From an uncultured Actinomycetota bacterium (GTDB taxonomy: Bacteria > Actinomycetota > Actinomycetes > JAHEKZ01), in the NCBI GenBank assembly GCA_963718235.1, contig CAVQYR010000002.1, positions 786,978-850,977 of the forward strand: a stretch of DNA of 64,000 nucleotides, written 5' to 3'. Both the position numbers and the translations under genes were made by a program. Below the pieces are notes generated by a model. That model made no database searches, was not told the origin of the DNA, and worked only from the letters and a program-made list of their open reading frames with translations. This document shows, one piece after another, positions 1 through 64,000 of this stretch. Within the stretch, counting starts at the first letter, position 1, and each line of letters starts with the position of its first letter.

Positions 1-355
1 GCAGCAGTTCAAGGGCGAGCCGGCGCCGCCGCCGATGAAGATGGCCGAGCCCAAGCAGGACAAGCGAGCCGTGTTCGAGGCCGCGGTCAAGGACGGCGCC
101 GCTGAGCCCACCGCGGCCGCGACGACGCCCAAGAAGGCCAAGGCCCCGAAGCCGGCCAAGGCCGACCCGGTCGATGCTGCTCCGGAACAGGCGGCCCAGC
201 CGGCAGCCGAGCCGGCGGCCGCGGAGGTTCCCACCGAGGTCGAAGCCCCGGCCGAGGCCGAAGTGGCTGCCGAGGCTGCTCCGGAACCGGAGGTCGAGCA
301 GACCGCTGCCGAGACCGTCCCCGACGAGGCTGCCGCGGACGAGGGCAAGGCCTGA
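1..355 (+). CDS. rpsP: 30S ribosomal protein S16, C-terminal part with Ala/Pro/Glu-rich extension (gene starts upstream of window)
   Basis: Position immediately upstream of KH-protein/rimM/trmD/rplS. APE-rich low-complexity tail is typical of actinobacterial S16 extensions. ORF reads through the window start. Confidence 0.55.
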   Translation, partial: QQFKGEPAPPPMKMAEPKQDKRAVFEAAVKDGAAEPTAAATTPKKAKAPKPAKADPVDAAPEQAAQPAAEPAAAEVPTEVEAPAEAEVAAEAAPEPEVEQTAAETVPDEAAADEGKA

Positions 356-356
356 C

Positions 357-599
357 ATGGTCTCCGACGCGTTGGAGCACCTGGTGCGCGGCATCGTCGA
401 CAACCCCGACGACGTGAGTGTGCGGACCCGGCGCCAGCGGCACGGTGGCTCGATGGTCGAGGTGCGGGTGCACCCCGACGACCTCGGCCGGGTCATCGGC
501 CGCGGCGGCCGCACCGCCGGATCACTGCGCACGGTCGTGGACGCCCTGGCTGGGCACCGGACCCGGGTCGACTTCGTCGACACCGTCGGCTCGCGCTAG
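357..599 (+). CDS. KH-domain RNA-binding protein (UPF0109/YlqC-like)
   Basis: 80-aa protein with GRVIGRGGRT KH motif. Conserved position between rpsP and rimM. Confidence 0.7.
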   Translation: MVSDALEHLVRGIVDNPDDVSVRTRRQRHGGSMVEVRVHPDDLGRVIGRGGRTAGSLRTVVDALAGHRTRVDFVDTVGSR

Positions 600-614
600 G
601 CCCCAGCGGCGACC

Positions 615-1175
615 GTGGCTGCCCAGTCACCGACGTCTCCGGAGCCTCGCCCGGCCGCGGCCGAGGAGGCGACGGTGGTGGTCGGCCGGGTCGGCCGGCC
701 ACATGGGGTGCGTGGTGACGTCGCCGTCGAGGTGCGTACGGACGAGCCCGAGCGCCGCTTCGCCTCCGGGTCGGTGCTGACCGCCGACAACGGGCCGTTG
801 ACCGTTGCGAGCAGTCGGGCGCACTCCGGACGTCTGCTCGTGCACTTCGAGGGTGTCGACGACCGAACCGCGGCCGAGCGGCTTCGCGGGCTGCTGCTGC
901 ACACGCCGATCGACCCGGACGAGCGCCCCGCGGACGACGACGAGTTCTACGACCACCAGTTGGTCGGCGCCTCGGTCGTCACCGTCTCCGGTGACGCGGT
1001 CGGGCGCGTCGTCGAGGTCGTCCACCTGGGTGGCCAGGACCTCCTCGTGGTCCGCCCCGACAGCGGGGGTGACGTCCTGGTCCCCTTTGTGACGTCGATC
1101 GTCCCTGTCGTCGAGCCCGGGCGCCTGGTCATCGACCCCCCGGACGGGCTGCTGCAGCTGGACGCCGGTGCCTGA
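615..1175 (+). CDS. rimM: 16S rRNA processing protein RimM
   Basis: [15 protein letters not shown]-terminal motif. Followed by trmD with an overlap. True start may be a few codons downstream. Confidence 0.8.
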
Positions 1176-1977
1176 CGTGCGCTTCGACGTGATCACCGTG
1201 TTCCCGGAGTACTTCGTGCCGCTCGAGGTGTCCCTGCTGGGCCGGGCGAGGTCCGCCGGGCTCATCGACGTCCGGGTGCACGACCTACGTGACTTCACCA
1301 CCGACCGCCACCGGACCGTCGACGACACCCCGTACGGCGGCGGGGCCGGCATGGTGATGAAGCCCGAGCCATGGGGGGCCGCCCTCGTCCGGGTGCACCA
1401 CGAGGTGGGTGGCGCAGGGGGCCCTCGACCGAGGTTGGTCGTTCCCACCCCGGCGGGTCGACCGTTTCGGCAGTCCGACGCGGTCGAGCTCGCCAGCGTG
1501 CCGTCGATCGCCTTCGCCTGCGGGCGCTACGAGGGCATCGACCAACGAGTCGTCGAGCAGGCCCGCGAGGCGTGGCAGGTCGACGAGCTCTCACTGGGCG
1601 ACTACGTCCTCAACGGGGGCGAGGTGGCCGCGCTGGCCATGATCGAGGCGGTCTCTCGGCTCCTGCCGGGAGTCTTGGGCAACGTCGACTCCCTCGCGGA
1701 GGAGTCGCACAACGACGGGCTGCTCGAGTACCCCGTGTTCACCAAGCCGGCGGTGTGGCGCACGAGGACCGTCCCGGCGGTCCTGCAGTCTGGGCACCAT
1801 CAGCAGATCGCCCGTTGGCGTCGTGACGAGGCACTGCGGCGGACGGCGTCGGTGCGACCGGACCTCCTGCGTTGCTACCCTCCAGCGCACTGCGACCCCC
1901 ACGACCTGGAGCTCCTGGAGACCCTGGGCTGGTACGCCAGTGGCGAGGGGTTCAGCGACCGGCCACCCGCAGACTGA
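1168..1977 (+). CDS. trmD: tRNA (guanine37-N1)-methyltransferase
   Basis: [16 protein letters not shown]... SPOUT fold signature. GTG start overlaps the rimM stop. Confidence 0.85.
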
Positions 1978-2142
1978 GCCAGATCCTTCGCCCGGGTACG
2001 CCGAGACCGGCGATTTCGCGGGGAATCGGCCGCTGTGGCACACTCGGGGGTCGCGGCTACCGCCCTGCCACAGGGGGGTCTCTTGCAGCCGCACTCATCC
2101 CCGCGAACCGTGGGTGACCTGTGGCGCCTTCGAGGAGCAGAC

Positions 2143-2502
2143 ATGCACACGCTCGACTCCGTGGACGCAGCCTCACTGCGCAGCGACCTCCCGCAGTTCC
2201 GCCCCGGTGACGAGCTGAAGGTGCACGTCCGGGTCATCGAAGGCAACAAGAGCCGGATCCAGGTCTTCCAGGGCGTCGTGATGCGTCGCTCCGGCGGTGG
2301 GGTTCGCGAGACCTTCACCGTGCGCAAGATCAGCTACGGCGTCGGCGTCGAGCGGACCTTCCCCGTCCACTCCCCGGTGCTCGAGAAGATCGAGGTCGTC
2401 CGCCGGGGTGACGTCCGCCGGGCGAAGCTCTACTACCTGCGCGACCGCCGGGGCAAGGCAGCCAAGATCAAGGAGCGACGCGACAACGTCGTCGGCGACT
2501 GA
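2143..2502 (+). CDS. rplS: 50S ribosomal protein L19
   Basis: GAGGAG RBS 8 nt upstream of ATG. L19 motifs [16 protein letters not shown] and [14 protein letters not shown]. Confidence 0.85.
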
Positions 2503-2550
2503 GCGTGGCGTCTCGCCGACCACCGGGCGCCGCATAGGCTTCCGGTCACC

Positions 2551-3309
2551 ATGGACTCCACCGATACGACGCCACCGTCGTCGCCGGCCGGGGCCGCCGT
2601 CGGAGACATCCGCCCGTCAGGACACCGCCGCAAACGGTCCCACTCGGGCTCGTTCTGGCGAGAGCTCCCCGTACTCGTTCTGATCGCGCTGGCCTTGGCA
2701 CTGCTGCTCAAGACCTTCCTGGTGCAGGCTTTCTACATCCCCTCCGGGTCCATGGAGAACACTCTCCAGGTCGGCGACCGGGTCCTGGTCAACCGGATGG
2801 TCTACCGGCTGGGCGACATCGAGCGCGGTGACGTCATCGTCTTCAACGGCGTCGACTCCTGGACTCCGGAGGTGCAGATCGCCGAGCCCTCCAACCCGGT
2901 GGCCAAGGTCGTGTCGACGATCGCCGGAGCGTTCGGCTTCGCCACGCCCAACGAGAAGGACTTCATCAAGCGGGTCATCGGGATCCCCGGCGACCGGGTG
3001 AAGTGCTGCGACAAGCAGGGGCGGATCCAGGTCAACGGCGTGCCCCTGGACGAGACGTACCTGTTCCCCGGTGACAAGCCTTCGGAGCAGCAGTTCGACG
3101 TCGTCGTGCCCGAGGGCCGGGTCTGGGTGATGGGCGACCACCGAGGAGCGTCGTCGGACTCTCGCTACCACCTGGGTGACCCCGGGGGTGGGACGATCCC
3201 GATCGACCACGTGGTCGGCAAGGCCTTTCTGGTCGTCTGGCCGTTCAGCCACTTCGCCCCCCTGCCGGCTCCGGACACCTTCAGCCAGCCCGGTCTGACC
3301 GACCAGTGA
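2551..3309 (+). CDS. lepB: signal peptidase I
   Basis: N-terminal TM helix plus catalytic box IPSGSMENTL and later GDHR/SxDSR boxes. Confidence 0.8.
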   Translation: MDSTDTTPPSSPAGAAVGDIRPSGHRRKRSHSGSFWRELPVLVLIALALALLLKTFLVQAFYIPSGSMENTLQVGDRVLVNRMVYRLGDIERGDVIVFNGVDSWTPEVQIAEPSNPVAKVVSTIAGAFGFATPNEKDFIKRVIGIPGDRVKCCDKQGRIQVNGVPLDETYLFPGDKPSEQQFDVVVPEGRVWVMGDHRGASSDSRYHLGDPGGGTIPIDHVVGKAFLVVWPFSHFAPLPAPDTFSQPGLTDQ

Positions 3310-3349
3310 CCGAGCAGTGACCGACCCGTGGTGGACGGGTGGCTGACCA

Positions 3350-4048
3350 GTGACTGACCCCGAGGAGTCGGTCGTGCGGCCCCGTCGGCAGCGACACGTC
3401 GTGGTCGAGACGGCGGTCATCATCGTGATCAGCCTGGTCATCGCCGCCTTGGTGCGGGCCTTCGTCGCCCAGGCGTTCTACATCCCCTCCGGTTCGATGG
3501 AGAACACCCTCCTCGAGGGTGACCGGATCCTGGTGAGCAAGGTGTCGCTGTGGTTCGACGACATCGACCGTGGCGACGTCGTGGTCTTCGAGGACCCGGG
3601 CGGCTGGCTGGGAGCGCCGCGCGCGGCGTCCGCCAACCCGGTACGCCGATTCCTGGAGTTCGTCGGCGTGGCACCGTCGAGCACCGAGGGCGACCTGGTG
3701 AAGCGGGTCATCGGCGTTGCAGGTGACGAGGTCTCGTGCTGTGACGCGCAGGGCCGGGTGACCGTCAACGGCCAGCCGCTCGACGAGCCCTACCTGTTTC
3801 CTGGCGACGACCCAGCCGACTGCCCGGAGGGCCAGTGCCGGTTCGACGTCACGGTCCCCGAGGGCTCGCTGTGGGTGATGGGTGACCATCGCACGGTGTC
3901 CGGCGACTCCCGGGTCCAGCCCAGACGCACCCAGTTCGTGCCGGAGGACCTCGTCGTCGGGCGGGCGGTCGCCGTGTTCTGGCCGCTGAGCCGGCTCGCC
4001 TGGCTGGGCACGCCGGACACCTTCACCGATCGACTCGACCCGGGCTGA
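3350..4048 (+). CDS. signal peptidase I, second tandem paralog
   Basis: Same architecture and catalytic boxes (IPSGSMENTL, GDHRTVSGDSR) as the upstream lepB. Confidence 0.8.
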   Translation: MTDPEESVVRPRRQRHVVVETAVIIVISLVIAALVRAFVAQAFYIPSGSMENTLLEGDRILVSKVSLWFDDIDRGDVVVFEDPGGWLGAPRAASANPVRRFLEFVGVAPSSTEGDLVKRVIGVAGDEVSCCDAQGRVTVNGQPLDEPYLFPGDDPADCPEGQCRFDVTVPEGSLWVMGDHRTVSGDSRVQPRRTQFVPEDLVVGRAVAVFWPLSRLAWLGTPDTFTDRLDPG

Positions 4049-4050
4049 CC

Positions 4051-4563
4051 GTGCGGCCGCCGGTCGACCTCGCCACGCTGCCGAGACGGGCCTCGGTGCG
4101 GGTCGTGCTCAGCGCGCCCGGGCACGACCTGGTCCTGCTCCCCACGTGCGACCCCGTCCGCCCGTCGCGGTCTCCCTGGTGGGAGCTGCCCGGGGGCGGG
4201 ATCGAGCCGGCCGAGACGGCCGAGGCGGCGGCCGTCCGCGAGCTGGACGAGGAGCTCGGCGTCGCGATCGGCGTCGAGCAGGTCGTCGTGGGTCACTGGA
4301 CCAGGACCGTGGTCTACCCCAGGGCCGACGGGTGGTGGTGGCAGGACGAGACGGTGGTGCGGGTGGCGCTCGACCAGGTGCCTGCCTGGTCGTTGACCGG
4401 CCGCACACCGGAGGAGCAGGCAGCGCATGGGCCGCCTCGGTGGTGGTCGGTCGACCAGGTCAGGCACAGCGTCGAACGGTTCTTCCCCGACTCCCTGCCT
4501 ACCCTGCTGCCACGGTTTCTTCGCGGCGAACGAATCGCCGAGCCGCCGGTCGTGTTCTGGTGA
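4051..4563 (+). CDS. NUDIX hydrolase
   Basis: Nudix box GGGIEPAETAEAAAVRELDEELGV. Confidence 0.7.
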   Translation: MRPPVDLATLPRRASVRVVLSAPGHDLVLLPTCDPVRPSRSPWWELPGGGIEPAETAEAAAVRELDEELGVAIGVEQVVVGHWTRTVVYPRADGWWWQDETVVRVALDQVPAWSLTGRTPEEQAAHGPPRWWSVDQVRHSVERFFPDSLPTLLPRFLRGERIAEPPVVFW

Positions 4564-4594
4564 GCGGCAAAACCGCCTCGCCTACGCTGACCGT

Positions 4595-5087
4595 CATGGA
4601 ACCGGTGCGACGGCGCTCGGCGCGGGTGCTCGTCCTCGACGCCGACGACCGTCTGCTGCTGCTGCGTGGGGGAGATCCGGCGCGTCCGCAGTACGTCATC
4701 TGGCACGCCCCGGGCGGTGGGGTCGACGACGGCGAGGACGACGCCACGGCGGCGCGGCGTGAGCTGCGCGAGGAGACCGGACTGTCGGTCGACGCCGTCG
4801 GGGACCCGGTGTGGCTGCGCAGCCTGGTCTTCTCTTTCGACGGCGTGCTGTACGACCAGGATGAGGTGTTCTACTGCGTGCGGGTCGACGGACATGAGGT
4901 CGACGACAGTGGGCACACCGAGCTGGAGCGGCGCTACCTCAGCGGTCATCACTGGTTCTGTCTCGACGAGCTGCGCACCTGTCCGGATCTCCTTGCCCCA
5001 CCGGACCTCGTCGAGCGACTGACCGAGCTGCTGAGCGACGGACCGCCGTCGCTGCCGGTGCAGGTGCAGGGAGCGGTGCTGCCATGA
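4595..5087 (+). CDS. NUDIX hydrolase, second paralog
   Basis: Nudix box [24 protein letters not shown]. The Arg/Gly-rich upstream extension of ORF 4146 was rejected; start set at MEPVRRR. Confidence 0.65.
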
Positions 5088-5836
5088 CCGCGGGCCGGGC
5101 ACCCAGCGTGCGGGTCGAGCGAGCACTTATGCGTGACGGGCATGTCCTGGTGGCCGGCATGGACGAGGTGGGCCGGGGTGCACTTGCCGGTCCGGTGAGC
5201 GTCGGCGTCGCGGTGGTCGCCGATCCCGTCGGTCGAACGCCGTCGGGGCTGCGCGACAGCAAGCTGTTGACACCGGAGGCCCGGAACCGACTGGTCCCTC
5301 GGATCCGGCGCTGGTCGGTCGCGTCCGCGGTCGGCCATGCAGGAGCCGGCGAGATCGACGCGTTCGGGATCATCGCAGCGCTGCGCCTGGCTGGTCTTCG
5401 GGCCCTGGCGGCGCTGCCCCAGCGCCCCGACGTCGTGCTGCTCGACGGCAACCACGACTGGCTGTCGTCGTCCCCGCAGGGGTCGTTGTTCGACACCGAT
5501 GCCGCCGACGACGCGGAGGTCCCGTCCGTCGTGACCCAGGTCAAGGCCGATCTCCGCTGCTCGGTCGTGGCCGCGGCGAGCGTCCTGGCGAAGACCGAGC
5601 GCGACCACCACATGGTGGCTCTGTCCGCCAGTCATCCTCGCTATGCGTGGGCCGAGAACAAGGGCTACGCCGCGCCGGCCCACGTCCAGGCGTTGGCCCA
5701 GCACGGACCGACCGAGCTGCACCGACGATCGTGGCGACTGCCGGGCTGCGGCCCGGACGGCGGTGACGGCTGGAACCCGAGGTGGGAAGAGAGCCCTCAC
5801 GACGAACCGCCATCGACCACGATCGTTGTGCCATAG
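5084..5836 (+). CDS. rnhB: ribonuclease HII
   Basis: [14 protein letters not shown] active-site motif. ATGA overlap with the upstream NUDIX gene. Confidence 0.8.
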
Positions 5837-5844
5837 TGCGGCCC

Positions 5845-6219
5845 ATGACTGCAATCGCCCGGCTGGCCTGGACGGCCATCGACTGCCCCCGCCCGCGTCA
5901 GCTCGCCGGCTTCTACTCGGCCATCACCGGCTGGCCGATCGACGACAGCGCCGCCGACGACGAGTGGGTGACGTTGGTCAGCGACACGGGTGCAACCTTG
6001 GGCTTCCAGCGGGTCGACGACTACCAGCCGCCGCAGTGGCCCGGCCAGGAGCACCCGCAGCAGGCCCATCTGGACTTCGAGGTCGACGACCTCGACGCCG
6101 GTGAGGCCGCCGTACTGGCCATGGGTGCGCGTAAGCACGCGGTGCAGCCCGGTACCGACTTCCGGGTCTACCTCGACCCCGACGACCACCCGTTCTGCCT
6201 CATCCTGCCTGGCGGTTAG
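5845..6219 (+). CDS. VOC/glyoxalase-family protein
   Basis: Small protein with glyoxalase-like beta-alpha-beta-beta-beta pattern. Start chosen after the rnhB stop. Confidence 0.5.
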   Translation: MTAIARLAWTAIDCPRPRQLAGFYSAITGWPIDDSAADDEWVTLVSDTGATLGFQRVDDYQPPQWPGQEHPQQAHLDFEVDDLDAGEAAVLAMGARKHAVQPGTDFRVYLDPDDHPFCLILPGG

Positions 6220-6236
6220 GCGCCGAAGGAGCCAGA

Positions 6237-8162
6237 TCAGCCCGAGGACGTGACGGCGATCCGGTCCAGGCTGGGCTCGGTGTTCGCCTGGTCGATCGAG
6301 AACGCGGTGACGTTCGTCCCGGCGAGCCGCACGGTCTGCCGACTGACCACGGGGACGATTGCGACCAGCTTCGAGGTGAGCCACTGGTCCAGGTGGGCCC
6401 AGCACGTTGGTGCCTGTGCAGGGAGAGCTGCGATGCATCGGTCGTAGTCGGACTGCACGCTGGGCACGTGCGTCACCGACATCCCCGCCCGCCGCAGTGC
6501 GCCGGGAGTCGCGCCCATGGCAGTGACCGCTAGGGCGCCGCCACGACCACTCGTGTCGGTGAGGAAGGGCTGGAACAGCGAGCCAGTGCCCGGGTAGTCG
6601 GCAATCCAGCCGAAGAAGCAGGCCACCATGTGGCTGGTGGGGCGGGAGCAGTCCTTGCGCTCGAACCGAAAGTCCGTGACGACGAACCGCGAACGAAGGC
6701 CGATGACCTCCATGGCGTCGGTGAGCTCATCCATCGGAGCGCCTCCGATGATCACCGGCCGGCAGGCCGCTGCCACGCAGTGGCCGTCTCGCCAGTAGCG
6801 GGACTTGCGCATCTCCGCCAAGGCCAGCTGTTGACGTGAGGCGGATGAGTCCACGAGGTCGGGTTGCCACCCGGCGAGCAGGTTGTCGCTGAGGGCATTG
6901 GGGACGAGATGGGAGGTCACCGGCCCGAACTGCACCCCCGTCTCGGCCAGCGACTCCTGGAGTCCCTGCCGGTCCAACGCAAGCGCGTAGGCGCGTCGCA
7001 CGTGCACGTCGTCGAAGGGTGGCTGAGCGAGGTTGAAGGTCACCCAGCTTGTTCCGTTGCTCTCGCTTCGGTAGACCCGTGCGCGCTCCTCCGGCGTGCG
7101 GTACCGGGCGAGCTCCTCGAGCGACGGGTCCTCACCGATCACGGTGTCCACGGAACCGTCGCGCAGGCCCTCGTACGGGTTCTGCCGGGGCTCGATCGTG
7201 ATCTCGATCCGGTCCGGATAGGCCGGCCGGTTCGGGTCGGTGGCGGAGTCCCACGACGGGTTCCTGACCAGGACGAGCCGCCCGGGGCTGGGCGGGTCGA
7301 ACCACCACGCCGGAGTGAAACCGGCGGCCGGCTGCTGCTGGTCGGGCGCAAGCGTGAAGTCGACCTGGTCAATCCCCTCGATCATGTACGGACCGGTCGA
7401 CACCTGGAAGGGGCCGTAGCCGTCGTTGAGCGGCCGCTCCGGGTGCTCCTGGTCGAGCTGGAGCGTGTGGCCGGTCGCGACGCCGAGAGGGGCCGTGGGG
7501 TCGCTCGGGGACGGGGGGATCGGCGCACTGAACGCCATGGCCATGAGGTCGACGATCGAGCGGTCGGGACGTGTCTCGCGCAGCTGCAGGGTGTGGTCGT
7601 CGACCGCCACAGCACCGGCGATGGAGTCCGAGCGGCCGGCCACGAACGCCTCGTAGCCCTCGAGCAGTGGTTTCAGGTAGCCGAGTCCGGGGCCGTTTGC
7701 GGCCGCTGACCGCTCCAGCGCGCGCACGAAGTCGGCGGCGGTGACCTCGACGTCCTCGAGGGGTGGGGAGTAGTGGATCCCGGATCGCAGGTGGAAGGTC
7801 CAGGTGCGACCGTCTACCGACACCGTCGGCGGCCCCTCGGCAAGGTCGGGGACCGCCCGGAACCCTTCGAAGCCCGGCAGGCCGCGGAAGGTCATGAGGG
7901 TGCGCTGCAGGCAGCAGCGCAGCACCTCGAACTGGTCGAACATGTACGCGGCCTCCGGGTCGAAGCCGGCGTACGCGGGTTGGGGCATCGCCACGTGCAG
8001 CGTGCCACCAGGCGACGGCTCGGTCACCGCAGCCGCAGCGCGAGGCGAGGCGGTGCCGAGCGGTGGAGCAGCGACGGCCGCGACAGCGACCAGCCCAGTG
8101 ACCAGCACCGCCAGCGCCAGCAAGGCAGTGGGCACGGGTCGCCACATCCCTCGGGCGGCCAT
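6237..8162 (-). CDS. extracellular solute-binding protein, family 5 (DppA/OppA-like), signal peptide/TM at N-terminus
   Basis: Hydrophobic N-terminus. SBP_bac_5-type motif NLAQPPFDDVHVRRAYALALDR. Start set at MAARGM, which overlaps the stop of the upstream cyclase gene; the alternative start is 8189. Confidence 0.6.
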   Translation of the reverse strand: MAARGMWRPVPTALLALAVLVTGLVAVAAVAAPPLGTASPRAAAAVTEPSPGGTLHVAMPQPAYAGFDPEAAYMFDQFEVLRCCLQRTLMTFRGLPGFEGFRAVPDLAEGPPTVSVDGRTWTFHLRSGIHYSPPLEDVEVTAADFVRALERSAAANGPGLGYLKPLLEGYEAFVAGRSDSIAGAVAVDDHTLQLRETRPDRSIVDLMAMAFSAPIPPSPSDPTAPLGVATGHTLQLDQEHPERPLNDGYGPFQVSTGPYMIEGIDQVDFTLAPDQQQPAAGFTPAWWFDPPSPGRLVLVRNPSWDSATDPNRPAYPDRIEITIEPRQNPYEGLRDGSVDTVIGEDPSLEELARYRTPEERARVYRSESNGTSWVTFNLAQPPFDDVHVRRAYALALDRQGLQESLAETGVQFGPVTSHLVPNALSDNLLAGWQPDLVDSSASRQQLALAEMRKSRYWRDGHCVAAACRPVIIGGAPMDELTDAMEVIGLRSRFVVTDFRFERKDCSRPTSHMVACFFGWIADYPGTGSLFQPFLTDTSGRGGALAVTAMGATPGALRRAGMSVTHVPSVQSDYDRCIAALPAQAPTCWAHLDQWLTSKLVAIVPVVSRQTVRLAGTNVTAFSIDQANTEPSLDRIAVTSSG

Positions 8163-9883
8163 CAGCCCACCTCTGCGACGACGACCCACGGTCGCCCTGC
8201 GTCGTCGACCGCCACCGCCACGGGTGCTCCGTCGACGGGAAACGTCCCCGTGACCGACCCGTCCGTCGGGTCAAGGGAGACCACATGCTCCGAACCTCCG
8301 CAGGTGACCCAGACCTGCGTCGACGTCACCGCGAGATCGGTAGGGGCATCACAGCGAGCGCCGAGCTCGAGACGCAGTCGGGAGTCTCCGCCGGCCGAGA
8401 GCGAGAGCAGAGTGTCGTTGGGCTGGCTGGCCACCCAGACCGTCCCGTCCGGGGCGGTGGCGATGGCGGACGGCACGGCCCCGCCGGTTGAGAAGGCGGA
8501 GACCTCCGGTCGGCCACCGGATGTCTCGACCTTGAACACCGAGGGGCTCCGGCCCGCCGCCACCCAGGCGGTGTCTCCTCCTGCGACGACCGCAACGTCG
8601 ACCGGTCCGGACGCGGCGGGCACGGGGACCGAGGCGACCGAGCTGGTCGTGGTGTCGAAGCGTGTGACCACGGCGTCGCGAGTGGCCACGAACCACACGG
8701 CTCCGTCGGCGGCGTCCGTGGCTGACGTTCCGTCCGGCACGATGAACCCGGCGGGAGCAACCCCAGCGCCGCCGGACTGCAGTACGCCGACCCTTCGGTT
8801 GGGGTCGGAGCTGAAGCCAAAGGTGACCCAGACCTGGTCGGCCGTGTGGGAGAGGCCCGTCGGCGGGGCCGGTGTGCCGTAGACACGGACCGAGGCATCG
8901 TCGGTGACCACGACCTCCGAGACCGTCTGTGAGCGAACGTCTGCAACCCAGACCTTGCCGTCACCGGTGGTCACCGCCTGGGGTGATCCGCCGGGCTGAA
9001 GGGCGACGGCCAGGTCGAACCCCGAGCCGTCAGCGGCAACGCGCGCCACAGAGTGGGCCGAGGGAACGACGGTGGTGCTGCGGGTGGCTCGCCACCCGAA
9101 CCAGCCACCGATCACCAGCACCAGCACGGCGGCTACCACGACCGGCCACCAACGACGCCGCGCGCTCGATGCGGCGGTCGCCCCGACCGAGGCGCGAAGA
9201 GCAGCACCCTCTTCGGGCGGGAGCGGCTCAGGGCGGTCCACGTTGTCCACGGAGGTGACCTCGTACACCTGCCAGGGCTGCTCGACGCCCTTCAGTGTCT
9301 GGACTCCGTGGTCCGTCAGCCCGAACCCGGCGCCACGGGTCAGCTCAGCCACGGTGCTCGTGACGAGGACGTCGCCAGCGGTGGCCAGTCCCATCACCCG
9401 CGCGCCGACCACCACCGTGATGCCCGAGAGCTTGCCATCGGCCGGCTCACACTCACCGAAGTGGACGCCGGCGCGGATGCCGACCCCGAGCGCTCGCATG
9501 TCGTCGGACAGCAGGCAGGCGCAGCGAACGGCCGAGCCGGGGTCTGCGAACGAGGCGAAGAACCCATCACCTGCGGTGTCCAGCTCCTTGCCGCCGAGCT
9601 CCTTGAGGCGACGGCGCACGATCCGGTGGTGCTCGGCCACGAGACTGCGCCAACCCTTGTCGGCGAGCTCTTCGGCGAGCCGGGTGGAGTCGACGATGTC
9701 GGTGAACAACACCGCCGCAAGGACCCTGCCCGCACGCGCCACCCCGGCATTGTGTCCCAGCGGCAGGCGTCTGGTGCCCGTTTGACCACCGGATGTCCCC
9801 ACCTCTGACCCCGGGCGCCCACGGTCGTACGCTGCCCGCGGGACCACTTCCTGGCCCTCGAGCAGAGAGGACAGCAAGGTCAT
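8162..9883 (-). CDS. receptor-type class III adenylate/guanylate cyclase: N-terminal cyclase domain, one TM helix, C-terminal beta-propeller repeats
   Basis: VLFTDIVDSTRL...DTAGDGFFASF...VGIRAGVHFGE cyclase homology domain. Hydrophobic segment WWPVVVAAVLVLVIGGWFGW. Repeated VWV/strand-rich units afterwards. An alternative GTG start near 9742 would leave a promoter gap to the divergent gene. Confidence 0.6.
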   Translation of the reverse strand: MTLLSSLLEGQEVVPRAAYDRGRPGSEVGTSGGQTGTRRLPLGHNAGVARAGRVLAAVLFTDIVDSTRLAEELADKGWRSLVAEHHRIVRRRLKELGGKELDTAGDGFFASFADPGSAVRCACLLSDDMRALGVGIRAGVHFGECEPADGKLSGITVVVGARVMGLATAGDVLVTSTVAELTRGAGFGLTDHGVQTLKGVEQPWQVYEVTSVDNVDRPEPLPPEEGAALRASVGATAASSARRRWWPVVVAAVLVLVIGGWFGWRATRSTTVVPSAHSVARVAADGSGFDLAVALQPGGSPQAVTTGDGKVWVADVRSQTVSEVVVTDDASVRVYGTPAPPTGLSHTADQVWVTFGFSSDPNRRVGVLQSGGAGVAPAGFIVPDGTSATDAADGAVWFVATRDAVVTRFDTTTSSVASVPVPAASGPVDVAVVAGGDTAWVAAGRSPSVFKVETSGGRPEVSAFSTGGAVPSAIATAPDGTVWVASQPNDTLLSLSAGGDSRLRLELGARCDAPTDLAVTSTQVWVTCGGSEHVVSLDPTDGSVTGTFPVDGAPVAVAVDDAGRPWVVVAEVG

Positions 9884-10208
9884 GAGTGCTGAGGACCTCG
9901 AACGCTACGAGGCCGACCTGGAGCTGCAGCTGTACCGCGAGTACCGCGACGTGGTCGGCCTGTTCGCCTACGTGGTGGAGACCGAGCGGCGCTTCTACCT
10001 CACGAACCACGTCGACCTGCAGGTGCGGGGCACCGACACCGGTGAGGTGTTCTTCGAGGCCACCATGAGCGACGCCTGGGTGTGGGACATGTACCGGCCG
10101 GCTCGCTTCGTCAAGAACGTCAAGGTCCTGACCTTCAAGGACGTCAACGTCGAGGAGCTGGCCGCCACCGACCTCGAGCCCCCCAAACCGCTCGGTTTCG
10201 ACCGCTGA
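9882..10208 (+). CDS. DUF2469-family protein conserved in Actinobacteria
   Basis: Small acidic protein at the conserved position between rnhB and yraN. Confidence 0.65.
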   Translation: MSAEDLERYEADLELQLYREYRDVVGLFAYVVETERRFYLTNHVDLQVRGTDTGEVFFEATMSDAWVWDMYRPARFVKNVKVLTFKDVNVEELAATDLEPPKPLGFDR

Positions 10209-10323
10209 CCGGTCGGCGAGGCTCGTCCCCAGGAATGGGGCACGGACGTCGTCCACACCCTCCGACGGGAGCCGCCCGCCCACGACCGATGACCGCCACT
10301 GTTGCGCGCGGAGGTGGTGACCG

Positions 10324-10683
10324 GTGCGGGCCAAGGACGGACTCGGACGGTACGGCGAGCAGGTGGCGGCCCAGCATCTGGTCGACCAGGGCCTGGTCGT
10401 GCTGGACCGCAACTGGCGGTGCGAGGTCGGCGAGATCGACATCGTGGCCCGCGACGGTGACACGCTGGTGGTGTGTGAGGTCAAGACCCGCAGCGGCTCC
10501 GGGTACGGCTCGCCACTGGAGGCGGTCACCGAGCAGAAGGCCCGGCGACTCCGCCGGTTGGCGGCTCGCTGGGTCCAGGCCAGCGGGCTGCACCCGTCGG
10601 CGATCAGGATCGACGTCGTCGCCGTGCTCGCCTCGGGGCGGGGGCCGGCCTCGGTGCAGCACGTGCGCGGAGTCGTCTGGTGA
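10324..10683 (+). CDS. yraN: YraN-family (UPF0102) endonuclease
   Basis: GEIDIVARDGDTLVVCEVKTR motif. GGAGGTG RBS before the GTG start. Confidence 0.75.
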   Translation: MRAKDGLGRYGEQVAAQHLVDQGLVVLDRNWRCEVGEIDIVARDGDTLVVCEVKTRSGSGYGSPLEAVTEQKARRLRRLAARWVQASGLHPSAIRIDVVAVLASGRGPASVQHVRGVVW

Positions 10684-12209
10684 CGGTCGCCCGCACCCGA
10701 ACCGTGACCCTGGCCGGCGTCCACGGGCATCTGGTCGACGTCGAGGCCGATGTGAGTCCGGGCCTGCCCAGGACGGTGCTGGTCGGCCTGCCCGACCCGG
10801 CGGTCAACGAGGCCCGGGACCGGGTGCGCGCGGCGCTGGTGAACTCAGGGCTGACCTGGCCGGACGCCCGGATCACGGTCAGCCTGTCCCCGGCCTGGGT
10901 CCGCAAGCGCGGCAGTGGGCTCGACCTCGCCGTCGCCTGCGCGATCCTGGCCGCCACCGAGCAGGTGCCGACGGCGGGCGTCGGCAGCTCGGTGCTGCTG
11001 GGTGAGCTGGGGCTCGACGGAGCGGTGCGCCCGGTTCGGGGGGTGCTGCCGATGGTCCTGGCCGCTCTCGAGCGCGGGCACGACCACGTGGTCGTGGCCG
11101 CCGGCAACGCGGCCGAGGCCGCCCTCGTCCCGGACCTGAAGGTCGTCGCCGTCGACCGGCTGGTCGACCTGGTCGCCGTGCTCCGGGGCGAGGCCGAGCC
11201 AGTCCTCGTGCCGCGCACGCAGTGCCCGCCGAGCCACGATCCGGTGCCCGACCTCGCCGACGTCGTCGGGCAGCATGACGCCCGTCGAGCCCTGGAGATC
11301 GCAGCAGCCGGAGGGCACCACCTGCTGCTGCAGGGCGCGCCGGGCGCCGGCAAGACCCTGCTCGCGCAACGGCTGCCCGGGCTGCTACCTCCGCTCGACG
11401 AGCGGCAGCGGCTCGAGGTCACCGCGGTGCACTCGGTGGCCGGCGTCCTCCCACCGGACCGCCCACTGGTCGCGCACCCGCCGTTCCAGGCGCCGCACCA
11501 CACCGCCACCGGTCCGGCTCTGGTCGGCGGCGGCAGCGGTGTGCCGAGACCGGGGGCCGTATCGCTCGCTCACCGCGGCGTGCTCTTCCTCGACGAGGCG
11601 CCGGAGTTCTCCCCTCGTGTCCTGCAGACCCTGCGCCAACCGCTCGAGAGCGGAGTGGTCACCGTCGCTCGGGCCGAGGCCGTTGTGCACTACCCGGCGA
11701 GCTTCCAGCTGGTCCTGGCGGCCAACCCCTGCCCTTGCGGTCGCCTCGTCGGTCGCGGGCTCGACTGCACGTGCACCCCCATCCAGAAGATGCGGTACAC
11801 CGCGCGTCTGTCCGGGCCGCTGCTGGACCGGATCGACCTGCGGGTGGTGGTCCATCCGCTGACCCGTGAGCAGCTGGCCGAGGGGCTGGCCGGCGAGCCC
11901 AGTGACCGCGTGCGAGACCGGGTCGCAGTGGCCCGCGATCGGGCCGCCCGGCGCCTGACCGGCACCCCGTGGGTGACCAACGCCGCGGTACCTGGACGTG
12001 AGCTGCGCGGGCGCTTCCGGGTCGACCCTGACGCCATGGGCGACGTGTACGACCAGGTGGGCCGTGGAGCGCTGACGGCTCGCGGGGTCGACCGGGTACT
12101 GCGGATCGCCTGGACCCTGGCCGACCTCACCGATCGTGACCGACCCGGGCCGGCCCAGGTGGGCGCCGCACTGCGGCTGCGGCAGGGAGAGTCGGCATGG
12201 GCGGCGTGA
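10680..12209 (+). CDS. comM: YifB/ComM family Mg-chelatase-like AAA+ ATPase
   Basis: GTGA overlap with yraN. N-terminal Lon-like domain, Walker A GAPGAGKT, C-terminal Mg-chelatase domain. Confidence 0.8.
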   Translation: MTVARTRTVTLAGVHGHLVDVEADVSPGLPRTVLVGLPDPAVNEARDRVRAALVNSGLTWPDARITVSLSPAWVRKRGSGLDLAVACAILAATEQVPTAGVGSSVLLGELGLDGAVRPVRGVLPMVLAALERGHDHVVVAAGNAAEAALVPDLKVVAVDRLVDLVAVLRGEAEPVLVPRTQCPPSHDPVPDLADVVGQHDARRALEIAAAGGHHLLLQGAPGAGKTLLAQRLPGLLPPLDERQRLEVTAVHSVAGVLPPDRPLVAHPPFQAPHHTATGPALVGGGSGVPRPGAVSLAHRGVLFLDEAPEFSPRVLQTLRQPLESGVVTVARAEAVVHYPASFQLVLAANPCPCGRLVGRGLDCTCTPIQKMRYTARLSGPLLDRIDLRVVVHPLTREQLAEGLAGEPSDRVRDRVAVARDRAARRLTGTPWVTNAAVPGRELRGRFRVDPDAMGDVYDQVGRGALTARGVDRVLRIAWTLADLTDRDRPGPAQVGAALRLRQGESAWAA

Positions 12210-13331
12210 GCGGGTCGAACGGCCAGCTCGACCCGGATCGGCGGGCCCGTGTCGTTCTCGCCCGGATCGCCGAGCCGGGTGACTCCGCCCTGGTCGAGGC
12301 GGTGCGGATCCGGGGGGCTCGCTCCGTGCTCGAGGCGATCGGTGAGCATCGTTCCGGCCTGCCCAACGAGCGGGGTTACCTCACCCGCCTCGACGGGCTC
12401 GACCCCCGCCGTGACCACGAGCAGCTGACCGACTGCGGCGCGCGCGTGGTCGTCCCCGGTGACCTCGAGTGGCCCAGCCAGCTCGACGACCTCGGGGCCA
12501 CCACGCCCCTGGCGCTCTTCGTCCGCGGCTGCGACCTGCGCCGATGCGTCCTGCGGTCCGCAGCCGTGGTCGGTGCACGCGCAGCAACGACCTACGGGGT
12601 GAACGTCGCCAGTGACCTGGCCGCCGGGCTCTCCGACCGAGGCTGGGCGGTCGTGTCCGGCGGGGCGTACGGGATCGACGCGGCGGCTCACCGCGGGGCG
12701 CTGGCAGCGGGCGGGTTGACGGTGGCCGTCCTCGCCTGCGGGGTCGACGTGGCCTACCCGCGTGGCCATGTGGCCCTGCTCGAACGCGTGGCCGCGGAGG
12801 GTGTGGTCGTGAGCGAGCTCCCACCGGGATGTCACCCGACCAAGAGCCGGTTCCTGACCAGGAACCGGCTGATCGCGGCCCTGTCCCGGGGCACCGTCGT
12901 GGTCGAGGCGGCCCACCGGTCGGGCGCGTTGAACACTGCGGCCGCGGCCCGTCGCCTGGGCCGCCCCCTGCTGGTGGTCCCTGGTCCGGTCACGTCGCCC
13001 CTGTCGGCCGGCACTCATCGACTCCTGCGCGCCCATCGTGAGGAGTCGGTCGTGGTCACCGGAGCCGACGAGGTCGTCGAGGAGCTCGGCCCCCTGGGCA
13101 GCTTGGCCCCGGAGCCTCAGGCTGGCCACCTCGCCGTCCGACGGGCTCGCTCCGCAGGTCGCGGCCACGCTCGAGGCCCTTCCGGTCCGTCGGGGGGTGC
13201 CCATCGAGCGCCTGGCCCGCACGGCAGGTGTGCCCGCTGACGCGGCGGCCCGAGCCCTGGACCAGCTGAGGCTGCTAGGTCTGGCACTCGTCGACGACGG
13301 CCGCTGGCGGCTGGCCGAACGGCCGGAGTGA
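12197..13331 (+). CDS. dprA: DNA processing protein DprA/Smf; reading frame breaks near 13090-13135, either a frameshift/pseudogene or a sequence error
   Basis: Rossmann domain GGAYGIDAAAHRGAL...SRFLTRNRLIAALS in frame 2 up to ~13130. The conserved C-terminal winged-helix tail (LEALPVRRGVPIERLARTAGV...GRWRL) continues in frame 0 to 13331. Confidence 0.6.
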
Positions 13332-13344
13332 CCGACGACCGGGC

Positions 13345-13375
13345 GGGCTCGGCCTGGCGAGCCCTCTTGATTGTG
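13345..13375 (+). terminator. candidate intrinsic terminator after dprA
   Basis: GGGCUCG / CGAGCCC 7-bp GC stem with 6-nt loop, followed by UCUUGAUUGUG. Confidence 0.35.
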
Positions 13376-13401
13376 CGGCCTGCCGGACGCACCGTGGGGC
13401 G

Positions 13402-14370
13402 GTGACCTCACCCACCGCCTCCGCCGCACCGGGAGGGGGACCGGGGAGCGGGGCTGAGCCGGCGCCGGCGCTGCAGGCTCTGCTCGGTCCCTTCGAGCGA
13501 GCGCTGCGGGTCGAACGGGGCCTTGCGGCTCGCACGGTCACGGCCTACGTCAGCGACGTCGGCGGGTTGGTCGAGCACGCCGAGCGGCTCGGCGTGACGA
13601 CGCCGGCCGAGCTGGACCTGGCTGTCCTGCGCAGCTGGCTGGCCCTGCAGAGCACCCGGGGCAAGGCGCGGACGACCCTGGCCCGACGCACCTCCGCCGC
13701 ACGGGCGTTCACCGGCTACCTCGTGTCGCACGGGCTGGCCCCCGTCGACGCCGCGGCTCGGCTGGCCCGGCCGAAGGCGCACCGCCCGCTGCCCGCCGTG
13801 CTGCGCCACGACCAGGTGAACCGGCTCCTGGACGCCTCGACTGAGCGGGCGGCTGACGGCGCTGCGGCGACGCTGCGGGACCTCGCGGTGCTGGAGCTTC
13901 TCTACGCGACGGGGATCCGGGTCGGAGAGCTGGTCGGTCTGGACGTCGACGACGTGGACCACGAACGACAGGCGGTCCGGGTGCTGGGCAAGGGGGCCAA
14001 GGAGCGTTCGGTACCGATGGGGGTGCCGGCCCGGAGGTCTCTGGACGCCTGGCTGGAGCGGGGGCGGCCGCAGTGGGCCCGACCGGGCAGCGGGCCCGCG
14101 CTGTTCCTCGGGGCGAGGGGGGGACGGCTCGACCAGCGAGCGGTCCGTACGCTGGTCCACCGGCACCTGGCCGAGGTCCCCGATGTGGCCGACCTCGGAC
14201 CGCACGGCCTGCGGCACACCGCCGCGACGCACCTGCTCGAGGGTGGAGCCGACCTGCGTTCCGTCCAAGAGCTCCTCGGTCACGCTACGCTCGCGACCAC
14301 CCAGATCTACACGCACGTGTCCGTTGACCGACTGAAGAGGGCGTATGACCAAGCGCACCCCCGCGCGTGA
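13402..14370 (+). CDS. xerC: tyrosine recombinase XerC
   Basis: N-terminal SAM-like core-binding domain. C-terminal [24 protein letters not shown]...Y catalytic motifs. Conserved position after dprA. Confidence 0.8.
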
Positions 14371-15205
14371 TGGTGCTGCCGCGTCACCTGCTGCCTCCGT
14401 CGAGGTCGACTTCGACGACGAGCCGGACCAGGCGTCGGCGGCCGACGCGGCGCTGAAGGCGCTGTGGCGGGAGTTCAAGGACACCGCCGAACCCGCCCTG
14501 CGGGAGCGGCTGATCCTGCACTACTCACCGCTGGTCAAGTACGTGGCCGGTCGGGTGGGGGTCGGGCTGCCGCCCAACATCGAGCAGGCCGACCTCGTCT
14601 CCTACGGCATCTTCGGTCTGATTGACGCGATCGAGAAGTTCGACCTCGAGCGTGCGATCAAGTTCGAGACCTACGCGATCAGCCGGATCCGCGGAGCGAT
14701 CATCGACGAGCTGCGGGCAATCGACTGGATCCCGCGCTCGGTGCGCTACAAGGCGCGCGAGGTCGAGAAGGCCTACGCCTCCTTGGAGGCGTCGCTGCAC
14801 CGAACTCCGTCGGAGGCCGAGGTTGCCGCCGAGATGGGGATCGCCCTGTCGGACCTCCACGCGATCTTCAGCCAGGTGTCCTACGTCAACGTCGTCGCCC
14901 TGGACGAGCTGCTCGGGGCCGGCGGTGACAAGGGCGACAAGCTGAGCCTGGTCGACACCTTGGAGGACCACCGGGCCGAGGACCCGGTGGCAGCCTTCGA
15001 GTCAGAGGAGACCAAGTACCTTCTGGCCAAAGCGATCAACCAGCTTCCGGAGCGAGAGAAGATCGTCGTCACCCTCTACTACTACGAAGGGCTCACGCTG
15101 GCCGAGATCGGCCAGGTGCTCGGGGTGACCGAGAGCCGGATCTGCCAGATGCACACCAAGGCGGTGCTCCAGCTGAGGGGCAAGCTGTCCGAACCTCTCG
15201 ACTGA
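14345..15205 (+). CDS. RNA polymerase sigma factor, FliA/WhiG (sigma-28) family
   Basis: Region 2 [15 protein letters not shown]. Region 4 [21 protein letters not shown]. Start may be later than shown because it overlaps the xerC 3' end. Confidence 0.8.
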
Positions 15206-15769
15206 GCCCAGCGGGAGCAGGGTCAGCGGGCCACGCAGCAGCAGCCGCGGGTCGAAGTACCGGGTGTCGTCACGCAGCCCCCAGTGCAGGCACGTCCACG
15301 GCCCGCAGTGGGGGCTGTAGGCCAAGGTGCCGAGCACCTCGCCGGCCCTGACGACGTCGCCCACCGAGACCCTTGGCTCGAGCGGCTCGTAGGTGGTGCG
15401 CAGCCCGTCACCGAGCCCCACCACCACGACGCCCCGCCCGGCGAGCGAGCCAGCGAAGGTGACCGACCCGGCCACGGCGGCGACGACCGGGTCGCCGACG
15501 TCGCCGGCCAGGTCGACGCCGCGGTGACCCGCCTTCCAGGGGTCCTTGGGTGGGTCGAACTCGCGAACCACCACCGGCGGGCTCAGCGGCCAGGTGCCGA
15601 CCACGGTCTCGGCGGCGGCCGGGGAGGCCAGCACCACCAGGACGAGCCCGCCCAAGCCGAGCGACGACAGGCTGAGCGTCCGCAGGCACAGCGTCCACAG
15701 GCTGAGCGCCCGCGGGCCCACCGAGACGCGGCGGGACCGAGCAGGGGCACGGGTGCGTCGGGAGGTCAC
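15002..15769 (-). CDS. M23 family metallopeptidase with signal peptide
   Basis: HRGVDLAG...GSVTFAG...[14 protein letters not shown]23 motifs. Signal-like [17 protein letters not shown]. Start guessed at GTG 15769. No in-frame stop until 15002, which is antisense to the sigma gene 3' end. Confidence 0.55.
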
Positions 15770-16104
15770 GGCGACACCCTGGCCGACCCGGGCTCGAGGG
15801 GTTCGCCTGGCGTGGCCGGCTGGGGACGGGCGGGCGGACCGCCGCCCTGTGGACGACCGTTTTCGCCACGACGGCGTTCGCCCCGTACACTGACCGGGCG
15901 CGCCCTCCCGTCCTCGATGGCTGGGCGTGACATCGCACGTCCGCGCCTCGCGCCTCGGCGCAGGCAGGCCACTCGGTCCACAGCCTGGCTCAACCGCTCG
16001 ACTGTGGTCGGTCACGTCGGACGTCAGGCGCCCACCCGACCGTGGTGGGCGAAGAACCGAGAACCGCGTCGGGCTCGCCCGGCGTGGGTGAGGAGCACCC
16101 GGCC

Positions 16105-17151
16105 ATGGCCGTCGTCACCATGAAGCAGCTGCTCGAGAGCGGCGTCCACTTCGGGCACCAGACCCGTCGCTGGAACCCGAAGATGAAGCGGTTCATCTTC
16201 ACCGAGCGCAACGGCATCTACATCATCGACCTGCAGCAGTCGCTGTCGTACATCGACCGCGCCTACGAGTTCGTCAAGGAGACCGTGGCCCACGGGGGCT
16301 CGGTGATGTTCATCGGCACCAAGAAGCAGGCCCAGGAGGCCATCGCCGAGCAGTCGACCCGGGTCGGGATGCCCTACGTCAACCAGCGGTGGCTGGGCGG
16401 CATGCTGACCAACTTCTCCACGGTGCACAAGCGGCTGCAGCGGCTCAAGGAGCTCGAGCAGATCGACTTCGACGACGTCGCCGCCTCCGGCATGACCAAG
16501 AAGGAGCTGCTGGTGCTCCGGCGTGAGCGGGACAAGCTGGTCAAGACCCTCGGCGGCATCCGTGACATGCAGCGGATCCCGAGCGCGGTGTGGGTCATCG
16601 ACACCAACAAGGAGCACATCGCCGTCGAGGAGGCCCGCAAGCTCAACATCCCCGTGGTCGCCATCCTGGACAGCAACTGCGACCCGGACGTCGTGCAGTA
16701 CCCGATCCCCGGCAACGACGACGCGATCCGCTCGGTCGCGCTGCTGACCAGGGTCATCGCCGACGCCGTCGCCGACGGCCTGGTCGCCCGGGCCGGCGCG
16801 GCCAGTGGCGACGAGAAGCCCGTGGGTGCCGAGCTCGGCACCGACGAGCCCCTGGCCGAGTGGGAGCGCGAGCTGTTGGGCGCCGCGGAGACGCCGGCCC
16901 CCGAGGCACCCGCCGCGGAGGCCCCGGTCGAGACCCCGGCACCCGAGGCCCCGGCCGCGGAGGCCCCGGTCCGAGGCCCCGGCACCCGAGGCCCCGGCCG
17001 AGGCCCCGAGGCCCCGGTCGAGGCCCCGGCACCTGAGGCCCCGGTCGAGACCCCGGCACCTGAGGCCCCGGTCGAGACCCCGGCACCCGAGGCCCCGGCC
17101 GCGGAGGCCCTGGTCGAGACCCCGGCCGAGGCTGTCGAGCCCCAGGCCTGA
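16105..17151 (+). CDS. rpsB: 30S ribosomal protein S2 with long Ala/Pro/Glu-rich C-terminal repeat extension
   Basis: [36 protein letters not shown] matches the canonical S2 N-terminus. Confidence 0.85.
16868..17140 (+). repeat. tandem 24-30 bp repeats encoding (E-A/T-P-A/V-P) units inside the rpsB 3' end
   Basis: Repeated ccggcacc(c/t)gaggccccggtcgagacc units, with one stretch that is out of phase ([12 protein letters not shown]) and then restored. Confidence 0.6.
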
Positions 17152-17196
17152 CCTGTTTCCGTCGCACCACGAACCCAAGAAAGGGCTGCCACCCCC

Positions 17197-18818
<1,622 letters not shown>

Positions 18819-18852
18819 CGCCCGACCCGCTCACCCCGAAACAGGAGCTGCC

Positions 18853-19422
18853 GTGACTTCCGACACCATCGCCGAGAACCTGCGTGAGGCCGAGCAGAAG
18901 ATGGGCAAGGCTGTGGCGGTGGCCAAGGAGGACTTCGCGTCCATCCGTACGGGGCGGGCCAACCCCGCGATGTTCAACAAGATCCTGGCCGACTACTACG
19001 GCACCCCGACCCCGGTGAACCAGCTGGCGTCGTTCCACTCGCTCGAGGCGTCACTCATGGTGATCACCCCCTACGACAAGGGCGCACTGTCGGCGATCGA
19101 GCGGGCGATCCGGGACAGCGACCTCGGGGTGAACCCGGTCGACGACGGTGTCGTGATCCGGGTGGCGTTCCCCTCGCTGACCGAGGAGCGTCGACGCGAC
19201 TACATCAAGGTCGCCCGCACCAAGGCCGAGGACGCCAAGATCTCGATCCGCAACATCCGCCGGCACAGCAAGGACCACCTGGACAAGCTGTCGAAGGACG
19301 GCGACGCCAGCGAGGACGACGTACGCCGCGCCGAGAAGCAGCTCGACGACCTGACGCACAAGTACACCGGCCAGGTCGACGACGTCCTCAAGCACAAAGA
19401 GGCCGAGCTGCTCGAGGTCTGA
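18853..19422 (+). CDS. frr: ribosome recycling factor
   Basis: AGGAG RBS then GTG. N-terminus [17 protein letters not shown]. Conserved pyrH-frr-cdsA order. Confidence 0.85.
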
Positions 19423-19426
19423 GGTC

Positions 19427-20290
19427 GTGTCCGCCCCCGAACCTGACGAGAGCCCGTCGGTCGCGACGTCTGTTCCCGGCCCCCCGGTCGGGCGGGCCGG
19501 GCGCAACCTCCCGGTCGCGGTCGGGGTGGGCGTCCTGCTCGCCGTCCTGGTGCTGCTGAGCCTCTACACGTACAAGTGGCTGTTCGTCGTCGTGGTGGTG
19601 GCTGCGATCGCGATCGCGGTGTACGAGCTGGCCACGGCGGTGCGGTCCGCTGACGTCGTGGTGCCTTTGCTGCCGATGGTCGCCGCGAGTGCGGTCATGC
19701 TCGTCGCGGCCTACCTGGACGGTGCGGACACGCTGGCTGTCGCCTATGTCCTGACCCTGGTGCTTGTCGTGCTGGCCCGGCTCGTGCTCGGGCACCAGCG
19801 GCTGGTGCGGGACACCGTCGTCGCAGTGTTCGTGGTCACGTACGTGGCGCTGCTCGCGTCGTTCGCGATGCTGATGCTCGCCGAGCCGGACGGGCCCGAC
19901 CGGATCGTGGTCTTCATCCTCGCGGTCGTGGCCAGCGACACCGGCGGCTACGCGGTCGGCGTCCTCACCGGTCGCCACCCCATGGCGCCGAGGGTGAGTC
20001 CGAAGAAGTCGTGGGAGGGGCTGGGCGGGTCCTTCCTGTTCGCCGCTGTCGCGTCCTCGCTCGCGTTCGCCGTGCTCTTGGACGCGTCCTGGTGGCGCGG
20101 TGCGTTGTTCGGCTGCGTGGTCGTGGTGACGGCCACCCTCGGCGACCTCGGCGAGTCGCTGATCAAGCGTGACCTCGGGGTGAAGGACATGAGCCGGCTC
20201 CTGCCCGAGCACGGGGGGCTGATGGACCGGCTCGACTCGCTGCTGCCTACCGCCCCCGTGGCGGCGGTCCTGCTCCTCGCCCTGGTGTGA
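19427..20290 (+). CDS. cdsA: phosphatidate cytidylyltransferase
   Basis: Polytopic membrane protein with C-terminal CTP-transferase motif KRDLGVKDMSRLLPEHGGLMDRLDS. Confidence 0.75.
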   Translation: MSAPEPDESPSVATSVPGPPVGRAGRNLPVAVGVGVLLAVLVLLSLYTYKWLFVVVVVAAIAIAVYELATAVRSADVVVPLLPMVAASAVMLVAAYLDGADTLAVAYVLTLVLVVLARLVLGHQRLVRDTVVAVFVVTYVALLASFAMLMLAEPDGPDRIVVFILAVVASDTGGYAVGVLTGRHPMAPRVSPKKSWEGLGGSFLFAAVASSLAFAVLLDASWWRGALFGCVVVVTATLGDLGESLIKRDLGVKDMSRLLPEHGGLMDRLDSLLPTAPVAAVLLLALV

Positions 20291-20330
20291 TCCAGCCGGT
20301 GCTGGTGGTCGTGGGTCGGGGCGTCGCGCG

Positions 20331-20969
20331 GTGCGACAGAATGACTCCATGACACTGGCCGCGAAGGCTCCGGAGGAGCGGCGACGCCGGATCCTGCGCG
20401 CAGCCGTCGACGTGGTGCGCGACCGTGGCTTCGCGGGAACCCGGGTCGCTGACATCGCGGCCGCCGCCGGGACCAGCCCCGCCCTGGTGCTGTACCACTT
20501 CAGCAGCCTCAACGACGTGCTCCTCGAGGCGCTGACCATGACCGACGAGGAGTTCTACGACGACCTCGGCGGCGCGAGCGGCGACCCGCGCGACCGGTTG
20601 GCCCGGATGGCGACCCTGGCGGCGGGGGGCGGGCCGGGGTTCGGCGACTGGCAGCTGTACCTCGAGGTCTGGGTGCGGGCCCGGCACGACGAGCGGATCG
20701 ACGCCGTCCGCCAGGAGCTCGACGCGCGGTGGCGCGAGGCCCTGGTCGAGACGGTCGAGGCCGGCGTGGCAGAGGGCCTGTTCGACAGCCCTTCGCCCAC
20801 CGACGCGGCCCTGCGCCTGTCCTCGCTCATGGACGGGCTGGCCGTCCAGGTCGTGCTCGGCGACCCCGGAGTGACCTCCGAGCGCATGGTCGAGCTGTGG
20901 CTTGCCGGGGCGGCCCGGGAGCTGTCGACCGACGCCGCCGACCTGCTGGCCCGCACCCAGGCGCTGTGA
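20331..20969 (+). CDS. TetR-family transcriptional regulator
   Basis: N-terminal [41 protein letters not shown]. Confidence 0.75.
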
Positions 20970-22072
20970 TGCCCCAGCCCGGTGAGCTGACGTTCACCGC
21001 GCCCCGACGGGGCAAGCCGCCGCGACACCTCGCCGACCTCGACCGACCGGCGCGGCGGGCAGCGCTCACCGAGCTCGGTGAGCCGGCCTACCGGGCCGAC
21101 CAGCTGTCCCGGCACTACTTCGAGCGCCACGTCGTCGACCCGGCCGAGATGACCGATCTCCCGGCGTCGACCCGGGCCGACCTGGTCGCGGAGGTGCTGC
21201 CGCCCCTGCTGACCCCGGTCGGCGAGCAGACGTGCGACCGTGGGACCACCGTGAAGAGCCTGTGGCGGTTGTTCGACGGGGCGCTCGTGGAGAGCGTGCT
21301 GATGCGCTACCCGGGTCGGGCGACGGTCTGCCTGTCGTCCCAGGCCGGCTGCGGGATGAACTGCCCGTTCTGCGCCACCGGCCAGGCTGGCCTGACCCGC
21401 AACCTGTCCACGGCGGAGATCGTCGACCAGGCGGTGTCGGCGGCCCGCCTGATCGAGTCCGGCGCCGTGGCCGGGGGGCCTGGTCGGTTGTCCAACGTCG
21501 TGTTCATGGGCATGGGCGAGCCGTTGGCCAACTACCGCGCCGTCGTCGACGCCGTCCGGCGGCTGACCGACCCGGCGCCGGCCGGCCTCGGCCTGTCCCA
21601 GCGCTCGGTCACGCTGTCGACGGTGGGACTGGTCCCCGCGATGCGGCGGCTCCTGGACGAGGACCTCTCGGTCACCCTGGCGTTGTCCCTGCACGCCCCC
21701 GACGACGAGCTGCGGGACACCCTCGTGCCGGTCAACACCCGTTGGCCGGTGACCGAGGTGCTCGCCGCCGCGTTCGACTACGTCGACCGTACCGGGCGCC
21801 GCCTGTCGATCGAGTACGCGCTGATCCGCGACATCAACGACCAAGCCTGGCGGGCCGATCGCCTGGGTGCGCTCCTCGCCGGTCGGCTCGCGCACGTCAA
21901 CCTCATCCCGCTCAACCCGACGCCGGGGTCGAGGTGGACGGCGTCTCGACCGCAGGACGAGCAGGAGTTCGTCCGCCGGATCGAGGCCCACGGCGTGCCG
22001 GTCACCGTGCGGGACACCCGTGGACGCGAGATCGACGGGGCCTGCGGCCAGCTGGCCGCCACGGTCGACTGA
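20969..22072 (+). CDS. rlmN: 23S rRNA/tRNA adenine-C2 methyltransferase RlmN (radical SAM)
   Basis: [19 protein letters not shown] radical-SAM cysteine cluster. TGATG overlap with TetR. Confidence 0.85.
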
Positions 22073-22120
22073 TCCGGCACGGCGACACCACCACCGGGAT
22101 GCGCCGAGTCGGGCGCGTGA

Positions 22121-22714
22121 GTGTGCGAGGGTTCTGCCGTGTCCGTGACGTCCACGCTCGCCACTGCCTCGCGACGCGAGAAGGCTCGCGCCGTCGCCAT
22201 GAGCCTCGTCCGCACGGGGCTCACGGTCGGGGCCATCTTCTGGGTCTACGCCGCCACGCCGCGTGCCGCGGCTGGTGAGGAGGTCAAACAGGGTGCTCCG
22301 CTGCTGCTCGTCGCACTCGCGGTCTTCTTGGCCGTGTTCACCTGGCAGCTGCGCCGCATCCGGCGGTCCCGTCACCCCGGACTGCGTGCCGCCGAGGCGG
22401 GAGTGTCCAGTCTCGCCGTGTTCCTCGTCGGTTTCGCGATCGTCTACCTGTCCTGGTCCAGCGTCTACCCGAACGACTTCAGCGAGCCGCTGCAGCACGT
22501 GACGGCGATGTACTTCACGGTCACCGTCTTCGCCACCGTGGGGTTCGGCGACATCACCCCGACCGCTGACCCGACCCGGATCATCACCTCGGTCCAGATG
22601 CTGCTGGACCTCGTCTTCATCGGCGCCCTGGTCAAGGTGCTCTTCCAGGTCGCCCAGAACGCCACGGCGGACCGGGAGCAGACCGAGGTCCCACCCCCTA
22701 GCATCGAGCCATGA
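22121..22714 (+). CDS. two-TM potassium channel (pore-loop, Kcs-type)
   Basis: Selectivity filter TVGFGDITP between two hydrophobic helices. Confidence 0.7.
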   Translation: MCEGSAVSVTSTLATASRREKARAVAMSLVRTGLTVGAIFWVYAATPRAAAGEEVKQGAPLLLVALAVFLAVFTWQLRRIRRSRHPGLRAAEAGVSSLAVFLVGFAIVYLSWSSVYPNDFSEPLQHVTAMYFTVTVFATVGFGDITPTADPTRIITSVQMLLDLVFIGALVKVLFQVAQNATADREQTEVPPPSIEP

Positions 22715-22872
22715 GCACCGTGGTGCCCCTGCTGCTCGGCATGGCCGCGCTCGTCCTTGCCCTGGGCGTGGTCGTGGGTGCGGTCACCGGCCGCGCCAAG
22801 GTCCGCTCGTGCTGCGCCGTCCCGGCCGACCGCGACCTGCGGCTGCGCGACGCCTCGCGTACCGGAGAAATA
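22711..22872 (+). CDS. hypothetical 53-aa hydrophobic peptide, translationally coupled to the K+ channel gene
   Basis: ATGA overlap with the channel stop. MSTVVPLLLGMAALVLALGVVVGAVTGRAKVRSCCAVP. No homology recognised. Confidence 0.25.
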
Positions 22873-22900
22873 GTTTAGCGTTGAACGATGTTGGACGGGC

Positions 22901-23725
22901 ATGGATCCTGAGTCCCAGTCCCAGTCCCAGCCAGGGAGCGTCGGTTCCGCGGGGGCGCGGCTGCCCGCCCTGTTCCTGAGTCACGGAGCCCCGCCCCTCG
23001 TCGACGACGACCGCTGGACCGGCGAGCTGCGCGCCTGGGCGGCTGCGCTGCCGACGCCCCGCGCGATCCTGGTCGTGTCCGCGCACTGGGAGTCCGCCCC
23101 GCTGGCGCTGGGTGCCACCCAACCCACGCCGCTGACGTACGACTTCTGGGGCTTCGACGCGCGCTTCTACGAGGTGAAGTACCCCGCCCCGGGTGCGCCC
23201 GAGCTCGCCGACCGGGTTGAGGCCCTGATGCCGCGCGACCAGACGGTCGTGCGACAGCCCGCCCGGGGCCTCGACCACGGTGCCTACGTCCCCTTGACCG
23301 TGATGTACCCCGACGCCGCGATCCCCGTGCTGCAGCTGTCGCTGCCGACGCTCGACCCGGCCACCCTGCTGGCGCTGGGGGGCAGGCTGCGCCCGTTGCG
23401 CGACGAGGGGGTGCTCATCATGGGGTCGGGTTTCACCACGCACGGGCTGCCCTACCTGAGCGACTTCCACCCCGACGCCGCGGCCCCTGGGTGGTCCCAG
23501 GAGTTCGACGCGTGGACCCAGGAGTGCCTGTCCGCGGGTGACGTCGACTCGCTCGTCGACTTCCGGGCCCGGGCGCCGGGGATGCCCTACGCGCACCCCA
23601 GGATCGAGCACTTCAGCCCCCTGTTCGTGACCCTGGGTGCCGCCACCGCGCCGGACGCGGCGCCAGAACAGGTGGTCGACGGGTTCTGGATGGGCCTGGC
23701 CAAGCGGTCGATCCAGGTCGCCTGA
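22901..23725 (+). CDS. class III extradiol ring-cleavage dioxygenase (4,5-DOPA dioxygenase/YgiD family)
   Basis: LFLSHGAP ... VSAHW ... conserved His pattern of the LigB/YgiD family. Confidence 0.7.
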   Translation: MDPESQSQSQPGSVGSAGARLPALFLSHGAPPLVDDDRWTGELRAWAAALPTPRAILVVSAHWESAPLALGATQPTPLTYDFWGFDARFYEVKYPAPGAPELADRVEALMPRDQTVVRQPARGLDHGAYVPLTVMYPDAAIPVLQLSLPTLDPATLLALGGRLRPLRDEGVLIMGSGFTTHGLPYLSDFHPDAAAPGWSQEFDAWTQECLSAGDVDSLVDFRARAPGMPYAHPRIEHFSPLFVTLGAATAPDAAPEQVVDGFWMGLAKRSIQVA

Positions 23726-23751
23726 CTCCGTCCCACCAGGGCCGACGTCGG

Positions 23752-23763
23752 ATTGGATACAAT
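23752..23763. promoter_or_regulatory. ATTGGATACAAT near-palindrome, candidate operator 34 bp upstream of the CoA-transferase gene
   Basis: AT-rich palindrome in GC-rich DNA. A near-identical perfect copy sits at 26817-26828. Confidence 0.35.
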
Positions 23764-23796
23764 CTCCGAATCACTGGCACCTGATCGGGGACCCGC

Positions 23797-24963
23797 ATGA
23801 CGCTCGCACCGCCCGGTGCTCTGGACGGCATCGTCGTCGCCGACTTCTCCCGGGTGCTGGCCGGCCCCTACGCCACGATGCTCCTGGCCGACCTGGGTGC
23901 CGACGTGATCAAGGTGGAGCGGCCCGGGGCGGGTGACGACACCCGCGCCTGGGGCCCGCCCTGGCACGACGACCAGGCCACGTACTTCCTGTCGGTCAAC
24001 CGCAACAAGCGCTCGGCGACCCTCGACCTGCGTGACCCGGCCGGCTTGCTCGCCGCACGCACCCTCGCCCGGCGTGCTGACGTGCTCGTCGAGAACTTCA
24101 AGCCCGGCGCGTTCGACGCCATGGGGCTGGGCTATGACGACCTGAGGGTGGACAACCCCGGACTCGTCTACGCCTCGATCACCGGCTTCGGAACGGCCGG
24201 GGGCGCCGACCTCCCCGGGTACGACCTGCTCGTCCAGGCCGTGGGGGGCCTGATGTCGATCACCGGCTCCCGCCCCGACGAGCCGGTGAAGGTCGGGGTC
24301 GCCCTGGTCGACGTCGTCACCGGGCTGCACGCCGCCGTCGGCATCCTGGCCGCGCTGCGGCACCGCGAGCGGACCGGTCACGGGCAACGGGTCGAGGTCA
24401 ACCTTCTGTCGTCGCTGCTGTCGGCCCTCGTCAACCAGTCCTCCGCCTACGCCGCTGCCGGCTCGGTGCCGGCGATCATGGGCAACCGCCACCCGAGCAT
24501 CGCTCCGTACGAGTCCTACCCCACGGCCGACAAGCCGTTCGTGATCGCGGTCGGCAACGACGGGCAGTTCCGCCGGGCGATGAAGGTGCTCGGCCTGAGC
24601 GGGCTGGCCGACGACGAGCGCTACGCCACGAACCCGCAGCGGGTGGCCCACCGCGACGCACTGCACGACCTGATGTGCGCGCGGCTGCGCACGCGGGGCG
24701 CTGACGAGTGGTTCGCGGCGCTGAGCGCGGTGGGCGTGCCCTGCGGCCCGATCAACGACCTGGCGGGCGCGTTCGACCTGGCCGCCCAGCTGGGCCTGGC
24801 CCCGGTGGCCGACGCCGACGGAGTCCCGACGGTGGCCAACCCGCTGACCCTCAGCGAGACGCCACCGTCCTACCGTCGACGTCCCCCTCGGCTGGGCGGG
24901 GCCACCGACGACGTGCTGGCCGAGCTCGGCCTGTCCGACACCGGGTCGGGGGTGCCAGCGTGA
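23797..24963 (+). CDS. family III (CaiB/BaiF) CoA-transferase
   Basis: N-terminus LDGIVVADFSRVLAGPYATMLLADLGADVIKVE typical of CaiB/BaiF. Confidence 0.8.
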   Translation: MTLAPPGALDGIVVADFSRVLAGPYATMLLADLGADVIKVERPGAGDDTRAWGPPWHDDQATYFLSVNRNKRSATLDLRDPAGLLAARTLARRADVLVENFKPGAFDAMGLGYDDLRVDNPGLVYASITGFGTAGGADLPGYDLLVQAVGGLMSITGSRPDEPVKVGVALVDVVTGLHAAVGILAALRHRERTGHGQRVEVNLLSSLLSALVNQSSAYAAAGSVPAIMGNRHPSIAPYESYPTADKPFVIAVGNDGQFRRAMKVLGLSGLADDERYATNPQRVAHRDALHDLMCARLRTRGADEWFAALSAVGVPCGPINDLAGAFDLAAQLGLAPVADADGVPTVANPLTLSETPPSYRRRPPRLGGATDDVLAELGLSDTGSGVPA

Positions 24964-25613
24964 GCACGACCTTCCGGCGACCACCCACGGCCCAGGAGGC
25001 GGTCCTCGCCGAGGTCCGCCGGGCGATCGTCACCGGTGAGCTCAAGCCGGGGGAGCAGGTGCTCCAGGACGCCCTCGCGGAACGGTTTGGCGTGTCACGG
25101 GTGCCGCTGCGCGAGGCCCTGAAGATCCTCGAGGGCGAGGGCCAGGTCGTCTACCAGCCGCACCGTGGCTACTTCGTGGCCGAGCTCGACGTCGCCGACC
25201 TGCGCGAGGTCTACCGGATTCGTGACCTGCTGGAGTCGGAGGCCGTCCGGGTCGCCGTCCCGTCGGTCACCGCGGGGGACATCGAACGCCTCATCGACGC
25301 GGCGGCCGACGTCGACGCCGCGTCGGCGACCGGCGACCTCGTCGCGATGACCGAGGCGAACCGACGCTTCCACTTCACGATCATCGAGGCGGCGGGGATG
25401 CCCCGTCTGGCCCGGCTGGTGCGCATCCTGTGGGACGCCACCGACGCCTATCGGGCGCTCTACTACAGCGAGGCAGCGCACCGGGCCCACGTGCACGAGG
25501 AGCACCATGCCGTGGTCGACGCGATCCGTCGCGGGGACACCGAGGCGGCCGTCCAGCTGCTGCGCACTCACCGAGAGCGCGCCGTCGAGGCGGTCGCCGC
25601 CGTGCTGGGGTGA
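24960..25613 (+). CDS. GntR-family (FadR/FCD subfamily) transcriptional regulator
   Basis: GTGA overlap with the CoA-transferase. HTH LAERFGVSRVPLREALKILEGEG followed by an FCD domain. Confidence 0.75.
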   Translation: MSTTFRRPPTAQEAVLAEVRRAIVTGELKPGEQVLQDALAERFGVSRVPLREALKILEGEGQVVYQPHRGYFVAELDVADLREVYRIRDLLESEAVRVAVPSVTAGDIERLIDAAADVDAASATGDLVAMTEANRRFHFTIIEAAGMPRLARLVRILWDATDAYRALYYSEAAHRAHVHEEHHAVVDAIRRGDTEAAVQLLRTHRERAVEAVAAVLG

Positions 25614-25614
25614 C

Positions 25615-26781
25615 CTAGCGGTAAGCCGACTCCCCGGTGAGCGCCTGTCCGACGACGAGGGAGTGGATCTCCTCGGTGCCCTCGTAGGTGAGCACCGACT
25701 CGAGGTTGTTCGCGTGCCGGAGCACCGGGTACTCCAGCGTGACCCCGTTGGCGCCCAGGATCGTGCGTGACGTCCGGGCGATCTCGATCGCCTCGCGAAC
25801 GTTGTTCAGCTTGCCCACGCTGATCATCTCCGGCCTGATCGCGTGGTCGTCCTTGAGCCGGCCGAGGTGCAGCGCGAGCAGGAAGGCCTTGTCCAGCTCG
25901 AGGGTCATGTCGGCCAGCTTCTTCTGGGTCAGCTGGAAGCCGGCGATCGGCCGGTCGAACTGGACTCGCCCCATCGAGTAGTCGATCGCGGTCTCCAGGC
26001 AGTCCCTCGCGGCGCCCACCACACCGAACACGATCCCGAACCGGGCCTCGGACAGCGCGGACAAGGGGCCCTTGAGCCCCCGGGCGTCGGGGAACGCGGC
26101 GTCGGCGGGGAGGCGCACGTTGTCGAGCACGAGCTCGCTGGTGACCGACGCGCGCAAGCTGAGCTTGCTCTTGATCGCCGGTGCGGAGAACCCCGGGACG
26201 TCGGTCGGCACGACGAACCCACGGATGCCGTCGTCGGTCTGGGCCCACACGACCGCGACGTCAGCCACCGAGCCGTTGGTGATCCACATCTTGGTGCCGT
26301 TGAGAACCCAGTCGTCGCCGTCGCGCTGGGCGTGGGTGCGCATGCCCGACGGGTTGGAGCCGAAGTCGGGCTCGGTCAGCCCGAAGCAACCGATGGTGTC
26401 GCCGGCGGCCATGCCCGGCAGCCACTGCTGCTTGTGCTCCTCGCTGCCCCAGCGCCAGATCGAGAACATCGCCAGCGACCCCTGGACACTGACCAGCGAG
26501 CGGATGCCGGAGTCGACGGCCTCCAGCTCCAGGCAGGCCAGGCCGTAGGCGACCGCAGACGTACCAGCACAGCCGTAGCCCTCCAGGTGCATCCCCAGCA
26601 GGCCGAGCGCGCCGAGCTCCTTGGCCAGGTCGCGAGCGGGGATCTGCCCGGACTCGAACCACTCGGCGATGTGTGGACGCAGCTTGTCGTCGCCGTACTG
26701 GCGCACGGTGTCGCGGATCAGCCGCTCCTCCTCCGACAGCAGGGTGTCCAGGGCGAGCAGGTCCATCGGACGGACAGGCAT
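25615..26781 (-). CDS. glutaryl-CoA dehydrogenase-like acyl-CoA dehydrogenase
   Basis: GCFGLTEPDFGSNPSGMRT...NGTKMWITNG signature close to GCDH. GGAGA RBS. Confidence 0.8.
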   Translation of the reverse strand: MPVRPMDLLALDTLLSEEERLIRDTVRQYGDDKLRPHIAEWFESGQIPARDLAKELGALGLLGMHLEGYGCAGTSAVAYGLACLELEAVDSGIRSLVSVQGSLAMFSIWRWGSEEHKQQWLPGMAAGDTIGCFGLTEPDFGSNPSGMRTHAQRDGDDWVLNGTKMWITNGSVADVAVVWAQTDDGIRGFVVPTDVPGFSAPAIKSKLSLRASVTSELVLDNVRLPADAAFPDARGLKGPLSALSEARFGIVFGVVGAARDCLETAIDYSMGRVQFDRPIAGFQLTQKKLADMTLELDKAFLLALHLGRLKDDHAIRPEMISVGKLNNVREAIEIARTSRTILGANGVTLEYPVLRHANNLESVLTYEGTEEIHSLVVGQALTGESAYR

Positions 26782-26816
26782 GACGTCTCCAGGCGGGGCG
26801 GATCGGGGGACAGGCG

Positions 26817-26828
26817 ATTGGATCCAAT
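26817..26828. promoter_or_regulatory. perfect 12-bp palindrome ATTGGATCCAAT in the divergent GCDH / GNAT-AAA promoter region
   Basis: Matches the 23752 site in 11 of 12 positions. Lies 36 bp upstream of the GCDH ATG. Confidence 0.35.
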
Positions 26829-26877
26829 ATATGACCCACCCGCTGTCGGTCACAACCCCGAGCCGTAGGGTCGGCGG

Positions 26878-28158
26878 ATGGGTGTTCTGGTCCGCGAGTA
26901 CCACGACGACGACCTCGAGGGCGTCGTCCACCTGTGGGACGCCACCGAGCCGCTCGGCCAGGGTTCGGTGTTCACCGTCGCCGAGGGCATCGCCGCTCTG
27001 CGCGCCAACGAGCCGGCCGTGGTCGCCGTCTCGGCTGGGCGGATCGTGGGCATGGCCCTGGCCGAGGTCAGTGGCGAGCGGGCCTGGGTCCTGCGCCTCG
27101 CGGTCGACCCGGGACGCCGCGGCGAGGGACTCGTGAGCGCCCTGCTGCGCGAGCTGGAGCGCCTGCTGGTCGACGAGCACGTGCGGCGGATCGGCTACGT
27201 GCTGCCGGAGGAGGAGCTCCTGTCCGAGGGGCTGGTGAAGGCGGGGTACCAACGGCTTCCGGCGGTGGCCTACTTCGAGAAGGTCGAGGCCCTCGGTCCC
27301 GGCGAGGCCTCGGTGCTCAGCGGCCTGGGCGGGCGGATGCTCCCCTCGGACCTGTGGGCCCGGGTGGCCGGCATGCGCACCGAGAAGGAGCTGATCGAGC
27401 GGCGGGTGATCCTCCCGCTGGCCGAGCCGGAGAGGGCAGCGGCGCACGGCGTCGTCCCCCCGCGGGCGATCGTGCTGTTCGGGCCCCCCGGAACCGGCAA
27501 GACGACCTTCGCCCGCGGGATCGCCTCGCACCTGGGGTGGCCGTTCGTGGAGATCTTCCCGTCTCGGCTGGCCGCCGAACCCGGCGGTCTCTCGTCGGCC
27601 CTGCGCGACATGTTCGCCCAGATCGGCGACCTCGAGCGGGTCGTGGTCTTCATGGACGAGGTGGAGGAGATCGCGTCACTGCGCGACGGCGTGCCCAGCT
27701 CGGCCGCGCACGGCGTGACCAACGAGCTGCTGAAGCTCATCCCTCAGTTCCGCGAGCGGGACACCCGACTGCTGGTCGCGGCGACCAACTCCGTCCGGTC
27801 GCTCGACTCGGCGTTTCTCCGGCCCGGACGCTTCGACTACGTCATCCCCGTCGGCCCACCGGACGCCGACGCGAGGCGAGCCCTGTGGACCGCCTACACG
27901 CAAGGCCTGGGGAGCAGCGTCGACATCGAGGCGCTGGTGAGGGCCAGCGAGGGGCTCACCCCCGCCGACATCGAGCACGCGGCACGGGTGGCCGCGCAGG
28001 CGTCGTTCGAGCGCGAGCTGGTCGACGGTGTCGGCGACGACGAACCAGGAGCATCGACCGTCGACTACCTCGAGGCGATCGGGCAGGCGCGACCGACGGT
28101 CACCGAAGCGATGGTGCAGGAGTTCAACGAGGACATCGACGCGTTCGCGCGGCTGTGA
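26878..28158 (+). CDS. fusion protein: N-terminal GNAT acetyltransferase domain plus C-terminal AAA+ ATPase domain
   Basis: GNAT motif A RLAVDPGRRGEGLVSALL. Walker A GPPGTGKT. Walker B VVFMDEVEE. Sensor and arginine-finger region LRPGRFDYVIPVGPPD. Confidence 0.7.
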   Translation: MGVLVREYHDDDLEGVVHLWDATEPLGQGSVFTVAEGIAALRANEPAVVAVSAGRIVGMALAEVSGERAWVLRLAVDPGRRGEGLVSALLRELERLLVDEHVRRIGYVLPEEELLSEGLVKAGYQRLPAVAYFEKVEALGPGEASVLSGLGGRMLPSDLWARVAGMRTEKELIERRVILPLAEPERAAAHGVVPPRAIVLFGPPGTGKTTFARGIASHLGWPFVEIFPSRLAAEPGGLSSALRDMFAQIGDLERVVVFMDEVEEIASLRDGVPSSAAHGVTNELLKLIPQFRERDTRLLVAATNSVRSLDSAFLRPGRFDYVIPVGPPDADARRALWTAYTQGLGSSVDIEALVRASEGLTPADIEHAARVAAQASFERELVDGVGDDEPGASTVDYLEAIGQARPTVTEAMVQEFNEDIDAFARL

Positions 28159-28177
28159 CTTCCCTCTTCTCGCGCGG

Positions 28178-28540
28178 TTACTTGGCGATCACGTAGAACT
28201 TGCGGACCGGCTCGAGGATGTCCCAGCGGCCGCTCCACCCCTTGGGCAGGGTCAGCACGTCGCCGGCAGTGAGCTCGCGGCTGCTGCCGTCAGCATTGGT
28301 GAGGCGGGCCCGCCCGGCCATGATCCGCACCGTCTCGGTGTCGGGGCGGTTCTCGATCGACCAGCCCCCGGGAGTGCAGGCCCAGACGCCGACCTGGACG
28401 CCGTCGGCGTCGTGCATGATCCGCCCGGACATCACCGGCTCGCCGACATCGGCTCCGACCCGCGGCCCCCAGTCCTCCAGCGGACCGTCCAGGTCGGCGT
28501 CAGTGGCAGCCAGGAACAGGGGAGAGGTGGTGACGTCCAT
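28178..28540 (-). CDS. cupin-domain protein (DUF861/cupin_3-like)
   Basis: 120-aa single cupin barrel pattern. Confidence 0.55.
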   Translation of the reverse strand: MDVTTSPLFLAATDADLDGPLEDWGPRVGADVGEPVMSGRIMHDADGVQVGVWACTPGGWSIENRPDTETVRIMAGRARLTNADGSSRELTAGDVLTLPKGWSGRWDILEPVRKFYVIAK

Positions 28541-28693
28541 CGGAGCTCCTCGGGCTTTCGCGGGCTTGGTGCCGACCGGCTGGTGGGCTCGGTCTTCGCG
28601 GGATCAGGCAGTGGTTCACGCAGTGGCCCAGCATACCCGTGACGGGGAGTGACAAGATGCCTCGTCCGCGCGTCGTCGTTGATGGAGGAGCCC

Positions 28694-30010
28694 ATGTCCG
28701 ACCGTCCGCTCACGGTCTTGTTCCTGCCGGAGTCGGCCTTCGGCCCGACCAACCAGTGCATCGGCGTCGGCGACGTGCTGCGTCGTCGTGGGCACCGGGT
28801 CGTGTTCGCGGCCGAGGCATCGTGGCGGGGCAAGCTGGAGCCCCACGGCTTCGAGGAGGAGCTCGTGCACCTCGCGGCACCTCCGGCCGACGACGAGCCC
28901 GACCAGGACGTCGGCCAGTTCTGGAAGGACTTCATCCGTGAGACGTCTCCGGAGTTCCGCAAGCCCACGGTCGACCAGCTCGCCACGTTCATCCAACCGA
29001 CCTTCCAGGCCTTGATCGACGGCGCCAAGTACTGCGAGCCGCAGCTGAAGGAGATCGTCGAGCGGGTGCGACCCGACGTGGTGGTCGAGGACAACGTCGT
29101 CGCTTTTCCGGCGCTGCTCACCTCCGGTGGAGCGTACGTGCGGATCGTGTCGTGCAACCCGTTGGAGGTGAAGGGTCCTGGTGTTGCGCCGACGTTCTCG
29201 GGCCTGCCGGCCGACGACGACTCGCAGTGGGCGGCGTTTCGGGCGGAGTACGACCGCACGCACCGCGCGATGTGGGAGGACTTCAACACCTGGGTGCAGG
29301 AGCAAGGAGCACCGCCGCTGCCCGAGCTCGAGTTCATGCACGTCAGCCAGGCGGTCAACCTGTACGTGTATCCCGAGGAGATCGACTACACCGACGCCCG
29401 ACCGCTCGACGACACGTGGCACCGGATCGACTCCAGCGTGCGCACCACCGACGAGGCGTTCGAGCTTCCCGACCAGCTGCGCGACCGTCCACCCGGCAGC
29501 GCCCTGGTGTACCTGTCCCTGGGCTCGCTCGGCAGCGCCGACGTCGACCTGATGAAGCGGCTCGTGGCCATCCTGGCGACCACCCCGCACCGCTACGTCG
29601 TGAGCAAGGGGCCGCAGCACGACCAGTACGAGCTCGCCGACAACATGTGGGGGGCGGAGTTCCTGCCCCAGACCCAGGTGATCCCCCTGGTCGACCTGGT
29701 GATCACCCACGGCGGCAACAACACGACCACCGAGGCACTCCACTTCGGCAAGCCGATGGTGGTGCTCCCGCTCTTCTGGGACCAGTACGACAACGCCCAG
29801 CGGGTCGACGAGACCGGGTACGGCGTCCGCCTGCCCACCTACGACTTCACCGACGACGAGCTGTCCGGTGCGGTCGACCGACTGCTCGGTGACCGGCAGC
29901 TGCGTCAGCGGATGGCGCAGCTGGGTGAGTCGATCCGGGCGCGGCGAGGGGTCGAGAAGGCCGCGCAGCTCATCGAGTCGGTCGGATCCGCCGGCTCCCG
30001 GGAGTCGTGA
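28694..30010 (+). CDS. GT1-family UDP-glycosyltransferase (MGT/UGT-like)
   Basis: GGAGGAG RBS. N-terminal acceptor domain. C-terminal THGGNNTTTEALHFGKPMVVLPLFWDQYDNAQRV donor-binding signature. Confidence 0.75.
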   Translation: MSDRPLTVLFLPESAFGPTNQCIGVGDVLRRRGHRVVFAAEASWRGKLEPHGFEEELVHLAAPPADDEPDQDVGQFWKDFIRETSPEFRKPTVDQLATFIQPTFQALIDGAKYCEPQLKEIVERVRPDVVVEDNVVAFPALLTSGGAYVRIVSCNPLEVKGPGVAPTFSGLPADDDSQWAAFRAEYDRTHRAMWEDFNTWVQEQGAPPLPELEFMHVSQAVNLYVYPEEIDYTDARPLDDTWHRIDSSVRTTDEAFELPDQLRDRPPGSALVYLSLGSLGSADVDLMKRLVAILATTPHRYVVSKGPQHDQYELADNMWGAEFLPQTQVIPLVDLVITHGGNNTTTEALHFGKPMVVLPLFWDQYDNAQRVDETGYGVRLPTYDFTDDELSGAVDRLLGDRQLRQRMAQLGESIRARRGVEKAAQLIESVGSAGSRES

Positions 30011-31362
30011 TCGACCCCGCTGCGCTTGCGCAGCAGGTGGCGCGGCTGGCGCCGCGCGTGCTGCTTCCCGACCGGGCCGGCACGACGACCACAGAGGTGG
30101 GCGCCCTGGTCCTGGTCGACCAGCTCGTGCTGGGAGACGAGCTGGTCGTGCTCCTGGTCAGGGACAGCATCGGCCGACTCCTGGTCGCCCCGGCTCTCGT
30201 GACGCCCTCCGGTCCCCGGCGGGCCCGGGTCGGCGACGGCGTCAGCGAGGCCCTCCTGCGGCTGCTCGTCGGCCGACCCGGTGAGCACGGCCGTTTCGTG
30301 CTGCAGCGGCTGCACGGTCGGTCGGTCGGCGGCGAACGGGCGATGGGGGTCGACCAGACGAACGAGTCGGTGGTCGTCGGTGAGACGGCCGTCGTCAAGT
30401 GGCTGTACCGGGTGAGCGGCGAGCACCCGGCTCCGGGCCGGTTGTCGCTGCTTGACCGGGCCGGGTTCTCGGCGATCCCCCAACCCTGGGGGTTCGTGTT
30501 CTGGCGCGACGACGCCGGCCGCCACGTGCTGCTGGCGACCGTCGACGAGTACCTGGGCGACGCGACCAACGGCTGGACCTGGGGTGTCGACGACGTGCGG
30601 CGCCTGGGCCGCGGCGAGCTGACCCTCGCCGAGGCCGCGGCACCGGCGTCGACGGTGGGCGAGATGGTCGGGGCCATGCACATCGCCTTCGCCACCGCCG
30701 GGGTCGCCCGGGCCGGCGCAGCGCAGTGCGAGCGATGGCGACAACAGGCTGACGCCGCGCTCGCCGCAGCCCTGGACGAGGTCGACGGAGCCGAGGGTGA
30801 GCGCCTGCGTGCTCGGGCAGACGACATCGCGGACCGGCTGCGAGCCTGGTCGCGGATCGACGACCCCACGGTGATCCCCGTGCACGGGGACCTGCACGTC
30901 GGCCAGATCCTCAGGTACCGCACGACCGACGGTGCGGAGGCTTACGCCGTCACCGACTTCGACGGGAACCCGGTGCTGGAGTCCGCCGAGCGGACCGCGG
31001 CGCAGCCGGCCGCCCGTGACGTCGCCGGCTACCTCCAGGCCCTGGACCACGTCGGGCGGATCGTCGTCAGGCGTACGGAGGGGGTCGACCTTCGGGTCGT
31101 GGACGACTGGATCGAGGCGGCTCAACAGGCCTTCCTGGACGCGTACCGGTCACGGCTCGAGCAAGCGGGTGCGGAGGTTCTGCTGCAGGAGGAGCTCCTG
31201 GACCCGATGCGGGTCGAGCAGGAGTGTCGGGAGCTCCTGTACGCCGTGCGCTACGACCCGACCTGGCGCTACGTGCCCGACGCCGCCATGGCAGCCTTGC
31301 TGGCCACGTCCGCCGGGCCGGCTGGCTCATCGGTGCCTGCGGCCCCGACCGAGGAGAGCTGA
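30007..31362 (+). CDS. maltokinase (Mak/Pep2)-like phosphotransferase of the aminoglycoside-kinase fold
   Basis: GTGA overlap with the GT gene. VVKWLYRV cap region. Catalytic VIPVHGDLHVGQILRY and DFDGNP motifs. Confidence 0.6.
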   Translation: MIDPAALAQQVARLAPRVLLPDRAGTTTTEVGALVLVDQLVLGDELVVLLVRDSIGRLLVAPALVTPSGPRRARVGDGVSEALLRLLVGRPGEHGRFVLQRLHGRSVGGERAMGVDQTNESVVVGETAVVKWLYRVSGEHPAPGRLSLLDRAGFSAIPQPWGFVFWRDDAGRHVLLATVDEYLGDATNGWTWGVDDVRRLGRGELTLAEAAAPASTVGEMVGAMHIAFATAGVARAGAAQCERWRQQADAALAAALDEVDGAEGERLRARADDIADRLRAWSRIDDPTVIPVHGDLHVGQILRYRTTDGAEAYAVTDFDGNPVLESAERTAAQPAARDVAGYLQALDHVGRIVVRRTEGVDLRVVDDWIEAAQQAFLDAYRSRLEQAGAEVLLQEELLDPMRVEQECRELLYAVRYDPTWRYVPDAAMAALLATSAGPAGSSVPAAPTEES

Positions 31363-32342
31363 TGGACCCGAAGCGATTCCTCGACGACCTGGAGGCCAAG
31401 CCGCAGGCGCTGGGCTCCCTGTCCGCCAGCATCGCCGGGGCCGACCCCTGGCGCGAGGCGATCGAGCGGGCCGGTCAGCCGGCCAAGCGCATCCTGTTCC
31501 TGGGGATGGGTTCGTCGACGTTCGCGGCGGGAGTGGCGGCAGCGAGGCTGCGCGCGTCGGGTCGGTACGCCGTGGCCGAGCTGGCCAGCTCAGCGCTGCT
31601 CCCACCGCCGAGTCCCGGCACGCTCGTTGTCGCGGTGTCGGCGTCCGGTGGCTCGACCGAGACCGTCGCCGCAGCACAGCGCTACGCCGGGCGGGTTCCG
31701 CTGGTGGCGCTGACGAACAGCGAGAGCAGCGTGCTGGCCGGTCTCGCCGACGTCACCGTGGCGATGGGGGCAGGCCCGGAGACCGGTGGCGTCGCATGCC
31801 GGTCCTTCCAGCACACCCTCGTACTGCTCCTCGCCCTCGAGCGGGCCCTCGGCGCGACCGGACCGGACCTGGCCGCGACGGTTCGACGGTCCGCCGAGGC
31901 CACCGACGACCTCTTGTCCCGGCGTTCGGAGTGGCTGGAGCGCACCACCGACCTCCTGGCCGGACCCGCCGGCACCTTCGCCGTGGCGCCCGCTGCCCGG
32001 CTGAGCAGTGCCCAGCAGTCCGCACTGATGGTCCGTGAGGGACCACGCCGTCCAGCGGTCGCCTCGGAGACGGGGGAGTGGAGCCACGTCGACGTCTACC
32101 TGACCAAGACCCTGGACTACCGCATGCTGCTGTTCCCCGGCTCGGCCCACGACGCAGAGCTGCTGCGCTGGACCACCGAGCGCGAGGCGACGGTGGTGAC
32201 GGTGGGCCGCGCGGTCCCGCAGGCGACGGCGTCGGTGCGGTTCCGCCATGACGACGACGACCTGGTCCGCCTCGTCAGCGACGTGCTCGTCGCCGAGCTG
32301 GTCGCGCAGCGGCTGTGGGCGCAGGGCCGGTCGACCCCGTAG
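31362..32342 (+). CDS. SIS-domain protein (AgaS / GlmS-C-terminal / FrlB-like sugar-phosphate isomerase or deglycase)
   Basis: TGATG overlap with the kinase gene. ILFLGMGSS and VAVSASGGSTET SIS motifs. Confidence 0.7.
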   Translation: MDPKRFLDDLEAKPQALGSLSASIAGADPWREAIERAGQPAKRILFLGMGSSTFAAGVAAARLRASGRYAVAELASSALLPPPSPGTLVVAVSASGGSTETVAAAQRYAGRVPLVALTNSESSVLAGLADVTVAMGAGPETGGVACRSFQHTLVLLLALERALGATGPDLAATVRRSAEATDDLLSRRSEWLERTTDLLAGPAGTFAVAPAARLSSAQQSALMVREGPRRPAVASETGEWSHVDVYLTKTLDYRMLLFPGSAHDAELLRWTTEREATVVTVGRAVPQATASVRFRHDDDDLVRLVSDVLVAELVAQRLWAQGRSTP

Positions 32343-32351
32343 CGGCTGCGA

Positions 32352-32906
32352 CTACGGCGCCGGACCGAGGACCCACAGCACGACGGTCTGCCCGCCGGAG
32401 GAGTTGCGCCACCGGTGCGGCTGGGTGGCCCGGAAGGTGAGGGCGTCCCCGGCGTCGAGGACGTGGGACTGCGCCTCGACGTCGACCGTGAGCTGGCCGG
32501 AGACCACGTAGGCGAACTCGACGTCGCCGTCGAAGGTGTACAGGTCGGCGCCACTCGTGCCGTCGGGCGACAGACAGGCGCGGATGACGGTGAACCGCCG
32601 CTGGTCACCCGACGACATGACGACCTCGTCGAGGCCGTGTCCACCGAACTGGAGCGGGGAGCCCTCGTTGCGCCGGACCACCGCGGCGCTGGGCGGGTCG
32701 AACAGGTCGCCGATCCGCAGGCCGACCGCCTCGCACACGGCGAGGAGCGAGGGGACCGACGCCGACACCTCGTCACGCTCGAGCCGGCTGAGGAAGCCCT
32801 TGGTCAGCCCGGTCGTCTCGCCGACCGCTGCGATGGTCAGCCCGCGCGCATGCCGGGCGTCCCTCAGCTTCTGTCCGACGCTCGACCGGTCGGGGCGCGT
32901 GGGCAC
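32352..32906 (-). CDS. XRE-family HTH regulator with C-terminal cupin sensor domain
   Basis: HTH_3 LRDARHARGLTIAAVGETTGLTKGFLSRLE plus C-terminal cupin_2. Confidence 0.75.
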   Translation of the reverse strand: MPTRPDRSSVGQKLRDARHARGLTIAAVGETTGLTKGFLSRLERDEVSASVPSLLAVCEAVGLRIGDLFDPPSAAVVRRNEGSPLQFGGHGLDEVVMSSGDQRRFTVIRACLSPDGTSGADLYTFDGDVEFAYVVSGQLTVDVEAQSHVLDAGDALTFRATQPHRWRNSSGGQTVVLWVLGPAP

Positions 32907-32914
32907 GGGCGGCC

Positions 32915-34306
32915 TCAGCCGTGGATGAGCTTCTCGAACGTGCGGGCGATGACTGAGGGGCGCCCGGTGCGAGCCTCCTCGGGATCAGCCGCCCCCATGG
33001 CGGTGAGCCCCGCGTTGACGCCGAGCCACCGCAGGGGTTCCGGCTCCCACTTGCGGGAACGGCGGTTCACCCACGGCAGCGTGGTGAGGTCGGTGTCCCG
33101 TCCGAGGATGAGGTCGGCCAGGGTCTGGCCTCCGAGGTGGGAGGTGCCCACGCCGTCGCCGACGTACCCGGCCGACCAGCCGAGCCCGGTGGCCTGGTCG
33201 AGCCCGACGGTGGCCCACCAGTCGCGGGCGATCCCGAGGGGGCCGCCCCACCGTGCGGTGACCTCGGCGTCGGCGACCTCGGGGAAGAGGTCGGCCAAGG
33301 TGCGTTGCAGCCAGGCGAACACCTTCTCGTCGCGGTCGAACTCCGGGTTCACCCGCGACCTGAAGTGGTAGGGCGCACCCCGGCCGCCGAAGGCGAAGCG
33401 GCCGTCGGCGGTGCGCTGCCCGTAGATGACCATGTTGCGCAGGTCGGCGAAGGTCTGCCGCTGGGACAGCCCGATCCGGCTCCAGGCCGCCTCGCTGAGC
33501 GGCTCGGTGGCGATCATCAGCGAGTACATCGGGATGACGTCGCGCTGGTGGCCGGGGAGGGTGGGTGTGTATCCCTCGGTGGCGCGCACCACGTAGGGCG
33601 CACGAACGTCTCCGCGGGTGGTGCGGACCACGCCGGGCTCGATCGCCGTGGCGGCGGTGTGCTCGTGGACGACCCCGCCACGACGCTCGACCGCCTCGGC
33701 CAGCTGACGGACGAGCTTCGCCGGGTGGATGGCCGCGGTGTGCGGGGTGTAGAAGCCACCCACGACACCCTGCGCCGCCGCCTGCTGCCTCGCCTCGTCG
33801 GCGGACAGCAGCCGGTAGTCCTCGTCGCCGAACCCCCACTGCCTGGCGTGCTCGACCTCGGCCCGCGCCTTGGCCAGCTGGACGTCACTGCGGGCGAGCA
33901 GCACCGTTCCGCCCTTGGCCCAGTCGACCGACATCTGCTCGGCCTCGACGACCCGCCCCACCTCGTCGACCGTGTCGAACATGGCCCGCTGCAGGCGCAC
34001 CGCCTCCTCGCGCGAGGACTCGTGGGCGATCTTGTCCCAGGTGGCCGGGAACAGCGACGAGCACCATCCGCCGTTGCGCCCGGACGCGCCGTAACCGGCG
34101 AGCTCCTTCTCGACGACGACCACGCGCAGCGTCGGGTCGTTGACGAGGAGGTAGTACGCGGTCCACAGACCGGTGTAGCCGGCTCCGACGATCGCGACGT
34201 CCGCCTCCACCGGCCCGGGTAGCGGCGCGCGAGGGGTGATGGGGTCGGGAAGCGTGCCCCACCAGAAGGACAGGCCGCGTGGGTCGGTCAGGGAGACGGG
34301 GCTCAT
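32915..34306 (-). CDS. FAD-dependent oxidoreductase (DAO family, gamma-glutamylputrescine-oxidase-like)
   Basis: VAIVGAGYTGLWTAYYL dinucleotide fold, GRNGGWCSS. ATGA overlap with the upstream PNPOx-like gene. Confidence 0.75.
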   Translation of the reverse strand: MSPVSLTDPRGLSFWWGTLPDPITPRAPLPGPVEADVAIVGAGYTGLWTAYYLLVNDPTLRVVVVEKELAGYGASGRNGGWCSSLFPATWDKIAHESSREEAVRLQRAMFDTVDEVGRVVEAEQMSVDWAKGGTVLLARSDVQLAKARAEVEHARQWGFGDEDYRLLSADEARQQAAAQGVVGGFYTPHTAAIHPAKLVRQLAEAVERRGGVVHEHTAATAIEPGVVRTTRGDVRAPYVVRATEGYTPTLPGHQRDVIPMYSLMIATEPLSEAAWSRIGLSQRQTFADLRNMVIYGQRTADGRFAFGGRGAPYHFRSRVNPEFDRDEKVFAWLQRTLADLFPEVADAEVTARWGGPLGIARDWWATVGLDQATGLGWSAGYVGDGVGTSHLGGQTLADLILGRDTDLTTLPWVNRRSRKWEPEPLRWLGVNAGLTAMGAADPEEARTGRPSVIARTFEKLIHG

Positions 34307-34962
34307 CGGGTCCACTTCCGGACGTAGGACGGGATCGGGTAGGGGGCGGCCAGGTCGGGGGCCGGGACGGGGCGTCCGAGCACCTCGGTCATGGGGACTA
34401 CCCCGGCCCAGATCGGCAGGCTCAGGTCGTCCGGCTCGTCGGTCGGCGGACCGTCGGCGATCTTCACGGAGGTCTCGTCGAGGGGCAGGGCGAGGACCAA
34501 GGTCGCGGCGAGCTCCTTCTTGCTGGGGTGTCGGGCCTCCTGCCAGCGACCGGGCAGCAGGTGCTCGGTGATGAGGTGCAGCGCCTCTGACTTGGCCGGA
34601 CCGGTCACCTTCGTCGCCACGCCCAGAACCATGGCACTGCGGTAGTGCATCGACGACTCGAAGGTCGAGCGGGCAAGGACCAGCCCGTCCAGGAGGGTCA
34701 CCGTCAGGCAGGTCGGCTGGCCGCCGGCGAGGCCGCGGAACAGTCGGCTGCCCGTGGAGCCGTGGAACAGGACCTGCTCACCGTCTCGTGCGTAGGCGAC
34801 GGGGACGACGTACGGCTGCCCGGCGTCGTCGCGCACGGCCAGGTGGGCCACCAGCCCGGCGTCGAGAACGGCGTGCAGGGCCGCGCGGTCGCGGACCGTC
34901 TTCTCGGGGAGCCGGCGGATCTTGGTGCGCTTCGTCGACCCCGGAGGCGGTGGCGTGGTCAT
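34303..34962 (-). CDS. pyridoxamine 5'-phosphate oxidase-family FMN-binding protein
   Basis: PNPOx-like split-barrel pattern. Start placed downstream of the 34989-35034 hairpin. Confidence 0.55.
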   Translation of the reverse strand: MTTPPPPGSTKRTKIRRLPEKTVRDRAALHAVLDAGLVAHLAVRDDAGQPYVVPVAYARDGEQVLFHGSTGSRLFRGLAGGQPTCLTVTLLDGLVLARSTFESSMHYRSAMVLGVATKVTGPAKSEALHLITEHLLPGRWQEARHPSKKELAATLVLALPLDETSVKIADGPPTDEPDDLSLPIWAGVVPMTEVLGRPVPAPDLAAPYPIPSYVRKWTR

Positions 34963-34988
34963 GGTGTCTCCCGTCATGGCGTCCGTTG

Positions 34989-35034
34989 CACGGCGTGGGG
35001 CTCGCGACGTCGTCGCCGCGAGCCCCACGCCGTG
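34989..35034 (-). terminator. 46-nt near-perfect palindrome (18-bp GC stem, 10-nt loop) downstream of the aminotransferase gene
   Basis: cacggcgtggggctcgcg ... cgcgagccccacgccgtg. Confidence 0.4.
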
Positions 35035-35051
35035 AGAACCGTTCTGACCGC

Positions 35052-36449
35052 TTAGAGGATGCCCCAGGCCTCGGTGAGGACCGAGCGAAGGATCTGCTCG
35101 ATCTCGTCGAACTCCTTCTGACCGACGATCAGCGGCGGCGCGAGCTGGATGACGGGGTCGCCGCGGTCGTCGGCCCGGCAGTACAGGCCGTTGTCGTACA
35201 GCGCCTTGGACAAGAAGCCACGCAGGAGCCGCTCGGCCTCGTCGTCGTCGAACGTCTCCTTGGTCGCCTTGTCCTTGACCAGCTCGATCCCGTAGAAGTA
35301 GCCGGCGCCTCGGACGTCGCCGACGATCGGTAGGTCGTTGAGCTTCTCCAAGGTCGACCGGAACGCACCCTCGTTGGCCTGGACGTGCTCGTTGAGCCCT
35401 TCGCGGGCGAAGATGTCGAGGTTGGCGAGGGCGACGGCGGCAGCAACCGGGTGACCGCCCCAGGTGTACCCGTGGGCGAAGTAGTTCGTACCGGTGGCGA
35501 ACGGCTCGAACAGGCGGTCGCTCACGATCATCGCGCCCAGTGGTGCGTAGCCGGAGGTGAGCCCCTTCGCCGAGGTGATGATGTCCGGCGTCACGCCGTA
35601 GCGCTTGGTGGCGAAGTAGTCGCCGATCCGGCCGTAGGCACAGATGGTCTCGTCCGACACGTAGAGCACGTCGTACTGGTCGCAGATCTCGCGCACCCGC
35701 TGGAGGTACCCCGGCGGCGGCGGGAAGCAGCCTCCTGAGTTCTGCACCGGCTCGAGGAACACCGCGGCCACGGTGTCCGGACCCTCGAACAAGATGGCCT
35801 CCTCGATCCGGTCGGCGGCCCAGCGGCCGAACGCCGTGAGGTCGTCACCGTGCTCGGGCGCGCGGTAGAAGTTGGTGTTCGGCACCTTGACCGCGCTGGG
35901 GACCAGCGGCTCGAAGTACATCTTGGCGTCGGGGATCCCCGTGATCGACAGGGCGCCGTGCGGCGTGCCGTGGTAGGCGATCGAGCGACTGATCACCTTG
36001 TGCTTCATGGGCTTGCCGGTGAGCTTGAAGTACTGCTTGGCCAGCTTCCAGGCGCTCTCGACCGCCTCGCCCCCACCGGAGGTGAAGAAGACCCGGTTGA
36101 GGTCGCCGGGCGCGAGCTCGGCCAAGCGGTCGGCGAGCTCGATCGCGGCCGGGTGGGCGTAGGACCAGATCGGGAAGAAGGCGAGCTCGCTGGCCTGCTT
36201 GGCCATCACCTCGGCCAGCTCGGTGCGTCCGTGCCCTGCCTGGACCACGAACAGCCCGGCGAGGCCGTCGAGGTACTTCTTGCCCTGGTCGTCCCAGATG
36301 TAGGCGCCGTCGCCCCGGGTGATCACGGGGACGTGACCTCCTTGGGTGTACGTCGACATCCGGGTGAAGTGCATCCAGAGGTGGTCGCGGGCCTTGTCGG
36401 CCAGCTCGTCGTCGCCGCTCTCGGCCACGAACTGCGGTGAAACGGTCAT
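35052..36449 (-). CDS. class III pyridoxal-phosphate aminotransferase (omega-amino acid / putrescine / beta-alanine:pyruvate type)
   Basis: Full-length class-III fold with conserved Lys region ITSAKGLTSGYAPLGA. Confidence 0.8.
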   Translation of the reverse strand: MTVSPQFVAESGDDELADKARDHLWMHFTRMSTYTQGGHVPVITRGDGAYIWDDQGKKYLDGLAGLFVVQAGHGRTELAEVMAKQASELAFFPIWSYAHPAAIELADRLAELAPGDLNRVFFTSGGGEAVESAWKLAKQYFKLTGKPMKHKVISRSIAYHGTPHGALSITGIPDAKMYFEPLVPSAVKVPNTNFYRAPEHGDDLTAFGRWAADRIEEAILFEGPDTVAAVFLEPVQNSGGCFPPPPGYLQRVREICDQYDVLYVSDETICAYGRIGDYFATKRYGVTPDIITSAKGLTSGYAPLGAMIVSDRLFEPFATGTNYFAHGYTWGGHPVAAAVALANLDIFAREGLNEHVQANEGAFRSTLEKLNDLPIVGDVRGAGYFYGIELVKDKATKETFDDDEAERLLRGFLSKALYDNGLYCRADDRGDPVIQLAPPLIVGQKEFDEIEQILRSVLTEAWGIL

Positions 36450-36928
36450 CGGGTTCCCCAGGTGTAGATCTGTTTACGGAGCTTCAGGTAGACGAAGCTT
36501 TCGGTGTGGCGGACGCCGGGGATGCCCCGGATCCGACGGTTGATCACGTCGAGCAGGTGGTCGTCGTCCTCGCAGACGACTTCGACGAGGATGTCGTACG
36601 CGCCGGCGGTGATCACGACGTAGTCGACCTCCGGCATGGCCTCGAGCTTCTCGGCGACGACTTCCATGTCGCCCTCGACCCGGACCCCGATCATCGCCAT
36701 CCGGGTGAAGCCCACGGACAGCGGGTCAGTGACCGCGACGATCTGCATCGCTCCGGAGTCCAGCAGACGCTGGACCCGTTGGCGCACCGCGGCCTCGGAG
36801 AGACCGACGGCCTTGCCGATGGCGGCATAGGGACGTCGGCCGTCCTCCTGGAGCTGCTCGATGATCGCCTTCGACACGTCGTCGAGGACGCTCCCGTTGC
36901 TCCGGTCGCGGCTGGCCACGGGAAGCAT
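36446..36928 (-). CDS. Lrp/AsnC-family transcriptional regulator
   Basis: LDDVSKAIIEQLQEDGRRPYAAIGKAVGLSEAAVRQRVQRL HTH plus RAM domain. ATGA overlap with the aminotransferase. Confidence 0.75.
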   Translation of the reverse strand: MLPVASRDRSNGSVLDDVSKAIIEQLQEDGRRPYAAIGKAVGLSEAAVRQRVQRLLDSGAMQIVAVTDPLSVGFTRMAMIGVRVEGDMEVVAEKLEAMPEVDYVVITAGAYDILVEVVCEDDDHLLDVINRRIRGIPGVRHTESFVYLKLRKQIYTWGTR

Positions 36929-37090
36929 CCTGGCCAACGGAAGTGGCCTTTGGCAAGTGAATCCGCAGCAGAACCGACGTTCCTCGACTGATTCAGTCTG
37001 TCGATCCGCAGAATCCTGCCGGAATCTGTCGCAACCGAGCCCGGAGGTCTAGGCTGGGGGGGACGGTCCCCGTGCGACGTGGCGACCGCC

Positions 37091-37126
37091 CAGAACCAGC
37101 CCAAGAACCAGCCCAAAGACCAGCCC
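37091..37126 (+). repeat. three tandem copies of a 12-mer (c/a)AGAACCAGCCC directly upstream of the ALDH RBS
   Basis: cagaaccagccc aagaaccagccc aaagaccagccc, then AAGGAG, then GTG. Confidence 0.5.
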
Positions 37127-37142
37127 CGTGCAAGGAGACCCC

Positions 37143-38585
37143 GTGAGCGACCGCGTGTACCGCAACTTCATCAACGGCGAGTCCGTCGACTCCGCCGACG
37201 GCCAGATGATGGATCTGGTCAACCCCACCACCGGCGAGGTCTACGCCCAGGCCGCCAACTCCGGCGCTGAGGACGTCGACCGTGCCTTCGGCGCCGCCGC
37301 AGCCGCCTTCGAGACCTGGAAGGACAGCACGCCGTCCGAGCGGTCGCTGGCGCTGCTGAAGATCGCCGACGCGATCGAGGCCCACGCCGACGAGCTGGTC
37401 GCCCTCGAGAGCGAGAACACCGGGAAGCCGCTGGCCCTGACCCTGAGCGACGAGATCCCTCCCATGGTCGACCAGATCCGGTTCTTCGCCGGGGCCGCGC
37501 GCAACCTGGAGGGTCGGGCTGCCGCGGAGTACATGGCCGGGCACACCTCGATGATCCGGCGCGAGCCGGTCGGAGTGGTCGGTCAGGTCGCACCGTGGAA
37601 CTACCCGATGATGATGGCCACCTGGAAGTACGCGCCGGCGGTCGCGGCCGGTTGCACGACGGTGCTCAAGCCTTCGGACACCACTCCCGTCTCGACCGTC
37701 CGGATGGCCGAGATCGCAGCCGAGTTCCTCCCGCCGGGCGTCCTCAACGTGGTGACCGGCGACCGTGACACCGGTCGGGCACTGGTCGACCACCCGACCC
37801 CGCGCCTGATCTCCATCACCGGGTCCACCCGGGCCGGCATGCAGATCGCCGAGGCCGCGAGCAAGGACCTCAAGCGGCTGCACCTGGAGCTCGGAGGCAA
37901 GGCGCCGGTCATCATCTTCGACGACGCCGACATCGCCGCCGCAGCCGAGGCCATCGCGGTGGCCGGCTACTTCAACGCCGGCCAGGACTGCACGGCAGCG
38001 ACTCGAGTCATCGCCGCTCCCGGCGTCTACGACGACTTCGTCGCCGCGCTCACCGAGCAGGCGGCCGGCGTGGTCACGACCTACGACAACGGACCGTCCG
38101 ACGAGGACGCCCTGCTGCCCCCGGTGAACAACATCAACCAGTACGAGAGGGTGCTCGGCTTCTTCGACCGGCTGCCGGACCACGCACGGATCACCACCGG
38201 TGGCGAGAAGATCGGTGACCACGGCTTCTTCATCAAGCCCAGCGTGATCGCTGACGTGCGTCAGGACGACGAGGTCATCCAGAGCGAGATCTTCGGCCCG
38301 GTGATCACCGTGCAGAAGTTCGGTGACGAGGCCGAAGCCCTGCGCTACGCGAACGGCGTCGACTACGGCCTGGCGTCGAGTGTGTGGACCCGTGACTTCG
38401 GTCGAGCGATGCGCATGGCCAAGGGGCTCGACTTCGGCTGCGTGTGGATCAACACCCACATCCCGCTGGTCGCCGAGATGCCGCACGGTGGCTTCAAGCA
38501 CTCCGGGTACGGCAAGGACCTCTCGATGTACGGGTTCGACGACTACACGCGCGTCAAGCACGTGATGGCGAACATCGACTCCTGA
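37143..38585 (+). CDS. NAD-dependent aldehyde dehydrogenase (gamma-aminobutyraldehyde / betaine-aldehyde DH-like)
   Basis: AAGGAG RBS 5 nt before GTG. ELGGKAP and catalytic Cys region GQDCTAA. Confidence 0.8.
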
Positions 38586-38597
38586 CCGAAGTCCAAC

Positions 38598-38638
38598 CAG
38601 TGAGGGGGAGTGTGCGCACCGCACGCTCCCCCTCACTG
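38598..38638 (+). terminator. strong hairpin (about 19-bp stem, 3-nt loop) 12 nt after the ALDH stop
   Basis: cagtgagggggagtgtgcg cac cgcacgctccccctcactg. Confidence 0.5.
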
Positions 38639-38958
38639 TGTTGCGCTGCGGAACGGATCCAGGGCCAGCAGAGTCGTGCGGTGGGTCCGACGCTCGAGTG
38701 TCCCGGTCCCGTTCGAGCAGCCGGTGCAGGGCGAGCGCAGCCGCGCTGCGTTCGACGAGCAGGACGTCCGGCGGCCTGCCAAGACGCCCGCGGAGGGTGT
38801 CCTTTCCGGGGTGTCGCGGGGTCCCGACAGCCTCTGAATCCGTTGCAGGGCCTTGACGACGCCACGGAATCCCTTGTCACCTCGTGCGCTCTCTGTCAGG
38901 ATCGGCGGCCGGGACGTGACGTTCAGGGGCGCCGCACGTCGCGGCTGAGGAGGTGCAC

Positions 38959-40443
38959 GTGAGCGGCAGTCAGTACATCGCCGGGCGACGAGTGTCAGGC
39001 ACGTCAGGCACCAGCCACGACCTGATCGACCCGTCGAACGGGGAGGTCATCACCGAGCTCGACCTGGCCGGTCCTGACGACGTCGACGCCGCAGTGGCCG
39101 CGGCCAAGGCAGCGTTCCCCGAGTGGGCGGGAGCGACCCCGGCGGCGCGCTCAGACGCGCTCCATCGCTTCTCCGCCGTGCTGGCCGAGCGCGCCGCCGA
39201 GCTCGCGGAGGTCGAGAGCCGCCAAGCGGGCAAGCCGATCAAGCTCACGACCGAGTTCGACGTGCCGGGCACGATCGACAACACCTCGTTCTTCGCGGGT
39301 GCCGCACGCAACCTCGAGGGAAAGGCCAGTGGCGAGTACAGCGGTGACCACACGTCGTCGATCCGTCGCGAGCCGATCGGGGTGGTCGGCTCGATCGCGC
39401 CGTGGAACTACCCCCTCCAGATGGCTGGATGGAAGGTGCTGCCGGCGATCGCCGCGGGCAACACCATCGTCCTGAAGCCGGCCGAGCTCACCCCGCTCAC
39501 GTCCCTCATGTTCGCCGAGGCCGCGACGGCAGCCGGGATCCCAGACGGCGTGGTGAACGTCCTGACCGGCCGGGGCTCCGTCGCCGGGCAGCACCTGATG
39601 GCCCACCCCGATGTGTCGATGGTGTCGTTCACCGGCTCCACGCCGGTCGGGCAGCAGGTGATGCAGACCGCCGCTGGGACGGTGAAACGGGTGCACCTCG
39701 AGCTCGGTGGCAAGGCACCCTTCGTGGTCTTCGACGACGCCGACCTCGATGCTGCGGTGAACGGTGCCGTTGCCGGCTCGCTGATCAACAGCGGCCAGGA
39801 CTGCACGGCGGCCACGCGGGCCTACGTCCAGCGACCGTTGTACGACGCGTTCGTGCAGGGAGTCGGCGACGTCATGCGTACCGTCCGGCTCGGGCCGACG
39901 GCAGACCCGAGCACCGACCAGGGGCCGCTGATCTCGCGCAGGCAGCAGGCCAACGTCGCAGGCTTCGTCGACCGCGCGCGAGGCTATGGCGCCAAGGTCG
40001 TCTGCGGCGGGTCCATCCCCGGCGGCGAGCTGTCGGTCGGCTCGTACTACGAGCCGACGCTCGTGGTCGACGTCGCGCAGGACAGCGAGATCGTCCAGCA
40101 GGAGATCTTCGGTCCCGTGCTGGTCGTGCTCCCGTTCGACAGCGACGACGACGGGTTCCGGATGGCCAACGACACGCCGTTCGGCCTGGCCGCGTCGGTG
40201 TGGACCACCGACGTGTTCCGCGCACTGCGGGGTGCCGCCGAGATCCGGTCTGGCTGCGTCTGGGTGAACGACCACATCCCGATCATCAGCGAGATGCCAC
40301 ACGGGGGTTACAAGCAGTCCGGCTTCGGCAAGGACATGAGCCAGTACTCCCTCGACGAGTACACCAACGTCAAGCACGTCATGTACGACCGGACTGCAGC
40401 CGTGCGCAAGGACTGGCACCGCACTGTCTTCGGTGACCGTTGA
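38959..40443 (+). CDS. NAD-dependent aldehyde dehydrogenase, second paralog
   Basis: GAGGAGG RBS then [11 protein letters not shown] and GQDCTAATR catalytic region. Confidence 0.8.
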   Translation: MSGSQYIAGRRVSGTSGTSHDLIDPSNGEVITELDLAGPDDVDAAVAAAKAAFPEWAGATPAARSDALHRFSAVLAERAAELAEVESRQAGKPIKLTTEFDVPGTIDNTSFFAGAARNLEGKASGEYSGDHTSSIRREPIGVVGSIAPWNYPLQMAGWKVLPAIAAGNTIVLKPAELTPLTSLMFAEAATAAGIPDGVVNVLTGRGSVAGQHLMAHPDVSMVSFTGSTPVGQQVMQTAAGTVKRVHLELGGKAPFVVFDDADLDAAVNGAVAGSLINSGQDCTAATRAYVQRPLYDAFVQGVGDVMRTVRLGPTADPSTDQGPLISRRQQANVAGFVDRARGYGAKVVCGGSIPGGELSVGSYYEPTLVVDVAQDSEIVQQEIFGPVLVVLPFDSDDDGFRMANDTPFGLAASVWTTDVFRALRGAAEIRSGCVWVNDHIPIISEMPHGGYKQSGFGKDMSQYSLDEYTNVKHVMYDRTAAVRKDWHRTVFGDR

Positions 40444-40494
40444 CACGACTCGCACGTCCGGGCTGCAGCATCCTCGTCGCGTAGGATCCACGAC

Positions 40495-41718
40495 ATGGCG
40501 GATCCTGGCGGCTCGACGTCCGTCTTCGGCGGAGGCTCACCAGACACCGGTCTGAGTGCGTTGTCCCGACGGGGATTCCTGCGCGGGGTCGGTGCTGGGG
40601 GTGTGGCGACGGCCGCCGCTGGCGTCCTCGCCGCCTGTGGCGGCGCCGCCGAGGAGCCCGATGCCAGTGGTACCGCCACACCGACACCGACCGACGCCCT
40701 TGTCATCTCCAACTGGCGTGCCTACATCGACCGGGGAACCGTCGACGGCCAGCGGGTGAGTCCCACGCTGGAGACGTTCGAGGACGAGACCGATGTGATC
40801 GTCTCGTACAACCAGGACGTCAACGACAACCAGGACTTCTTCGACAAGATCCGCAACGCCTTGGCGGCCGGCCAGCCGACCGGGCGTGACCTGTTCATGC
40901 TCACCGACTGGATGGCGGCCAAGCTCATCCGCCTCGACTACCTGCAGCCCATCGACAAGGCCAACGTCCCCAACGCCACCAACCTGATCGCCCCGCTCAC
41001 CGACGTGGTCTTCGACCCGAACCGCGACTACTCCCTGCCGTGGCAGTCAGGCCTCACCGGCATTGCGGTCAACCAGAACGTGTTCGCGGGCGACGTCACC
41101 ACCATGACCGACCTGCTGACCGACCCCCGCCTGAAGGGTCGGGTCACGGTGCTGACCGAGATGCGGGACACGATGGGGCTGCTGCTGCTGGAACAGGGTT
41201 CCAACCCCGCCGACTTCACCGTCGACGAGTGGGAGCAGGCGCTCGGGGTCCTGCAGGAAGCTGTCGACAGTGACCAGATCCGTGGGTTCACCGGCAACGA
41301 CTATCTCCAAGACCTGCAGCGCGGTGACATCGCCGCGTGCCTGGCGTGGTCGGGCGACGTCATCCAGGCGCAGTTCGAGGATCCCAAGATCCTCTTCAAC
41401 CTGCCTGAGGCCGGAGCGATGCTCTGGTCGGACAACATGCTGATCCCCAACGGTGTGCAGAACAAGCTCAACGCCGAGGCGTGGATGAACTACTACTACG
41501 ACCCCGAGGTGGCCGCGCAGCTGGCGGCCGGGGTCAGGTACATCTGTCCCGTGCAGGGGGCCCAGGACGCGATGAAGAGGATTGACAAGAGCCTGGTGGA
41601 CAACCCTCTGGTGTTTCCCACCGAGGAGGACTACGCCAAGCTCTCGGTGTTCCGTGGGCTCACCGAGGACGAAGCCACCGTCTTCACCGAGCAGTTCCTC
41701 GCCGTGCAGGGCGGCTGA
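40495..41718 (+). CDS. polyamine (PotD/PotF-type) ABC substrate-binding lipoprotein with Tat-like signal
   Basis: RRGFLRGVGAGGVATAAAGVLAACGG twin-arginine/lipobox N-terminus. PotD/F-like body. Confidence 0.7.
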   Translation: MADPGGSTSVFGGGSPDTGLSALSRRGFLRGVGAGGVATAAAGVLAACGGAAEEPDASGTATPTPTDALVISNWRAYIDRGTVDGQRVSPTLETFEDETDVIVSYNQDVNDNQDFFDKIRNALAAGQPTGRDLFMLTDWMAAKLIRLDYLQPIDKANVPNATNLIAPLTDVVFDPNRDYSLPWQSGLTGIAVNQNVFAGDVTTMTDLLTDPRLKGRVTVLTEMRDTMGLLLLEQGSNPADFTVDEWEQALGVLQEAVDSDQIRGFTGNDYLQDLQRGDIAACLAWSGDVIQAQFEDPKILFNLPEAGAMLWSDNMLIPNGVQNKLNAEAWMNYYYDPEVAAQLAAGVRYICPVQGAQDAMKRIDKSLVDNPLVFPTEEDYAKLSVFRGLTEDEATVFTEQFLAVQGG

Positions 41719-41729
41719 CGGTTGCCCGG

Positions 41730-43229
41730 TTGCAGGATTCGGCCCTCGCCCCCGAACGGCGCGAGTGTCGACGGTTGGGCATACTGACCGCCGAGGTGAG
41801 AACGGTGGCAGCACAGATCCCGGACCCGACAGGCTCACGGTTCCTTTCGTCGTTGGCCGACGCATCCCCACGGTCGCTGTGGCTCGACGATCCCGGCGCT
41901 CCTGAACCAGCCCCGGCCCTGGTCGGCCGGGTGCGGTGCGACCTGCTCGTCGTGGGTGGTGGCTTCACCGGCCTGTGGGCGGCCCTGCAGGCCAAGGAGG
42001 ACGACCCGTCGCTCGACGTCGTCGTCCTCGAGGGCCGCGAGGTGGGGTGGGCGGCGTCGGGTCGAAACGGTGGCTTCGTGTCCAGCAGCCTGACCCATGG
42101 GCTGATCAACGGCGTCGAGCGCTTCCCCGACGAGATGCAGACCCTCGAGCGACTGGGCCACGAGAACCTCCAGGGCATCGAGGAGTCGCTGAAGACCTAC
42201 GGGATCGACGCCGACTGGGAGCGCAACGGCGAGCTGACCGTCGCGTACGAGCCGTGGCAGATGGAGCACATCAAGACCATGCCCGAGCTGGGCGAGCGCT
42301 ACGGCAGCACCGTGGAGGTGTGGGACGCCGAGCGGATCCAGGCCGAGGTCGCGTCGCCGACCTACGTGGGGGCCGCGTACGAGGCCGAGGGGACCGCGCT
42401 GGTCAACCCGGCCAAGCTCGCGTGGGGGCTGCGGAAGGCGTGCCTCGACCTGGGGGTGCGACTGTTCGAGCGCACACCGGTGACCGGACTGGCCGAGGAG
42501 TCCGGTCGCATGGTTGCCACGACGGCTTACGGCCAGGTGCAGGCGAGCAAGGTCGCCTTGGGCACCAACGTGTTCCCGAGCCTGGTGAGACGGGCCCGCC
42601 CGTACGTCGTGCCGGTGTGGGACTACGTGCTGGCGACCGAGCCGCTGACCGCTGACCAGCGCGCGTCGATCGGCTGGCAGCAGCGGCAGGGGATCGGTGA
42701 CTCGGCCAACCAGTTCCACTACTACCGGCTGACGGCCGACGACCGGATCCTGTGGGGCGGCTACGACGCGATCTACTACTTCGGCAACGGCATGGACTCC
42801 AGGCACGAGCACCGCCCTGAGACCTACGCCAAGCTCGCCGCGCACTTCTTCACCACCTTCCCGCAGCTGGAGGGGGTGCGGTTCAGCCACGCCTGGGGTG
42901 GTGCGATCGACACCTGCACGCGGTTCTGTGCCTTCTGGGGACAGGCCTACGGCGGGAAGGTGGCCTATGTCGGCGGGTACACCGGCCTGGGCGTGGGGGC
43001 CACCCGGTTCGGTGCCCGGGTGCTGCTGGACCTGCTGTCGGGGCGGCCTACCCCGCGCACGGAGCTGGACTTCGTGCGAAACAAGCCGCTGCCCTTCCCC
43101 CCCGAGCCGGTGAAGTTCGCCGGGATCCAGCTGACTCGCTGGTCGATCGACCAGGCCGACCGGAACCAGGGGCGACGTAACTCCTGGCTGCGCACGCTCG
43201 ACCGGCTGGGCCTGGGCTTCGACTCCTGA
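41730..43229 (+). CDS. FAD-dependent oxidoreductase (DAO family, PuuB-like)
   Basis: DLLVVGGGFTGLWAALQA and GRNGGFVSS. True start probably a GTG near 41796-41805. Confidence 0.7.
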   Translation: MQDSALAPERRECRRLGILTAEVRTVAAQIPDPTGSRFLSSLADASPRSLWLDDPGAPEPAPALVGRVRCDLLVVGGGFTGLWAALQAKEDDPSLDVVVLEGREVGWAASGRNGGFVSSSLTHGLINGVERFPDEMQTLERLGHENLQGIEESLKTYGIDADWERNGELTVAYEPWQMEHIKTMPELGERYGSTVEVWDAERIQAEVASPTYVGAAYEAEGTALVNPAKLAWGLRKACLDLGVRLFERTPVTGLAEESGRMVATTAYGQVQASKVALGTNVFPSLVRRARPYVVPVWDYVLATEPLTADQRASIGWQQRQGIGDSANQFHYYRLTADDRILWGGYDAIYYFGNGMDSRHEHRPETYAKLAAHFFTTFPQLEGVRFSHAWGGAIDTCTRFCAFWGQAYGGKVAYVGGYTGLGVGATRFGARVLLDLLSGRPTPRTELDFVRNKPLPFPPEPVKFAGIQLTRWSIDQADRNQGRRNSWLRTLDRLGLGFDS

Positions 43230-43365
43230 CCCAGCAAGTCGGTTTGCAGGGTGTATCCCAGACTGCTGGATCAGCGACAGCGTGCGACTTGATCGATCGG
43301 CTGCCGCGCGAGCAGACTGGGTGCACCGCGCAGACTCACCTCACCGGCACCAGGAAGGCACCGTC

Positions 43366-44871
43366 ATGAGCAGCCCAGCGAGCAAGCACGTCACCCACTG
43401 GATCGACGGCAAGCCGTTCGGTGGGGTGGCCGACCGCAGCGGGGACATCTTCGACCCGGCCACCGGCCAGGTCACCGGTCGGGTCGACTTCGCCGACGTC
43501 GCCCTCGTCGACGAGGCCGTCGCAGCCGCCCATGCAGCGGCCCAGGAGTGGGGACAGGCGTCGCTGGCCAAGCGCACCCAGGTGCTCTTCAGGTTCCGCG
43601 AGCTGCTCGACGCCCGCAAGGAGGAGATCGCCGCGATCATCACCGCCGAGCACGGCAAGGTGCTGTCGGACGCGCTCGGTGAGGTGAGCCGCGGCCAGGA
43701 GATCGTCGAGTTCGCCTGCGGGATCCCCCATCTGGTCAAGGGCGGGTTCTCCGAGAACGTGTCGACCCGGGTCGACTCGTACTCGATCCGTCAGTCCCTC
43801 GGTGTGGTTGGCATCATCAGCCCGTTCAACTTCCCGGCGATGGTCCCGATGTGGTTCTTCCCGATCGCCATCGCCACCGGCAACACCGTGATCCTCAAGC
43901 CCAGTGAGAAGGACCCCTCCACCGCCAACTACCTGGCCGAGCTGTGGGCCGAGGCGGGACTCCCGGCGGGCGTCTTCAACGTGGTGCACGGCGACAAGGT
44001 GGCCGTCGACCGGCTGCTGGAGCACCCGGACGTCAAGAGCATCTCGTTCGTCGGCTCGACGCCGATCGCCAAGTACGTGTACGAGACGGGTACCGCGCAC
44101 GGAAAGCGCGTTCAGGCCCTCGGCGGGGCGAAGAACCACATGCTGGTGCTGCCCGACGCCGACCTCGACCTCGCCGCGGACCAGGCGATCAACGCCGGCT
44201 TCGGATCTGCGGGTGAGCGCTGCATGGCGATCTCGGTGGTGCTCGCGGTCGACCCGATCGGCGACGAGCTGATCGCCAAGATCGTGGAGCGGATGGGCCG
44301 GCTGCGCACGGGCGACGGTCGTCGCGGCGCCGACATGGGTCCGCTCGTGACCGGGCAGCACCGGGACAAGGTGACCGGGTATGTGGCGGCCGGTGTCGAC
44401 GAGGGGGCGACCCTGGTCGTCGACGGTCGCGACGTTCAGCCCGACGGCGACGCCGACGGCTTCTGGCTCGGGCCGACGCTCTTCGACCAGGTCACCCCTG
44501 ACATGTCCATCTACAAGGAGGAGATCTTCGGCCCGGTGCTCTCGGTCGTCCGGGTGCCCTCCTACGACGCCGGGGTGCGCCTCATCAACGACCACCCCTA
44601 CGGCAACGGAACGGCGATCTTCACCAACGACGGGGGAGCGGCGCGCCGGTTCCAGAACGAGGTCGAGGTCGGCATGATCGGGGTCAACGTCCCGATCCCC
44701 GTGCCGATGGCGTACTACTCGTTCGGCGGCTGGAAGAGCTCGCTGTTCGGAGACCTGCACGCTCATGGTCTGGACGGCATCGCGTTCTTCACTCGTGGCA
44801 AGGTCGTGACCAGCCGCTGGCTGGACCCGAGCCACGGAGGCCTGAACCTCGGGTTCCCCCAGAACATCTGA
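43366..44871 (+). CDS. mmsA: CoA-acylating methylmalonate/malonate-semialdehyde dehydrogenase
   Basis: Full-length MmsA-type ALDH with GSAGERCMA active-site region. Confidence 0.8.
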   Translation: MSSPASKHVTHWIDGKPFGGVADRSGDIFDPATGQVTGRVDFADVALVDEAVAAAHAAAQEWGQASLAKRTQVLFRFRELLDARKEEIAAIITAEHGKVLSDALGEVSRGQEIVEFACGIPHLVKGGFSENVSTRVDSYSIRQSLGVVGIISPFNFPAMVPMWFFPIAIATGNTVILKPSEKDPSTANYLAELWAEAGLPAGVFNVVHGDKVAVDRLLEHPDVKSISFVGSTPIAKYVYETGTAHGKRVQALGGAKNHMLVLPDADLDLAADQAINAGFGSAGERCMAISVVLAVDPIGDELIAKIVERMGRLRTGDGRRGADMGPLVTGQHRDKVTGYVAAGVDEGATLVVDGRDVQPDGDADGFWLGPTLFDQVTPDMSIYKEEIFGPVLSVVRVPSYDAGVRLINDHPYGNGTAIFTNDGGAARRFQNEVEVGMIGVNVPIPVPMAYYSFGGWKSSLFGDLHAHGLDGIAFFTRGKVVTSRWLDPSHGGLNLGFPQNI

Positions 44872-44938
44872 CACCAGAACACCTGACACCCGGTTGGCCG
44901 ATCGACGCGGGTGGCACCGTGGTCGACCATGACTCCTT

Positions 44939-45445
44939 GTGACCGCGCGACTGGCCGACCCACGAACTGACGTCGTCGCTGTGCTCCGTCGGTTCCACGC
45001 AGCGGTGGCCGAGCGCCGCGGCGAGCAGGAAGTCGTCGATGCGGTCGCCTCCTTCGCCCGTGAGACCTTCGCGGCGGCGTCGGTGACGGTCAACCACATG
45101 GACCACGTGCGCGGCCACTATCGGTCAGTGGTCAACCTCGGTCACCTCGGACCGGGTGAGTCGCTGCACCCGGCCGACGAGACCCACGGGTTCGCCGACT
45201 ACCCGTGGACCACGATGGCGCTGCTCGCCGGCCGCGGCTACCGCTCCCACCTGTCGGACCCCGACTGCCCGGTGGAGTACCAGCAGCTGCTGCGCAGGCT
45301 GGGCAAGCCGGCGTGCCTCGGCGCGCCCATCCGCAGACAGGGAACGGTGATGGGTGAGCTGTGGCTCAGCCGGGACGACCCGTTCGCCGACCGCGACGTC
45401 GACCTGCTGACGGCGCTCGGGGCAGCGACCGCCCGCTACCTGTGA
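44939..45445 (+). CDS. stand-alone GAF-domain protein
   Basis: 168 aa, GAF-like pattern. Weak assignment. Confidence 0.45.
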   Translation: MTARLADPRTDVVAVLRRFHAAVAERRGEQEVVDAVASFARETFAAASVTVNHMDHVRGHYRSVVNLGHLGPGESLHPADETHGFADYPWTTMALLAGRGYRSHLSDPDCPVEYQQLLRRLGKPACLGAPIRRQGTVMGELWLSRDDPFADRDVDLLTALGAATARYL

Positions 45446-45537
45446 AAGGCCCTGCCGCGGGGGCGGTCAGGGACCTGCGGGGGCCGGCTTCGGTGTCCGG
45501 GTCTCGCCGGTGAGGTCGGGTCAGTAGGCTCGTCCTC

Positions 45538-46566
45538 GTGACGCGATACGGACCCATGTTCGGCCCAGACATCACCTTCCTCGGCGTGCCGCGCTGCACC
45601 GTCGACGAGCCGGACACCTACGCCGATGCCGACGTCGTCATCGTCGGGGCGCCCTTCGACGGCGGCACCTCGCACCGACCTGGGACGAGGTTCGGTCCGA
45701 TGGCCATGCGGGGCACCGACTACCTCCCCCACGACGGCTCGCGCCCGCACATGGCGATGCGGGTCGATGCGCTCACCGACGACCTGACCGTCGTCGACGC
45801 CGGTGACCTCGAGGTGTACTCCGGCGACGTCGTCCGCAGCTGCGCCACGATCGAGCAGGCCGTGAGCACGATCGCCGCAGCCGGCAAGGTGCCCCTCGTC
45901 CTGGGTGGTGACCACACGATCACCTGGCCCGACGTCACCGGTGTGGCGCATGCGTACGGTTTCGGCCGGGTCGCGGTCATCCACTTCGACGCCCACGCCG
46001 ACACCGGCGACATCGAGTTCGGGTCGCTGTACGGACACGGTCAGCCGATGCGCAGGCTGATCGAGTCCGGGGCGGCGCGAGGGGACCGGTTCCTGCAGAT
46101 CGGGTTGCGCGGCTACTGGCCCGGCCCGGAGACCCTCGACTGGATGGCCGACGAGGGCATGCGGTCGTTCCACATGAGCGAGATCGTCGAGCGCGGTCTC
46201 GACGCAGTGCTCGACGAGGCCTTCTCGATCGCGACCGACGACTGCGACGCGGTGTTCTTGTCCGTGGACATCGACGTCTGCGACCCCGGGCACGCGCCCG
46301 GAACCGGCACGCCAGAGCCCGGAGGGCTCACGGCCCGCCAGCTGCTCGACGCGGTGTCCCGGATCTGCTACGAGCTGCCGGTGGCGGGGATTGACGTGGT
46401 CGAGGTCTCCCCGCCGTACGACCACGCCGAGATCACCGTGCTGCTCGGCAACCGGGTCGTGCTGGAGTCCTTGGCCGGGCTGGCCCGCCGGGCCCGCGAC
46501 GCGGAGTCCGGGACCGTGTGGAACCGGGCCACGCCCCTGCTGGACGGTCGCGGCACCGCGCGCTGA
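45538..46566 (+). CDS. agmatinase / ureohydrolase (arginase family)
   Basis: Mn-binding motifs GGDHTIT, DAHADT, SVDIDVCDPG. Confidence 0.75.
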   Translation: MTRYGPMFGPDITFLGVPRCTVDEPDTYADADVVIVGAPFDGGTSHRPGTRFGPMAMRGTDYLPHDGSRPHMAMRVDALTDDLTVVDAGDLEVYSGDVVRSCATIEQAVSTIAAAGKVPLVLGGDHTITWPDVTGVAHAYGFGRVAVIHFDAHADTGDIEFGSLYGHGQPMRRLIESGAARGDRFLQIGLRGYWPGPETLDWMADEGMRSFHMSEIVERGLDAVLDEAFSIATDDCDAVFLSVDIDVCDPGHAPGTGTPEPGGLTARQLLDAVSRICYELPVAGIDVVEVSPPYDHAEITVLLGNRVVLESLAGLARRARDAESGTVWNRATPLLDGRGTAR

Positions 46567-46637
46567 GGCCCCCGCGAGGCAGGTCGGCCCCGCGGCTGAT
46601 CGCACTGATTACTCTGCGTGACGATGCCTGACCCCTC

Positions 46638-46730
46638 GTGTCCACCCGTTCGGGCGACCAACTCCGGCCCCCGCGATGGCGACAACTAGTCCCAGGGGGG
46701 ACCGAGCTACCGGCCGTTCCCACCCGTTCG
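46638..46730 (+). promoter_or_regulatory. direct repeat GT(g/t)(t/c)CCACCCGTTCG x2 spaced 78 bp, upstream of the twin peptide genes
   Basis: Exact 11-mer CCACCCGTTCG at 46642-46652 and 46720-46730. Confidence 0.3.
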
Positions 46731-46754
46731 TCGCAACGCAAGGGAAGGGGAGCG

Positions 46755-46859
46755 ATGAAGAAGATCGACAAGGGGACCCTGGTGCGCGGCTCTGCCGCAC
46801 TCGCAGGTCTCGTCGCCCTGGTCTCCACGGTCGGAGCCGGGACCAAGTGGATGCACTGA
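46755..46859 (+). CDS. 34-aa hydrophobic peptide P1 (MKKIDKGTLVRGSAALAGLVALVSTVGAGTKWMH)
   Basis: GGAAGGGGAG RBS. Paralogous to P2. Reduced GC3 codons. Confidence 0.45.
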   Translation: MKKIDKGTLVRGSAALAGLVALVSTVGAGTKWMH

Positions 46860-46871
46860 GAGGGGGATGAC

Positions 46872-46976
46872 ATGGAAGACATCAAGACCGCAGTCATCTC
46901 TCGGGTCTTGATCAGCGCCGGCACGGTCGTGACTCTCGTCTCGGTCGTCGGTGCAGGTCGGAAATGGTGTCACTGA
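46872..46976 (+). CDS. 34-aa hydrophobic peptide P2 (MEDIKTAVISRVLISAGTVVTLVSVVGAGRKWCH)
   Basis: AGAGGGGGA RBS. Conserved C-terminal LVSxVGAGxKWxH shared with P1. Its stop overlaps the ATG of the GGDEF-EAL gene. Confidence 0.45.
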   Translation: MEDIKTAVISRVLISAGTVVTLVSVVGAGRKWCH

Positions 46977-49102
46977 CACCACGCCGTGGAGGGGTCGCCG
47001 GCTCGCCGGCGGCCCCTCGTCGTCATGACACGTTGCCGCTCGAGGTCTACATCGCCACGGTGTCGGTCATCGGTGTCTCCCTGCTCGCCCTGACCTGGTG
47101 GTTGGTCCCACCTGCCTTGATGTTCAGCGCCGCGACCTGGACCGATGCCACGTCGCCGGTGACCGTCGTCCTGCTGCTCGGCATCGCGCTCGTGCTCGGT
47201 GAGCTGCGCCCGATCCCGATCTCGCGCGGAGGCGACCTCACCGACTGGATCTCCATCTCGACCACGTTCGCTGTGGCCCTGATCGTCCTGGGGCCGGTCA
47301 GTGTCGCCGTCGTCGCGCAGGCCGCGGCCGTCCTGATCGACGACGTGCGGATGCGCCGCGCGTTCAGCAAGGTGGCGTTCAACGTCGGCCAGTACGTCAT
47401 CACGATCATCGCGGCCCGGGTGGTCTACAGCCTGGTCTCGGGCACCCCCTTCGCGGCGCCGGCCACCACCTTCGAACCGACACCGGCAGCACTGCTCGGT
47501 GCGATCGCGGCGGGAGCCATGTTCGTGCTCGTCAACCACGGGCTCGTGTCGACCGTGGTCGCACTCCAGAGCCGGCAGCCGATCCTGGTGATCATGAGCG
47601 GTGACATCCGCTTCCAGTCCATGACCAACGGGGTCCTGGCGGCGCTCGGTCCCATCGCCGCGGTCGCCGTGCAGCAGCAACCGCTCATGCTGCCCCTCCT
47701 CATCGCACCGGTCCTGGCGGTGTACCGCAGCGCCGACCTGGCGATCCAGAAGGAGCGACAGGCGCACCACGACACCCTGACCGAGCTGCCGAACCGCGAG
47801 CTCTTCCGCGACAAGGCGGAGCGGGCGCTGGCCGAGTCCCAGCGGTCGGGCGTGCCGCTCGCGGTGATGATGATCGACCTGGACCACTTCAAGGAGATCA
47901 ACGACACCCTGGGCCACCACATCGGCGACGACCTGATCCGAGAGGTCGCCACCAGGCTGGACCAGGCGCGTCCCATCGGCTCCACGGTGGCCCGCCTGGG
48001 CGGTGACGAGTTCGCCGTCCTGCTGCCCGACGTACCAGACCTCTCGGTGGCCGAGGAGGTCGCCACGTACATGCTCTCGGTGCTCGGCAAGTCGCTGTCC
48101 GCCGGCGGGGTGCGGCTCGTCGTCCAGGCCAGCATCGGGATCTCGCTGGCGCCCGACCACGGGCACGACGTGCACACCCTGATGAAGAACGCCGACATCG
48201 CGTTGTACGAGGCCAAGCGGGAGCGAGCCAGGTTCTGCGCCTACCAGCCCGACGAGGACGTCCACACGCCGCAGCGGCTCGCGATCCTGGCCGACCTGCG
48301 CACCGCCGTGGACGAGGGGCAGCTCTTCCTGGAGTTCCAGCCCAAGATCGACCTGGCGACCGACACCGTGATGGGTGCGGAGGCCCTGGTGCGGTGGAAC
48401 CACCCCACGCGGGGCATCATCAGGCCGGACGACTTCATCCCCCTCGCCGAGAACACCGGGCTGATCACCCCGATCACCTGGTTCGTCATCGAGCGGTCCC
48501 TGCAGCAGTGCCGCTACTGGCGTGACCAGGGCCTGCCCCTCGGGGTGGCGGTGAACCTCTCGGTGCGCCACCTCAGTGACATGAGCCTGCCCGACCGGAT
48601 CGGCGTCGCCCTCGAACGCTGGGGTGTGCCGGCGTCGGAGCTCACCGTCGAGGTCACCGAGAGCAGCATCATGACCGACCCCCAGCGCGCGATGGGGGTC
48701 ATCCGACACCTGCGCCAGGTGGGGATCGGTGTCGCGATCGACGACTACGGGACCGGCCACGCGTCGTTGACGTACCTCAAGCGTCTCGAGATCGACGAGC
48801 TGAAGATCGACAAGTCGTTCATCATGCACATGTCCGCCGAGGGCAACGACCCGATCATCGTCCGGTCGACCATCGAGCTGGGGCACAACCTCGGACTCCG
48901 GATCGTGGCCGAGGGCGTCGAGGACGCCGACACGTTGGGCTGGCTGCGCGAGGTGGGCTGTGACGTCGCCCAGGGCTACCACATGGCCCGACCGATGGCC
49001 CCGGAGGCCGTCGAGGAGCTGGCCCGACGCCGGCTGGGCGAGCCGACGGAGACGCCCGTGCTGTCCAGCGGCGGACGACTGCGCCTGGTGGGAACGGCAT
49101 GA
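46964..49102 (+). CDS. polytopic membrane sensor fused to GGDEF diguanylate cyclase and EAL phosphodiesterase domains
   Basis: About 8 predicted TM helices. Intact RLGGDEFAV and EALVRW motifs. Confidence 0.8.
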   Translation: MVSLTPRRGGVAGSPAAPRRHDTLPLEVYIATVSVIGVSLLALTWWLVPPALMFSAATWTDATSPVTVVLLLGIALVLGELRPIPISRGGDLTDWISISTTFAVALIVLGPVSVAVVAQAAAVLIDDVRMRRAFSKVAFNVGQYVITIIAARVVYSLVSGTPFAAPATTFEPTPAALLGAIAAGAMFVLVNHGLVSTVVALQSRQPILVIMSGDIRFQSMTNGVLAALGPIAAVAVQQQPLMLPLLIAPVLAVYRSADLAIQKERQAHHDTLTELPNRELFRDKAERALAESQRSGVPLAVMMIDLDHFKEINDTLGHHIGDDLIREVATRLDQARPIGSTVARLGGDEFAVLLPDVPDLSVAEEVATYMLSVLGKSLSAGGVRLVVQASIGISLAPDHGHDVHTLMKNADIALYEAKRERARFCAYQPDEDVHTPQRLAILADLRTAVDEGQLFLEFQPKIDLATDTVMGAEALVRWNHPTRGIIRPDDFIPLAENTGLITPITWFVIERSLQQCRYWRDQGLPLGVAVNLSVRHLSDMSLPDRIGVALERWGVPASELTVEVTESSIMTDPQRAMGVIRHLRQVGIGVAIDDYGTGHASLTYLKRLEIDELKIDKSFIMHMSAEGNDPIIVRSTIELGHNLGLRIVAEGVEDADTLGWLREVGCDVAQGYHMARPMAPEAVEELARRRLGEPTETPVLSSGGRLRLVGTA

Positions 49103-49112
49103 GGGGGACGAC

Positions 49113-49760
49113 ATGCTGATCCTCGTGCTGGCGGTTGCGGCTCTCGTGTCGCCCTTCCTGTTCGGTGGCCGGCTGAGTCGGCTGGCGCAGATCCACCTCA
49201 CTGCCGTGTGGATCCCGGTCGCCGCGCTGCTGGCTCAGATCGTGATCATCGAGGTCGTTCCGGACGCCTCACGCGTGGTCCTCGAGGCGGTGCACCTGGC
49301 CACCTACGTGGCGGCCGGGGTGTTCGTGGTGCTCAACCGTCGGGTTCCCGGACTCTTGATCATCGCGGTCGGCGCTGCCCTGAACGGGGTGACGATCGCC
49401 CTGAACGGCGGAACCCTTCCGGCCAGTGAGGCCGCCCAGCGACTGGCGGGCATCGAGTCGACCCCCGGTGAGTTCATCAACTCCGCCGCGCTGACCGACC
49501 CGGTGCTTCCGATGTTCGGCGACATCTTCGCCTGGCCGGCGCCGCTGCCGCTGGCGAACGTGTTCAGCCTGGGCGATGTGGTCATCGTGTTCGGAGCGTT
49601 CTACGGCGCGCAGAAGATCTGCGGGTCCCGCCTGGTCAAGCCCTGGCAGGAACGGGCAACCGACGAGGCTTCGGCCAGCGGCTCCGACAGCGTTCGCAGC
49701 GTGTCGCAGGAGAGCAGTGCGGCTCCTCACGCTCCAACGGAGTCGACTCCTCTAGTCTGA
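49113..49760 (+). CDS. integral membrane protein (DUF5317-like) downstream of the GGDEF-EAL gene
   Basis: GAGGGGGA RBS. Four hydrophobic helices then an acidic/Ser-rich tail. Confidence 0.5.
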   Translation: MLILVLAVAALVSPFLFGGRLSRLAQIHLTAVWIPVAALLAQIVIIEVVPDASRVVLEAVHLATYVAAGVFVVLNRRVPGLLIIAVGAALNGVTIALNGGTLPASEAAQRLAGIESTPGEFINSAALTDPVLPMFGDIFAWPAPLPLANVFSLGDVVIVFGAFYGAQKICGSRLVKPWQERATDEASASGSDSVRSVSQESSAAPHAPTESTPLV

Positions 49761-49826
49761 CCGGATCGTTGGTCGTCACCTGGGCGGCGGCCAGGCTGCC
49801 GGCGTCCCGAAAGGACCCTCAACTCC

Positions 49827-51047
49827 ATGCGAATCCTGCTCATCGGAGCCGGCGGCGTCGGCTCGGCCGTGGTTCCGATCGCGGCCCGGCGGTCGTTCTT
49901 CGAGACGATGGTGGTCGCCGACTACGACCGCGCGCGAGCCGATCGGGCCGTGGCGCAGGTCGGGGACCCGCGGTTCGTGGCCGACCAGGTGGACGCGTCG
50001 AACGCCGAGTCCGTGGCGGACCTCGTCCGTTCGCACCGGATCACCCATGTGCTGAACGCGGTCGACCCGCGCTTCGTGCTGCCGATCTTCAACGGCGCAC
50101 TCGCCGGAGGTTCCGACTACCTCGACCTGGCCATGTCGCTCTCCTTCCCGCACGCCGACGACCCCTACCACCAGACGGGGGTGAAGCTGGGTGACGAACA
50201 GTTCGCCGCCGCCAAGGAGTGGGAGCAGCACGGCCGCCTCGCGCTCGTCGGCATCGGCGTCGAGCCCGGGCTGTCCGACGTCTTCGCCCGATACGCGGCC
50301 GACGAGCTGTTCAGCGAGATCGACGAGGCAGGGGTGCGTGACGGCTCCAATCTCGAGGTCGACGGGTACACGTTCGCGCCGTCCTTCTCGATCTGGACGA
50401 CGATCGAGGAGTGCCTGAACCCACCGGTGATCTGGGAGAAGGGCAGGGGATGGTTCACCACCGCCCCCTTCTCCGAGCCGGAGGTGTTCGACTTCCCCGA
50501 CGGGATCGGACCGGTGGAGTGCGTGAACGTCGAGCACGAGGAGGTTCTGCTCATCCCACGATGGGTCGACTGCAAGCGGGCGACCTTCAAGTACGGGCTG
50601 GGCGAGGACTTCATCAACGTGCTGCAGGTGCTGCACAAGCTCGGGCTGGACCGCACCCAACCGCTGGCCGTCGGGTCGGTGGAGGTGAGCCCCCGTGACG
50701 TGGTGGCTGCCCTCCTGCCCGACCCGGCCTCGCTCGGCGACCGGATGAGAGGCAAGACGTGTGCCGGCACGTGGGTCACCGGAACGGGCAAGGACGGGCG
50801 GCCGCGCCAGGTGTACCTGTACCACGTCGTCGACAACGAGTGGTCGATGCGGGAGTACGGGTCGCAGGCCGTGGTGTGGCAGACAGCAGTGAACCCGGTG
50901 ATCGCTCTGGAGCTGTTGTCCAACGGGTCATGGTCGGGGGCCGGGGTCCTCGGACCGGAGGCCTTCCCGCCCGTCCCGTTCCTGGACGCCCTGGTCGACT
51001 ACGGCTCACCGTGGGCGATCCGCGAGGAGACCCCGGCCGCCGAGTAG
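49827..51047 (+). CDS. saccharopine-dehydrogenase-family NAD(P)-binding oxidoreductase (possibly carboxy(nor)spermidine or lysine metabolism)
   Basis: MRILLIGAGGVGSAV Rossmann start. About 400 aa Sacchrp_dh architecture. Confidence 0.65.
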   Translation: MRILLIGAGGVGSAVVPIAARRSFFETMVVADYDRARADRAVAQVGDPRFVADQVDASNAESVADLVRSHRITHVLNAVDPRFVLPIFNGALAGGSDYLDLAMSLSFPHADDPYHQTGVKLGDEQFAAAKEWEQHGRLALVGIGVEPGLSDVFARYAADELFSEIDEAGVRDGSNLEVDGYTFAPSFSIWTTIEECLNPPVIWEKGRGWFTTAPFSEPEVFDFPDGIGPVECVNVEHEEVLLIPRWVDCKRATFKYGLGEDFINVLQVLHKLGLDRTQPLAVGSVEVSPRDVVAALLPDPASLGDRMRGKTCAGTWVTGTGKDGRPRQVYLYHVVDNEWSMREYGSQAVVWQTAVNPVIALELLSNGSWSGAGVLGPEAFPPVPFLDALVDYGSPWAIREETPAAE

Positions 51048-51058
51048 CCGCGCGGCGG

Positions 51059-52417
51059 TCAGCTGCGGGGAGCCGAGCCCTGGTCAGAGAGCAGGTTGTC
51101 CAGGACGGGGCCGAGCACCGAGGCGATGGCCCGCGCCTTGCGCACCTGCTGGCGGGTCCAGGCCGTCTCCTCGGAGTGCGAGCACTCCAGCAGCCCGACT
51201 GCGCGGCCCGCGCTGGCCGCGGGCACCATCATCAGACTGCGCCAGCCGTGGGTGCCCATCCAGGCGATCTCGGCCGGGTCGGCCTCAGGGGCGCTCGCCA
51301 GGACCTGCGCCATCTGCATGCTCGAGAGCACGGCTCGGCTCGTGGCGTAGTCGGCGAGGGGGTAGCGGACCCCTTCGGGCTTCCATCGACCCGGTTCGAC
51401 CGCCTCGAGCCACTGGCCGGTCGGGTCGACGAACGACAGGTCCGCCTGGTCGCAGCCGAGCACGTCGGCGACCATGACCATGAGTCGGGCGAGGGTGTCC
51501 AGGTCGGCGGCGTCGGACAGCCGGCCGATGAGGTGCTCCAGCGTGGGCGTGCCGTTGACCTCGGAACCGCGACCACCCACGGCCATGGCCCGTGCGAACG
51601 AGGACTCGCACGTGAGCCGCGCCGCCTCGCTCGCCTCCTCGAACTGCGCGACCGGCATGCCGATCACCCAGCCCTGCGCCTCGGCGACGTCCAGCTCGGC
51701 CAGGACGTAGAGGTCCTCCAGGCTCTCGACGCCCTCGGCGCACACCGCGGCGCCCACCTGGGCCGCGTAGCGCACGATCGCCTCGACCATGGCGGCCTTT
51801 CCGGGCTCGGACTCGACCCCGGTGACCAGCGAGCGGTCGAGCTTGAGCAGGTCGGGCGAGAGCGCCATGACGCGCTGGAGCCCCGCGTACCCCTCGCCGA
51901 CGTCGTCGACGGCGATCCGGGCACCGCGCCCGCGAAGGGCCTCCAGCACGAGGTGGACCCGGTCGGGGTCTTCGACCGCCTCAGTCTCGGTGATCTCGAA
52001 CTGCAGCCCGGTGAGGTCGAACGGCAAGACGTTCTGCAACTCGTTGGAGCCGAGGACCGAGGGGCTGACGTTGACCGACAGGAGCACGCCGTCGGGTCGG
52101 TTCGCGCCGAGCTGGAGTGCTCGGTCGACGGCTCGCGCCTCGAGCATGGGTCCGAGCCCGACGCTGTGCGCCATGGTGAACCAACGGTCAGGGGTGAGCG
52201 AGGGGCCGCCATGGGTGAACCGGGCCAGCGCCTCGTAGGACAGGACCCGCCCGGTCGCCAGGCCGAGGATGGGTTGGACGACGATGCTCGGCGAACCGGC
52301 GTGCAGGGCCGTGACGACCAGCGAACGCACCTCGTCGCTGCCCAGGTCGACCGCCGGGTTCGAAGGGGGAGGTGTGGGCAGCGAGGAGCCGGACGTGCTC
52401 GTCGTGGTCATCGACAT
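51059..52417 (-). CDS. EAL-domain c-di-GMP phosphodiesterase with C-terminal GAF domain
   Basis: YEALAR EAL motif near the N-terminus. C-terminal GAF-like region. Confidence 0.65.
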   Translation of the reverse strand: MSMTTTSTSGSSLPTPPPSNPAVDLGSDEVRSLVVTALHAGSPSIVVQPILGLATGRVLSYEALARFTHGGPSLTPDRWFTMAHSVGLGPMLEARAVDRALQLGANRPDGVLLSVNVSPSVLGSNELQNVLPFDLTGLQFEITETEAVEDPDRVHLVLEALRGRGARIAVDDVGEGYAGLQRVMALSPDLLKLDRSLVTGVESEPGKAAMVEAIVRYAAQVGAAVCAEGVESLEDLYVLAELDVAEAQGWVIGMPVAQFEEASEAARLTCESSFARAMAVGGRGSEVNGTPTLEHLIGRLSDAADLDTLARLMVMVADVLGCDQADLSFVDPTGQWLEAVEPGRWKPEGVRYPLADYATSRAVLSSMQMAQVLASAPEADPAEIAWMGTHGWRSLMMVPAASAGRAVGLLECSHSEETAWTRQQVRKARAIASVLGPVLDNLLSDQGSAPRS

Positions 52418-52699
52418 CCGCTCGTCCTCACCCCTCACTGCGCTGGTCTCTGCTCACGCTCTGCCCGGCCCGTGTGCAGCGCCGAGCGCTGACCCGGTCC
52501 GGATGCGGAGGTGAGGGCCCCGCGGGACCCTCATGGGCCTTGGAGTCGGCAGGTGCACGGCCGCGATGTAGCGCCCGACGGGGGAGTGTGCCAGAGGTTA
52601 CGCCGATCGGGTGAGGCCCGCACGACCCTGGACAGGAGCGGTGCCGGGCCCTACCGTGGCGTCGCCCTGCGCCGGACGGCGCGGCGAACGGAGGCAGTG

Positions 52700-54253
52700 A
52701 TGGCCACCCAGTCCGAGGCGCCGACCAGCGGCGGAGCCGGCGAGAAGGGGCTCAAGAGCGGGGCGATCGGGTTCGTCTCCGGGGTCGTGATCGGGGTGGC
52801 GTCGACCGCTCCGGGCTACAGCCTGGCGGCCGTGCTGGGCCTGGTCGTCTTCGCGGTGGGGTTCCAGGCGCCGGCGATCATGCTCCTGGCGTTCGTGCCC
52901 ATGCTGTTCATCGCGGCGTCCTACTACTACCTGAACCGGGCCGACCCCGACTGCGGAACGACCTTCGCCTGGGTCACCCGGGCCATGGGGCCGTACTGGG
53001 GCTGGATGGGTGGCTGGGGGATCATCGTCGCCGACATCATCGTCATGGCGAACCTGGCCGAAGTCGCCTCGATCTACACGTTCGACCTGTTCGGCATCGA
53101 CAGCGAGAGCAAGTGGCTCGTCGTCGGGCTCGGCGTGGTCTGGATCGCCGTGATGACCTGGATCACCTGGCGCGGCATCGAGCTCTCAGCGCGCACCCAG
53201 CTCTTCCTGCTGGGGGCCGAGATCGCTGCGCTGGTCCTCTTCGCCGCTGTCGCCTTGTTCCGGGTCTACTTCGGTGACGTCGCCGGGTCGGTCGATCCGT
53301 CCTTGTCGTGGCTGAACCCGTTCGCGATCGAGGGCACCGATGGCCAGAGCGCCCTTCAGGCGATGACGGCTGGGCTGCTGCTGGCCCTGTTCATCTACTG
53401 GGGCTGGGACTCCACGGTAACCGTCAACGAGGAGACCGAGGACTCCGCGGAGGCCCCGGGGCGGGCCGCGATCTGGTCGACCATCATCCTCCTCGGGATC
53501 TACGTGATCGTCTCCGTCGCCGCGATCGCCTATGCGGGACCGGCGTTCCTCGCCCTGGAGGAGAACCAGGGCGACGCCCTGGGGGTGCTGGCCGCCGACG
53601 TCTTGGGTCCGCTCAGCTGGGTGCTGATCATCGCGGTGCTCACCAGTGCGGCCGCTTCTACCCAGACCACGATCCTGCCGACGGCCCGCACGATGCTCTC
53701 GATGGGGGCCAAGGGAGCGGTGCCCAAGTACTGGGCGAGGATCCACCCGCGCTACCTGACGCCCGGACCAGCGACGCTGTGGATGGGTGCCCTGAGCATC
53801 ATCTGGTACGTCGGCTTGAAGATGGTCTCGGAGAACATCCTCTACGACGCAATCGCGGCCCTCGGCCTGATGATCGCTTTCTACTACGGCCTGACCGGGT
53901 ACGCCGCGGTCATCTACTACCGCCGTCACCTGTTCGACAGCGTCAAGGCGTTCGTCATGGTCGGGGTCGCGCCGCTGGTCGGGGCGCTGATCCTCACCTG
54001 GGCGCTCGTCCGGTCGGCGATCGACCTGGCCGACCCGGCCAACTCCGAGTCCGGGACCTCGTGGTTCGGCTACGGTCCGCCGCTGGTCATCGCGGTGGGC
54101 TTCATGGTGCTCGGGCTGATCTTGATGATCGTCATGCGGGTCACGAGCCCGGAGTTCTTCCGGCGCAAGCCCGAGGTCGTGCCCGAGGAGATCGGTCTGT
54201 CGGTGTCGAGCCGGGCCGGCGCCACCGCTGACCGCAAGGGAGAGGAGTCCTGA
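52700..54253 (+). CDS. APC-superfamily amino-acid/polyamine permease
   Basis: GGAGG RBS. Twelve predicted TM helices. Preceded by a leader of about 280 nt. Confidence 0.75.
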   Translation: MATQSEAPTSGGAGEKGLKSGAIGFVSGVVIGVASTAPGYSLAAVLGLVVFAVGFQAPAIMLLAFVPMLFIAASYYYLNRADPDCGTTFAWVTRAMGPYWGWMGGWGIIVADIIVMANLAEVASIYTFDLFGIDSESKWLVVGLGVVWIAVMTWITWRGIELSARTQLFLLGAEIAALVLFAAVALFRVYFGDVAGSVDPSLSWLNPFAIEGTDGQSALQAMTAGLLLALFIYWGWDSTVTVNEETEDSAEAPGRAAIWSTIILLGIYVIVSVAAIAYAGPAFLALEENQGDALGVLAADVLGPLSWVLIIAVLTSAAASTQTTILPTARTMLSMGAKGAVPKYWARIHPRYLTPGPATLWMGALSIIWYVGLKMVSENILYDAIAALGLMIAFYYGLTGYAAVIYYRRHLFDSVKAFVMVGVAPLVGALILTWALVRSAIDLADPANSESGTSWFGYGPPLVIAVGFMVLGLILMIVMRVTSPEFFRRKPEVVPEEIGLSVSSRAGATADRKGEES

Positions 54254-54663
54254 TGGGCACCATCGTGCTCGGCTACGACGGCAGCGAGGGCGCCAAGGAG
54301 GCGCTGCGGGTGGCCACCGACCTCGCGAAGGGGCTGGGGGACACGGTCCTCGCCATCTTCGGCTACGCGCAGTTCGCCCCGGGTGGTGAGAACCGCGACC
54401 ACGAGCTCGCCGTGGCCGACCTGGCCCAGGGTCGGCTCGACGAGGCCACGGAGGCGCTCACCGCAGCCGGTGTCTCCTGCGAGGAGCTGCTCGTGCACCG
54501 CCACGCGGCCGAGGCGCTGCTCGAGGTGGCCGCCGAGCGACAGGCCCGGATGATCGTCGTCGGTTCGGCGGCTGAGCACCCGCTCGTGGGGGCGCTGCTC
54601 GGCTCCACGGCCTACAAGCTCGTCAACCGGTCGGACATCCCCGTGCTCGTCGTCCCCGTGTGA
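54253..54663 (+). CDS. universal stress protein (UspA family)
   Basis: TGATG overlap with the permease. GSAAEHPLVGALLGSTAYKLV ATP-binding motif. Confidence 0.75.
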   Translation: MGTIVLGYDGSEGAKEALRVATDLAKGLGDTVLAIFGYAQFAPGGENRDHELAVADLAQGRLDEATEALTAAGVSCEELLVHRHAAEALLEVAAERQARMIVVGSAAEHPLVGALLGSTAYKLVNRSDIPVLVVPV

Positions 54664-54728
54664 CCCCACCCCCCGCCCAAGTTGATCTTGGACATCATCT
54701 GCCAGGTCAAGCGCTCAGAGGACCATCT

Positions 54729-54750
54729 TCTGCCTGCTCAACAGGGCAGA
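54729..54750. terminator. weak hairpin between convergent usp and gabT
   Basis: tctgcctg ctcaa cagggcaga, in a locally lower-GC spacer. Confidence 0.2.
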
Positions 54751-54766
54751 GACCGGTGCGGTCGGG

Positions 54767-56158
54767 TCAGGAGGCAGCGGCGAACGCCTTGTCGAGCACG
54801 GTCAGGGCCTCCTCGAGCAGGTGGTCGGGCATGACCAGGGGCGGCAGGAAGCGCAGCACGTTCCCGTAGGTGCCCGCGGTCAGCACGAGCACACCCTCGG
54901 CGTGGCAGTACTTCGTCACCGCGGCGATCACCTCGGTGTTCGGTGTGGTCGTGCCGGGCTGCACGAGCTCGACGGCGAGCATGGCCCCACGCCCACGGAC
55001 GTCGCCGATGACCGGGTACTTGGCCTGCATCTCCTTCAGCCGCGGAACCATGATGTCGTTGATGTGCTGCGCGCGTCCGACCAGGTCGAGCTCCTCGATC
55101 GTGCGGATCGCACCGAGCGCACCTGCGCACGCCACCGGGTTGCCGCCGTAGGTGCCGCCGAGCCCGCCCGGGTGGACGGCGTCCATGAGCTCGGCCCGGC
55201 CGGTGACCGCCGCGAGCGGCATGCCGCCTGCGATGCCCTTGGCCGTGGTGATGATGTCGGGCACGACGGAGTCCCAGTCGCAGGCGAACATCTTGCCGGT
55301 GCGGGCGAACCCGGTCTGCACCTCGTCGGCGATGAACACGATGCCGTTGGCCTTGGCGAACTCGGCCAGCCCGGAGAGGAACCCCTCGCCGGGAACGATG
55401 AACCCGCCCTCACCGGCGATCGGCTCGATCAGGATGGCGGCCACCTGGTCGGCCCCGATCTCCTTCTCGATCTTGCTGATGGTCTGGGCGAGCGCCTCGT
55501 GGCCGGAGTTCTCCGCGCCACCGGGCCAGCGGAACGGGTAGGCCAGGGGCATCCGGTAGATCTCGCCGGCGAACGGGCCGAACCCGTACTTGTAGGGCAT
55601 CGACTTGGCGGTGAGGGCCATGGTCAGGTTGGTGCGGCCGTGGTAGCCGTGCTCGAACACGACGACGGCCTGTCGCTTGGTCGCGTACCGGGCGATCTTC
55701 ACCGCGTTCTCCACGGCCTCGGCGCCGGAGTTGAACAGCGCCGTCTTCTTGGCGTGGTCGCCGGGGGTCAGCCGGTTGAGCTGCTCGGCCACGGCGACGT
55801 AGCCCTCGTACGGAGTGACCATGAAGCAGGTGTGGGTGAACTGGGCGACCTGCTGCTGCACGCCCTCGACCACCGCGGGTGCGGCGTTGCCGACGCTGGT
55901 GACGGCGATGCCGGAGCCGAGGTCGATCAGGGAGTTGCCGTCGACGTCGACGACGACGCCCCCACCGGCGGCCGTGACGAAGATGGGCAGGATCGTTCCG
56001 ACCCCGTCGGCCACGGCACCGGTCTTGCGGCCGAGTAGCTCCACAGACCTCGGGCCGGGGATCGCGGTGACGACGCGGCGCTCCTGGGGCAGGTCGGGCC
56101 CGCCGAGGGGTGCGCTGGGCGCGCCGGCGATGGCACTGCCGGTGGTGGTGTCGCTCAT
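54767..56158 (-). CDS. gabT: 4-aminobutyrate aminotransferase
   Basis: Full-length class-III GabT signature including TTAKGIAGGMPLAAV. Confidence 0.85.
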   Translation of the reverse strand: MSDTTTGSAIAGAPSAPLGGPDLPQERRVVTAIPGPRSVELLGRKTGAVADGVGTILPIFVTAAGGGVVVDVDGNSLIDLGSGIAVTSVGNAAPAVVEGVQQQVAQFTHTCFMVTPYEGYVAVAEQLNRLTPGDHAKKTALFNSGAEAVENAVKIARYATKRQAVVVFEHGYHGRTNLTMALTAKSMPYKYGFGPFAGEIYRMPLAYPFRWPGGAENSGHEALAQTISKIEKEIGADQVAAILIEPIAGEGGFIVPGEGFLSGLAEFAKANGIVFIADEVQTGFARTGKMFACDWDSVVPDIITTAKGIAGGMPLAAVTGRAELMDAVHPGGLGGTYGGNPVACAGALGAIRTIEELDLVGRAQHINDIMVPRLKEMQAKYPVIGDVRGRGAMLAVELVQPGTTTPNTEVIAAVTKYCHAEGVLVLTAGTYGNVLRFLPPLVMPDHLLEEALTVLDKAFAAAS

Positions 56159-56253
56159 GGGAATCGCCGTCCTTGGTTGCGAGGGTGCGGCCAGGGTAAG
56201 CACAGGGCCGCCAACTCGTCGCCCTGACCCGATGGACAATCAGTCCGCTACGC

Positions 56254-57867
56254 TTGGCCGCCATGTCCACCTCCGGGTCCACCTCCAGGTCGGACGCACC
56301 ACCGACCCCGACCGGCCGCCTTCGGGCTCCCACGCTGCGCACCGTGCTCGGCATGCCGGGGCTCTCGGTCGTGCTGCGGTGCGGGCGCGACGCGCTCGAC
56401 CGGCCGGTGCGCTGGGTCGCGGTCAGCGAGCTGGAGGACCCCACCCCCTATCTCGAGGGCGGTGAGCTGCTGCTGACGACCGGCCTGCGGCTCACCGACG
56501 ACAACGCAGCCGAGTACGTCTCGCGACTGGTGGACGTCGGTGTCACCGGGCTCGGGCTCGGGGTTGGACTCACCCACGACGTCGTGCCCGAGCCGTTGCT
56601 GGACGCTGCCGAGCGGGCGGGTCTCCCGGTCCTGGAGGTGCCGGAGCCCACCTCGTTCATCGCGATCAGCCAGGCCGTCTCGGACCTGCTGGCCGCGGCG
56701 GAGTACGAGGCGGTGTCCCGGGCGGTCGGGGCCCAGCGCGACCTGACCCGTGCGGCGCTCGCCCCCGATGGTGCGGGCGCGGTCGTTGCCCGGCTGGCCA
56801 AGGAGCTGGCTGCCCAGGTGGTCCTGCTCGACGCCGCAGGTCGGATGGTCCACGCGGCACCGCGCGAGGCCGAGGCCCTGCTGGCGTCCCTCGGCCCGCA
56901 GGTCGAGCGGCTGCGCGGTCACGGGGCCAATTCGTCGGCGGCCTTCGACCACGAGGGGCGGTTCGTCGTCCTGCAACCCCTGGCTGCGGCAGGTCGGGTC
57001 CGTGGTTACCTGGCGCTGGCCCGACCGGCGCCGTTCACCGTGCCCGACCACCAGCTCATCGGGGTGGGGGTGGCCCTGGTCGGGCTGGCACTCGAGCGAC
57101 CTCAAGGCACCGACACCGCTCGTCGCGACCTGCGGGATGCCGTCTTTGCGCTCCTGGCCGACGGTTCACCCGCGACGACACTGCCGATGGCCGCGGTGGG
57201 TTGGCACGAGCTGATGGCCGGACCGATCCGGGTGCTGGTCACCGAAGGGCCGGGCGCGCGACTGCTGGAGCTGCTGGAGGCGGTGGAGGACTCCGCGGCC
57301 GACCCCGGGTGGAGGGGCGCCGCGCGCGACGAGGACCGCCTTGTCGTGCTGGTCGCCTCGGTGACACCCGACGAGCCCGAGGGCGGGACCACCTCACTCG
57401 ACCCATCGGTGCCGCCCGAGGTGGCCGAGGTCGTGTCGCTCGGTCCAGACCTGGCGTGGGGCGTGAGCGACGTCGTGGTGGCCGACCATGGGCTGGCCGA
57501 CGGGCTCCGGCAGGCCCGCCGGGCGTGGGCAGCGTCCGAGCCCGGCGCGGTGCGGGTGTTCGGGGAGCTGGGGCGAGGCGGCGTGGTCGGCCTGATCGAC
57601 CCCGAGGCCGGTCGCGGCTTCGCCGACCGCCTGCTGGCTCCGCTGGAGTCGCGCGACCGGGGCGACCTCGTGGCCTCGGTGCGGGCCTGGCTGGCCCACC
57701 TGGGGCAGTGGGACGCCGCCGCGACCAGCCTCGGGGTCCACCGGCACACCCTGCGCTACCGGATGCGGCGGGTCGAAGAGCTGTTGGGCCGAAGCCTCGA
57801 CGACGCGGGCCTGCGCGCCGACCTGTGGGTCGCCCTGGCGATCCGCGACCGGGACGCTGCCGACTGA
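56254..57867 (+). CDS. PucR/CdaR-family transcriptional regulator
   Basis: C-terminal HTH LGVHRHTLRYRMRRVEELLG. Divergent from gabT. Confidence 0.7.
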   Translation: MAAMSTSGSTSRSDAPPTPTGRLRAPTLRTVLGMPGLSVVLRCGRDALDRPVRWVAVSELEDPTPYLEGGELLLTTGLRLTDDNAAEYVSRLVDVGVTGLGLGVGLTHDVVPEPLLDAAERAGLPVLEVPEPTSFIAISQAVSDLLAAAEYEAVSRAVGAQRDLTRAALAPDGAGAVVARLAKELAAQVVLLDAAGRMVHAAPREAEALLASLGPQVERLRGHGANSSAAFDHEGRFVVLQPLAAAGRVRGYLALARPAPFTVPDHQLIGVGVALVGLALERPQGTDTARRDLRDAVFALLADGSPATTLPMAAVGWHELMAGPIRVLVTEGPGARLLELLEAVEDSAADPGWRGAARDEDRLVVLVASVTPDEPEGGTTSLDPSVPPEVAEVVSLGPDLAWGVSDVVVADHGLADGLRQARRAWAASEPGAVRVFGELGRGGVVGLIDPEAGRGFADRLLAPLESRDRGDLVASVRAWLAHLGQWDAAATSLGVHRHTLRYRMRRVEELLGRSLDDAGLRADLWVALAIRDRDAAD

Positions 57868-57954
57868 GCACTTGTCCATGATGGCGGCACGAGTGCCTCC
57901 TTCTGGACGCGGCGGCCATCAGGTCCTCGAGACCACTCGACCTAACGTCGGCCC

Positions 57955-59397
57955 ATGACCGACATCCATCCGTTCTGGCTCGCCGGCCGCCCAGCCACCA
58001 GCGAGGCGACCCTCGACGTCTTCAACCCCCACACCGGTGCGGTCGTCGGCGCCGTGTTCGTCCCCACCCCGGCCCAGGTCGAAGCGGCCGTCGCTGCGGC
58101 GCACGACAGCGCGGAGGCGGCGCAGCGGCTGACCCTGGCCCAGCGCGCCGACGCCCTGGCCCACGTCTCGCGGCGGATCACCGAGCGGGCCGAGGAGATC
58201 GCCACCCTGATCACCGCCGAGAACGGCAAGCCGATCACCTGGGCCCGGGTCGAGGCGACCCGGGCCGCCAGCGTGTTCCGCTGGGCCGCCGAGGAGACCC
58301 GTCGCTGGAACGGTGACGTGCAGCGCCTGGACACCGAAGCCGCCAGCGCGGGGCGGATGGCGCTGGTCCGGCGGGTCCCCAAGGGTGCAATCCTCGGGAT
58401 CGCGCCGTTCAACTTCCCGTTGAACCTGGTGGCCCACAAGGTGGCGCCGGCGATCGCCGTCGGTGCACCGATCCTGGTCAAGCCCGCTCCGGCGACCCCG
58501 CTGTCGGCGCTGCTGCTGGGAGAGCTGCTCGCCGAGACCGACCTGCCCGAGGGCATGTGGTCGGTGCTGCCCGTGCCGAACGACGCCATGCCTGACCTCG
58601 TCGCCGACCCGCGGCTGCCGATCATCTCGTTCACCGGCTCCGCGCCGGTCGGCTATGCGATCCAGGCCTCGGTGCCCCGCAAGCACGTCGTCCTCGAGCT
58701 GGGCGGCAACGCCGCTGCCGTCGTCCTGGCCGACTACTCCAGCGACGCCGACCTGGAGTGGGCGTCCTCTCGCATCGCGACCTTCGCCAACTACCAGGCG
58801 GGGCAGTCGTGCATCTCGGTGCAGCGGGTGCTGGTCGACCGTTCGCTGTACGACACGCTGGTCCCGATGGTGGTCGAGAAGGTCCAGGCCCTGCCGACGG
58901 GTGACCCCACCGACGACGCCACGGTCGTCGGCCCGCTCGTCGACGAGAACGCCGCCCGCCGGGTGGAGCAGTGGATCGACGAGGCCGTGACGGCCGGAGC
59001 GATCGTGCTGACCGGGGGACAGCGGGACGGGGCGCATGTCGCACCCGCCGTCCTGGTCGACGTGCCCGCAGACGCCAAGGTCGCCTGCGAGGAGGTCTTC
59101 GGACCGGTGGTCATCCTGAGTCCGGTCGACGGCGTCGACGACGCGGTCGCCACGGTCAACGCCTCGCGCTTCGGTCTGCAGGCCGGGGTGTTCACCCACG
59201 ACCTGCAGACTGCGTTCCGGCTGCACCGTGACCTGCACGTCGGCGGCGTGGTGATCGGTGACGTGCCGAGCTTCCGGGCCGACCAGATGCCCTACGGCGG
59301 GGTGAAGGAGTCCGGCGTGGGCCGCGAGGGCGTGCGCTACGCGATGGAGGACTTCACCGAGGAGCGGGTCCTGGTGCTCACCGGCCTCGACCTCTGA
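57955..59397 (+). CDS. NAD(P)-dependent aldehyde dehydrogenase (succinate-semialdehyde DH-like)
   Basis: LELGGNA and GQSCISVQR catalytic region. Confidence 0.75.
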   Translation: MTDIHPFWLAGRPATSEATLDVFNPHTGAVVGAVFVPTPAQVEAAVAAAHDSAEAAQRLTLAQRADALAHVSRRITERAEEIATLITAENGKPITWARVEATRAASVFRWAAEETRRWNGDVQRLDTEAASAGRMALVRRVPKGAILGIAPFNFPLNLVAHKVAPAIAVGAPILVKPAPATPLSALLLGELLAETDLPEGMWSVLPVPNDAMPDLVADPRLPIISFTGSAPVGYAIQASVPRKHVVLELGGNAAAVVLADYSSDADLEWASSRIATFANYQAGQSCISVQRVLVDRSLYDTLVPMVVEKVQALPTGDPTDDATVVGPLVDENAARRVEQWIDEAVTAGAIVLTGGQRDGAHVAPAVLVDVPADAKVACEEVFGPVVILSPVDGVDDAVATVNASRFGLQAGVFTHDLQTAFRLHRDLHVGGVVIGDVPSFRADQMPYGGVKESGVGREGVRYAMEDFTEERVLVLTGLDL

Positions 59398-59446
59398 CGC
59401 ACTCCCCGGCAGCCCAGAAGCACAGCACCGCCCCGTTCCGGAGTCA

Positions 59447-59476
59447 TGGCTGGAATCGTGGCCCGGATTCCAGCCA
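59447..59476 (+). terminator. 11-bp perfect inverted repeat tggctggaatc / gattccagcca about 50 nt after the ALDH stop
   Basis: Read directly from sequence. Confidence 0.4.
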
Positions 59477-59654
59477 CAGCTGCGGAATGCAGACCTGTGT
59501 CGTGAACCGAAGAGCACGCCGGGTGCGACAGGGAGGGTGACTGCCACCTTTGGAGGCTACCGATGACCCGTCGCGCTCACCACCATGGTGGTCACCGGCG
59601 GCCAGGTTCTGCGGGCGCTGGTCGTTGGGGCCGGTGAGGGGCACAGTGACGGAC

Positions 59655-60233
59655 ATGGCGTCGGCCGGGCACGCACATGGCACCGGGTACGGGAGCGAAC
59701 CGCGCCCGGACGGCCGCAGCGACGCCGATCTGCTGCTGGCGCTCGGCGGCGGTGACCGCAGTGCGCTCGAGCCGCTGTACGAGCGGCACGCGCCGTGGCT
59801 GTTGCTCCGGCTGCAGCGTCGCTGCGCGGACGCCGGTCTCGTCGACGAGGTGGTGCAGGACACGTTCGTCGCTGTCTGGCGATCAGCGCGGCGCTACGAC
59901 GGGCGTGGTGAGGTCGCCGCGTGGATCTGGGGGATCGGCGTTCGACGACTCGTCGACGCCGTGCGACGTCGCCCCCGGGGAGTACCGGTGGCGGAGGTTT
60001 CGGGCGACGGCGTTGAGCTGTCGGCCGAGGAACGGGTGCTGCTCGGCGTGGAGTACGGCGACTTGGCGGGCGCACTCGATCGCCTGTCACCTGAGCTGCG
60101 GGCCGTGGTCCAGGCGACGGTCCTCGACGGGCTGACCACCAACGAGGCGGCGCGTCTGCTCGGCATCCCCCAGGGGACGGTGAAGACCCGCATGTCGCGC
60201 GCGCGGGTGCAGCTAAGGGAGGAACTGGCATGA
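59655..60233 (+). CDS. ECF-type RNA polymerase sigma factor
   Basis: Region 2 VVQDTFVAVW. Region 4 LTTNEAARLLGIPQGTVKTRMSRAR. Start ambiguous between 59550, 59646 and 59655. Confidence 0.7.
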   Translation: MASAGHAHGTGYGSEPRPDGRSDADLLLALGGGDRSALEPLYERHAPWLLLRLQRRCADAGLVDEVVQDTFVAVWRSARRYDGRGEVAAWIWGIGVRRLVDAVRRRPRGVPVAEVSGDGVELSAEERVLLGVEYGDLAGALDRLSPELRAVVQATVLDGLTTNEAARLLGIPQGTVKTRMSRARVQLREELA

Positions 60234-61054
60234 CTTGGCATCTCAGCGACGGTCTCGTGGACCAGTACGTGACAGGCACTCTCGCGGGAGCCCGAGCGGC
60301 GTCGGTCGAGGCCCACACGATGGCCTGCGACCAGTGCCGGGCGGAGCTGGTCGAGTCCGCCCGACAGGCGGTTCCTTCCGCCCGGCTCAGTGCGGTCTGG
60401 GCCGAGGTCCAGGCGGAGGTCGACGCGCCGCGTCCCACCTGGGGGGAGCGCCTGGCGCTTAGGCTCGGAGTGGACGCCGACGAGGCTCGGCTGGTCGCGA
60501 CCGCACCGTCACTGCGGGCTTCCTGGTTGGCGGCGCTGGTGTTGGTCCTGGGGTTCGCCGGCTTGGCGCCGGCGATGCGCGACGGGACGCCGCTGCTCCT
60601 GCTCGTCGTCGCACCGTTGGTCCCGGTGCTGGCGGTTGCCGGCGCCTACGGACGACTGGTCGACTCGTCATTCGAGGTGGCGCAGGCGACGCCCTACCCC
60701 GCAGGTCGGCTTCTGCTGCTGCGGGTGCTTGCCGTGCTCGTCGTGTCACTCGCCATCACCGCCATGTTCACCCTTGCCTTCTCGCAGGGCTGGCGGCCCT
60801 TGGTGTGGCTGCTCCCGGCCTTGGCGATGGTGTCGTTGTCGTTGGTGTTGGCGCGGTGGCTGCCGCTCGCCCTCGCCGCGGCGGGAGTGTCAACCACCTA
60901 CCTGCTGGTCGTCGCGACCAGCATTGTTGAAGGCCCGGACGTCACCGTCGTCTTCGAAGGCACCGCAGGCTGGGCCTGGGCGGCGGTCCTCGTCGGCTGT
61001 CTCGCGATCCTGGCCTCCCCACCCCATCGGCGCGCCATCAGGAGGTTGTCGTGA
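60230..61054 (+). CDS. zf-HC2 anti-sigma factor with unusually polytopic membrane domain
   Basis: ATGA overlap with the sigma gene. HTMACDQC zinc-finger motif, then about six hydrophobic helices. Confidence 0.55.
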   Translation: MTWHLSDGLVDQYVTGTLAGARAASVEAHTMACDQCRAELVESARQAVPSARLSAVWAEVQAEVDAPRPTWGERLALRLGVDADEARLVATAPSLRASWLAALVLVLGFAGLAPAMRDGTPLLLLVVAPLVPVLAVAGAYGRLVDSSFEVAQATPYPAGRLLLLRVLAVLVVSLAITAMFTLAFSQGWRPLVWLLPALAMVSLSLVLARWLPLALAAAGVSTTYLLVVATSIVEGPDVTVVFEGTAGWAWAAVLVGCLAILASPPHRRAIRRLS

Positions 61055-61908
61055 ACGATTCCATCGTGGTGCAGGACCTGGCCAAGCGGTTCGCCCGCAC
61101 CCGGGCGCTGGAGGACGTCTCCTTCTCACTGTCGCGCGGCGTCACCGGCCTGCTCGGGCCCAATGGTGCGGGCAAGACCACGCTGCTTCGCATCCTGGCG
61201 ACCGTCCTTGCTCCCGACGCCGGCCGGCTGTCGGTGTGCGGTCACGACCCCGCGCACCTCGACGGCCGCACCGAGATCCGTCGCCAGCTCGGCTACCTGC
61301 CGCAGGACCCCGGGTTCCAGCGCGGTTTCAGTGCGTTCGAGTTCGTCGACTACCTGGCGATCCTCAAGGAGCTCGGCCCGGCGCGGGCGCGCCACGACGA
61401 GGTCCGCCGCGTCCTCGAGCTCGTCGACCTCACCGCCGTCAGCGGCAAGCGCATCCGTGCCCTGTCCGGGGGGATGCGCCGTCGAGTCGCCTTGGCCGCG
61501 GCGCTGCTCGGCGACCCCGCACTCCTGGTCCTGGACGAGCCCACTGCCGGGCTCGACCCGGAGCAGCGGCTTCGCTTCCGCGAGCTCGTGTCCCGTGCCG
61601 GAGAGGGGCGCACGGTGGTGCTGTCCACCCACCAGACCGAGGACGTCGCGGCGTTGTGCCACGACGTCGTGGTGCTGCACCACGGTCGGGTGCACTTCCA
61701 GGGAGGGCCGGCCGAGCTGGCGTCGGTGGCCAACGGGCGGGTGTGGTTCGGGCCAGAGCGCGACCCCCAGGCCCGGATCGCCTGGCGCGGGGGCGACGGG
61801 CAGTTCCGGCACCTGGGCGAGCCGCCCGCGGGGGTCATTGTCAGCAGCCCGACGCTGGAAGACGGGTACCTGTGGCTGGTCGGGGACTCCGAGGCGGCAG
61901 CGGCATGA
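61051..61908 (+). CDS. ABC transporter ATP-binding protein
   Basis: GTGA overlap. Walker A GPNGAGKTT. Signature LSGGMRRR. Walker B LLVLDEPTAGLD. Confidence 0.8.
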   Translation: MNDSIVVQDLAKRFARTRALEDVSFSLSRGVTGLLGPNGAGKTTLLRILATVLAPDAGRLSVCGHDPAHLDGRTEIRRQLGYLPQDPGFQRGFSAFEFVDYLAILKELGPARARHDEVRRVLELVDLTAVSGKRIRALSGGMRRRVALAAALLGDPALLVLDEPTAGLDPEQRLRFRELVSRAGEGRTVVLSTHQTEDVAALCHDVVVLHHGRVHFQGGPAELASVANGRVWFGPERDPQARIAWRGGDGQFRHLGEPPAGVIVSSPTLEDGYLWLVGDSEAAAA

Positions 61909-62753
61909 CGGCCGAGGCCCTCACCGCGGGTCCTGTGGTCGACCGCGGTAGTCGTTCGCTGCGCAGCCGGTGGGCGCTGGGCCGCGTCGAGGCCCGGCGC
62001 ATGCTCACCAACCCCGCCTACGCCGTGCTCCTGGCGTTCATCCTGCTGAGCACCGGCGGGCTCACCGTGAGTGGTGACCAGCGTGGCTGGGTGCCGACGA
62101 GGCCGGAGGCGTACGACCGGCTGCAGGGCCTGCTCGTCCTCTACGCCGGGCTGGCGACCTACGTCGTCGCCCACCTGGTGTCGACGTCGGCCCGGCGCAG
62201 CGGTGCGCAGGCACAGCTGGCGTCGGCGCCCGGGGGGGAGCGGACCCGGATCCTGGGCCTGGTGCTGGGGATCGTCAGGGGACCGCTCGTCGTGGCAGCT
62301 GCGCTGCTGGCCGTGCTCGCGTGGCTGGGCAACGACGTCCGGCTGGCGTCCGGCCAGGCCCCGCTGAGCGGGCTCCAGCTGGTCCAGCTCGCCCTCATGG
62401 TGCTGGGCGGTGGCGTGTTCGGGGTCATGGTTGCCACCTGGCTGCGCTTCCCGGGGTCCTTGCTCCTCGGCCTGTTCACCCTCGTGTTCGTCACCGGCTG
62501 GTTGGCGGGTGACGCGGCGGCCTACGCAGGGTGGTTGCCCCCGCTGGTGCCGTTCCTCACGGCTACCGACTGGTTCGACGCGGTGCCGCTCACCGGAGCG
62601 GTTCACGCCTGGCACACGGTGTACATGGTCGGTCTCTGCGGGCTCGGCGTGGTGGCGGCAGCGCTGCACGATCCGGCGCGCCGGGTGCCGTGGGTCATCA
62701 CCGGGGCCGTCGTCCTCGCCGTGACCGCCGCCGCAGCGACGGCGCAGGCATGA
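61905..62753 (+). CDS. ABC-2-type membrane permease
   Basis: ATGA overlap. Six hydrophobic helices. Confidence 0.55.
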   Translation: MTAEALTAGPVVDRGSRSLRSRWALGRVEARRMLTNPAYAVLLAFILLSTGGLTVSGDQRGWVPTRPEAYDRLQGLLVLYAGLATYVVAHLVSTSARRSGAQAQLASAPGGERTRILGLVLGIVRGPLVVAAALLAVLAWLGNDVRLASGQAPLSGLQLVQLALMVLGGGVFGVMVATWLRFPGSLLLGLFTLVFVTGWLAGDAAAYAGWLPPLVPFLTATDWFDAVPLTGAVHAWHTVYMVGLCGLGVVAAALHDPARRVPWVITGAVVLAVTAAAATAQA

Positions 62754-63469
62754 CCCGAGCCACGCCGGCGCCTGGCCGGTGGGACGCCCCGACCCGCGCG
62801 AGCTTCGCGGAGCTGCTGAGCTGGCTGCCGCGTGCGGCGAACCCGGTTCCGGCGCTCGTAGCCGTCGCAGGCGCCCTCGCGCTGGTGTGGTGGCAGTGGC
62901 AGTACCTGGAGTCGTTGGACCGTCGGCTCTGGCTGGTGCGAGAGGGCAGCGTCATGGTCGTGCTGGGTGTGCTGTACCTGCTCGATGACCCCGCGCGTCG
63001 CTCGACGGCGGCGGCCGTCACGACGCTGCGGCGCCGGACGACCGTGACTCTTGCGGTGGCGGCCGCCGTCATCGCCGGGGCGTTCGCGGTGCTGGTCGCC
63101 GTGGCGAGCCTGCGGGGTGACATGGGTGCCGCGGTGGGTGGCCTGGCCGTCGAGGTCGCCACCGTGGCAACGGCCGGGGCGGCCATCACCCTGCTGCTGC
63201 AGCGCACCCAGGACCTCGACGAGCCGGCGACCGCGGGGGCGATGACCGTGCTCGCCCTGCTCGCGGTGGTGCCGGTCGTCGCCCTGCGTTGGCCGCTCCT
63301 GGTCGCCCCTGGACCGGAGTGGGCGGCCGCTCACATGCGGTGGGCCGTCGTCACCGGCGCCGCCGTCCTGACGCTGGTCTGGGTCACGCGGGACCCGGCC
63401 ACCACGCTCCGGGGCATTGTCCGGGCAGCCGGGTCGAGACCGGTGGCGGTAGGTGCGGTGAGTCGATGA
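62750..63469 (+). CDS. hypothetical polytopic membrane protein
   Basis: ATGA overlap. Ala/Val-rich helices. No recognisable domain. Confidence 0.4.
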   Translation: MTRATPAPGRWDAPTRASFAELLSWLPRAANPVPALVAVAGALALVWWQWQYLESLDRRLWLVREGSVMVVLGVLYLLDDPARRSTAAAVTTLRRRTTVTLAVAAAVIAGAFAVLVAVASLRGDMGAAVGGLAVEVATVATAGAAITLLLQRTQDLDEPATAGAMTVLALLAVVPVVALRWPLLVAPGPEWAAAHMRWAVVTGAAVLTLVWVTRDPATTLRGIVRAAGSRPVAVGAVSR

Positions 63470-64000
63470 GCGACGGTCGTGACGCGGCGCTGCCTCCCCT
63501 GCAGTACCTCGAGACGGCTCTCGACGTCATGCAGCAGCACGCATTGATGTCGCCCTCGGTGGACTGGGACGGGCTTCGCGGCGAGGCGATGGCGCGCAGC
63601 GGGGGTGCCTCGAGCACAGCCGACTGCTACCCGGCGATCGAGTGGGCCCTGGTGCAGCTGGGCGACCACCACAGCTTCTTCGAACCGCCCGATCGCGGCA
63701 GCGGGGCGATCCGTGACGGCACCTATCGGGACGAGCTGAGTCTGCCCTCGTTCGAACGCGGCGACGGGGACACCGCGACCCTCGTGGTGCCGGCGTTCCG
63801 GGGCTCACCGACCGCCGCCCGTACCTACGCCGACACACTGCGCGGGCTGGTGCACGAAGCGTCGGCCGACGGCGTGACGAGCTGGGTCGTCGACGTCGCC
63901 CAGAACGGTGGGGGCAGCATGCTTCCCATGATCGCGGGGCTTGCACCGCTGCTCGGCGCCGGGACCGTGGGCGGGTTCTTGTCGGCTGACGGTGCCGTGA
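63466..64000 (+). CDS. S41-family (C-terminal processing) peptidase, N-terminal part; gene continues beyond window
   Basis: GATGA overlap with the preceding gene. DVAQNGGGS matches the S41 NGGG box. Confidence 0.5.
   Translation, partial: MSDGRDAALPPLQYLETALDVMQQHALMSPSVDWDGLRGEAMARSGGASSTADCYPAIEWALVQLGDHHSFFEPPDRGSGAIRDGTYRDELSLPSFERGDGDTATLVVPAFRGSPTAARTYADTLRGLVHEASADGVTSWVVDVAQNGGGSMLPMIAGLAPLLGAGTVGGFLSADGAV

Follow-up and report, generated by a model that had tools for sequence, protein, structure and literature searches.

The window analyzed here, a stretch of DNA of 64 kb, contains two adjacent minus-strand open reading frames at the coordinates given in an earlier, sequence-only reading; these are designated gene A, which encodes a receptor nucleotidyl cyclase, and gene B, which encodes a solute-binding protein (SBP) (Table 1). 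The domain plan proposed for gene A, a cyclase domain, a single transmembrane (TM) helix, and a C-terminal propeller, agrees with Pfam, with hydropathy, and with an AlphaFold2 (AF2) model (pLDDT 87) that consists of a cyclase domain, a helix, and a seven-bladed β-propeller. It should be noted that residue numbers for gene A count from the longest open reading frame (8162..9883, at most 573 aa), which reaches ATG 9883. This ATG is probably not the true start, because it overlaps the divergent ATG of the DUF2469 gene (9882) and because residues 1-47 are unconserved. A JGI homologue (P0241, >90% identical) begins VARAGRVL, corresponding to GTG 9742 in gene A, and homologue lengths of 510-530 aa fit this start; the NCBI/ENA copy of gene A is called as 516 aa, with its start at 9712. 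The revised start leaves a divergent intergenic region that is likely to be the promoter region of the two-gene operon, a function that we only infer, since no sigma-70-like match and no Rfam match were found in it.

Table 1. Features of the locus, with positions in the window; residues of gene A are numbered from ATG 9883
Feature	Position	Strand	Remarks
Peptidase_S26 gene	2503-3309		flank
NUDIX gene	4146-5087		within backbone
RNase HII gene	5084-5836		flank
Glyoxalase_6 gene	5782-6219		within backbone
Gene B, family-5 (cluster C) SBP	6237..8162	-	641 aa; no linked transporter
SBP signal peptide or membrane anchor	8070..8138	-	residues 9-31 of gene B; hydropathy; AF2 helix 12-31
Translational-coupling junction	8160..8173	-	read from sequence
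Gene A, receptor nucleotidyl cyclase	8162..9742	-	526 aa from GTG 9742; open reading frame and translation
Seven-bladed β-propeller, predicted extracytoplasmic	8165..9055	-	residues 277-573
Single transmembrane helix	9083..9154	-	residues 244-267; RRR just before
Juxtamembrane linker	9155..9247	-	residues 213-243; Pro/Ala-rich, poorly conserved
Class III cyclase homology domain, Rv1900c/LipJ-like, predicted cytoplasmic	9248..9730	-	residues 52-212
Divergent intergenic region common to gene A and DUF2469 gene	9743..9881	.	follows from revised start
DUF2469 gene	9882-10208		flank; divergent from gene A
UPF0102 gene	10324-10683		flank
ComM-type gene	10680-12209		flank
DprA gene	12197-13240		flank

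The two genes meet in the sequence TGATG, in which the TGA of gene A (8164..8162) and the ATG of gene B (8162..8160) share one base, and a Shine-Dalgarno-like motif, GAGGTGGG, is located at 8173..8166. The proposal that the genes are coupled by a stop/start overlap at 8162 is therefore retained, but the overlap is this single shared base and not a 4-nt ATGA, and because stop and start share a base there is no room for an intergenic SBP promoter. The flanking genes are those expected from the description of the pair as an insertion into the rnhB-yraN backbone, and beyond DprA they continue with xerC, a sigma factor gene, rpsB, tsf, frr, and cdsA; this backbone has further interruptions, however, in the NUDIX and Glyoxalase_6 genes, which also lie inside it. 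No flanking repeats, composition break, or Rfam match were found around the pair.

The N-terminal domain of gene A belongs to the class III nucleotidyl cyclases by both profile and fold: Guanylate_cyc (PF00211) matches residues 57-203 with 29.7 bits (Pfam cut-off 21.9), phmmer gives an E-value of 2.3e-34 against 1ybt, and the model superimposes on 1ybu with a TM-score of 0.90 and an rmsd of 1.4 Å. The metal-binding residue Asp62 is present in 118 of 121 aligned homologues, that is, in every one covering that column, the metal-binding Asp106 and the catalytic (transition-state) Arg162 in all 121, and the phosphate-binding Lys198 in 115; the conservation of these residues argues for a functional enzyme. 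The position of the transition-state Asn, on the other hand, is occupied by Val158 (94 Val, 22 His, and 2 Asn among the 121), and Asp102 (120/121) and Lys151 (92/121) stand, in swapped order, where the base-specifying Lys/Asp pair is expected, so that the activity and product of gene A are uncertain. Because the base-specifying residues are non-canonical, the adenine-specifying Lys and Asp being absent, the label “adenylyl” in the sequence-only reading is unproven. The closest solved relative, Rv1900c (LipJ; 1ybt/1ybu), has the same class III fold, about 42% identity, and the TAGDGF core in common with gene A, but it is a soluble protein with an N-terminal α/β-hydrolase domain and no TM helix, propeller, or SBP, and the NCBIfam LipJ model scores only 150 bits on gene A against a cut-off of 800. 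Rv1900c is also without the canonical Asn (His takes its place), its base-specifying pair is Asn/Asp, and it has been reported to be a weak enzyme. The last point, together with the two substitutions in gene A, would fit a pseudo-enzyme that serves as a dimerization or nucleotide-binding module and takes no part in cyclic-nucleotide signaling. Such a role is nevertheless quite unlikely in view of the conserved metal-binding and catalytic residues and of the genes for cNMP-binding proteins near the cyclase-propeller/SBP pair in 3 loci; nor is the missing Asn disqualifying, as the cyclase Ma1120 is active although Ala occupies this position (PMC4215837).

The linker that follows is flexible, about 30 residues long, and has a consensus consisting mostly of “x”; no Pfam domain, HAMP domain, or signaling helix was found in it (residues 213-243), and two stretches of the model near the linker and the TM helix, 182-190 and 200-212, have a pLDDT below 50. 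Residues 244-267 provide the only 19-residue windows in gene A with a Kyte-Doolittle hydropathy of at least 1.6, they form a helix in the AF2 model, and Arg is richer on their N-terminal side. A cyclase domain that uses ATP would have to be cytoplasmic, and the placement of the propeller outside the cell, as originally proposed, is consistent with the single TM segment, with the Arg bias, with a pair of Cys residues in the last blades (Cys511 and Cys528) that co-vary across homologues, and with natural fusions, described below, in which an exported SBP follows the propeller directly, without a second TM segment.

The propeller is related to those of Vgb lyase, YVTN, NHL, and PknD proteins and is probably non-catalytic. 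It has the seven blades and the Pfam profile of the virginiamycin B lyase family (Vgb_lyase, PF24684, residues 388-567, 54.7 bits against a cut-off of 50); its phmmer matches include the PknD-derived Pizza designs (E 1e-15) and PknD itself (1rwi, E 1.4e-5), and its Foldseek matches include Vgb lyase (2z2n/2z2p, TMt about 0.75 at 15-16% identity), the YVTN S-layer propeller, and AztD. Seven conserved Trp residues are spaced 40-45 residues apart, and the columns that are at least 85% conserved contain only Trp, Pro, and Gly, plus one Val. A true virginiamycin B lyase was rejected, the NCBIfam Vgb(B) model giving 21.9 bits against a cut-off of 600 and no catalytic residues being conserved.

Gene B has the profile, fold, and export signal of a family-5, cluster C SBP. 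SBP_bac_5 scores 124.8 bits (Pfam cut-off 32.4), the AF2 model (pLDDT 87, pTM 0.86) matches OppA2, OppA, MppA, and DppA in Foldseek, and the nearest structure is Streptomyces clavuligerus OppA2 (2wop/2wok; 25% identity, TMt 0.78-0.79, phmmer E 9.7e-33). Charged and aromatic residues are invariant at many positions of the SBP, which also has eight highly conserved Cys residues, six of them present in 71/71 sequences. The N-terminal signal or anchor that had been proposed corresponds to a hydrophobic helix; it has no lipobox Cys in gene B, and a lipobox-like motif is present in 73 of 120 relatives.

A scan of species representatives took in one genome per species. Of the cyclase-propeller genes whose propeller HMM score was 147 or higher and whose flanking sequence was sufficient, all 20 (19 loci) had an SBP5 relative that was either fused in frame or no more than 500 bp away. 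When loci from other look-ups are included the count is 25/25, with the SBP gene downstream on the same strand in 7, convergent in 6, upstream in 3, and fused in 9. That the adjacency survives these changes in orientation argues for function as opposed to inherited operon structure. The pair is thus kept in relatives, as had been anticipated, and moves as a unit between unrelated neighborhoods: no other conserved neighbor gene was found in the flanks of 33 loci, and the neighbors in the window do not recur. Uninterrupted fusion reading frames of 1049-1081 aa occur in five loci (L011, L017, L018, L022, and L024), and two further proteins, P0245 (1044 aa) and P0335 (1056 aa), have the order cyclase, one TM segment, propeller, SBP_bac_5. 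In the fusions, the mature SBP begins, with GGTL, no more than about 5 residues after the final blade, and no signal peptide separates the two. Identity between gene B and the fused SBP domains is only 26%, and the fusions are therefore valid as evidence at the level of the family, not of the subfamily. It should be recognized that all carriers are uncultured metagenome-assembled genomes (MAGs), some from error-prone long-read assemblies, and that some apparent fusions (such as P0208, P0106, and P0058) were rejected as frameshift artefacts of long-read MAGs. These might suggest that the fusions in general are assembly artefacts and the adjacency a matter of chance or hitch-hiking in one lineage, but this reading is effectively refuted by an adjacency that is conserved across 19 species-level loci whose identity is 32-60% and whose flanks are unrelated, and by the uninterrupted fusions, whose in-frame junctions are identical in independent NCBI, ENA, and JGI assemblies. 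The observation itself, a cyclase-propeller gene coupled to an SBP5 gene, is real.

The same propeller subfamily (HMM scores 207-260) is also found behind the Pkinase domains of P0263 and P0267. Ahead of P0263 lie two SBPs that belong to the subfamily of gene B (summed HMM scores of about 519 and 550), and ahead of P0267, in two independent contigs, lies one 649-aa SBP_bac_5 gene. In P0364 (1117 aa), a Pkinase domain is followed by a propeller fused with SBP_bac_5, and in P0357 (1078 aa) and P0342 the same fused unit follows Trans_reg_C and BTAD domains (SARP-type). Since the propeller occurs with an adjacent or fused SBP5 behind both Ser/Thr kinase and SARP-type domains, the two appear, from these sequences, to behave as a portable extracytoplasmic sensor module, and the propeller plus SBP unit, adjacent or fused, recurs in many uncultured soil bacteria.

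These findings bear on the possibility that gene B encodes an ordinary ABC-importer protein whose permease lies elsewhere, and that it is only co-regulated with the cyclase or has dual roles in transport and signaling, like DppA with Tap. Its sequence and fold are of the OppA, DppA, and MppA type, orphan SBPs that use distant permeases exist, MppA being an example, and more distant members of the family are solitary or lie beside genes other than cyclases (Peptidase_S9 in L086, for instance). The genetic linkage expected of an importer component is absent, however: no ABC permease or ATPase gene adjoins gene B, no Opp/Dpp-type permease was found among the open reading frames scanned across the 64-kb window, and no permease family is common to the 33 related loci. 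Taken with the invariable adjacency despite changed gene order, the covalent receptor-SBP fusions in many species, and the presence of the same SBP subfamily beside kinase-propeller genes, this makes a transport function improbable. An SBP promoter of its own together with an unrelated ABC partner elsewhere would have counted against the sequence-only reading, and the absence of intergenic space and of a linked permease is in its favor.

A second alternative is that the propeller itself binds or acts on the signal and that the SBP is an accessory, as an acceptor or donor in the manner of AztD and AztC, as a scaffold, or as an inhibitor released by ligand. In a sister clade, which comprises 12 cyclase-propeller genes whose propeller is more divergent, no SBP lies nearby, so the propeller can apparently work alone; in addition, the gene A propeller matches the Vgb lyase family in Pfam, and AztD, a structural match at rank 44, is a known zinc donor to an SBP (PMC6689063). 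The propeller nevertheless has no conserved polar set of catalytic or ligand-binding residues, only structural Trp, Pro, and Gly with one Val, and the NCBIfam Vgb models reach 22 bits against a cut-off of 600, whereas the SBP is rich in invariant charged and aromatic residues, and a sensing role confined to the propeller is considered unlikely.

The interpretation favored, with moderate confidence, is that genes A and B encode one sensing device in which the loaded SBP controls the cyclase through the propeller. Gene A would be a single-pass receptor with its N terminus inside and C terminus outside the cell, carrying the cyclase on a flexible linker and a non-enzymatic propeller as ectodomain, and gene B would be a dedicated exported SBP, lipid-anchored in most relatives, that does not serve an adjacent ABC importer. 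The SBP would capture a small ligand, for which the best guess, from the similarity to OppA2, MppA, OppA, and DppA, is a peptide-like or amino-group-bearing compound, and would then dock on the propeller; docking may alter the pairing or clustering of receptors and so bring together cyclase domains, which need dimers for their active sites, to produce a cyclic nucleotide. In the absence of a HAMP domain and a signaling helix, control is most likely to be by proximity or dimerization, by analogy with kinases of the PknD/PknB type, and not by a helical piston. In this scheme the SBP-propeller contact, the direction of signaling, the ligand, and the product (cAMP as opposed to cGMP or another) are putative.

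Among known systems, Mycobacterium tuberculosis PknD (Rv0931c; 1rwi) resembles gene A in being an N-in, single-pass receptor with a cytoplasmic catalytic domain, a linker, one TM segment, and an extracytoplasmic propeller related in sequence, but its output domain is a kinase, which gene A lacks, and its propeller has six blades as opposed to seven. The pknD gene is in a predicted operon with an SBP gene, pstS2 (PMC3322341). This SBP is a phosphate-binding PstS and not a family-5 protein. Kinase siblings with gene A's own propeller subfamily also exist (P0263 and P0267). To our knowledge, signaling between PknD and PstS2 has not been demonstrated. Single-pass receptor cyclases with an ectodomain of periplasmic-binding-protein fold are represented in eukaryotes by the natriuretic peptide receptor guanylyl cyclases and the trypanosome GRESAG4 adenylyl cyclases, and the GRESAG4 catalytic domain weakly matches gene A (1fx4, E 3.6e-6, phmmer). 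In these receptors, however, a type-I binding-protein fold is fused N-terminally and the cyclase is C-terminal, whereas the gene A/gene B system has an N-terminal cyclase, a propeller in between, and an SBP that belongs to cluster C and is usually separate. S. clavuligerus OppA2, which binds arginine and peptides (titles of PDB entries 2wok/2wop), belongs to a biosynthetic cluster of genes and lacks a receptor partner; gene B is about 80 residues longer and has subfamily-specific insertions and four extra Cys pairs. A precedent for contact between an extracytoplasmic propeller and an SBP is provided by Paracoccus denitrificans AztD (6ck1, structural match E 2.6e-11), which passes zinc directly to AztC (PMC6689063), but AztD is a soluble metallochaperone for a zinc ABC importer, with no membrane anchor or signaling output.

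The systems that are functionally closest are those in which a free SBP reports its ligand to a membrane receptor, as in Tap-DppA, ChiS-CBP, TlpB-AibA, LuxPQ, TorTS, and GlnH/GlnX/PknG. Family-5 SBPs signal through Tap (DppA), ChiS (CBP), and TlpB (AibA), and the gene of an SBP that feeds a sensor kinase typically lies next to the signaling gene (PMC8050422); the present receptor and SBP genes are likewise linked across species, the SBP going with signaling genes and not with transport genes. The receptors known to be stimulated by SBPs comprise chemoreceptors, sensor kinases, GGDEF/EAL proteins, and a single Ser/Thr kinase system; neither a cyclase nor a propeller ligand-binding domain appears among them in a 2021 review (PMC8050422). 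Literature searches found no description of the cyclase-propeller plus SBP combination, in agreement with the sequence-only reading. The recurring propeller and SBP unit, which is also present on kinases and gene regulators, therefore looks like an undescribed sensing device, and the pair, with a putative ligand and contact, would extend SBP-dependent signaling to a receptor with a cyclase domain and a propeller ectodomain.

The pair of minus-strand ORFs at 6237..9883 recognized in the sequence-only reading of this high-GC window (~0.70) exists, translation and Pfam being in agreement. Pfam, hydropathy, and an AlphaFold2 model bear out the class III cyclase domain, single TM helix, and propeller described for the upstream ORF (the receptor, whose residues are numbered from the longest ORF), and the downstream ORF encodes, as proposed, a family-5 solute-binding protein (SBP) with an N-terminal signal or anchor. 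Neither protein scores above the cut-off of any NCBIfam model. The junction, GAGGTGGGCTGATGG, is not the 4-nt ATGA overlap originally described; the TGA of the receptor (8164..8162) and the ATG of the SBP (8162..8160) share one base. The sequence shortly 5' of this ATG, GAGGTGGG, resembles a Shine-Dalgarno element, and the stop/start layout is of a kind typical of translational coupling. Translation of the receptor probably does not begin at the ATG at 9883 because this codon would overlap the divergent start of DUF2469 at 9882, because residues 1-47 are not conserved, because homologues are 510-530 aa in length, and because a JGI protein of >90% identity starts with VARAGRVL, corresponding to GTG 9742. 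The public NCBI/ENA copy of the gene product (P0001, 516 aa) starts at VLFTD (9712), which clips the first conserved residues; the JGI call on the near-identical sequence, at GTG 9742, lies 11 residues earlier.

Features of the gene pair, its two proteins, and the adjoining genes (window coordinates unless residues are indicated)
Feature	Position	Strand	Basis or remark
Signal peptidase	2503-3309		Pfam
NUDIX gene	4146-5087	+	Pfam; stop overlaps rnhB start at 5084-5087
RNase HII (rnhB)	5084-5836		Pfam
Glyoxalase_6 gene	5782-6219	+	Pfam
SBP ORF	6237..8162	-	641 aa; Pfam SBP_bac_5, 124.8 bits
SBP N-terminal hydrophobic helix	SBP residues 9-31	-	Signal or anchor, without Cys
Receptor ORF	8162..9883	-	At most 573 aa (longest ORF)
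Guanylate_cyc domain	receptor residues 57-203	-	Pfam, 29.7 bits (cut-off 21.9)
Sole hydrophobic segment of receptor	receptor residues 244-267	-	RRR before, fewer basic residues after
Vgb_lyase match	receptor residues 388-567	-	Pfam, 54.7 bits (cut-off 50)
DUF2469	9882-10208		Pfam
UPF0102/YraN, ComM-type Mg-chelatase, DprA	after DUF2469		Pfam
XerC, sigma factor, S2, EF-Ts, RRF, CdsA	after DprA		Pfam

AlphaFold2 divides the receptor into three parts (pLDDT 87). In this model the N-terminal domain superposes on the cyclase domain of Rv1900c (TM 0.90, rmsd 1.4 Å, 42% identity), which it also matches by sequence (E 2.3e-34), and on Ma1120, and the middle part is predicted to be a helical stretch that holds the TM segment. 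The third part is a seven-bladed propeller, with blades marked by 7 Trp residues 40-45 residues apart, that is nearest to Vgb lyase, an S-layer YVTN propeller from an archaeon, and the Pizza designs derived from PknD; AztD is also among its matches. A role for the propeller as a Vgb-type enzyme is rejected on the absence of conserved polar residues: apart from one Val, the columns conserved at ≥85% are all Trp, Pro, or Gly, so that no catalytic set is kept. Cys511 and Cys528 either co-occur or are jointly missing across the family, as expected of a disulfide outside the cell, and this co-variation, together with the single TM segment and the RRR on its N-terminal side, supports the original placement of the propeller outside the cell. 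The SBP is modeled (AlphaFold2, pLDDT 87, pTM 0.86) as a complete cluster-C binding protein, closest to OppA2 of S. clavuligerus (25% identity, TMt 0.78-0.79), followed by OppA, MppA, and DppA. Eight of its Cys residues are highly conserved, six being present in all 71 aligned sequences, and a lipobox-like motif is found in 73 of 120 relatives. The export or anchor signal of the SBP and the topology of the propeller would thus place both partners on the outer face of the membrane. The closest relatives of the SBP bind peptides, arginine, or murein peptides, and its many invariant charged and aromatic residues suggest that the family recognizes one conserved ligand class.

The active site of the cyclase was surveyed in an alignment of 121 family members. 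All sequences aligned at the respective columns retain the metal-binding residues D62 and D106 and the transition-state residue R162, and 115 of the 121 retain the phosphate-binding K198; conservation of this catalytic core favors a functional enzyme. The transition-state Asn position is occupied by Val in 94 sequences, by His in 22, and by Asn in 2, but a cyclase can be active without this Asn, as shown by Ma1120, which has Ala there (PMC4215837). Where an adenine-specifying Lys would be expected, 120 of 121 sequences have Asp, and 92 have Lys in place of its partner Asp, a swap that makes the substrate nucleotide unpredictable. Guanylyl cyclases carry an acidic residue at the first base-specifying position (PMC4215837), and the Asp/Lys pair might mark a clade of guanylyl or otherwise non-adenylyl cyclases. 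Of the adenylyl cyclase initially assigned, therefore, the nucleotidyl cyclase core is retained, but the Lys/Asp pair is replaced by Asp/Lys; the name nucleotidyl cyclase appears preferable, with cAMP as an unproven default product, and a conserved clade with swapped base-specifying residues is flagged. Cyclases of the same clade, with Asp at the Lys position, also occur joined through a TM segment to a Bmp/PnrA-type binding domain (PF02608; P0102, P0107, and P0110) or to a Cys-rich ectodomain without an assigned family (P0119). Tandem arrays of 2-4 closely related cyclase-domain genes, at a spacing of ~1.3 kb, are found in Gaiellaceae and other Actinomycetota MAGs (loci L034, L041, L042, and L074).

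Relatives of the receptor number several hundred, nearly all from uncultured Actinomycetota; the best species-representative match is from a Nocardioidaceae MAG (47% identity), and many contig sizes are common to the best-match lists of the receptor and of the SBP. Loci were collected with the receptor alignment, one genome per species, and all were then searched with separate HMMs for cyclase domain, propeller, and SBP family. Among genes with a propeller score of ≥147 and usable flanks, 20 of 20 cyclase-propeller genes (19 species-level loci) have a family-5 SBP relative within 500 bp or fused to them, and the addition of loci from exact look-ups gives 25 of 25 (the SBP lies downstream in the same orientation in 7, is convergent in 6, lies upstream in 3, and is fused in 9). 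In a sister clade of 12 genes whose propeller is more divergent (scores of ≤136), none has an SBP, and no partner gene is common to all of its 11 loci. The flanking genes vary from locus to locus, and an all-against-all comparison of flanks in 33 loci, including the window, identified no conserved gene besides cyclase, propeller, and SBP; no third conserved partner emerged, cNMP-binding genes being present in only 3 of these loci and genes for large cyclase-AAA_16-TPR proteins in only 4. A conserved core within variable flanks indicates that the pair travels as a unit, and only in this genome does it lie between rnhB and DUF2469. Large proteins (~1150-1200 aa) with zinc-ribbon, Guanylate_cyc, AAA_16, and TPR regions are encoded near the module in L002, L010, L012, L092, L003, and L168. 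Viewed from the SBP, 13 of 23 metagenomic relatives scoring ≥440 share their locus with a cyclase or propeller, and most of the other 10 are on contigs with scant flanking DNA. More distant SBP relatives share their locus with neither (that of L086, for example, adjoins a Peptidase_S9 gene). Two or three tandem SBPs are present in L020, L087-L089, L096, and L168, in some cases beside one receptor.

The pair was previously viewed as interrupting an otherwise conserved actinobacterial gene string. Pfam confirms the genes of this string but not its intactness; NUDIX and Glyoxalase_6 genes are also interspersed, and the cyclase/SBP pair is therefore not the sole lineage-specific insert. Insertion by a mobile element is unsupported: flanking direct and inverted repeats do not exceed chance-level imperfect matches, there is no break in GC, and the GC3 of the pair (0.82-0.86) is within, although at the low end of, the range for other ORFs of the window (0.81-0.94). 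Nonetheless, the pair occupies different genomic sites in relatives. Neither Rfam matches nor promoter or terminator signals of note were found around the pair. No linked importer was found for the SBP: Pfam scans of 39 further ORFs spread over the window identified no Opp/Dpp-type permease and no permease is conserved across the 33 loci. Elsewhere in the window, ~32900-59400 is a dense cluster with the appearance of polyamine/arginine catabolism (2 DAO oxidoreductases, 2 class-III aminotransferases, 4 aldehyde dehydrogenases, an SBP_bac_8 binding protein, an arginase-family enzyme, saccharopine dehydrogenase, an amino-acid permease, and a PucR regulator). A GGDEF-EAL protein (743-aa ORF, 46871-49102, + strand) and an EAL-GAF protein (464-aa ORF, 51059-52453, - strand) are encoded by two closely spaced c-di-GMP genes.

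In natural fusions, cyclase, TM segment, propeller, and family-5 SBP form one polypeptide; intact ORFs of 1049-1081 aa are present in L011, L017, L018, L022, and L024. Protein P0245 (NCBI MGZ8662573.1, 1044 aa), named in its source merely as an "ABC transporter substrate-binding protein," consists of Guanylate_cyc (residues 12-154), one hydrophobic segment (201-228), a propeller, and SBP_bac_5 (572-960). At its junction, ...LWLSVGASPSEH-IGGTLTV..., no more than about 5 residues separate the last blade from GGTL, the motif that opens the mature SBP in the window protein, and there is no intervening signal peptide; we infer that so short a tether puts the propeller and SBP domains in contact. 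The fused SBP has 26% identity with the window SBP (E 3e-16), and the fusion evidence is accordingly of the Rosetta-stone type at the family level. Residues 267-449 of P0245 also weakly match TIGR03866 (35 bits versus a cut-off of 287), a PQQ-dependent-catabolism-associated beta-propeller encoded with ABC-transport genes, which would be another hint of propeller-SBP partnerships. The source names of P0245 and P0247 refer only to ABC transporter or peptide/nickel substrate-binding proteins; P0335, P0364, and P0357 are likewise receptors of ~1040-1120 aa, from a library without protein names; all five combine a cyclase, kinase, or SARP output with propeller and family-5 SBP. A 128-aa protein with weak PAS matches is encoded directly upstream of fused genes in L001 (7553-7939) and L002 (4153-4539). 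Long-read MAG frameshifts in L002, L004, L006, and L021 (ENA ERZ250394xx/ERZ250395xx, MFD contigs) split genes or give rise to database entries that are spurious fusions or Arg-rich pseudo-proteins; the apparent fusion P0208 was discarded as such an artefact, and the Arg-rich P0106, P0058, P0057, and P0116, likewise frameshift products, were excluded from the evidence.

With the propeller alone as query, 3117 matches at E ≤1e-3 were obtained among 1.84 billion representatives, and Pfam scans of selected full-length matches identified other outputs: Pkinase-TM-propeller (P0263, P0267, and P0362), Pkinase-TM-propeller-SBP_bac_5 (P0364, 1117 aa), and Trans_reg_C plus BTAD (SARP type)-TM-propeller-SBP_bac_5 (P0357, 1078 aa, intact on its contig, and P0342). 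Each has one hydrophobic segment, located between output and propeller, and propeller HMM scores of 207-260, in the range of the SBP-linked cyclase propellers, except for P0362 (159), in whose neighborhood no SBP is present. Two tandem SBPs of the window's own subfamily (summed HMM scores ~550 and ~519) are encoded upstream of P0263, and a 649-aa family-5 SBP gene is upstream of P0267 in two independent contigs. Just upstream of the SBP in both P0267 contigs, and in L168 (167-1027, - strand), is a small divergent gene for a soluble Pkinase (286-303 aa), which may belong to the kinase version as its third component. The combination of a single input unit with three exchangeable outputs is characteristic of a sensor module, and the direction of information flow would be from outside to inside. 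Adjacency, fusions, and portability support the ligand-sensing module put forward in the sequence-only reading and extend it to other outputs. It is possible, though in our judgement slightly short of probable, that propeller and family-5 SBP constitute a hitherto unrecognized, portable cassette for extracytoplasmic sensing in soil Actinomycetota and Chloroflexota that connects to three or more outputs, among them cyclic-nucleotide synthesis, Ser/Thr phosphorylation, and a membrane-anchored SARP-type transcription activator.

Class III cyclase domains act as dimers. The juxtamembrane linker of the receptor is flexible and unconserved, and a HAMP domain and signalling helix are absent. In the proposed mechanism, the ligand-loaded SBP would dock on the propeller and alter receptor pairing, whereupon the cyclase domains would assemble and make cyclic nucleotide. 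The presence in three loci of cNMP-binding proteins encoded close to the pair is in weak accord with this mechanism.

The SBP-stimulated receptors covered in a 2021 review are chemoreceptors, sensor kinases, GGDEF/EAL enzymes, and one Ser/Thr kinase system, with Tap-DppA, ChiS-CBP, and TlpB-AibA as examples involving family-5 SBPs; the review includes no cyclase and no propeller ligand-binding domain (PMC8050422). Literature searches for the combination of cyclase-propeller and SBP found nothing, in agreement with the initial impression that it is undescribed, and the comparative data support the view that the pair extends SBP-dependent signaling to a new setup. Parallels are AztD, a propeller in direct interaction with an SBP (PMC6689063), and PknD, which has the same topology as the receptor, carries a related propeller, and is predicted to be in an operon with pstS2 (PMC3322341). 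If the proposal is correct, class III cyclases would be a fifth class of SBP-stimulated receptor and the beta-propeller a new type of docking domain, a single input module would be wired to three differing outputs, and many proteins annotated as "ABC transporter substrate-binding protein" would be receptors of ~1040-1120 aa. The present comparison would also offer a testable idea for what PknD-like propellers bind, namely that PknD-type propellers in general, including that of the M. tuberculosis PknD/PstS2 system, may be SBP docking platforms as opposed to direct ligand sensors.

Follow-up and report, generated by a model that had tools for sequence, protein, structure and literature searches.

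This locus raises the question of which pathway is served by three tightly packed genes, encoding a GT1 glycosyltransferase, a kinase with a maltokinase-like fold and a SIS protein, in a 64-kb stretch of actinobacterial DNA (hereafter the window). The trio is an ordinary instance of a known operon type of actinobacteria, the GT1-GlcNK-SIS operon (Manso et al. 2019), and it most likely (with a probability of about 0.6) converts glucosamine (GlcN) to GlcN-6P and then to Fru-6P and NH3. The locus comprises the following features:

28178–28540, minus strand: Cupin_3 (EutQ-like) protein, 120 aa, divergent from the trio (Pfam PF05899, 70 bits)
28541–28693: divergent intergenic region of 153 bp, expected to hold the operon promoter
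28694–30010, plus strand: GT1-family UDP-sugar glycosyltransferase, 438 aa, first gene of the operon (from Pfam domains and PDB relatives)
30007–31362, plus strand: GlcNK-family phosphotransferase, a maltokinase paralogue, 451 aa, predicted to convert ATP and GlcN to GlcN-6P (from the match to 6HWJ)
31362–32342, plus strand: two-subdomain SIS phosphosugar isomerase/deaminase, 326 aa, of predicted activity (relative of GlmS isomerase domains and NagB-II)
32352–32906, minus strand: XRE-HTH and cupin regulator with PuuR-like architecture (Pfam HTH_31 and Cupin_2)
32915–43229: amine/polyamine-type catabolic island (context, from Pfam assignments), made up of the next eight genes
32915–34315, minus strand: DAO1
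34303–35028, minus strand: PPOX-like protein
35052–36449, minus strand: class-III aminotransferase
36446–36937, minus strand: Lrp/AsnC regulator
37128–38585, plus strand: ALDH1
38953–40443, plus strand: ALDH2
40495–41718, plus strand: PotF/PotD-like substrate-binding protein
41730–43229, plus strand: DAO2

A preliminary description had placed five genes here, from the Cupin_3 gene to the XRE-cupin gene, and had read the middle three as an operon of a GT1 enzyme, a kinase and a SIS protein. The gene positions and the operon structure are borne out by the sequence coordinates, and the three domain assignments by Pfam, NCBIfam and PDB matches. The overlap GTGA is formed by the GT1 stop TGA (30008–30010) and the kinase start GTG (30007–30009); in the overlap TGATG, the final A of the kinase stop TGA (31360–31362) also belongs to the SIS start ATG (31362–31364). 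The trio is probably transcribed as one mRNA and translationally coupled. Among the loci compared, 31 of 72 GT1–kinase junctions and 43 of 74 kinase–SIS junctions offer a start codon that shares 4 nt with the preceding stop, as counted by a script whose start selection is biased toward such overlaps. The tight start/stop coupling is not a chance property of this window.

The ATG of the GT1 gene at 28694 is preceded by a GGAGGA Shine-Dalgarno sequence. A GTG further upstream (28649) was rejected as the start, the corresponding 453-aa product being absent from the public record, where the 438-aa product is present. The 153-bp intergenic region displays no recognisable sigma-70 consensus, promoter-like site, operator or inverted repeat, and no motif conserved with three other loci (L005, L037 and L054). 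No paralogue of the kinase, GT1 or SIS gene lies elsewhere in the 64-kb window.

The tight linkage of this kinase to a GT1 gene and an AgaS-like SIS gene in actinobacteria was already reported by Manso et al. 2019 (mBio; PMC6520443). Indeed, all three genes occur in the same order and orientation in 56 of the 62 loci with adequate flanks, and independent public gene calls agree with this co-conservation. The preliminary description had named a lack of co-conservation as grounds against its reading, and the genome-neighbourhood comparison therefore removes that objection. The trio is present in low-GC (46–48%) freshwater lineages of the Planktophila type and, in mycobacteria, lies beside housekeeping genes such as AftD. 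The SjGlcNK and MsGlcNK operons (Streptacidiphilus jiangxiensis and Mycolicibacterium smegmatis; 6HWJ, 6HWK and 6HWL) contain the same three families, as tightly linked as here. However, the present locus is devoid of PGM and UDPGP genes, of a predicted BGC context and of TetR, the conserved upstream regulator of the trio in other genomes, which is missing in this lineage; the neighbours here are the divergent cupin_3 gene and a convergent amine-catabolism operon.

On sequence grounds, the window kinase is assigned to the glucosamine-kinase family and not to the maltokinases. Against the solved SjGlcNK (6HWJ), it scores E = 8.4e-89 over residues 10–432, versus 1e-17 to 7e-11 for the maltokinases in the PDB. 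Its best NCBIfam model is 'glucosamine kinase' (NF041273; 391.8 bits, under the equivalog cut-off of 550), the maltokinase model TIGR02457 gives 98.7 for a cut-off of 375, and Pfam returns no match for this protein. The kinase carries the motifs VDQTNESV (P-loop), AVVKW, HGDLHVGQ and DFD, with conserved D295, H297, H348, Q405, R408, E409, Y412, A413, P418 and W420. It therefore keeps all the GlcN-contacting residues (D-x-H, Q405, R408, E409, Y412 and W420), which were defined by Manso et al. 2019 (mBio; PMC6520443) together with the signature Q-x2-RE-x2-YA-x3-LP-x-W. It aligns with SjGlcNK and MsGlcNK over its full length and its catalytic motifs are identical to theirs. Two changes from the published H and L, H416Y and L417D, the latter within the signature, also occur in its three nearest relatives and concern the site where Mak binds the second sugar.

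The likeness to Mak/Pep2 (4O7O, 4U94 and 5JY7), noted in the preliminary description, stands for the eukaryotic-like-kinase fold, P-loop, catalytic loop and DFD loop, and homologues bear the JGI label 'maltokinase'. Identity with an ordinary maltokinase of the GlgE alpha-glucan pathway is, however, effectively refuted. Among the PDB matches, GlcNK outranks Mak by about 70 orders of magnitude, TIGR02457 is far from its cut-off, and the specificity residues differ, the Mak second-glucose residues K426, Y370 and R438 corresponding to Q405, H348 and D417. Whereas Mak/Pep2 phosphorylates O1 of maltose and is found in a TreS/GlgE context, SjGlcNK and MsGlcNK act on O6 of GlcN and leave maltose unphosphorylated (PMC6520443), and the genes annotated between 20.7 and 43.2 kb include none of the treS/glgE type. 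The earlier view that this is not the canonical maltose-1-P pathway is thus upheld.

The SIS protein displays a Pfam SIS domain (PF01380) at residues 41–159; in alignments with GlmS isomerase domains, its C-terminal half corresponds to their second subdomain. The profile of its orthologues matches 3KNZ, GlmS isomerase domains (1e-9 to 6e-12) and the NagB-II GlcN-6P deaminase 8EOL (4e-10). It shares with GlmS, NagB-II and GlmD (8EOL, 1MOQ) the two-SIS-subdomain architecture, the GxGSS and SxSGxSxET phosphate-binding loops and a conserved Glu/His pair, the invariant E226 and H242 aligning with the catalytic Glu (of 'KEIS') and His (of 'LKHG') region of GlmS. However, all curated NCBIfam models score far under their cut-offs (GlmS 42–46 bits, NagB-II 27, GlmD 23), and reading of the sequence by eye reveals no evident Lys-containing C-terminal tail. 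The double-SIS isomerase proposed earlier is therefore retained for its two subdomains and dropped for its FrlB-like character, FrlB (3EUA) matching the profile at 1e-3 only, versus 1e-9 to 1e-12 for GlmS and NagB-II.

The GT1 enzyme is the most constrained and least understood component of the trio. It matches the Pfam families UDPGT, EryCIII-like_C and Glyco_tran_28_C, and its donor motif 'HGGNNT...DQ.DN' and dyad Asp are retained, as is a GPTNQC motif in its orthologues. Its median identity across orders reaches 67%, and its conservation exceeds that of the kinase in all 62 loci compared and that of the SIS protein in 61 of them. Resistance or tailoring glycosyltransferases are usually far less conserved. 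Its closest solved relatives are two UDP-glucose-using spider-mite UGTs, TuUGT203A2 (7LVY; 8.5e-87, 37% identity) and TuUGT202A2 (6PNT; 2.9e-70, 33% identity), both aligned over the full length and far above any bacterial GT1 in the PDB. The UGTs of spider mites are thought to stem from bacterial gene transfer. The homology includes N-domain segments taken as arthropod innovations (JBC 2023). However, the mite enzymes form an expanded promiscuous detoxification family with a catalytic His25, whereas the window-type GT1 is highly constrained and embedded in an operon, and has a Pro (Pro18 here) in place of the catalytic His of related UGTs across the whole GlcNK-linked bacterial GT1 clade. The top conservation of the GT1, its kinship with mite UGTs, its Pro and the adjacency of the trio to an amine module, described below, are previously unreported.

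Taken together, these data favour glucosamine catabolism. The kinase would be an ATP-dependent glucosamine 6-kinase of maltokinase-like fold that converts free GlcN to GlcN-6P, as shown for two orthologues. The SIS protein would, by homology, interconvert GlcN-6P with Fru-6P and ammonia, so that glucosamine may feed glycolysis and the nitrogen pool. The GT1 is predicted to be an inverting UDP-sugar transferase without the usual catalytic His, acting on a putative and evidently very conserved acceptor. Several points count against this route: its two steps leave the most conserved gene, GT1, without a role, the kinase stays under the cut-off of its family model and departs from the published residues by H416Y and L417D, no curated family model recognises the SIS protein above its cut-off, and no GlcN/chitosan transporter or hydrolase is seen in the annotated neighbourhood. 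Furthermore, the Km for GlcN of kinase orthologues is high, about 8 mM (PMC6520443), and therefore free GlcN may not be the physiological substrate.

Manso et al. (PMC6520443) favoured a biosynthetic role, in which the kinase, acting on salvaged GlcN, and/or the SIS protein, acting on Fru-6P and NH3, would supply GlcN-6P. A phosphomutase and a uridylyltransferase would convert it to a nucleotide sugar, used by the GT1 to form a glucosaminide or another glycoside on a conserved acceptor, possibly a secondary metabolite or a component of the cell. This possible but rather unlikely reading would give a role to the GT1, first and most conserved gene, whose donor-binding motif is intact. It fits the S. 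jiangxiensis operon, which also holds a putative PGM and a putative UDP-glucose pyrophosphorylase, and the location of several such operons within antiSMASH-predicted BGCs (PMC6520443). However, neither the window neighbourhood nor the most frequent neighbour clusters annotated include a PGM/UDPGP gene, NRPS, PKS and other core biosynthetic genes are absent nearby in the window, and both the Planktophila-type and AftD-adjacent occurrences of the trio and the GT1 identity, atypical of tailoring enzymes, speak against it. The preliminary description had left the choice between phospho- or amino-sugar remodelling and inactivation of an antibiotic or xenobiotic by MGT-like glycosylation and APH-like phosphorylation; the match to 6HWJ upholds the amino-sugar option, whereas inactivation is very improbable. 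It can invoke weak GT1 matches to macrolide and rifamycin glycosyltransferase models, the detoxifying mite relatives and kinase homologues annotated as 'aminoglycoside phosphotransferase' by sources. However, the GT1 remains under the cut-offs of MGT (133.7 versus 260), Mgt (93.6 versus 700) and Rgt (36 versus 800) and lacks the catalytic His of detoxifying UGTs throughout its clade, the scheme leaves the SIS phosphosugar isomerase without a role, and the trio shows vertical conservation and very high GT1 identity instead of a patchy distribution. It also occurs in low-GC freshwater lineages. Furthermore, SjGlcNK is inactive on 4 aminoglycosides and, of 20 sugars, accepts only GlcN, apart from a vestigial activity on glucose (PMC6520443).

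The neighbourhood suggests another scheme. A divergent architecture, [ALDH-DAO-(PotABCD-like ABC or APC permease)] back to back with [TetR-GT1-GlcNK-SIS], recurs in Nanopelagicales, Planktophila, Mumia, Longivirga and Mycolicibacterium, and the adjacency persists while the transporter type varies. Of 62 loci, 23 have a DAO/ALDH pair near the trio, 32 have at least one of these two genes and 20 have an ABC transporter. In the window, the ALDH2, PotF-like and DAO2 genes are 6.6 kb from the trio, and the ALDH/DAO pair adjoining it in many other genomes is orthologous to ALDH2 and DAO2 (50% and 52% identity, respectively, for the pair of locus L009); both ALDH1 and ALDH2 pass the cut-off of the NCBIfam aminobutyraldehyde-dehydrogenase subfamily PRK13473. 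The trio and this module of transporter, FAD amine oxidase and aminobutyraldehyde dehydrogenase might jointly process an amine-sugar conjugate, for example an N-substituted glucosamine (Heyns-type) or a glycosylated polyamine. The kinase and SIS protein would act like FrlD/FrlB or Gfr, releasing Fru-6P or Glc-6P and an amine to be oxidised, and the GT1 might make the conjugate, its sugar playing the part of the gamma-glutamyl tag that PuuA attaches. In the frl/gfr systems (E. coli frlABCD, B. subtilis frlBONMD, Salmonella gfr), a kinase and a SIS deglycase/deaminase, often with an ABC importer, act on 6-phospho amino-sugar adducts, a logic resembling that of the trio. However, FrlD is a PfkB-type kinase, with a fold different from that of the window kinase, and these systems are not known to include a glycosyltransferase.

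The high Km for GlcN and the GT1 without catalytic His would fit an amine-bearing or unusual substrate, and no GlnA/PuuA-like or PuuD-like gene is seen among the annotated neighbour clusters. Nevertheless, conjugate processing is improbable. Its support is purely neighbourhood-based and comes from phylogenetically non-independent loci, the module is absent within 10 kb in about half of the loci, other contexts exist, and the DAO/ALDH/transporter module is a self-sufficient amine-oxidation unit. In addition, the SIS protein is nearer GlmS and NagB-II than FrlB, and N-glucosylamines of aliphatic amines are chemically labile. In the SjGlcNK structure, Q405 and E409 hydrogen-bond the 2-amino group of GlcN (PMC6520443), which may leave no room for an N-substituent.

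The two flanking genes are local neighbours and not parts of the system. The idea that they bracket the trio as regulators, with ligand-responsive control, is not sustained: the Cupin_3 gene, a lineage-specific neighbour, is confined to nearest relatives (7 of 80 loci), and an XRE-cupin gene lies near the trio in only 1 of 80, as well as on the contigs of the two nearest metagenomic relatives, TetR being the regulator elsewhere. A convergent Lrp-aminotransferase-PPOX-DAO-XRE operon ends with the XRE-cupin gene, which has the orientation of the DAO gene and follows it after 8 nt; the XRE-cupin gene therefore belongs to the neighbouring amine-catabolism cluster. No PuuA or PuuD gene is seen. The XRE-cupin product shares the HTH and cupin architecture of PuuR, the regulator of the E. 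coli Puu system, and aligns with the NCBIfam PuuR model end to end, albeit at 60.6 bits for a cut-off of 211; both regulators are found in an amine-catabolic setting.

The three overlapping plus-strand genes encoding a GT1 glycosyltransferase, a kinase and an SIS protein (the trio) probably correspond to the known glucosamine kinase (GlcNK) operon, a reading given a probability of about 0.6. In this operon, the kinase would convert GlcN to GlcN-6P, as shown for its orthologues, and the SIS enzyme would then convert GlcN-6P to Fru-6P and NH3. In this window, whose G+C content is about 70%, listing the ORFs and reading the junctions directly both support five genes between 28178 and 32906:

28178-28540, minus strand: Cupin_3 protein (Pfam)
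28694-30010, plus strand: GT1 glycosyltransferase, 438 aa, ATG start at 28694 with GGAGGA ahead (Pfam/NCBIfam)
30007-31362, plus strand: kinase, 451 aa, GTG start (NCBIfam, PDB match)
31362-32342, plus strand: SIS protein, 326 aa (Pfam/NCBIfam)
32352-32906, minus strand: XRE-HTH + cupin protein (Pfam/NCBIfam)

The 438-aa GT1 product is the version on public record. The GTGA and TGATG overlaps between the trio genes are exactly those of the preliminary description, whose domain assignments are likewise confirmed by Pfam and NCBIfam. A further gene (26878-28158, plus strand), convergent on the cupin gene with a 19-nt gap, encodes a 426-aa protein in which an N-terminal GNAT acetyltransferase domain is joined to a CDC48/proteasome-type AAA+ ATPase domain and an AAA lid; it is found with 87% identity in the closest locus (L001) and is absent from the other cupin-bearing loci.

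The kinase has no match in Pfam. Its best NCBIfam model is 'glucosamine kinase' (NF041273; 391.8 bits, E=4e-117, model positions 2-391 of 391), with a score below the equivalog cut-off of 550 bits. In the PDB, residues 10-432, i.e. nearly the full length, align with the glucosamine kinase of Streptacidiphilus jiangxiensis (SjGlcNK, 6HWJ; E=8.4e-89), whereas three mycobacterial maltokinases reach only 1.1e-17 to 6.7e-11. The paper from which this structure originates describes SjGlcNK as a maltokinase paralogue and reports O6 phosphorylation of glucosamine (Km about 8 mM) both by this enzyme and by the homologue from M. smegmatis, no activity of either orthologue on maltose and none of SjGlcNK on four aminoglycosides (Manso et al. 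2019, mBio; PMC6520443). It defines GlcNKs by a D-x-H in the catalytic loop and by the signature Q-x(2)-RE-x(2)-YA-x(3)-LP-x-W in helix alpha-12.

The window kinase was compared with the motifs taken from that work (P-loop VDQTNESV, AVVKW lysine, catalytic loop HGD-x-HVGQ and DFD loop), and all were found, as VDQTNESVVVGETAVVKW, HGDLHVGQ and TDFDGNP. Furthermore, every residue contacting glucosamine (D300, H302, Q405, R408, E409, Y412 and W420 in SjGlcNK numbering) is kept, as D295, H297, Q405, R408, E409, Y412 and W420; across 32 homologues, all these contacts are invariant except the His, which is H in 31. The genomic linkage typical of GlcNKs is also found, the GT1 and AgaS-type SIS genes overlapping the kinase gene in the window. 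The full helix signature is not matched: the window kinase reads QECRELLYAVRYDPTW, with L417 replaced by D. This H416/L417 to Y/D change is common only to the three nearest relatives (63-82% identity), position 417 being L in 28 of the 32 homologues. Since position 417 is equivalent to MtMak R438, which binds the second glucose of maltose, the sub-clade may differ in what lies beyond the GlcN ring.

The identity of the kinase as a maltokinase (Mak/Pep2, the maltokinase of the GlgE pathway) is effectively excluded. The putative maltokinase model TIGR02457 gives 98.7 bits for a cut-off of 375, the PDB matches to maltokinases are far weaker than that to 6HWJ, and the residues that contact the second glucose in MtMak (K426, Y370 and R438) are replaced by Q405, H348 and D417. 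No treS/glgE-like gene was seen among the genes annotated between 20.7 and 43.2 kb of the window.

The assignment of the SIS protein is less direct, as it passes no curated NCBIfam family cut-off: it scores 42.7 bits (cut-off 418) for GlmS, 27 (430) for NagB-II, 23 (580) for GlmD and 15 (529) for AgaS, the best matches, at about 45 bits, being to GlmS isomerase regions. Searched against the PDB, a 30-orthologue profile retrieves an uncharacterised Salmonella protein (3KNZ, 3e-14), GlmS isomerase domains (6e-12 to 1e-9) and an SIS-type GlcN-6P deaminase (8EOL, 4e-10). The protein comprises two SIS subdomains with phosphate-binding loops, GMGSS (48-52) and SASGGSTET (93-101), which are invariant among orthologues as GMGSS and SASGGSxET; the equally invariant E226 and H242 align with the 'KEIS' and 'LKHG' regions of GlmS, which hold its catalytic Glu and His. 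An FrlB-type deglycase, one of the possibilities raised in the preliminary description, is unsupported because B. subtilis 3EUA is matched only at 1e-3 with the profile. The most economical inference from these similarities would be an enzyme acting directly downstream of the kinase, interconverting GlcN-6P with Fru-6P and ammonia.

The association of the three genes is itself documented. According to Manso et al. (PMC6520443), the kinase gene is tightly associated with those of a putative AgaS-type SIS isomerase and a GT1 glycosyltransferase. The window proteins were mapped onto 80 genome loci encoding relatives of the kinase (L001-L080), of which 62 have at least 8.5 kb of upstream and 2 kb of downstream sequence and are considered well flanked. 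GT1, kinase and SIS genes occur in the same order and orientation in 56 of these 62 loci, an arrangement also seen in independent public gene calls with Pfam for Kineosporia and two further assemblies. At most trio junctions, start and stop codons can overlap by 4 nt, with a start choice in the script that favours such overlaps. The view that these genes form a unit distinct from the canonical maltose-1-P pathway thus stands, since they are co-conserved in other genomes and treS/glgE are absent from all annotated neighbour clusters of the 80 loci.

As a module, the trio occurs in a variety of genomic settings, lying beside AftD, GH3 and P450 genes in some mycobacteria and next to a two-component system and an APH/M23/aminotransferase fusion in Kineosporia; it is also present in low-GC, Planktophila-type freshwater lineages. 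Overall, it acts as a self-contained module that is conserved vertically. In the nearest genome, a soil MAG (L001, an uncultured 'Actinomycetes bacterium'), the neighbour proteins are 69-95% identical to those of the window.

The surprising member of the trio is GT1, which is also the most conserved one: its median identity to the window protein is 67%, while the kinase reaches 43% and the SIS protein 53%. Its conservation exceeds that of the kinase in all 62 well-flanked loci and that of the SIS protein in 61 of them. Its C-terminal nucleotide-sugar domain is recognized by PF00201 (61.5 bits, cut-off 19.5) and PF06722 (67.8 bits, cut-off 31.7). By far the nearest solved structures are two spider-mite UDP-glycosyltransferases, TuUGT203A2 (7LVY; 8.5e-87, 37% identity) and TuUGT202A2 (6PNT; 2.9e-70, 33% identity), which align end to end, including at the HGGNNT...FWDQYDNAQR donor motif, whereas the best bacterial GT1 structures reach only about 1e-24. 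The alignment runs without large gaps through the N-domain segments 70-113 and 182-210 of TuUGT202A2, which a 2023 JBC paper reads as arthropod-specific gains; these segments probably pre-exist in the bacterial clade. This GT1 clade is among the closest bacterial relatives of the horizontally acquired detoxification UGTs of spider mites.

The catalytic dyad of TuUGT202A2 consists of His25 and Asp140 (PMC10731231). The Asp is kept in the window GT1, within 'VVEDN', and the residue aligned with His25 is Pro18 (codon 28745-28747; 'AFGPTNQCIG' versus 'GPGHLNACLG'). Every full-length GT1 orthologue in the 80 loci carries G-P-T, within the motif G-P-T-N-Q-C, at the position of the catalytic His. An exhaustive search of 1.8 billion representatives indicates that GT1 relatives at 33-46% identity mostly keep G-H-x-N, so that the loss of the His is a derived trait, fixed in the GlcNK-linked clade. 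Some GT1 enzymes, such as UrdGT2 and LanGT2, use the Asp directly as the base. Given its intact donor motif and the very strong purifying selection, the window GT1 is probably enzymatically active.

The genes bracketing the trio are far less constant. Of the 80 loci, only 7, all from the closest relatives, carry the cupin_3 gene, and only one (L001) carries the XRE-cupin gene, which is apparently also present on the contigs of the two closest metagenomic homologues. Furthermore, the XRE-cupin gene closes a tightly packed minus-strand operon (Lrp/AsnC, class-III aminotransferase, PPOX-like, DAO and XRE-cupin, with junctions of -4, +23, -13 and +8 nt) that converges on the SIS gene with 9 nt between stop codons. 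Both this distribution and this geometry led to the rejection of the two flanking genes as dedicated, ligand-responsive regulators of the trio. The XRE-cupin protein, which carries an XRE HTH and a C-terminal cupin in a PuuR-like architecture (residues 9-175 align with positions 7-175 of the PuuR model NF007408; 60.6 bits, cut-off 211), is best read as a regulator of the neighbouring amine-catabolic genes. Elsewhere, the place immediately upstream of GT1 is most often taken by the gene of a TetR-family regulator (29 of 62 loci), which is missing in the window lineage. The 153-bp cupin-GT1 intergenic region shows no consensus sigma-70-like promoter, no inverted repeat or palindrome and no motif conserved with three of the comparison loci (L005, L037 or L054). 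The terminator search gave only two terminator-like matches, both inside coding sequence, and an Rfam scan of the whole window for elements such as the glmS ribozyme or riboswitches gave no match.

The neighbour found most often beside the trio is a module for polyamine-type uptake and oxidation, namely a minus-strand block, divergent from TetR-GT1-GlcNK-SIS, that encodes an aminobutyraldehyde-dehydrogenase-type ALDH, a DAO-family FAD oxidoreductase and a transporter (positions 3929-8615 in L009, with equivalents in about 20 loci, and 3237-8628 in L039). Among the 62 well-flanked loci, 23 carry the DAO/ALDH pair, 32 either gene and 20 the ABC system, and about half of the loci are devoid of the ALDH-DAO block within 10 kb. 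Nanopelagicales, Planktophila (46-48% GC), Mumia and Longivirga, and also Nocardioidaceae, have a PotABCD-like ABC system as the transporter, and Mycolicibacterium has an APC-family permease; with either type, the block stays adjacent to TetR-GT1-GlcNK-SIS. The window carries orthologous block genes 6.6 kb downstream of the trio:

38953-40443, plus strand: ALDH2, ortholog of the recurrent ALDH (50% identity)
40495-41718, plus strand: PotF-like binding protein
41730-43229, plus strand: DAO2, ortholog of the recurrent DAO (52% identity)

Between the trio and ALDH2, the Lrp-aminotransferase-PPOX-DAO1-XRE operon and ALDH1 are inserted. The neighbourhoods of related genomes are thus suggestive of a functional or regulatory link between the trio and amine and nitrogen scavenging. 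In the window itself, 32352-43229 forms a large amine/polyamine-type catabolic island, comprising on the minus strand the Lrp-aminotransferase III-PPOX-DAO-XRE/cupin operon and on the plus strand two aminobutyraldehyde-dehydrogenase-type ALDHs, the PotF-like binding protein and the second DAO. No PuuA/GlnA-like or PuuD-like gene was seen among the genes of this island.

Besides the conversion of GlcN to Fru-6P and ammonia, several other roles can be considered. Manso et al. favour a biosynthetic one, in which GlcN-6P would be turned into a nucleotide sugar and then into a glycoside; indeed, the S. jiangxiensis operon also includes PGM and UDP-glucose pyrophosphorylase genes, and GlcNK operons often lie inside antiSMASH-predicted clusters (PMC6520443). 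However, the window locus lacks both the PGM and UDPGP genes and any BGC context, and this role is unlikely here. Vertical conservation and presence in low-GC Planktophila-type lineages argue against secondary-metabolite tailoring; no NRPS/PKS is found among the annotated recurrent neighbours (transporter, DAO, ALDH, TetR, AMP-ligase, MMPL, AftD, GH3 and P450). The inactivation of antibiotics by a GT and APH pair, in line with one of the options raised in the preliminary description, is effectively excluded: the pattern of conservation and the published panel of substrates speak against it, and GT1 falls below the curated cut-offs of the macrolide-type glycosyltransferases (133.7 bits for 260 with MGT TIGR01426, 93.6 for 700 with Mgt NF033129, 50.6 for 700 with OleI and 36.3 for 800 with Rgt).

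The catabolism of a conjugate, tied to the amine module, would account for the neighbouring genes, the unusual GT1 and the high Km measured with free GlcN, but its probability is low. In its most specific form, which is equally improbable, the trio would be half of a TetR-controlled regulon devoted to an amine-sugar conjugate and not to glucosamine salvage. The His-less GT1 would tag an imported polyamine-type amine with a sugar, or otherwise handle a sugar-amine adduct; the FAD oxidase and aminobutyraldehyde dehydrogenase encoded next door would then process the amine part, and the GlcNK-like kinase and SIS enzyme would finally remove the sugar as a hexose-6-phosphate. Such a regulon would parallel the gamma-glutamyl (Puu) polyamine pathway, with a glycosyl tag in place of the gamma-glutamyl one, and free GlcN (Km about 8 mM) would be only a minimal surrogate substrate.

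Whatever its role, this kind of system is already published, the kinase family having both an NCBIfam model and crystal structures. As the trio and the glucosamine specificity of its kinase were reported in 2019, the contribution of the window is limited to a further, divergent member, found in an uncultured actinomycete. The literature search for later work on the role of the operon found nothing beyond the Manso 2019 paper and its preprint. Four details had not been reported: the His-to-Pro change of GT1, its extreme conservation, its relationship to mite UGTs and the recurrence of a polyamine-type neighbour. They leave the classification unchanged but offer useful leads on what the operon does physiologically. 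The comparative data narrow this role in three respects: the trio is a self-contained module, its most constrained member is GT1 and not the kinase, and its most frequent neighbour is of the polyamine type. Together, they suggest specific substrates and mutants for tests.

Beside the trio of Kineosporia sp. A_224 (a further locus, L081, 12379-15420), a kinase is again linked with amine metabolism, as a gene directly 3' of the SIS gene encodes a 1013-aa fusion of an APH (kinase) domain, a Peptidase_M23 domain and a class-III aminotransferase.

Follow-up and report, generated by a model that had tools for sequence, protein, structure and literature searches.

Two adjacent genes of 34 codons each, P1 (46755-46859) and P2 (46872-46976), encode hydrophobic peptides of an undescribed family and lie directly upstream of a membrane-bound GGDEF-EAL enzyme (46964-49102) and a DUF5317 membrane protein (PF17248; 49113-49760). 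All four genes are on the forward strand of the window, the 64,000-nucleotide stretch of an uncultured Actinomycetota genome analysed here, and the arrangement recurs across related lineages. The two peptides are likely small partners or regulators of the enzyme, as judged from sequence and gene order. Genome annotation covers small membrane proteins very poorly, and known cases of one controlling a second-messenger enzyme are few; an unnamed family whose twin peptides of 34 residues are under strong selection, and are fixed beside GGDEF-EAL and DUF5317 genes across a clade of uncultured soil actinomycetes, is a concrete and testable case for micro-protein control of c-di-GMP signalling, and provides a first functional handle on DUF5317.

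The peptide pair and its upstream region

P1 (MKKIDKGTLVRGSAALAGLVALVSTVGAGTKWMH; GAG-T-KW type) runs from MKKIDK to TKWMH and P2 (MEDIKTAVISRVLISAGTVVTLVSVVGAGRKWCH; GAG-K/R-KW type) from MEDIK to RKWCH, with 41% identity over 34 columns. Open reading frame calls and translations returned both peptides exactly as an earlier, sequence-only reading of this DNA had described them. The ribosome-binding sites proposed in that reading were also located: a purine-rich Shine-Dalgarno region precedes P1 (GGGAAGGGGAG; 46742-46752), near-invariant in 16 close primary loci apart from a one-base insertion in L003 in the upstream alignment, and a second purine-rich site (GAGGGGGA; 46860-46867) serves P2 immediately 3' of the P1 stop codon. 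Third-position GC content is 0.83 in P1 and 0.71 in P2, below the 0.92-0.93 of the agmatinase and GGDEF-EAL genes, in agreement with the lower values noted before.

The hydrophobic character attributed to the peptides is reflected in Kyte-Doolittle peaks of 1.64 for P1 (19-mer) and 2.06 for P2. Each has a core of about 20 uncharged residues, rich in V, I, L, A, G, S and T, with Lys or Arg on both sides and an N/C charge bias that differs between P1 and P2. By composition both resemble single-span peptides, which would be expected to insert into the membrane. A 73-aa form of P1 starting at an upstream GTG had already been rejected, correctly, as the upstream frame is unconserved, several loci have in-frame stops 45 nt upstream and the invariant Shine-Dalgarno region serves the ATG at 46755 instead.

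The leader of the peptide unit (46600-46754) contains near-invariant sequence blocks in a 27-locus upstream alignment and in the alignment of the 16 close primary loci. These include the element T-N-A-C-N5-G-T-G-T (46629-46641), two copies of the element CACCCGTTCG (46643-46652 and 46722-46731), and UCGUCGC (46728-46734), a possible pairing partner of the GCGAUGA at the start of P1. The leader matched no Rfam family and contained no sigma-70 consensus, and its folding energy in the window shows no gain over that of shuffled sequence (z=+0.54).

Conservation and family

The pair is conserved at 22 genome loci, 47 metagenome loci and on further contigs, giving about 70 related loci, all carried by metagenome-assembled genomes (MAGs) of uncultured soil actinomycetes. 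Recurring pairs keep the same order, the GAG-T-KW peptide followed by the GAG-K/R-KW peptide, mostly 3-20 nt apart. Among 19 distinct P1 orthologues there were 692, 718 and 2346 differences at codon positions 1, 2 and 3, and among 18 distinct P2 orthologues 814, 613 and 2204, so that third positions have changed about three times as often as the first two. The sequence-only reading had named missing conservation or synonymous-level drift as signs of a spurious pair; conservation across loci with this third-position bias argues instead that P1 and P2 are no chance pair of open reading frames but genuine coding genes under strong purifying selection.

Conservation spans the whole peptide with no division into leader and core, and the hydrophobic core is near-invariant over long distances (for example, ARVIVSVLGSAATVxTLASVVGAGKKWA). 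The conserved signature is L-x-S-V-V-G-A-G-x-K-W followed by 0-4 variable residues, which places VVGAGxKW at the C-terminus. The motif first proposed, LVSxVGAGxKWxH, stands up to its Lys and Trp and loses its terminal His, which is not conserved in orthologues.

A peptide profile search gave 358 matches, and the 120 listed among them were 33-101 aa long, nearly all 33-37 aa. A search of 1.84 billion representative proteins returned 68 clusters, all of 29-103 aa, and the peptide is therefore never a domain of a larger protein. P1, P2 and the 73-aa extension matched no NCBIfam or Pfam family at E<=1, neither PADLOC nor PHROGs gave a match to the peptides, and the best match of the family profile to PDB sequences had E=1.1. 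The earlier statement that the peptides belong to no described family thus extends to Pfam-A, NCBIfam, PADLOC, PHROGs and PDB, by which measure the family is undescribed.

Linkage to the enzyme and DUF5317 genes

The pair lies directly upstream of the gene encoding the sensor-GGDEF-EAL enzyme at 17 of 22 genome loci and at 18 of the 31 informative metagenome loci. DUF5317 follows the enzyme wherever the locus sequence reaches far enough, and the pair is present in every DUF5317-linked GGDEF-EAL locus examined, including two that were found independently through DUF5317 homologues (44% and 54% identity). Lineages whose flanking genes vary, and whose enzymes have only 32-50% identity in the membrane domain, still keep the four-gene module. 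In L031 and L032 the pair is transcribed divergently from the enzyme-DUF5317 operon, indicating that the link is independent of coupling in cis. A Nocardiopsis homologue of the sensor is found without DUF5317 and also without the peptides. The co-occurrence with both genes proposed in the sequence-only reading therefore holds across lineages and in either orientation. Its view of the peptides as membrane partners or ligands of the enzyme is favoured by this conserved linkage.

About a third of the pairs stand alone among unrelated neighbours, sometimes as tandem arrays (L023 has three units, each of about 530 bp, and further ones occur in L020, L072 and L050), and the peptides may therefore have a function of their own. 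Many stand-alone and tandem copies also occur elsewhere in the same genomes, which the sequence-only reading had missed.

The enzyme and its membrane domain

The enzyme carries GGDEF (PF00990, about 47762-48226, 159 bits) and EAL (PF00563, about 48293-48994, 245 bits) domains, both above Pfam thresholds, and has the catalytic motifs GGDEF, EAL, DDYGTG, KIDK and EGVE. The downstream gene, described earlier as DUF5317-like, was assigned to that family by Pfam (E=1.4e-22; 80.8 bits against a cut-off of 25), and its ATG at 49113 lies 10 nt after the stop codon of the enzyme.

The N-terminal membrane domain (about 46964-47770) falls under the Pfam threshold. Its nearest family is MASE9 (PF20972), with 15.4 bits against a threshold of 24.3, and PF20972 is carried by the homologues P0224 and P0236 and, as a weak match, by the L038 enzyme. 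An AlphaFold2 model, built on only 15 sequences with a pLDDT of 80, places helices at residues 24-47, 65-81, 99-129, 134-159, 174-203 and 207-238 and a short intramembrane beta-hairpin at 84-96, revising the earlier estimate of about eight transmembrane helices to about six or seven helices plus the hairpin. Foldseek comparison of the model points to the fold of ECF-transporter S-components such as CbiM, with weak E-values of 0.04-0.3. This predicted fold had gone unnoticed in the sequence-only reading. No EcfT/CbiQ or ABC ATPase genes were found among the identified neighbours at any locus; the domain, fused to GGDEF-EAL, shares the modelled S-component fold and is not a member of a transporter.

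MASE9 has been proposed to bind a ligand within the membrane and contains two short segments that form an intramembrane hairpin (bioRxiv 10.1101/2021.11.05.467447). These observations point to an origin of MASE9-type sensor domains in the fold of ECF S-components, in which case their signal would be bound inside the membrane.

An overlapping start codon and a conserved hairpin

The ATG of the enzyme (46964-46966) is made from the Lys-Trp codons of P2 (AAATGG) and lies inside P2, 13 nt before the end of its stop codon. The overlap of the two genes reported earlier is thus real, with the difference that the P2 stop itself does not overlap the enzyme ATG in the ATGA manner. All 16 primary loci tested have a GTG or ATG 9-15 nt before the end of the P2 stop, in the Lys-Trp codons or just ahead of them; L004, L005, L013 and L016 have no other in-frame start upstream of the first transmembrane helix. 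L036 has the same overlapping arrangement, and the L038 enzyme has its own Shine-Dalgarno sequence and ATG 140 nt downstream.

A GC-rich hairpin of 13 bp (GAGGGGTCGCCGG-CUCG-CCGGCGGCCCCUC; 46989-47018) begins 12 nt beyond the stop codon of P2. Its consensus energy in RNAalifold is -30.5 kcal/mol, and 7 of the 13 pairs show compensatory changes; 97.6% of cells in the alignment are paired, a value reached by none of 500 shuffles, compared with 40-66% in slid controls, and the fold in the window has z=-3.43. Across loci the distance from the P2 stop to the hairpin is 12-20 nt. Most of the stand-alone units examined likewise have a strong hairpin after P2, as does the divergent pair of L031, and in L038 the hairpin is intergenic. 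It has no U-tract, and a role as a terminator is therefore uncertain. The hairpin lies within the annotated 5' coding region of the enzyme and was missed in the sequence-only reading.

Possible functions of the pair

The explanation given about an even chance here is that P1 and P2, as paralogous membrane peptides with a single span, have an accessory or regulatory role in a four-gene c-di-GMP module, in the order P1, P2, membrane-bound GGDEF-EAL enzyme and DUF5317 protein, and are kept in excess over the enzyme by the hairpin and re-initiation. The peptide unit, which comprises an upstream region of its own, a strong ribosome-binding site for each peptide and, right after P2, a stable hairpin, would be expressed in large excess over an enzyme translated from the start codon built into the Lys-Trp codons of P2. 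Synthesis of the enzyme would require that ribosomes complete P2, with termination-reinitiation, and that both transcription and translation get past the hairpin. The start codon hidden in a conserved Lys-Trp pair, together with the covarying hairpin, would form a compact expression device that could set the peptide:enzyme stoichiometry. Once in the membrane, P1 and P2 would dock, probably as a hetero-oligomer, on the S-component-like sensor domain, on DUF5317 or on both, and there would determine how synthesis and breakdown of c-di-GMP are balanced, in a way similar to the completion of CbiM by CbiN or the tuning of PhoQ by MgrB. Stand-alone copies elsewhere in the genome would feed more peptide into the same sensor.

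A bolder and rather improbable version of this explanation is that the module represents a new bipartite membrane sensor, in which a c-di-GMP enzyme recruited the ligand-binding fold of S-components, with the encoded pair of transmembrane micro-peptides, in place of a small molecule, as its ligand or gate. The conserved GAGxKW end of the peptides would enter the pocket or close it off, possibly aided by DUF5317, and a single sensor would integrate the peptide coming from several independently regulated loci into the c-di-GMP level of the cell.

The peptides could instead be exported and processed signals, the core acting as an export segment and a VVGAGxKW piece being released and sensed by the S-component-like pocket, with stand-alone copies as extra pheromone genes. 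In precursors of the SHP, Phr and ComX type, which are encoded beside their sensor, a charged N-terminus leads into a hydrophobic middle and then into a conserved C-terminal part. P1 and P2 share this short layout, with a positive N-terminus, a hydrophobic core, a most conserved C-terminal motif and variable last residues; GAG is plausible as a small-residue cleavage site, several gene copies exist, and the adjoining gene encodes a membrane sensor with a predicted ligand-binding fold. However, a near-invariant core is unusual for a mere export segment, the released piece would have only 3-7 residues with a variable end, and the loci with identified neighbours contain no processing protease, modifying enzyme, exporter or other export route and no RRNPP-type or adjacent TPR-type receptor (Rgg, PlcR, Rap). 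A pheromone role is judged unlikely.

Autonomous membrane activity, like that of type I toxins or leaderless two-peptide bacteriocins, with the c-di-GMP link secondary, for example as a membrane-stress input, is judged similarly doubtful. The type I toxins Ldr, Ibs, TisB and Zor are hydrophobic and shorter than 40 aa, and their genes lie between a long conserved 5' region and a strong 3' hairpin and occur as intergenic tandem copies, all of which is seen here, including units duplicated in tandem in intergenic gaps between unrelated neighbours (L023, L020, L072 and L050). P1 and P2 are also adjacent paralogues with small-xxx-small motifs, a trait of two-peptide bacteriocins. Against this, there are always two ORFs per unit in fixed order under very strong purifying selection, the linkage to the enzyme-DUF5317 pair is consistent and stable, and the peptides, rather than being amphipathic and cationic, are hydrophobic throughout. 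Genes for immunity proteins or exporters were absent from the identified neighbourhoods, and no antisense or antitoxin RNA was identified, nor any Rfam match. As to a structured 5' UTR as in type I toxins, the 5' region is conserved, and the leader in the window has no excess folding energy over shuffled sequence. Class IIb two-peptide bacteriocins were considered separately and rejected, since the peptides begin with a charged N-terminus in place of a double-glycine leader and have no immunity or exporter genes in the identified neighbourhoods.

Purely cis-acting leader peptides (uORFs), of which only the translation matters, would govern how often the hairpin is read through and translation re-initiates at the enzyme start. 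The enzyme start within the last codons of P2, the conserved hairpin just past its stop and the conserved upstream region would all fit, but the amino-acid sequence itself is under strong purifying selection, pairs occur without a downstream enzyme or divergent from it, and the L038 enzyme is started from its own site. As the sole explanation this is very improbable and cannot be the whole of it; a cis role in addition to that of the peptides is likely because the hairpin and overlapping start exist. RiPP precursors, which the sequence-only reading had considered and whose modifying enzymes would be encoded elsewhere, are scarcely credible: the small genes come in pairs and in several copies, their products have a conserved Lys-Trp close to the C-terminus, and Lys-Trp chemistry is known in other RiPPs, but the neighbourhoods identified by Pfam calls or tblastn contain no radical-SAM, P450, cyclase or other tailoring enzyme, protease, transporter or exporter gene, and the peptide is conserved throughout around a plain hydrophobic segment.

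Comparison with known systems

Of the systems closest to the preferred reading, that of accessory or regulatory membrane peptides, KdpF, CydX and AcrZ are peptides of 30-50 aa with one transmembrane helix, encoded, like P1 and P2, at the operon edge of the complex they join. Their partners are transporters or oxidases, and they have no twins, stand-alone extra copies or hairpin with re-initiation. MgrB and SafA are single-span micro-proteins that bind the membrane part of the sensor PhoQ and tune its output, and by analogy P1 and P2 may bind the membrane part of their enzyme. MgrB and SafA are encoded by single, unpaired genes outside the sensor operon with no overlap of the sensor start, and belong to an unrelated family with another output; the peptides have no sequence similarity to any known small regulator (Pfam, E<=1).

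As in MASE9 proteins, a membrane domain with a predicted short intramembrane hairpin precedes GGDEF-EAL, but the window protein is under the Pfam threshold and no peptide partners have been described for MASE9 (bioRxiv 10.1101/2021.11.05.467447). CbiM in turn requires CbiN, a small two-helix protein that lies over the CbiM binding pocket (PMC7689651). The two form the 'bipartite S unit' of ECF cobalt transporters, to which CbiN contributes a single chain of about 100 aa, comprising two transmembrane helices and an extracytoplasmic loop. The peptides have no sequence similarity to CbiN (no CbiN Pfam match at E<=1) and EcfT/EcfA genes are absent from the neighbourhoods; P1 and P2 are instead separate chains of 34 aa each, of which hardly anything would project from the membrane, and the output is c-di-GMP turnover rather than transport.

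A conserved family of paired hydrophobic peptides

The twin paralogous genes P1 (46755-46859, + strand) and P2 (46872-46976, + strand), which encode hydrophobic peptides, are back-to-back 34-codon ORFs, with a purine-rich ribosome-binding site ahead of each (GGGAAGGGGAG, 46742-46752, for P1 and GAGGGGGA, 46860-46867, for P2, both + strand). Their third-codon GC (0.83 for P1 and 0.71 for P2) is lower than that of neighbouring genes (0.92-0.93). Both features had been claimed in an earlier, sequence-only reading and are borne out. The peptides are 41% identical in pairwise alignment and have in common the motif L-V-S-x-V-G-A-G-x-K-W, as claimed, but the terminal His that had been added to this motif is not conserved across the family, in which V-V-G-A-G-x-K-W is invariant and 0-4 variable residues come after it. 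The dismissal of a 73-codon, GTG-start version of P1 was justified, and this extension was dropped here as it is unconserved and other loci have stops in its frame.

Neither peptide has a match in Pfam, NCBIfam, PADLOC, PHROG or PDB sequences, in agreement with the initial failure to recognise a described family. A homologue search with P1 and P2 concatenated recovered seven P1-like proteins, with gene order identical to that of the window on two of their contigs, and a pattern scan restricted to a single genome for each species found 22 loci, all in metagenome-assembled genomes of uncultured Actinomycetes. Every one of these loci with enough sequence encodes a GAG-T-KW-type peptide and, 0-20 nt on, a GAG-K/R-KW-type peptide. 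Nucleotide differences at codon positions 1, 2 and 3 number 692, 718 and 2346 among 19 distinct P1 orthologues and 814, 613 and 2204 among 18 distinct P2 orthologues, the pattern of a + strand reading frame under purifying selection.

A profile from an alignment led by a 40-aa match was searched against 5.8 billion proteins and gave 358 matches, and the 120 listed are 33-101 aa long, nearly all 33-37 aa. HMMER, run exhaustively against 1.84 billion cluster representatives, yielded 68 clusters, every one of 29-103 aa, and the peptide motif therefore never occurs within a larger protein. The JGI name of one of the 120 listed matches, P0087 ('type IV secretory pathway VirB2 component (pilin)'), is automatic, lacks Pfam support, is shared by none of the other 119 and is regarded as spurious. 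Several metagenome loci (L056 and L083, both at 4501-4605, L052, L073 and L069) encode a P2-like peptide (MQGIKWGVINAVLGSAATVVTLASVVGAGKKWGK is one example) and lack a recognisable P1; these are either true singletons or have a P1 partner that no longer carries the motif.

Linkage to a c-di-GMP enzyme and DUF5317

Downstream of the pair lie the gene for a 712-codon membrane-bound GGDEF-EAL enzyme (46964-49102, + strand; Pfam) and a DUF5317 gene (49113-49760, + strand), whose ATG at 49113 is 10 nt past the enzyme stop codon. The proposed tie between the pair and these two genes is upheld by several sets of loci. In tblastn searches with the window proteins, all of L001-L019 have the pair, then the same membrane-domain GGDEF-EAL gene and, where the sequence reaches, DUF5317; in the more distant L026 and L027 the four-gene module is intact among different neighbours. 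Two loci found independently through DUF5317 homologues (44% and 54% identity) have the twin peptide genes ahead of a GGDEF-EAL gene of the MASE9 type. In L031 and L032 the pair is transcribed divergently from the enzyme-DUF5317 operon, and the association therefore outlasts the loss of any cis coupling. In a metagenome scan, the enzyme directly follows the pair in 18 of the 31 loci with enough downstream sequence and does not in the other 13. A search for cultured carriers found only one named homologue of the N-terminal sensor domain, in Nocardiopsis sp. FR4 (34% identity), which has neither the peptides nor DUF5317.

The agmatinase/arginase-family gene upstream of P1 (45538-46566) and the saccharopine-dehydrogenase-like gene (49827-51047, + strand) are retained by tblastn in closer relatives only, in which the latter and an EAL-GAF protein gene (51059-52438, - strand) are syntenic with the module; in L001 they are joined by genes for an aminotransferase and for a PucR regulator. 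Such a gene set, with the agmatinase, points to polyamine-type catabolism around the module plus a second c-di-GMP phosphodiesterase.

All of the enzyme motifs (GGDEF, EAL, DDYGTG, KIDK and EGVE) are intact. Its membrane domain is weakly MASE9-like (Pfam E=0.018), and some homologues do score as MASE9, a domain proposed to bind ligand within the membrane (bioRxiv 10.1101/2021.11.05.467447). The predicted DUF5317 model is confident (pLDDT 88) and has no fold neighbours in the PDB; its invariant residues, among them two GD motifs, a His, a Gln and several Asn, are placed inside the membrane in this model. DUF5317 is fused to MFS transporters in other taxa (P0251, P0254-P0263). The literature search found no paper mentioning DUF5317 and none on c-di-GMP enzymes with coupled small peptides.

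An overlapping start and a conserved hairpin

The P2 stop had been described as overlapping the enzyme ATG. The genes do overlap, but the ATG at 46964 (+ strand) sits within the Lys-Trp codons of P2, ahead of the stop. In each of the 16 primary loci (enzyme-linked pairs) analysed, the enzyme frame extends upstream into P2 without a stop and has a GTG or ATG 9-15 nt ahead of the P2 stop end, in or just before these codons (AA[G/A]TGG); in L004, L005, L013 and L016 this is the sole in-frame start before the first transmembrane helix. This embedded start, the peptide family and the four-gene module are undescribed in the libraries and literature searched.

A 13-bp GC-rich hairpin (46989-47018, + strand) starts 12 nt past the P2 stop, in the first 20 codons of the enzyme. 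In the 16-locus alignment, compensatory changes occur at 7 of 13 pairs and 97.6% of cells are paired, values matched by none of 500 shuffles and compared with just 40-66% pairing in slid controls; the window segment folds with z=-3.43. This covariation, the disorder of the enzyme residues encoded there (1-21, AF2 model) and the intergenic position of the hairpin in L038, where the enzyme starts at a separate ATG, with an SD of its own, 140 nt further on, together indicate that the hairpin is selected as RNA and not as protein. It has no U-tract in a simple terminator scan, and may act in transcription termination, in stabilising a short P1-P2 mRNA or in hindering translation. An Rfam hit to the BjrC68 sRNA at 46940-47025 (19 bits against a 39-bit gathering score, E=0.056) was rejected, being best explained by this hairpin alone.

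The ~190 nt upstream of P1 align across loci in long near-invariant blocks. In the regions compared (window 46600-46754, L023 4850-5000, L036 2300-2420 and L038 2400-2490), motifs recurring in all lineages are (G)AGTAGT(T)CAT or CTAGTCAT and CACCC(G/A)TT(C/T)GG, the latter present twice in the window (46643-46652 and 46722-46731) and inverted in L031, L036 and L038. The window also has T-N-A-C-N5-G-T-G-T at 46629-46641, which resembles the BldD box save for its last base. These elements may serve as promoter, operator or RNA element. No Rfam family or riboswitch was detected in the leader, with sub-threshold noise only at E<=1, nor any canonical promoter (sigma-70 consensus) or terminator by simple scan. 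A structured leader (in RNAalifold, a hairpin between a G-run and CUCCCC, and UCGUCGC paired to the start of P1) is not claimed, as covariation is minimal and the window leader folds no better than shuffled sequence.

Stand-alone and tandem copies

Several genomes have a second pair locus (L020-L025, L028, L030) in an intergenic gap among unrelated neighbours, including DUF2157, DUF2252, DinB, STAS and aromatic amino-acid lyase genes. L023 (4850-6300) carries a tandem array of three ~530-bp units, each comprising upstream region, P1, P2 and hairpin; further tandem copies occur in L020 (4395-5200) and L072 (77-867), and L050 (3826-4605) has two consecutive pairs 3' of an agmatinase gene. Most stand-alone units have a strong hairpin no more than 90 nt past the final peptide stop, this 90-nt stretch having a predicted MFE of roughly -38 to -51 kcal/mol. 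A gene for a Phage_holin_4_2 (PF04020) membrane protein occurs within 1-3 kb of the pair in the otherwise unrelated L025 (4500-4898) and L031 (7690-8106), which may be coincidence.

Possible roles of the peptides

The firm points are the coding nature and conservation of the ORFs, their genetic linkage, the enzyme start within P2, the hairpin and the fold prediction, and beyond these we infer. On the best-supported reading, P1 and P2 would be single-span membrane micro-proteins acting together with DUF5317 and/or the S-component-like sensor domain in the c-di-GMP module. It is less likely that the peptides are themselves the ligand of the S-component-derived sensor. They could possibly be precursors of secreted signals, against which stand a hydrophobic core too conserved for that role and the absence of processing genes from loci with identified neighbours. 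Autonomous toxin or bacteriocin-like peptides would be compatible with the tandem stand-alone units, but not with the fixed pairing or the enzyme linkage. Leader peptides acting purely in cis are contradicted by selection on the amino-acid sequence and by the stand-alone copies and divergent arrangement. The suggestion of RiPP-like precursors is rejected because RiPP tailoring enzymes, sought with Pfam or tblastn, are absent from every locus with identified neighbouring genes, as are exporters, immunity proteins and RRNPP-type receptors.

For membrane micro-proteins serving this module, its architecture suggests production of the peptides in excess and synthesis of the enzyme by re-initiation after P2, with the hairpin as a further limit. 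The Lys/Arg bias is N-terminal in P1 and C-terminal in P2, a weak hint of a hetero-oligomer of the two, possibly oppositely oriented. Precedents for small membrane peptides alongside a membrane sensor or complex, as here, are MgrB-PhoQ, KdpF, CydX and CbiN-CbiM, in the last of which CbiM needs the small, two-helix transmembrane protein CbiN, which lies over the CbiM binding pocket (PMC7689651).
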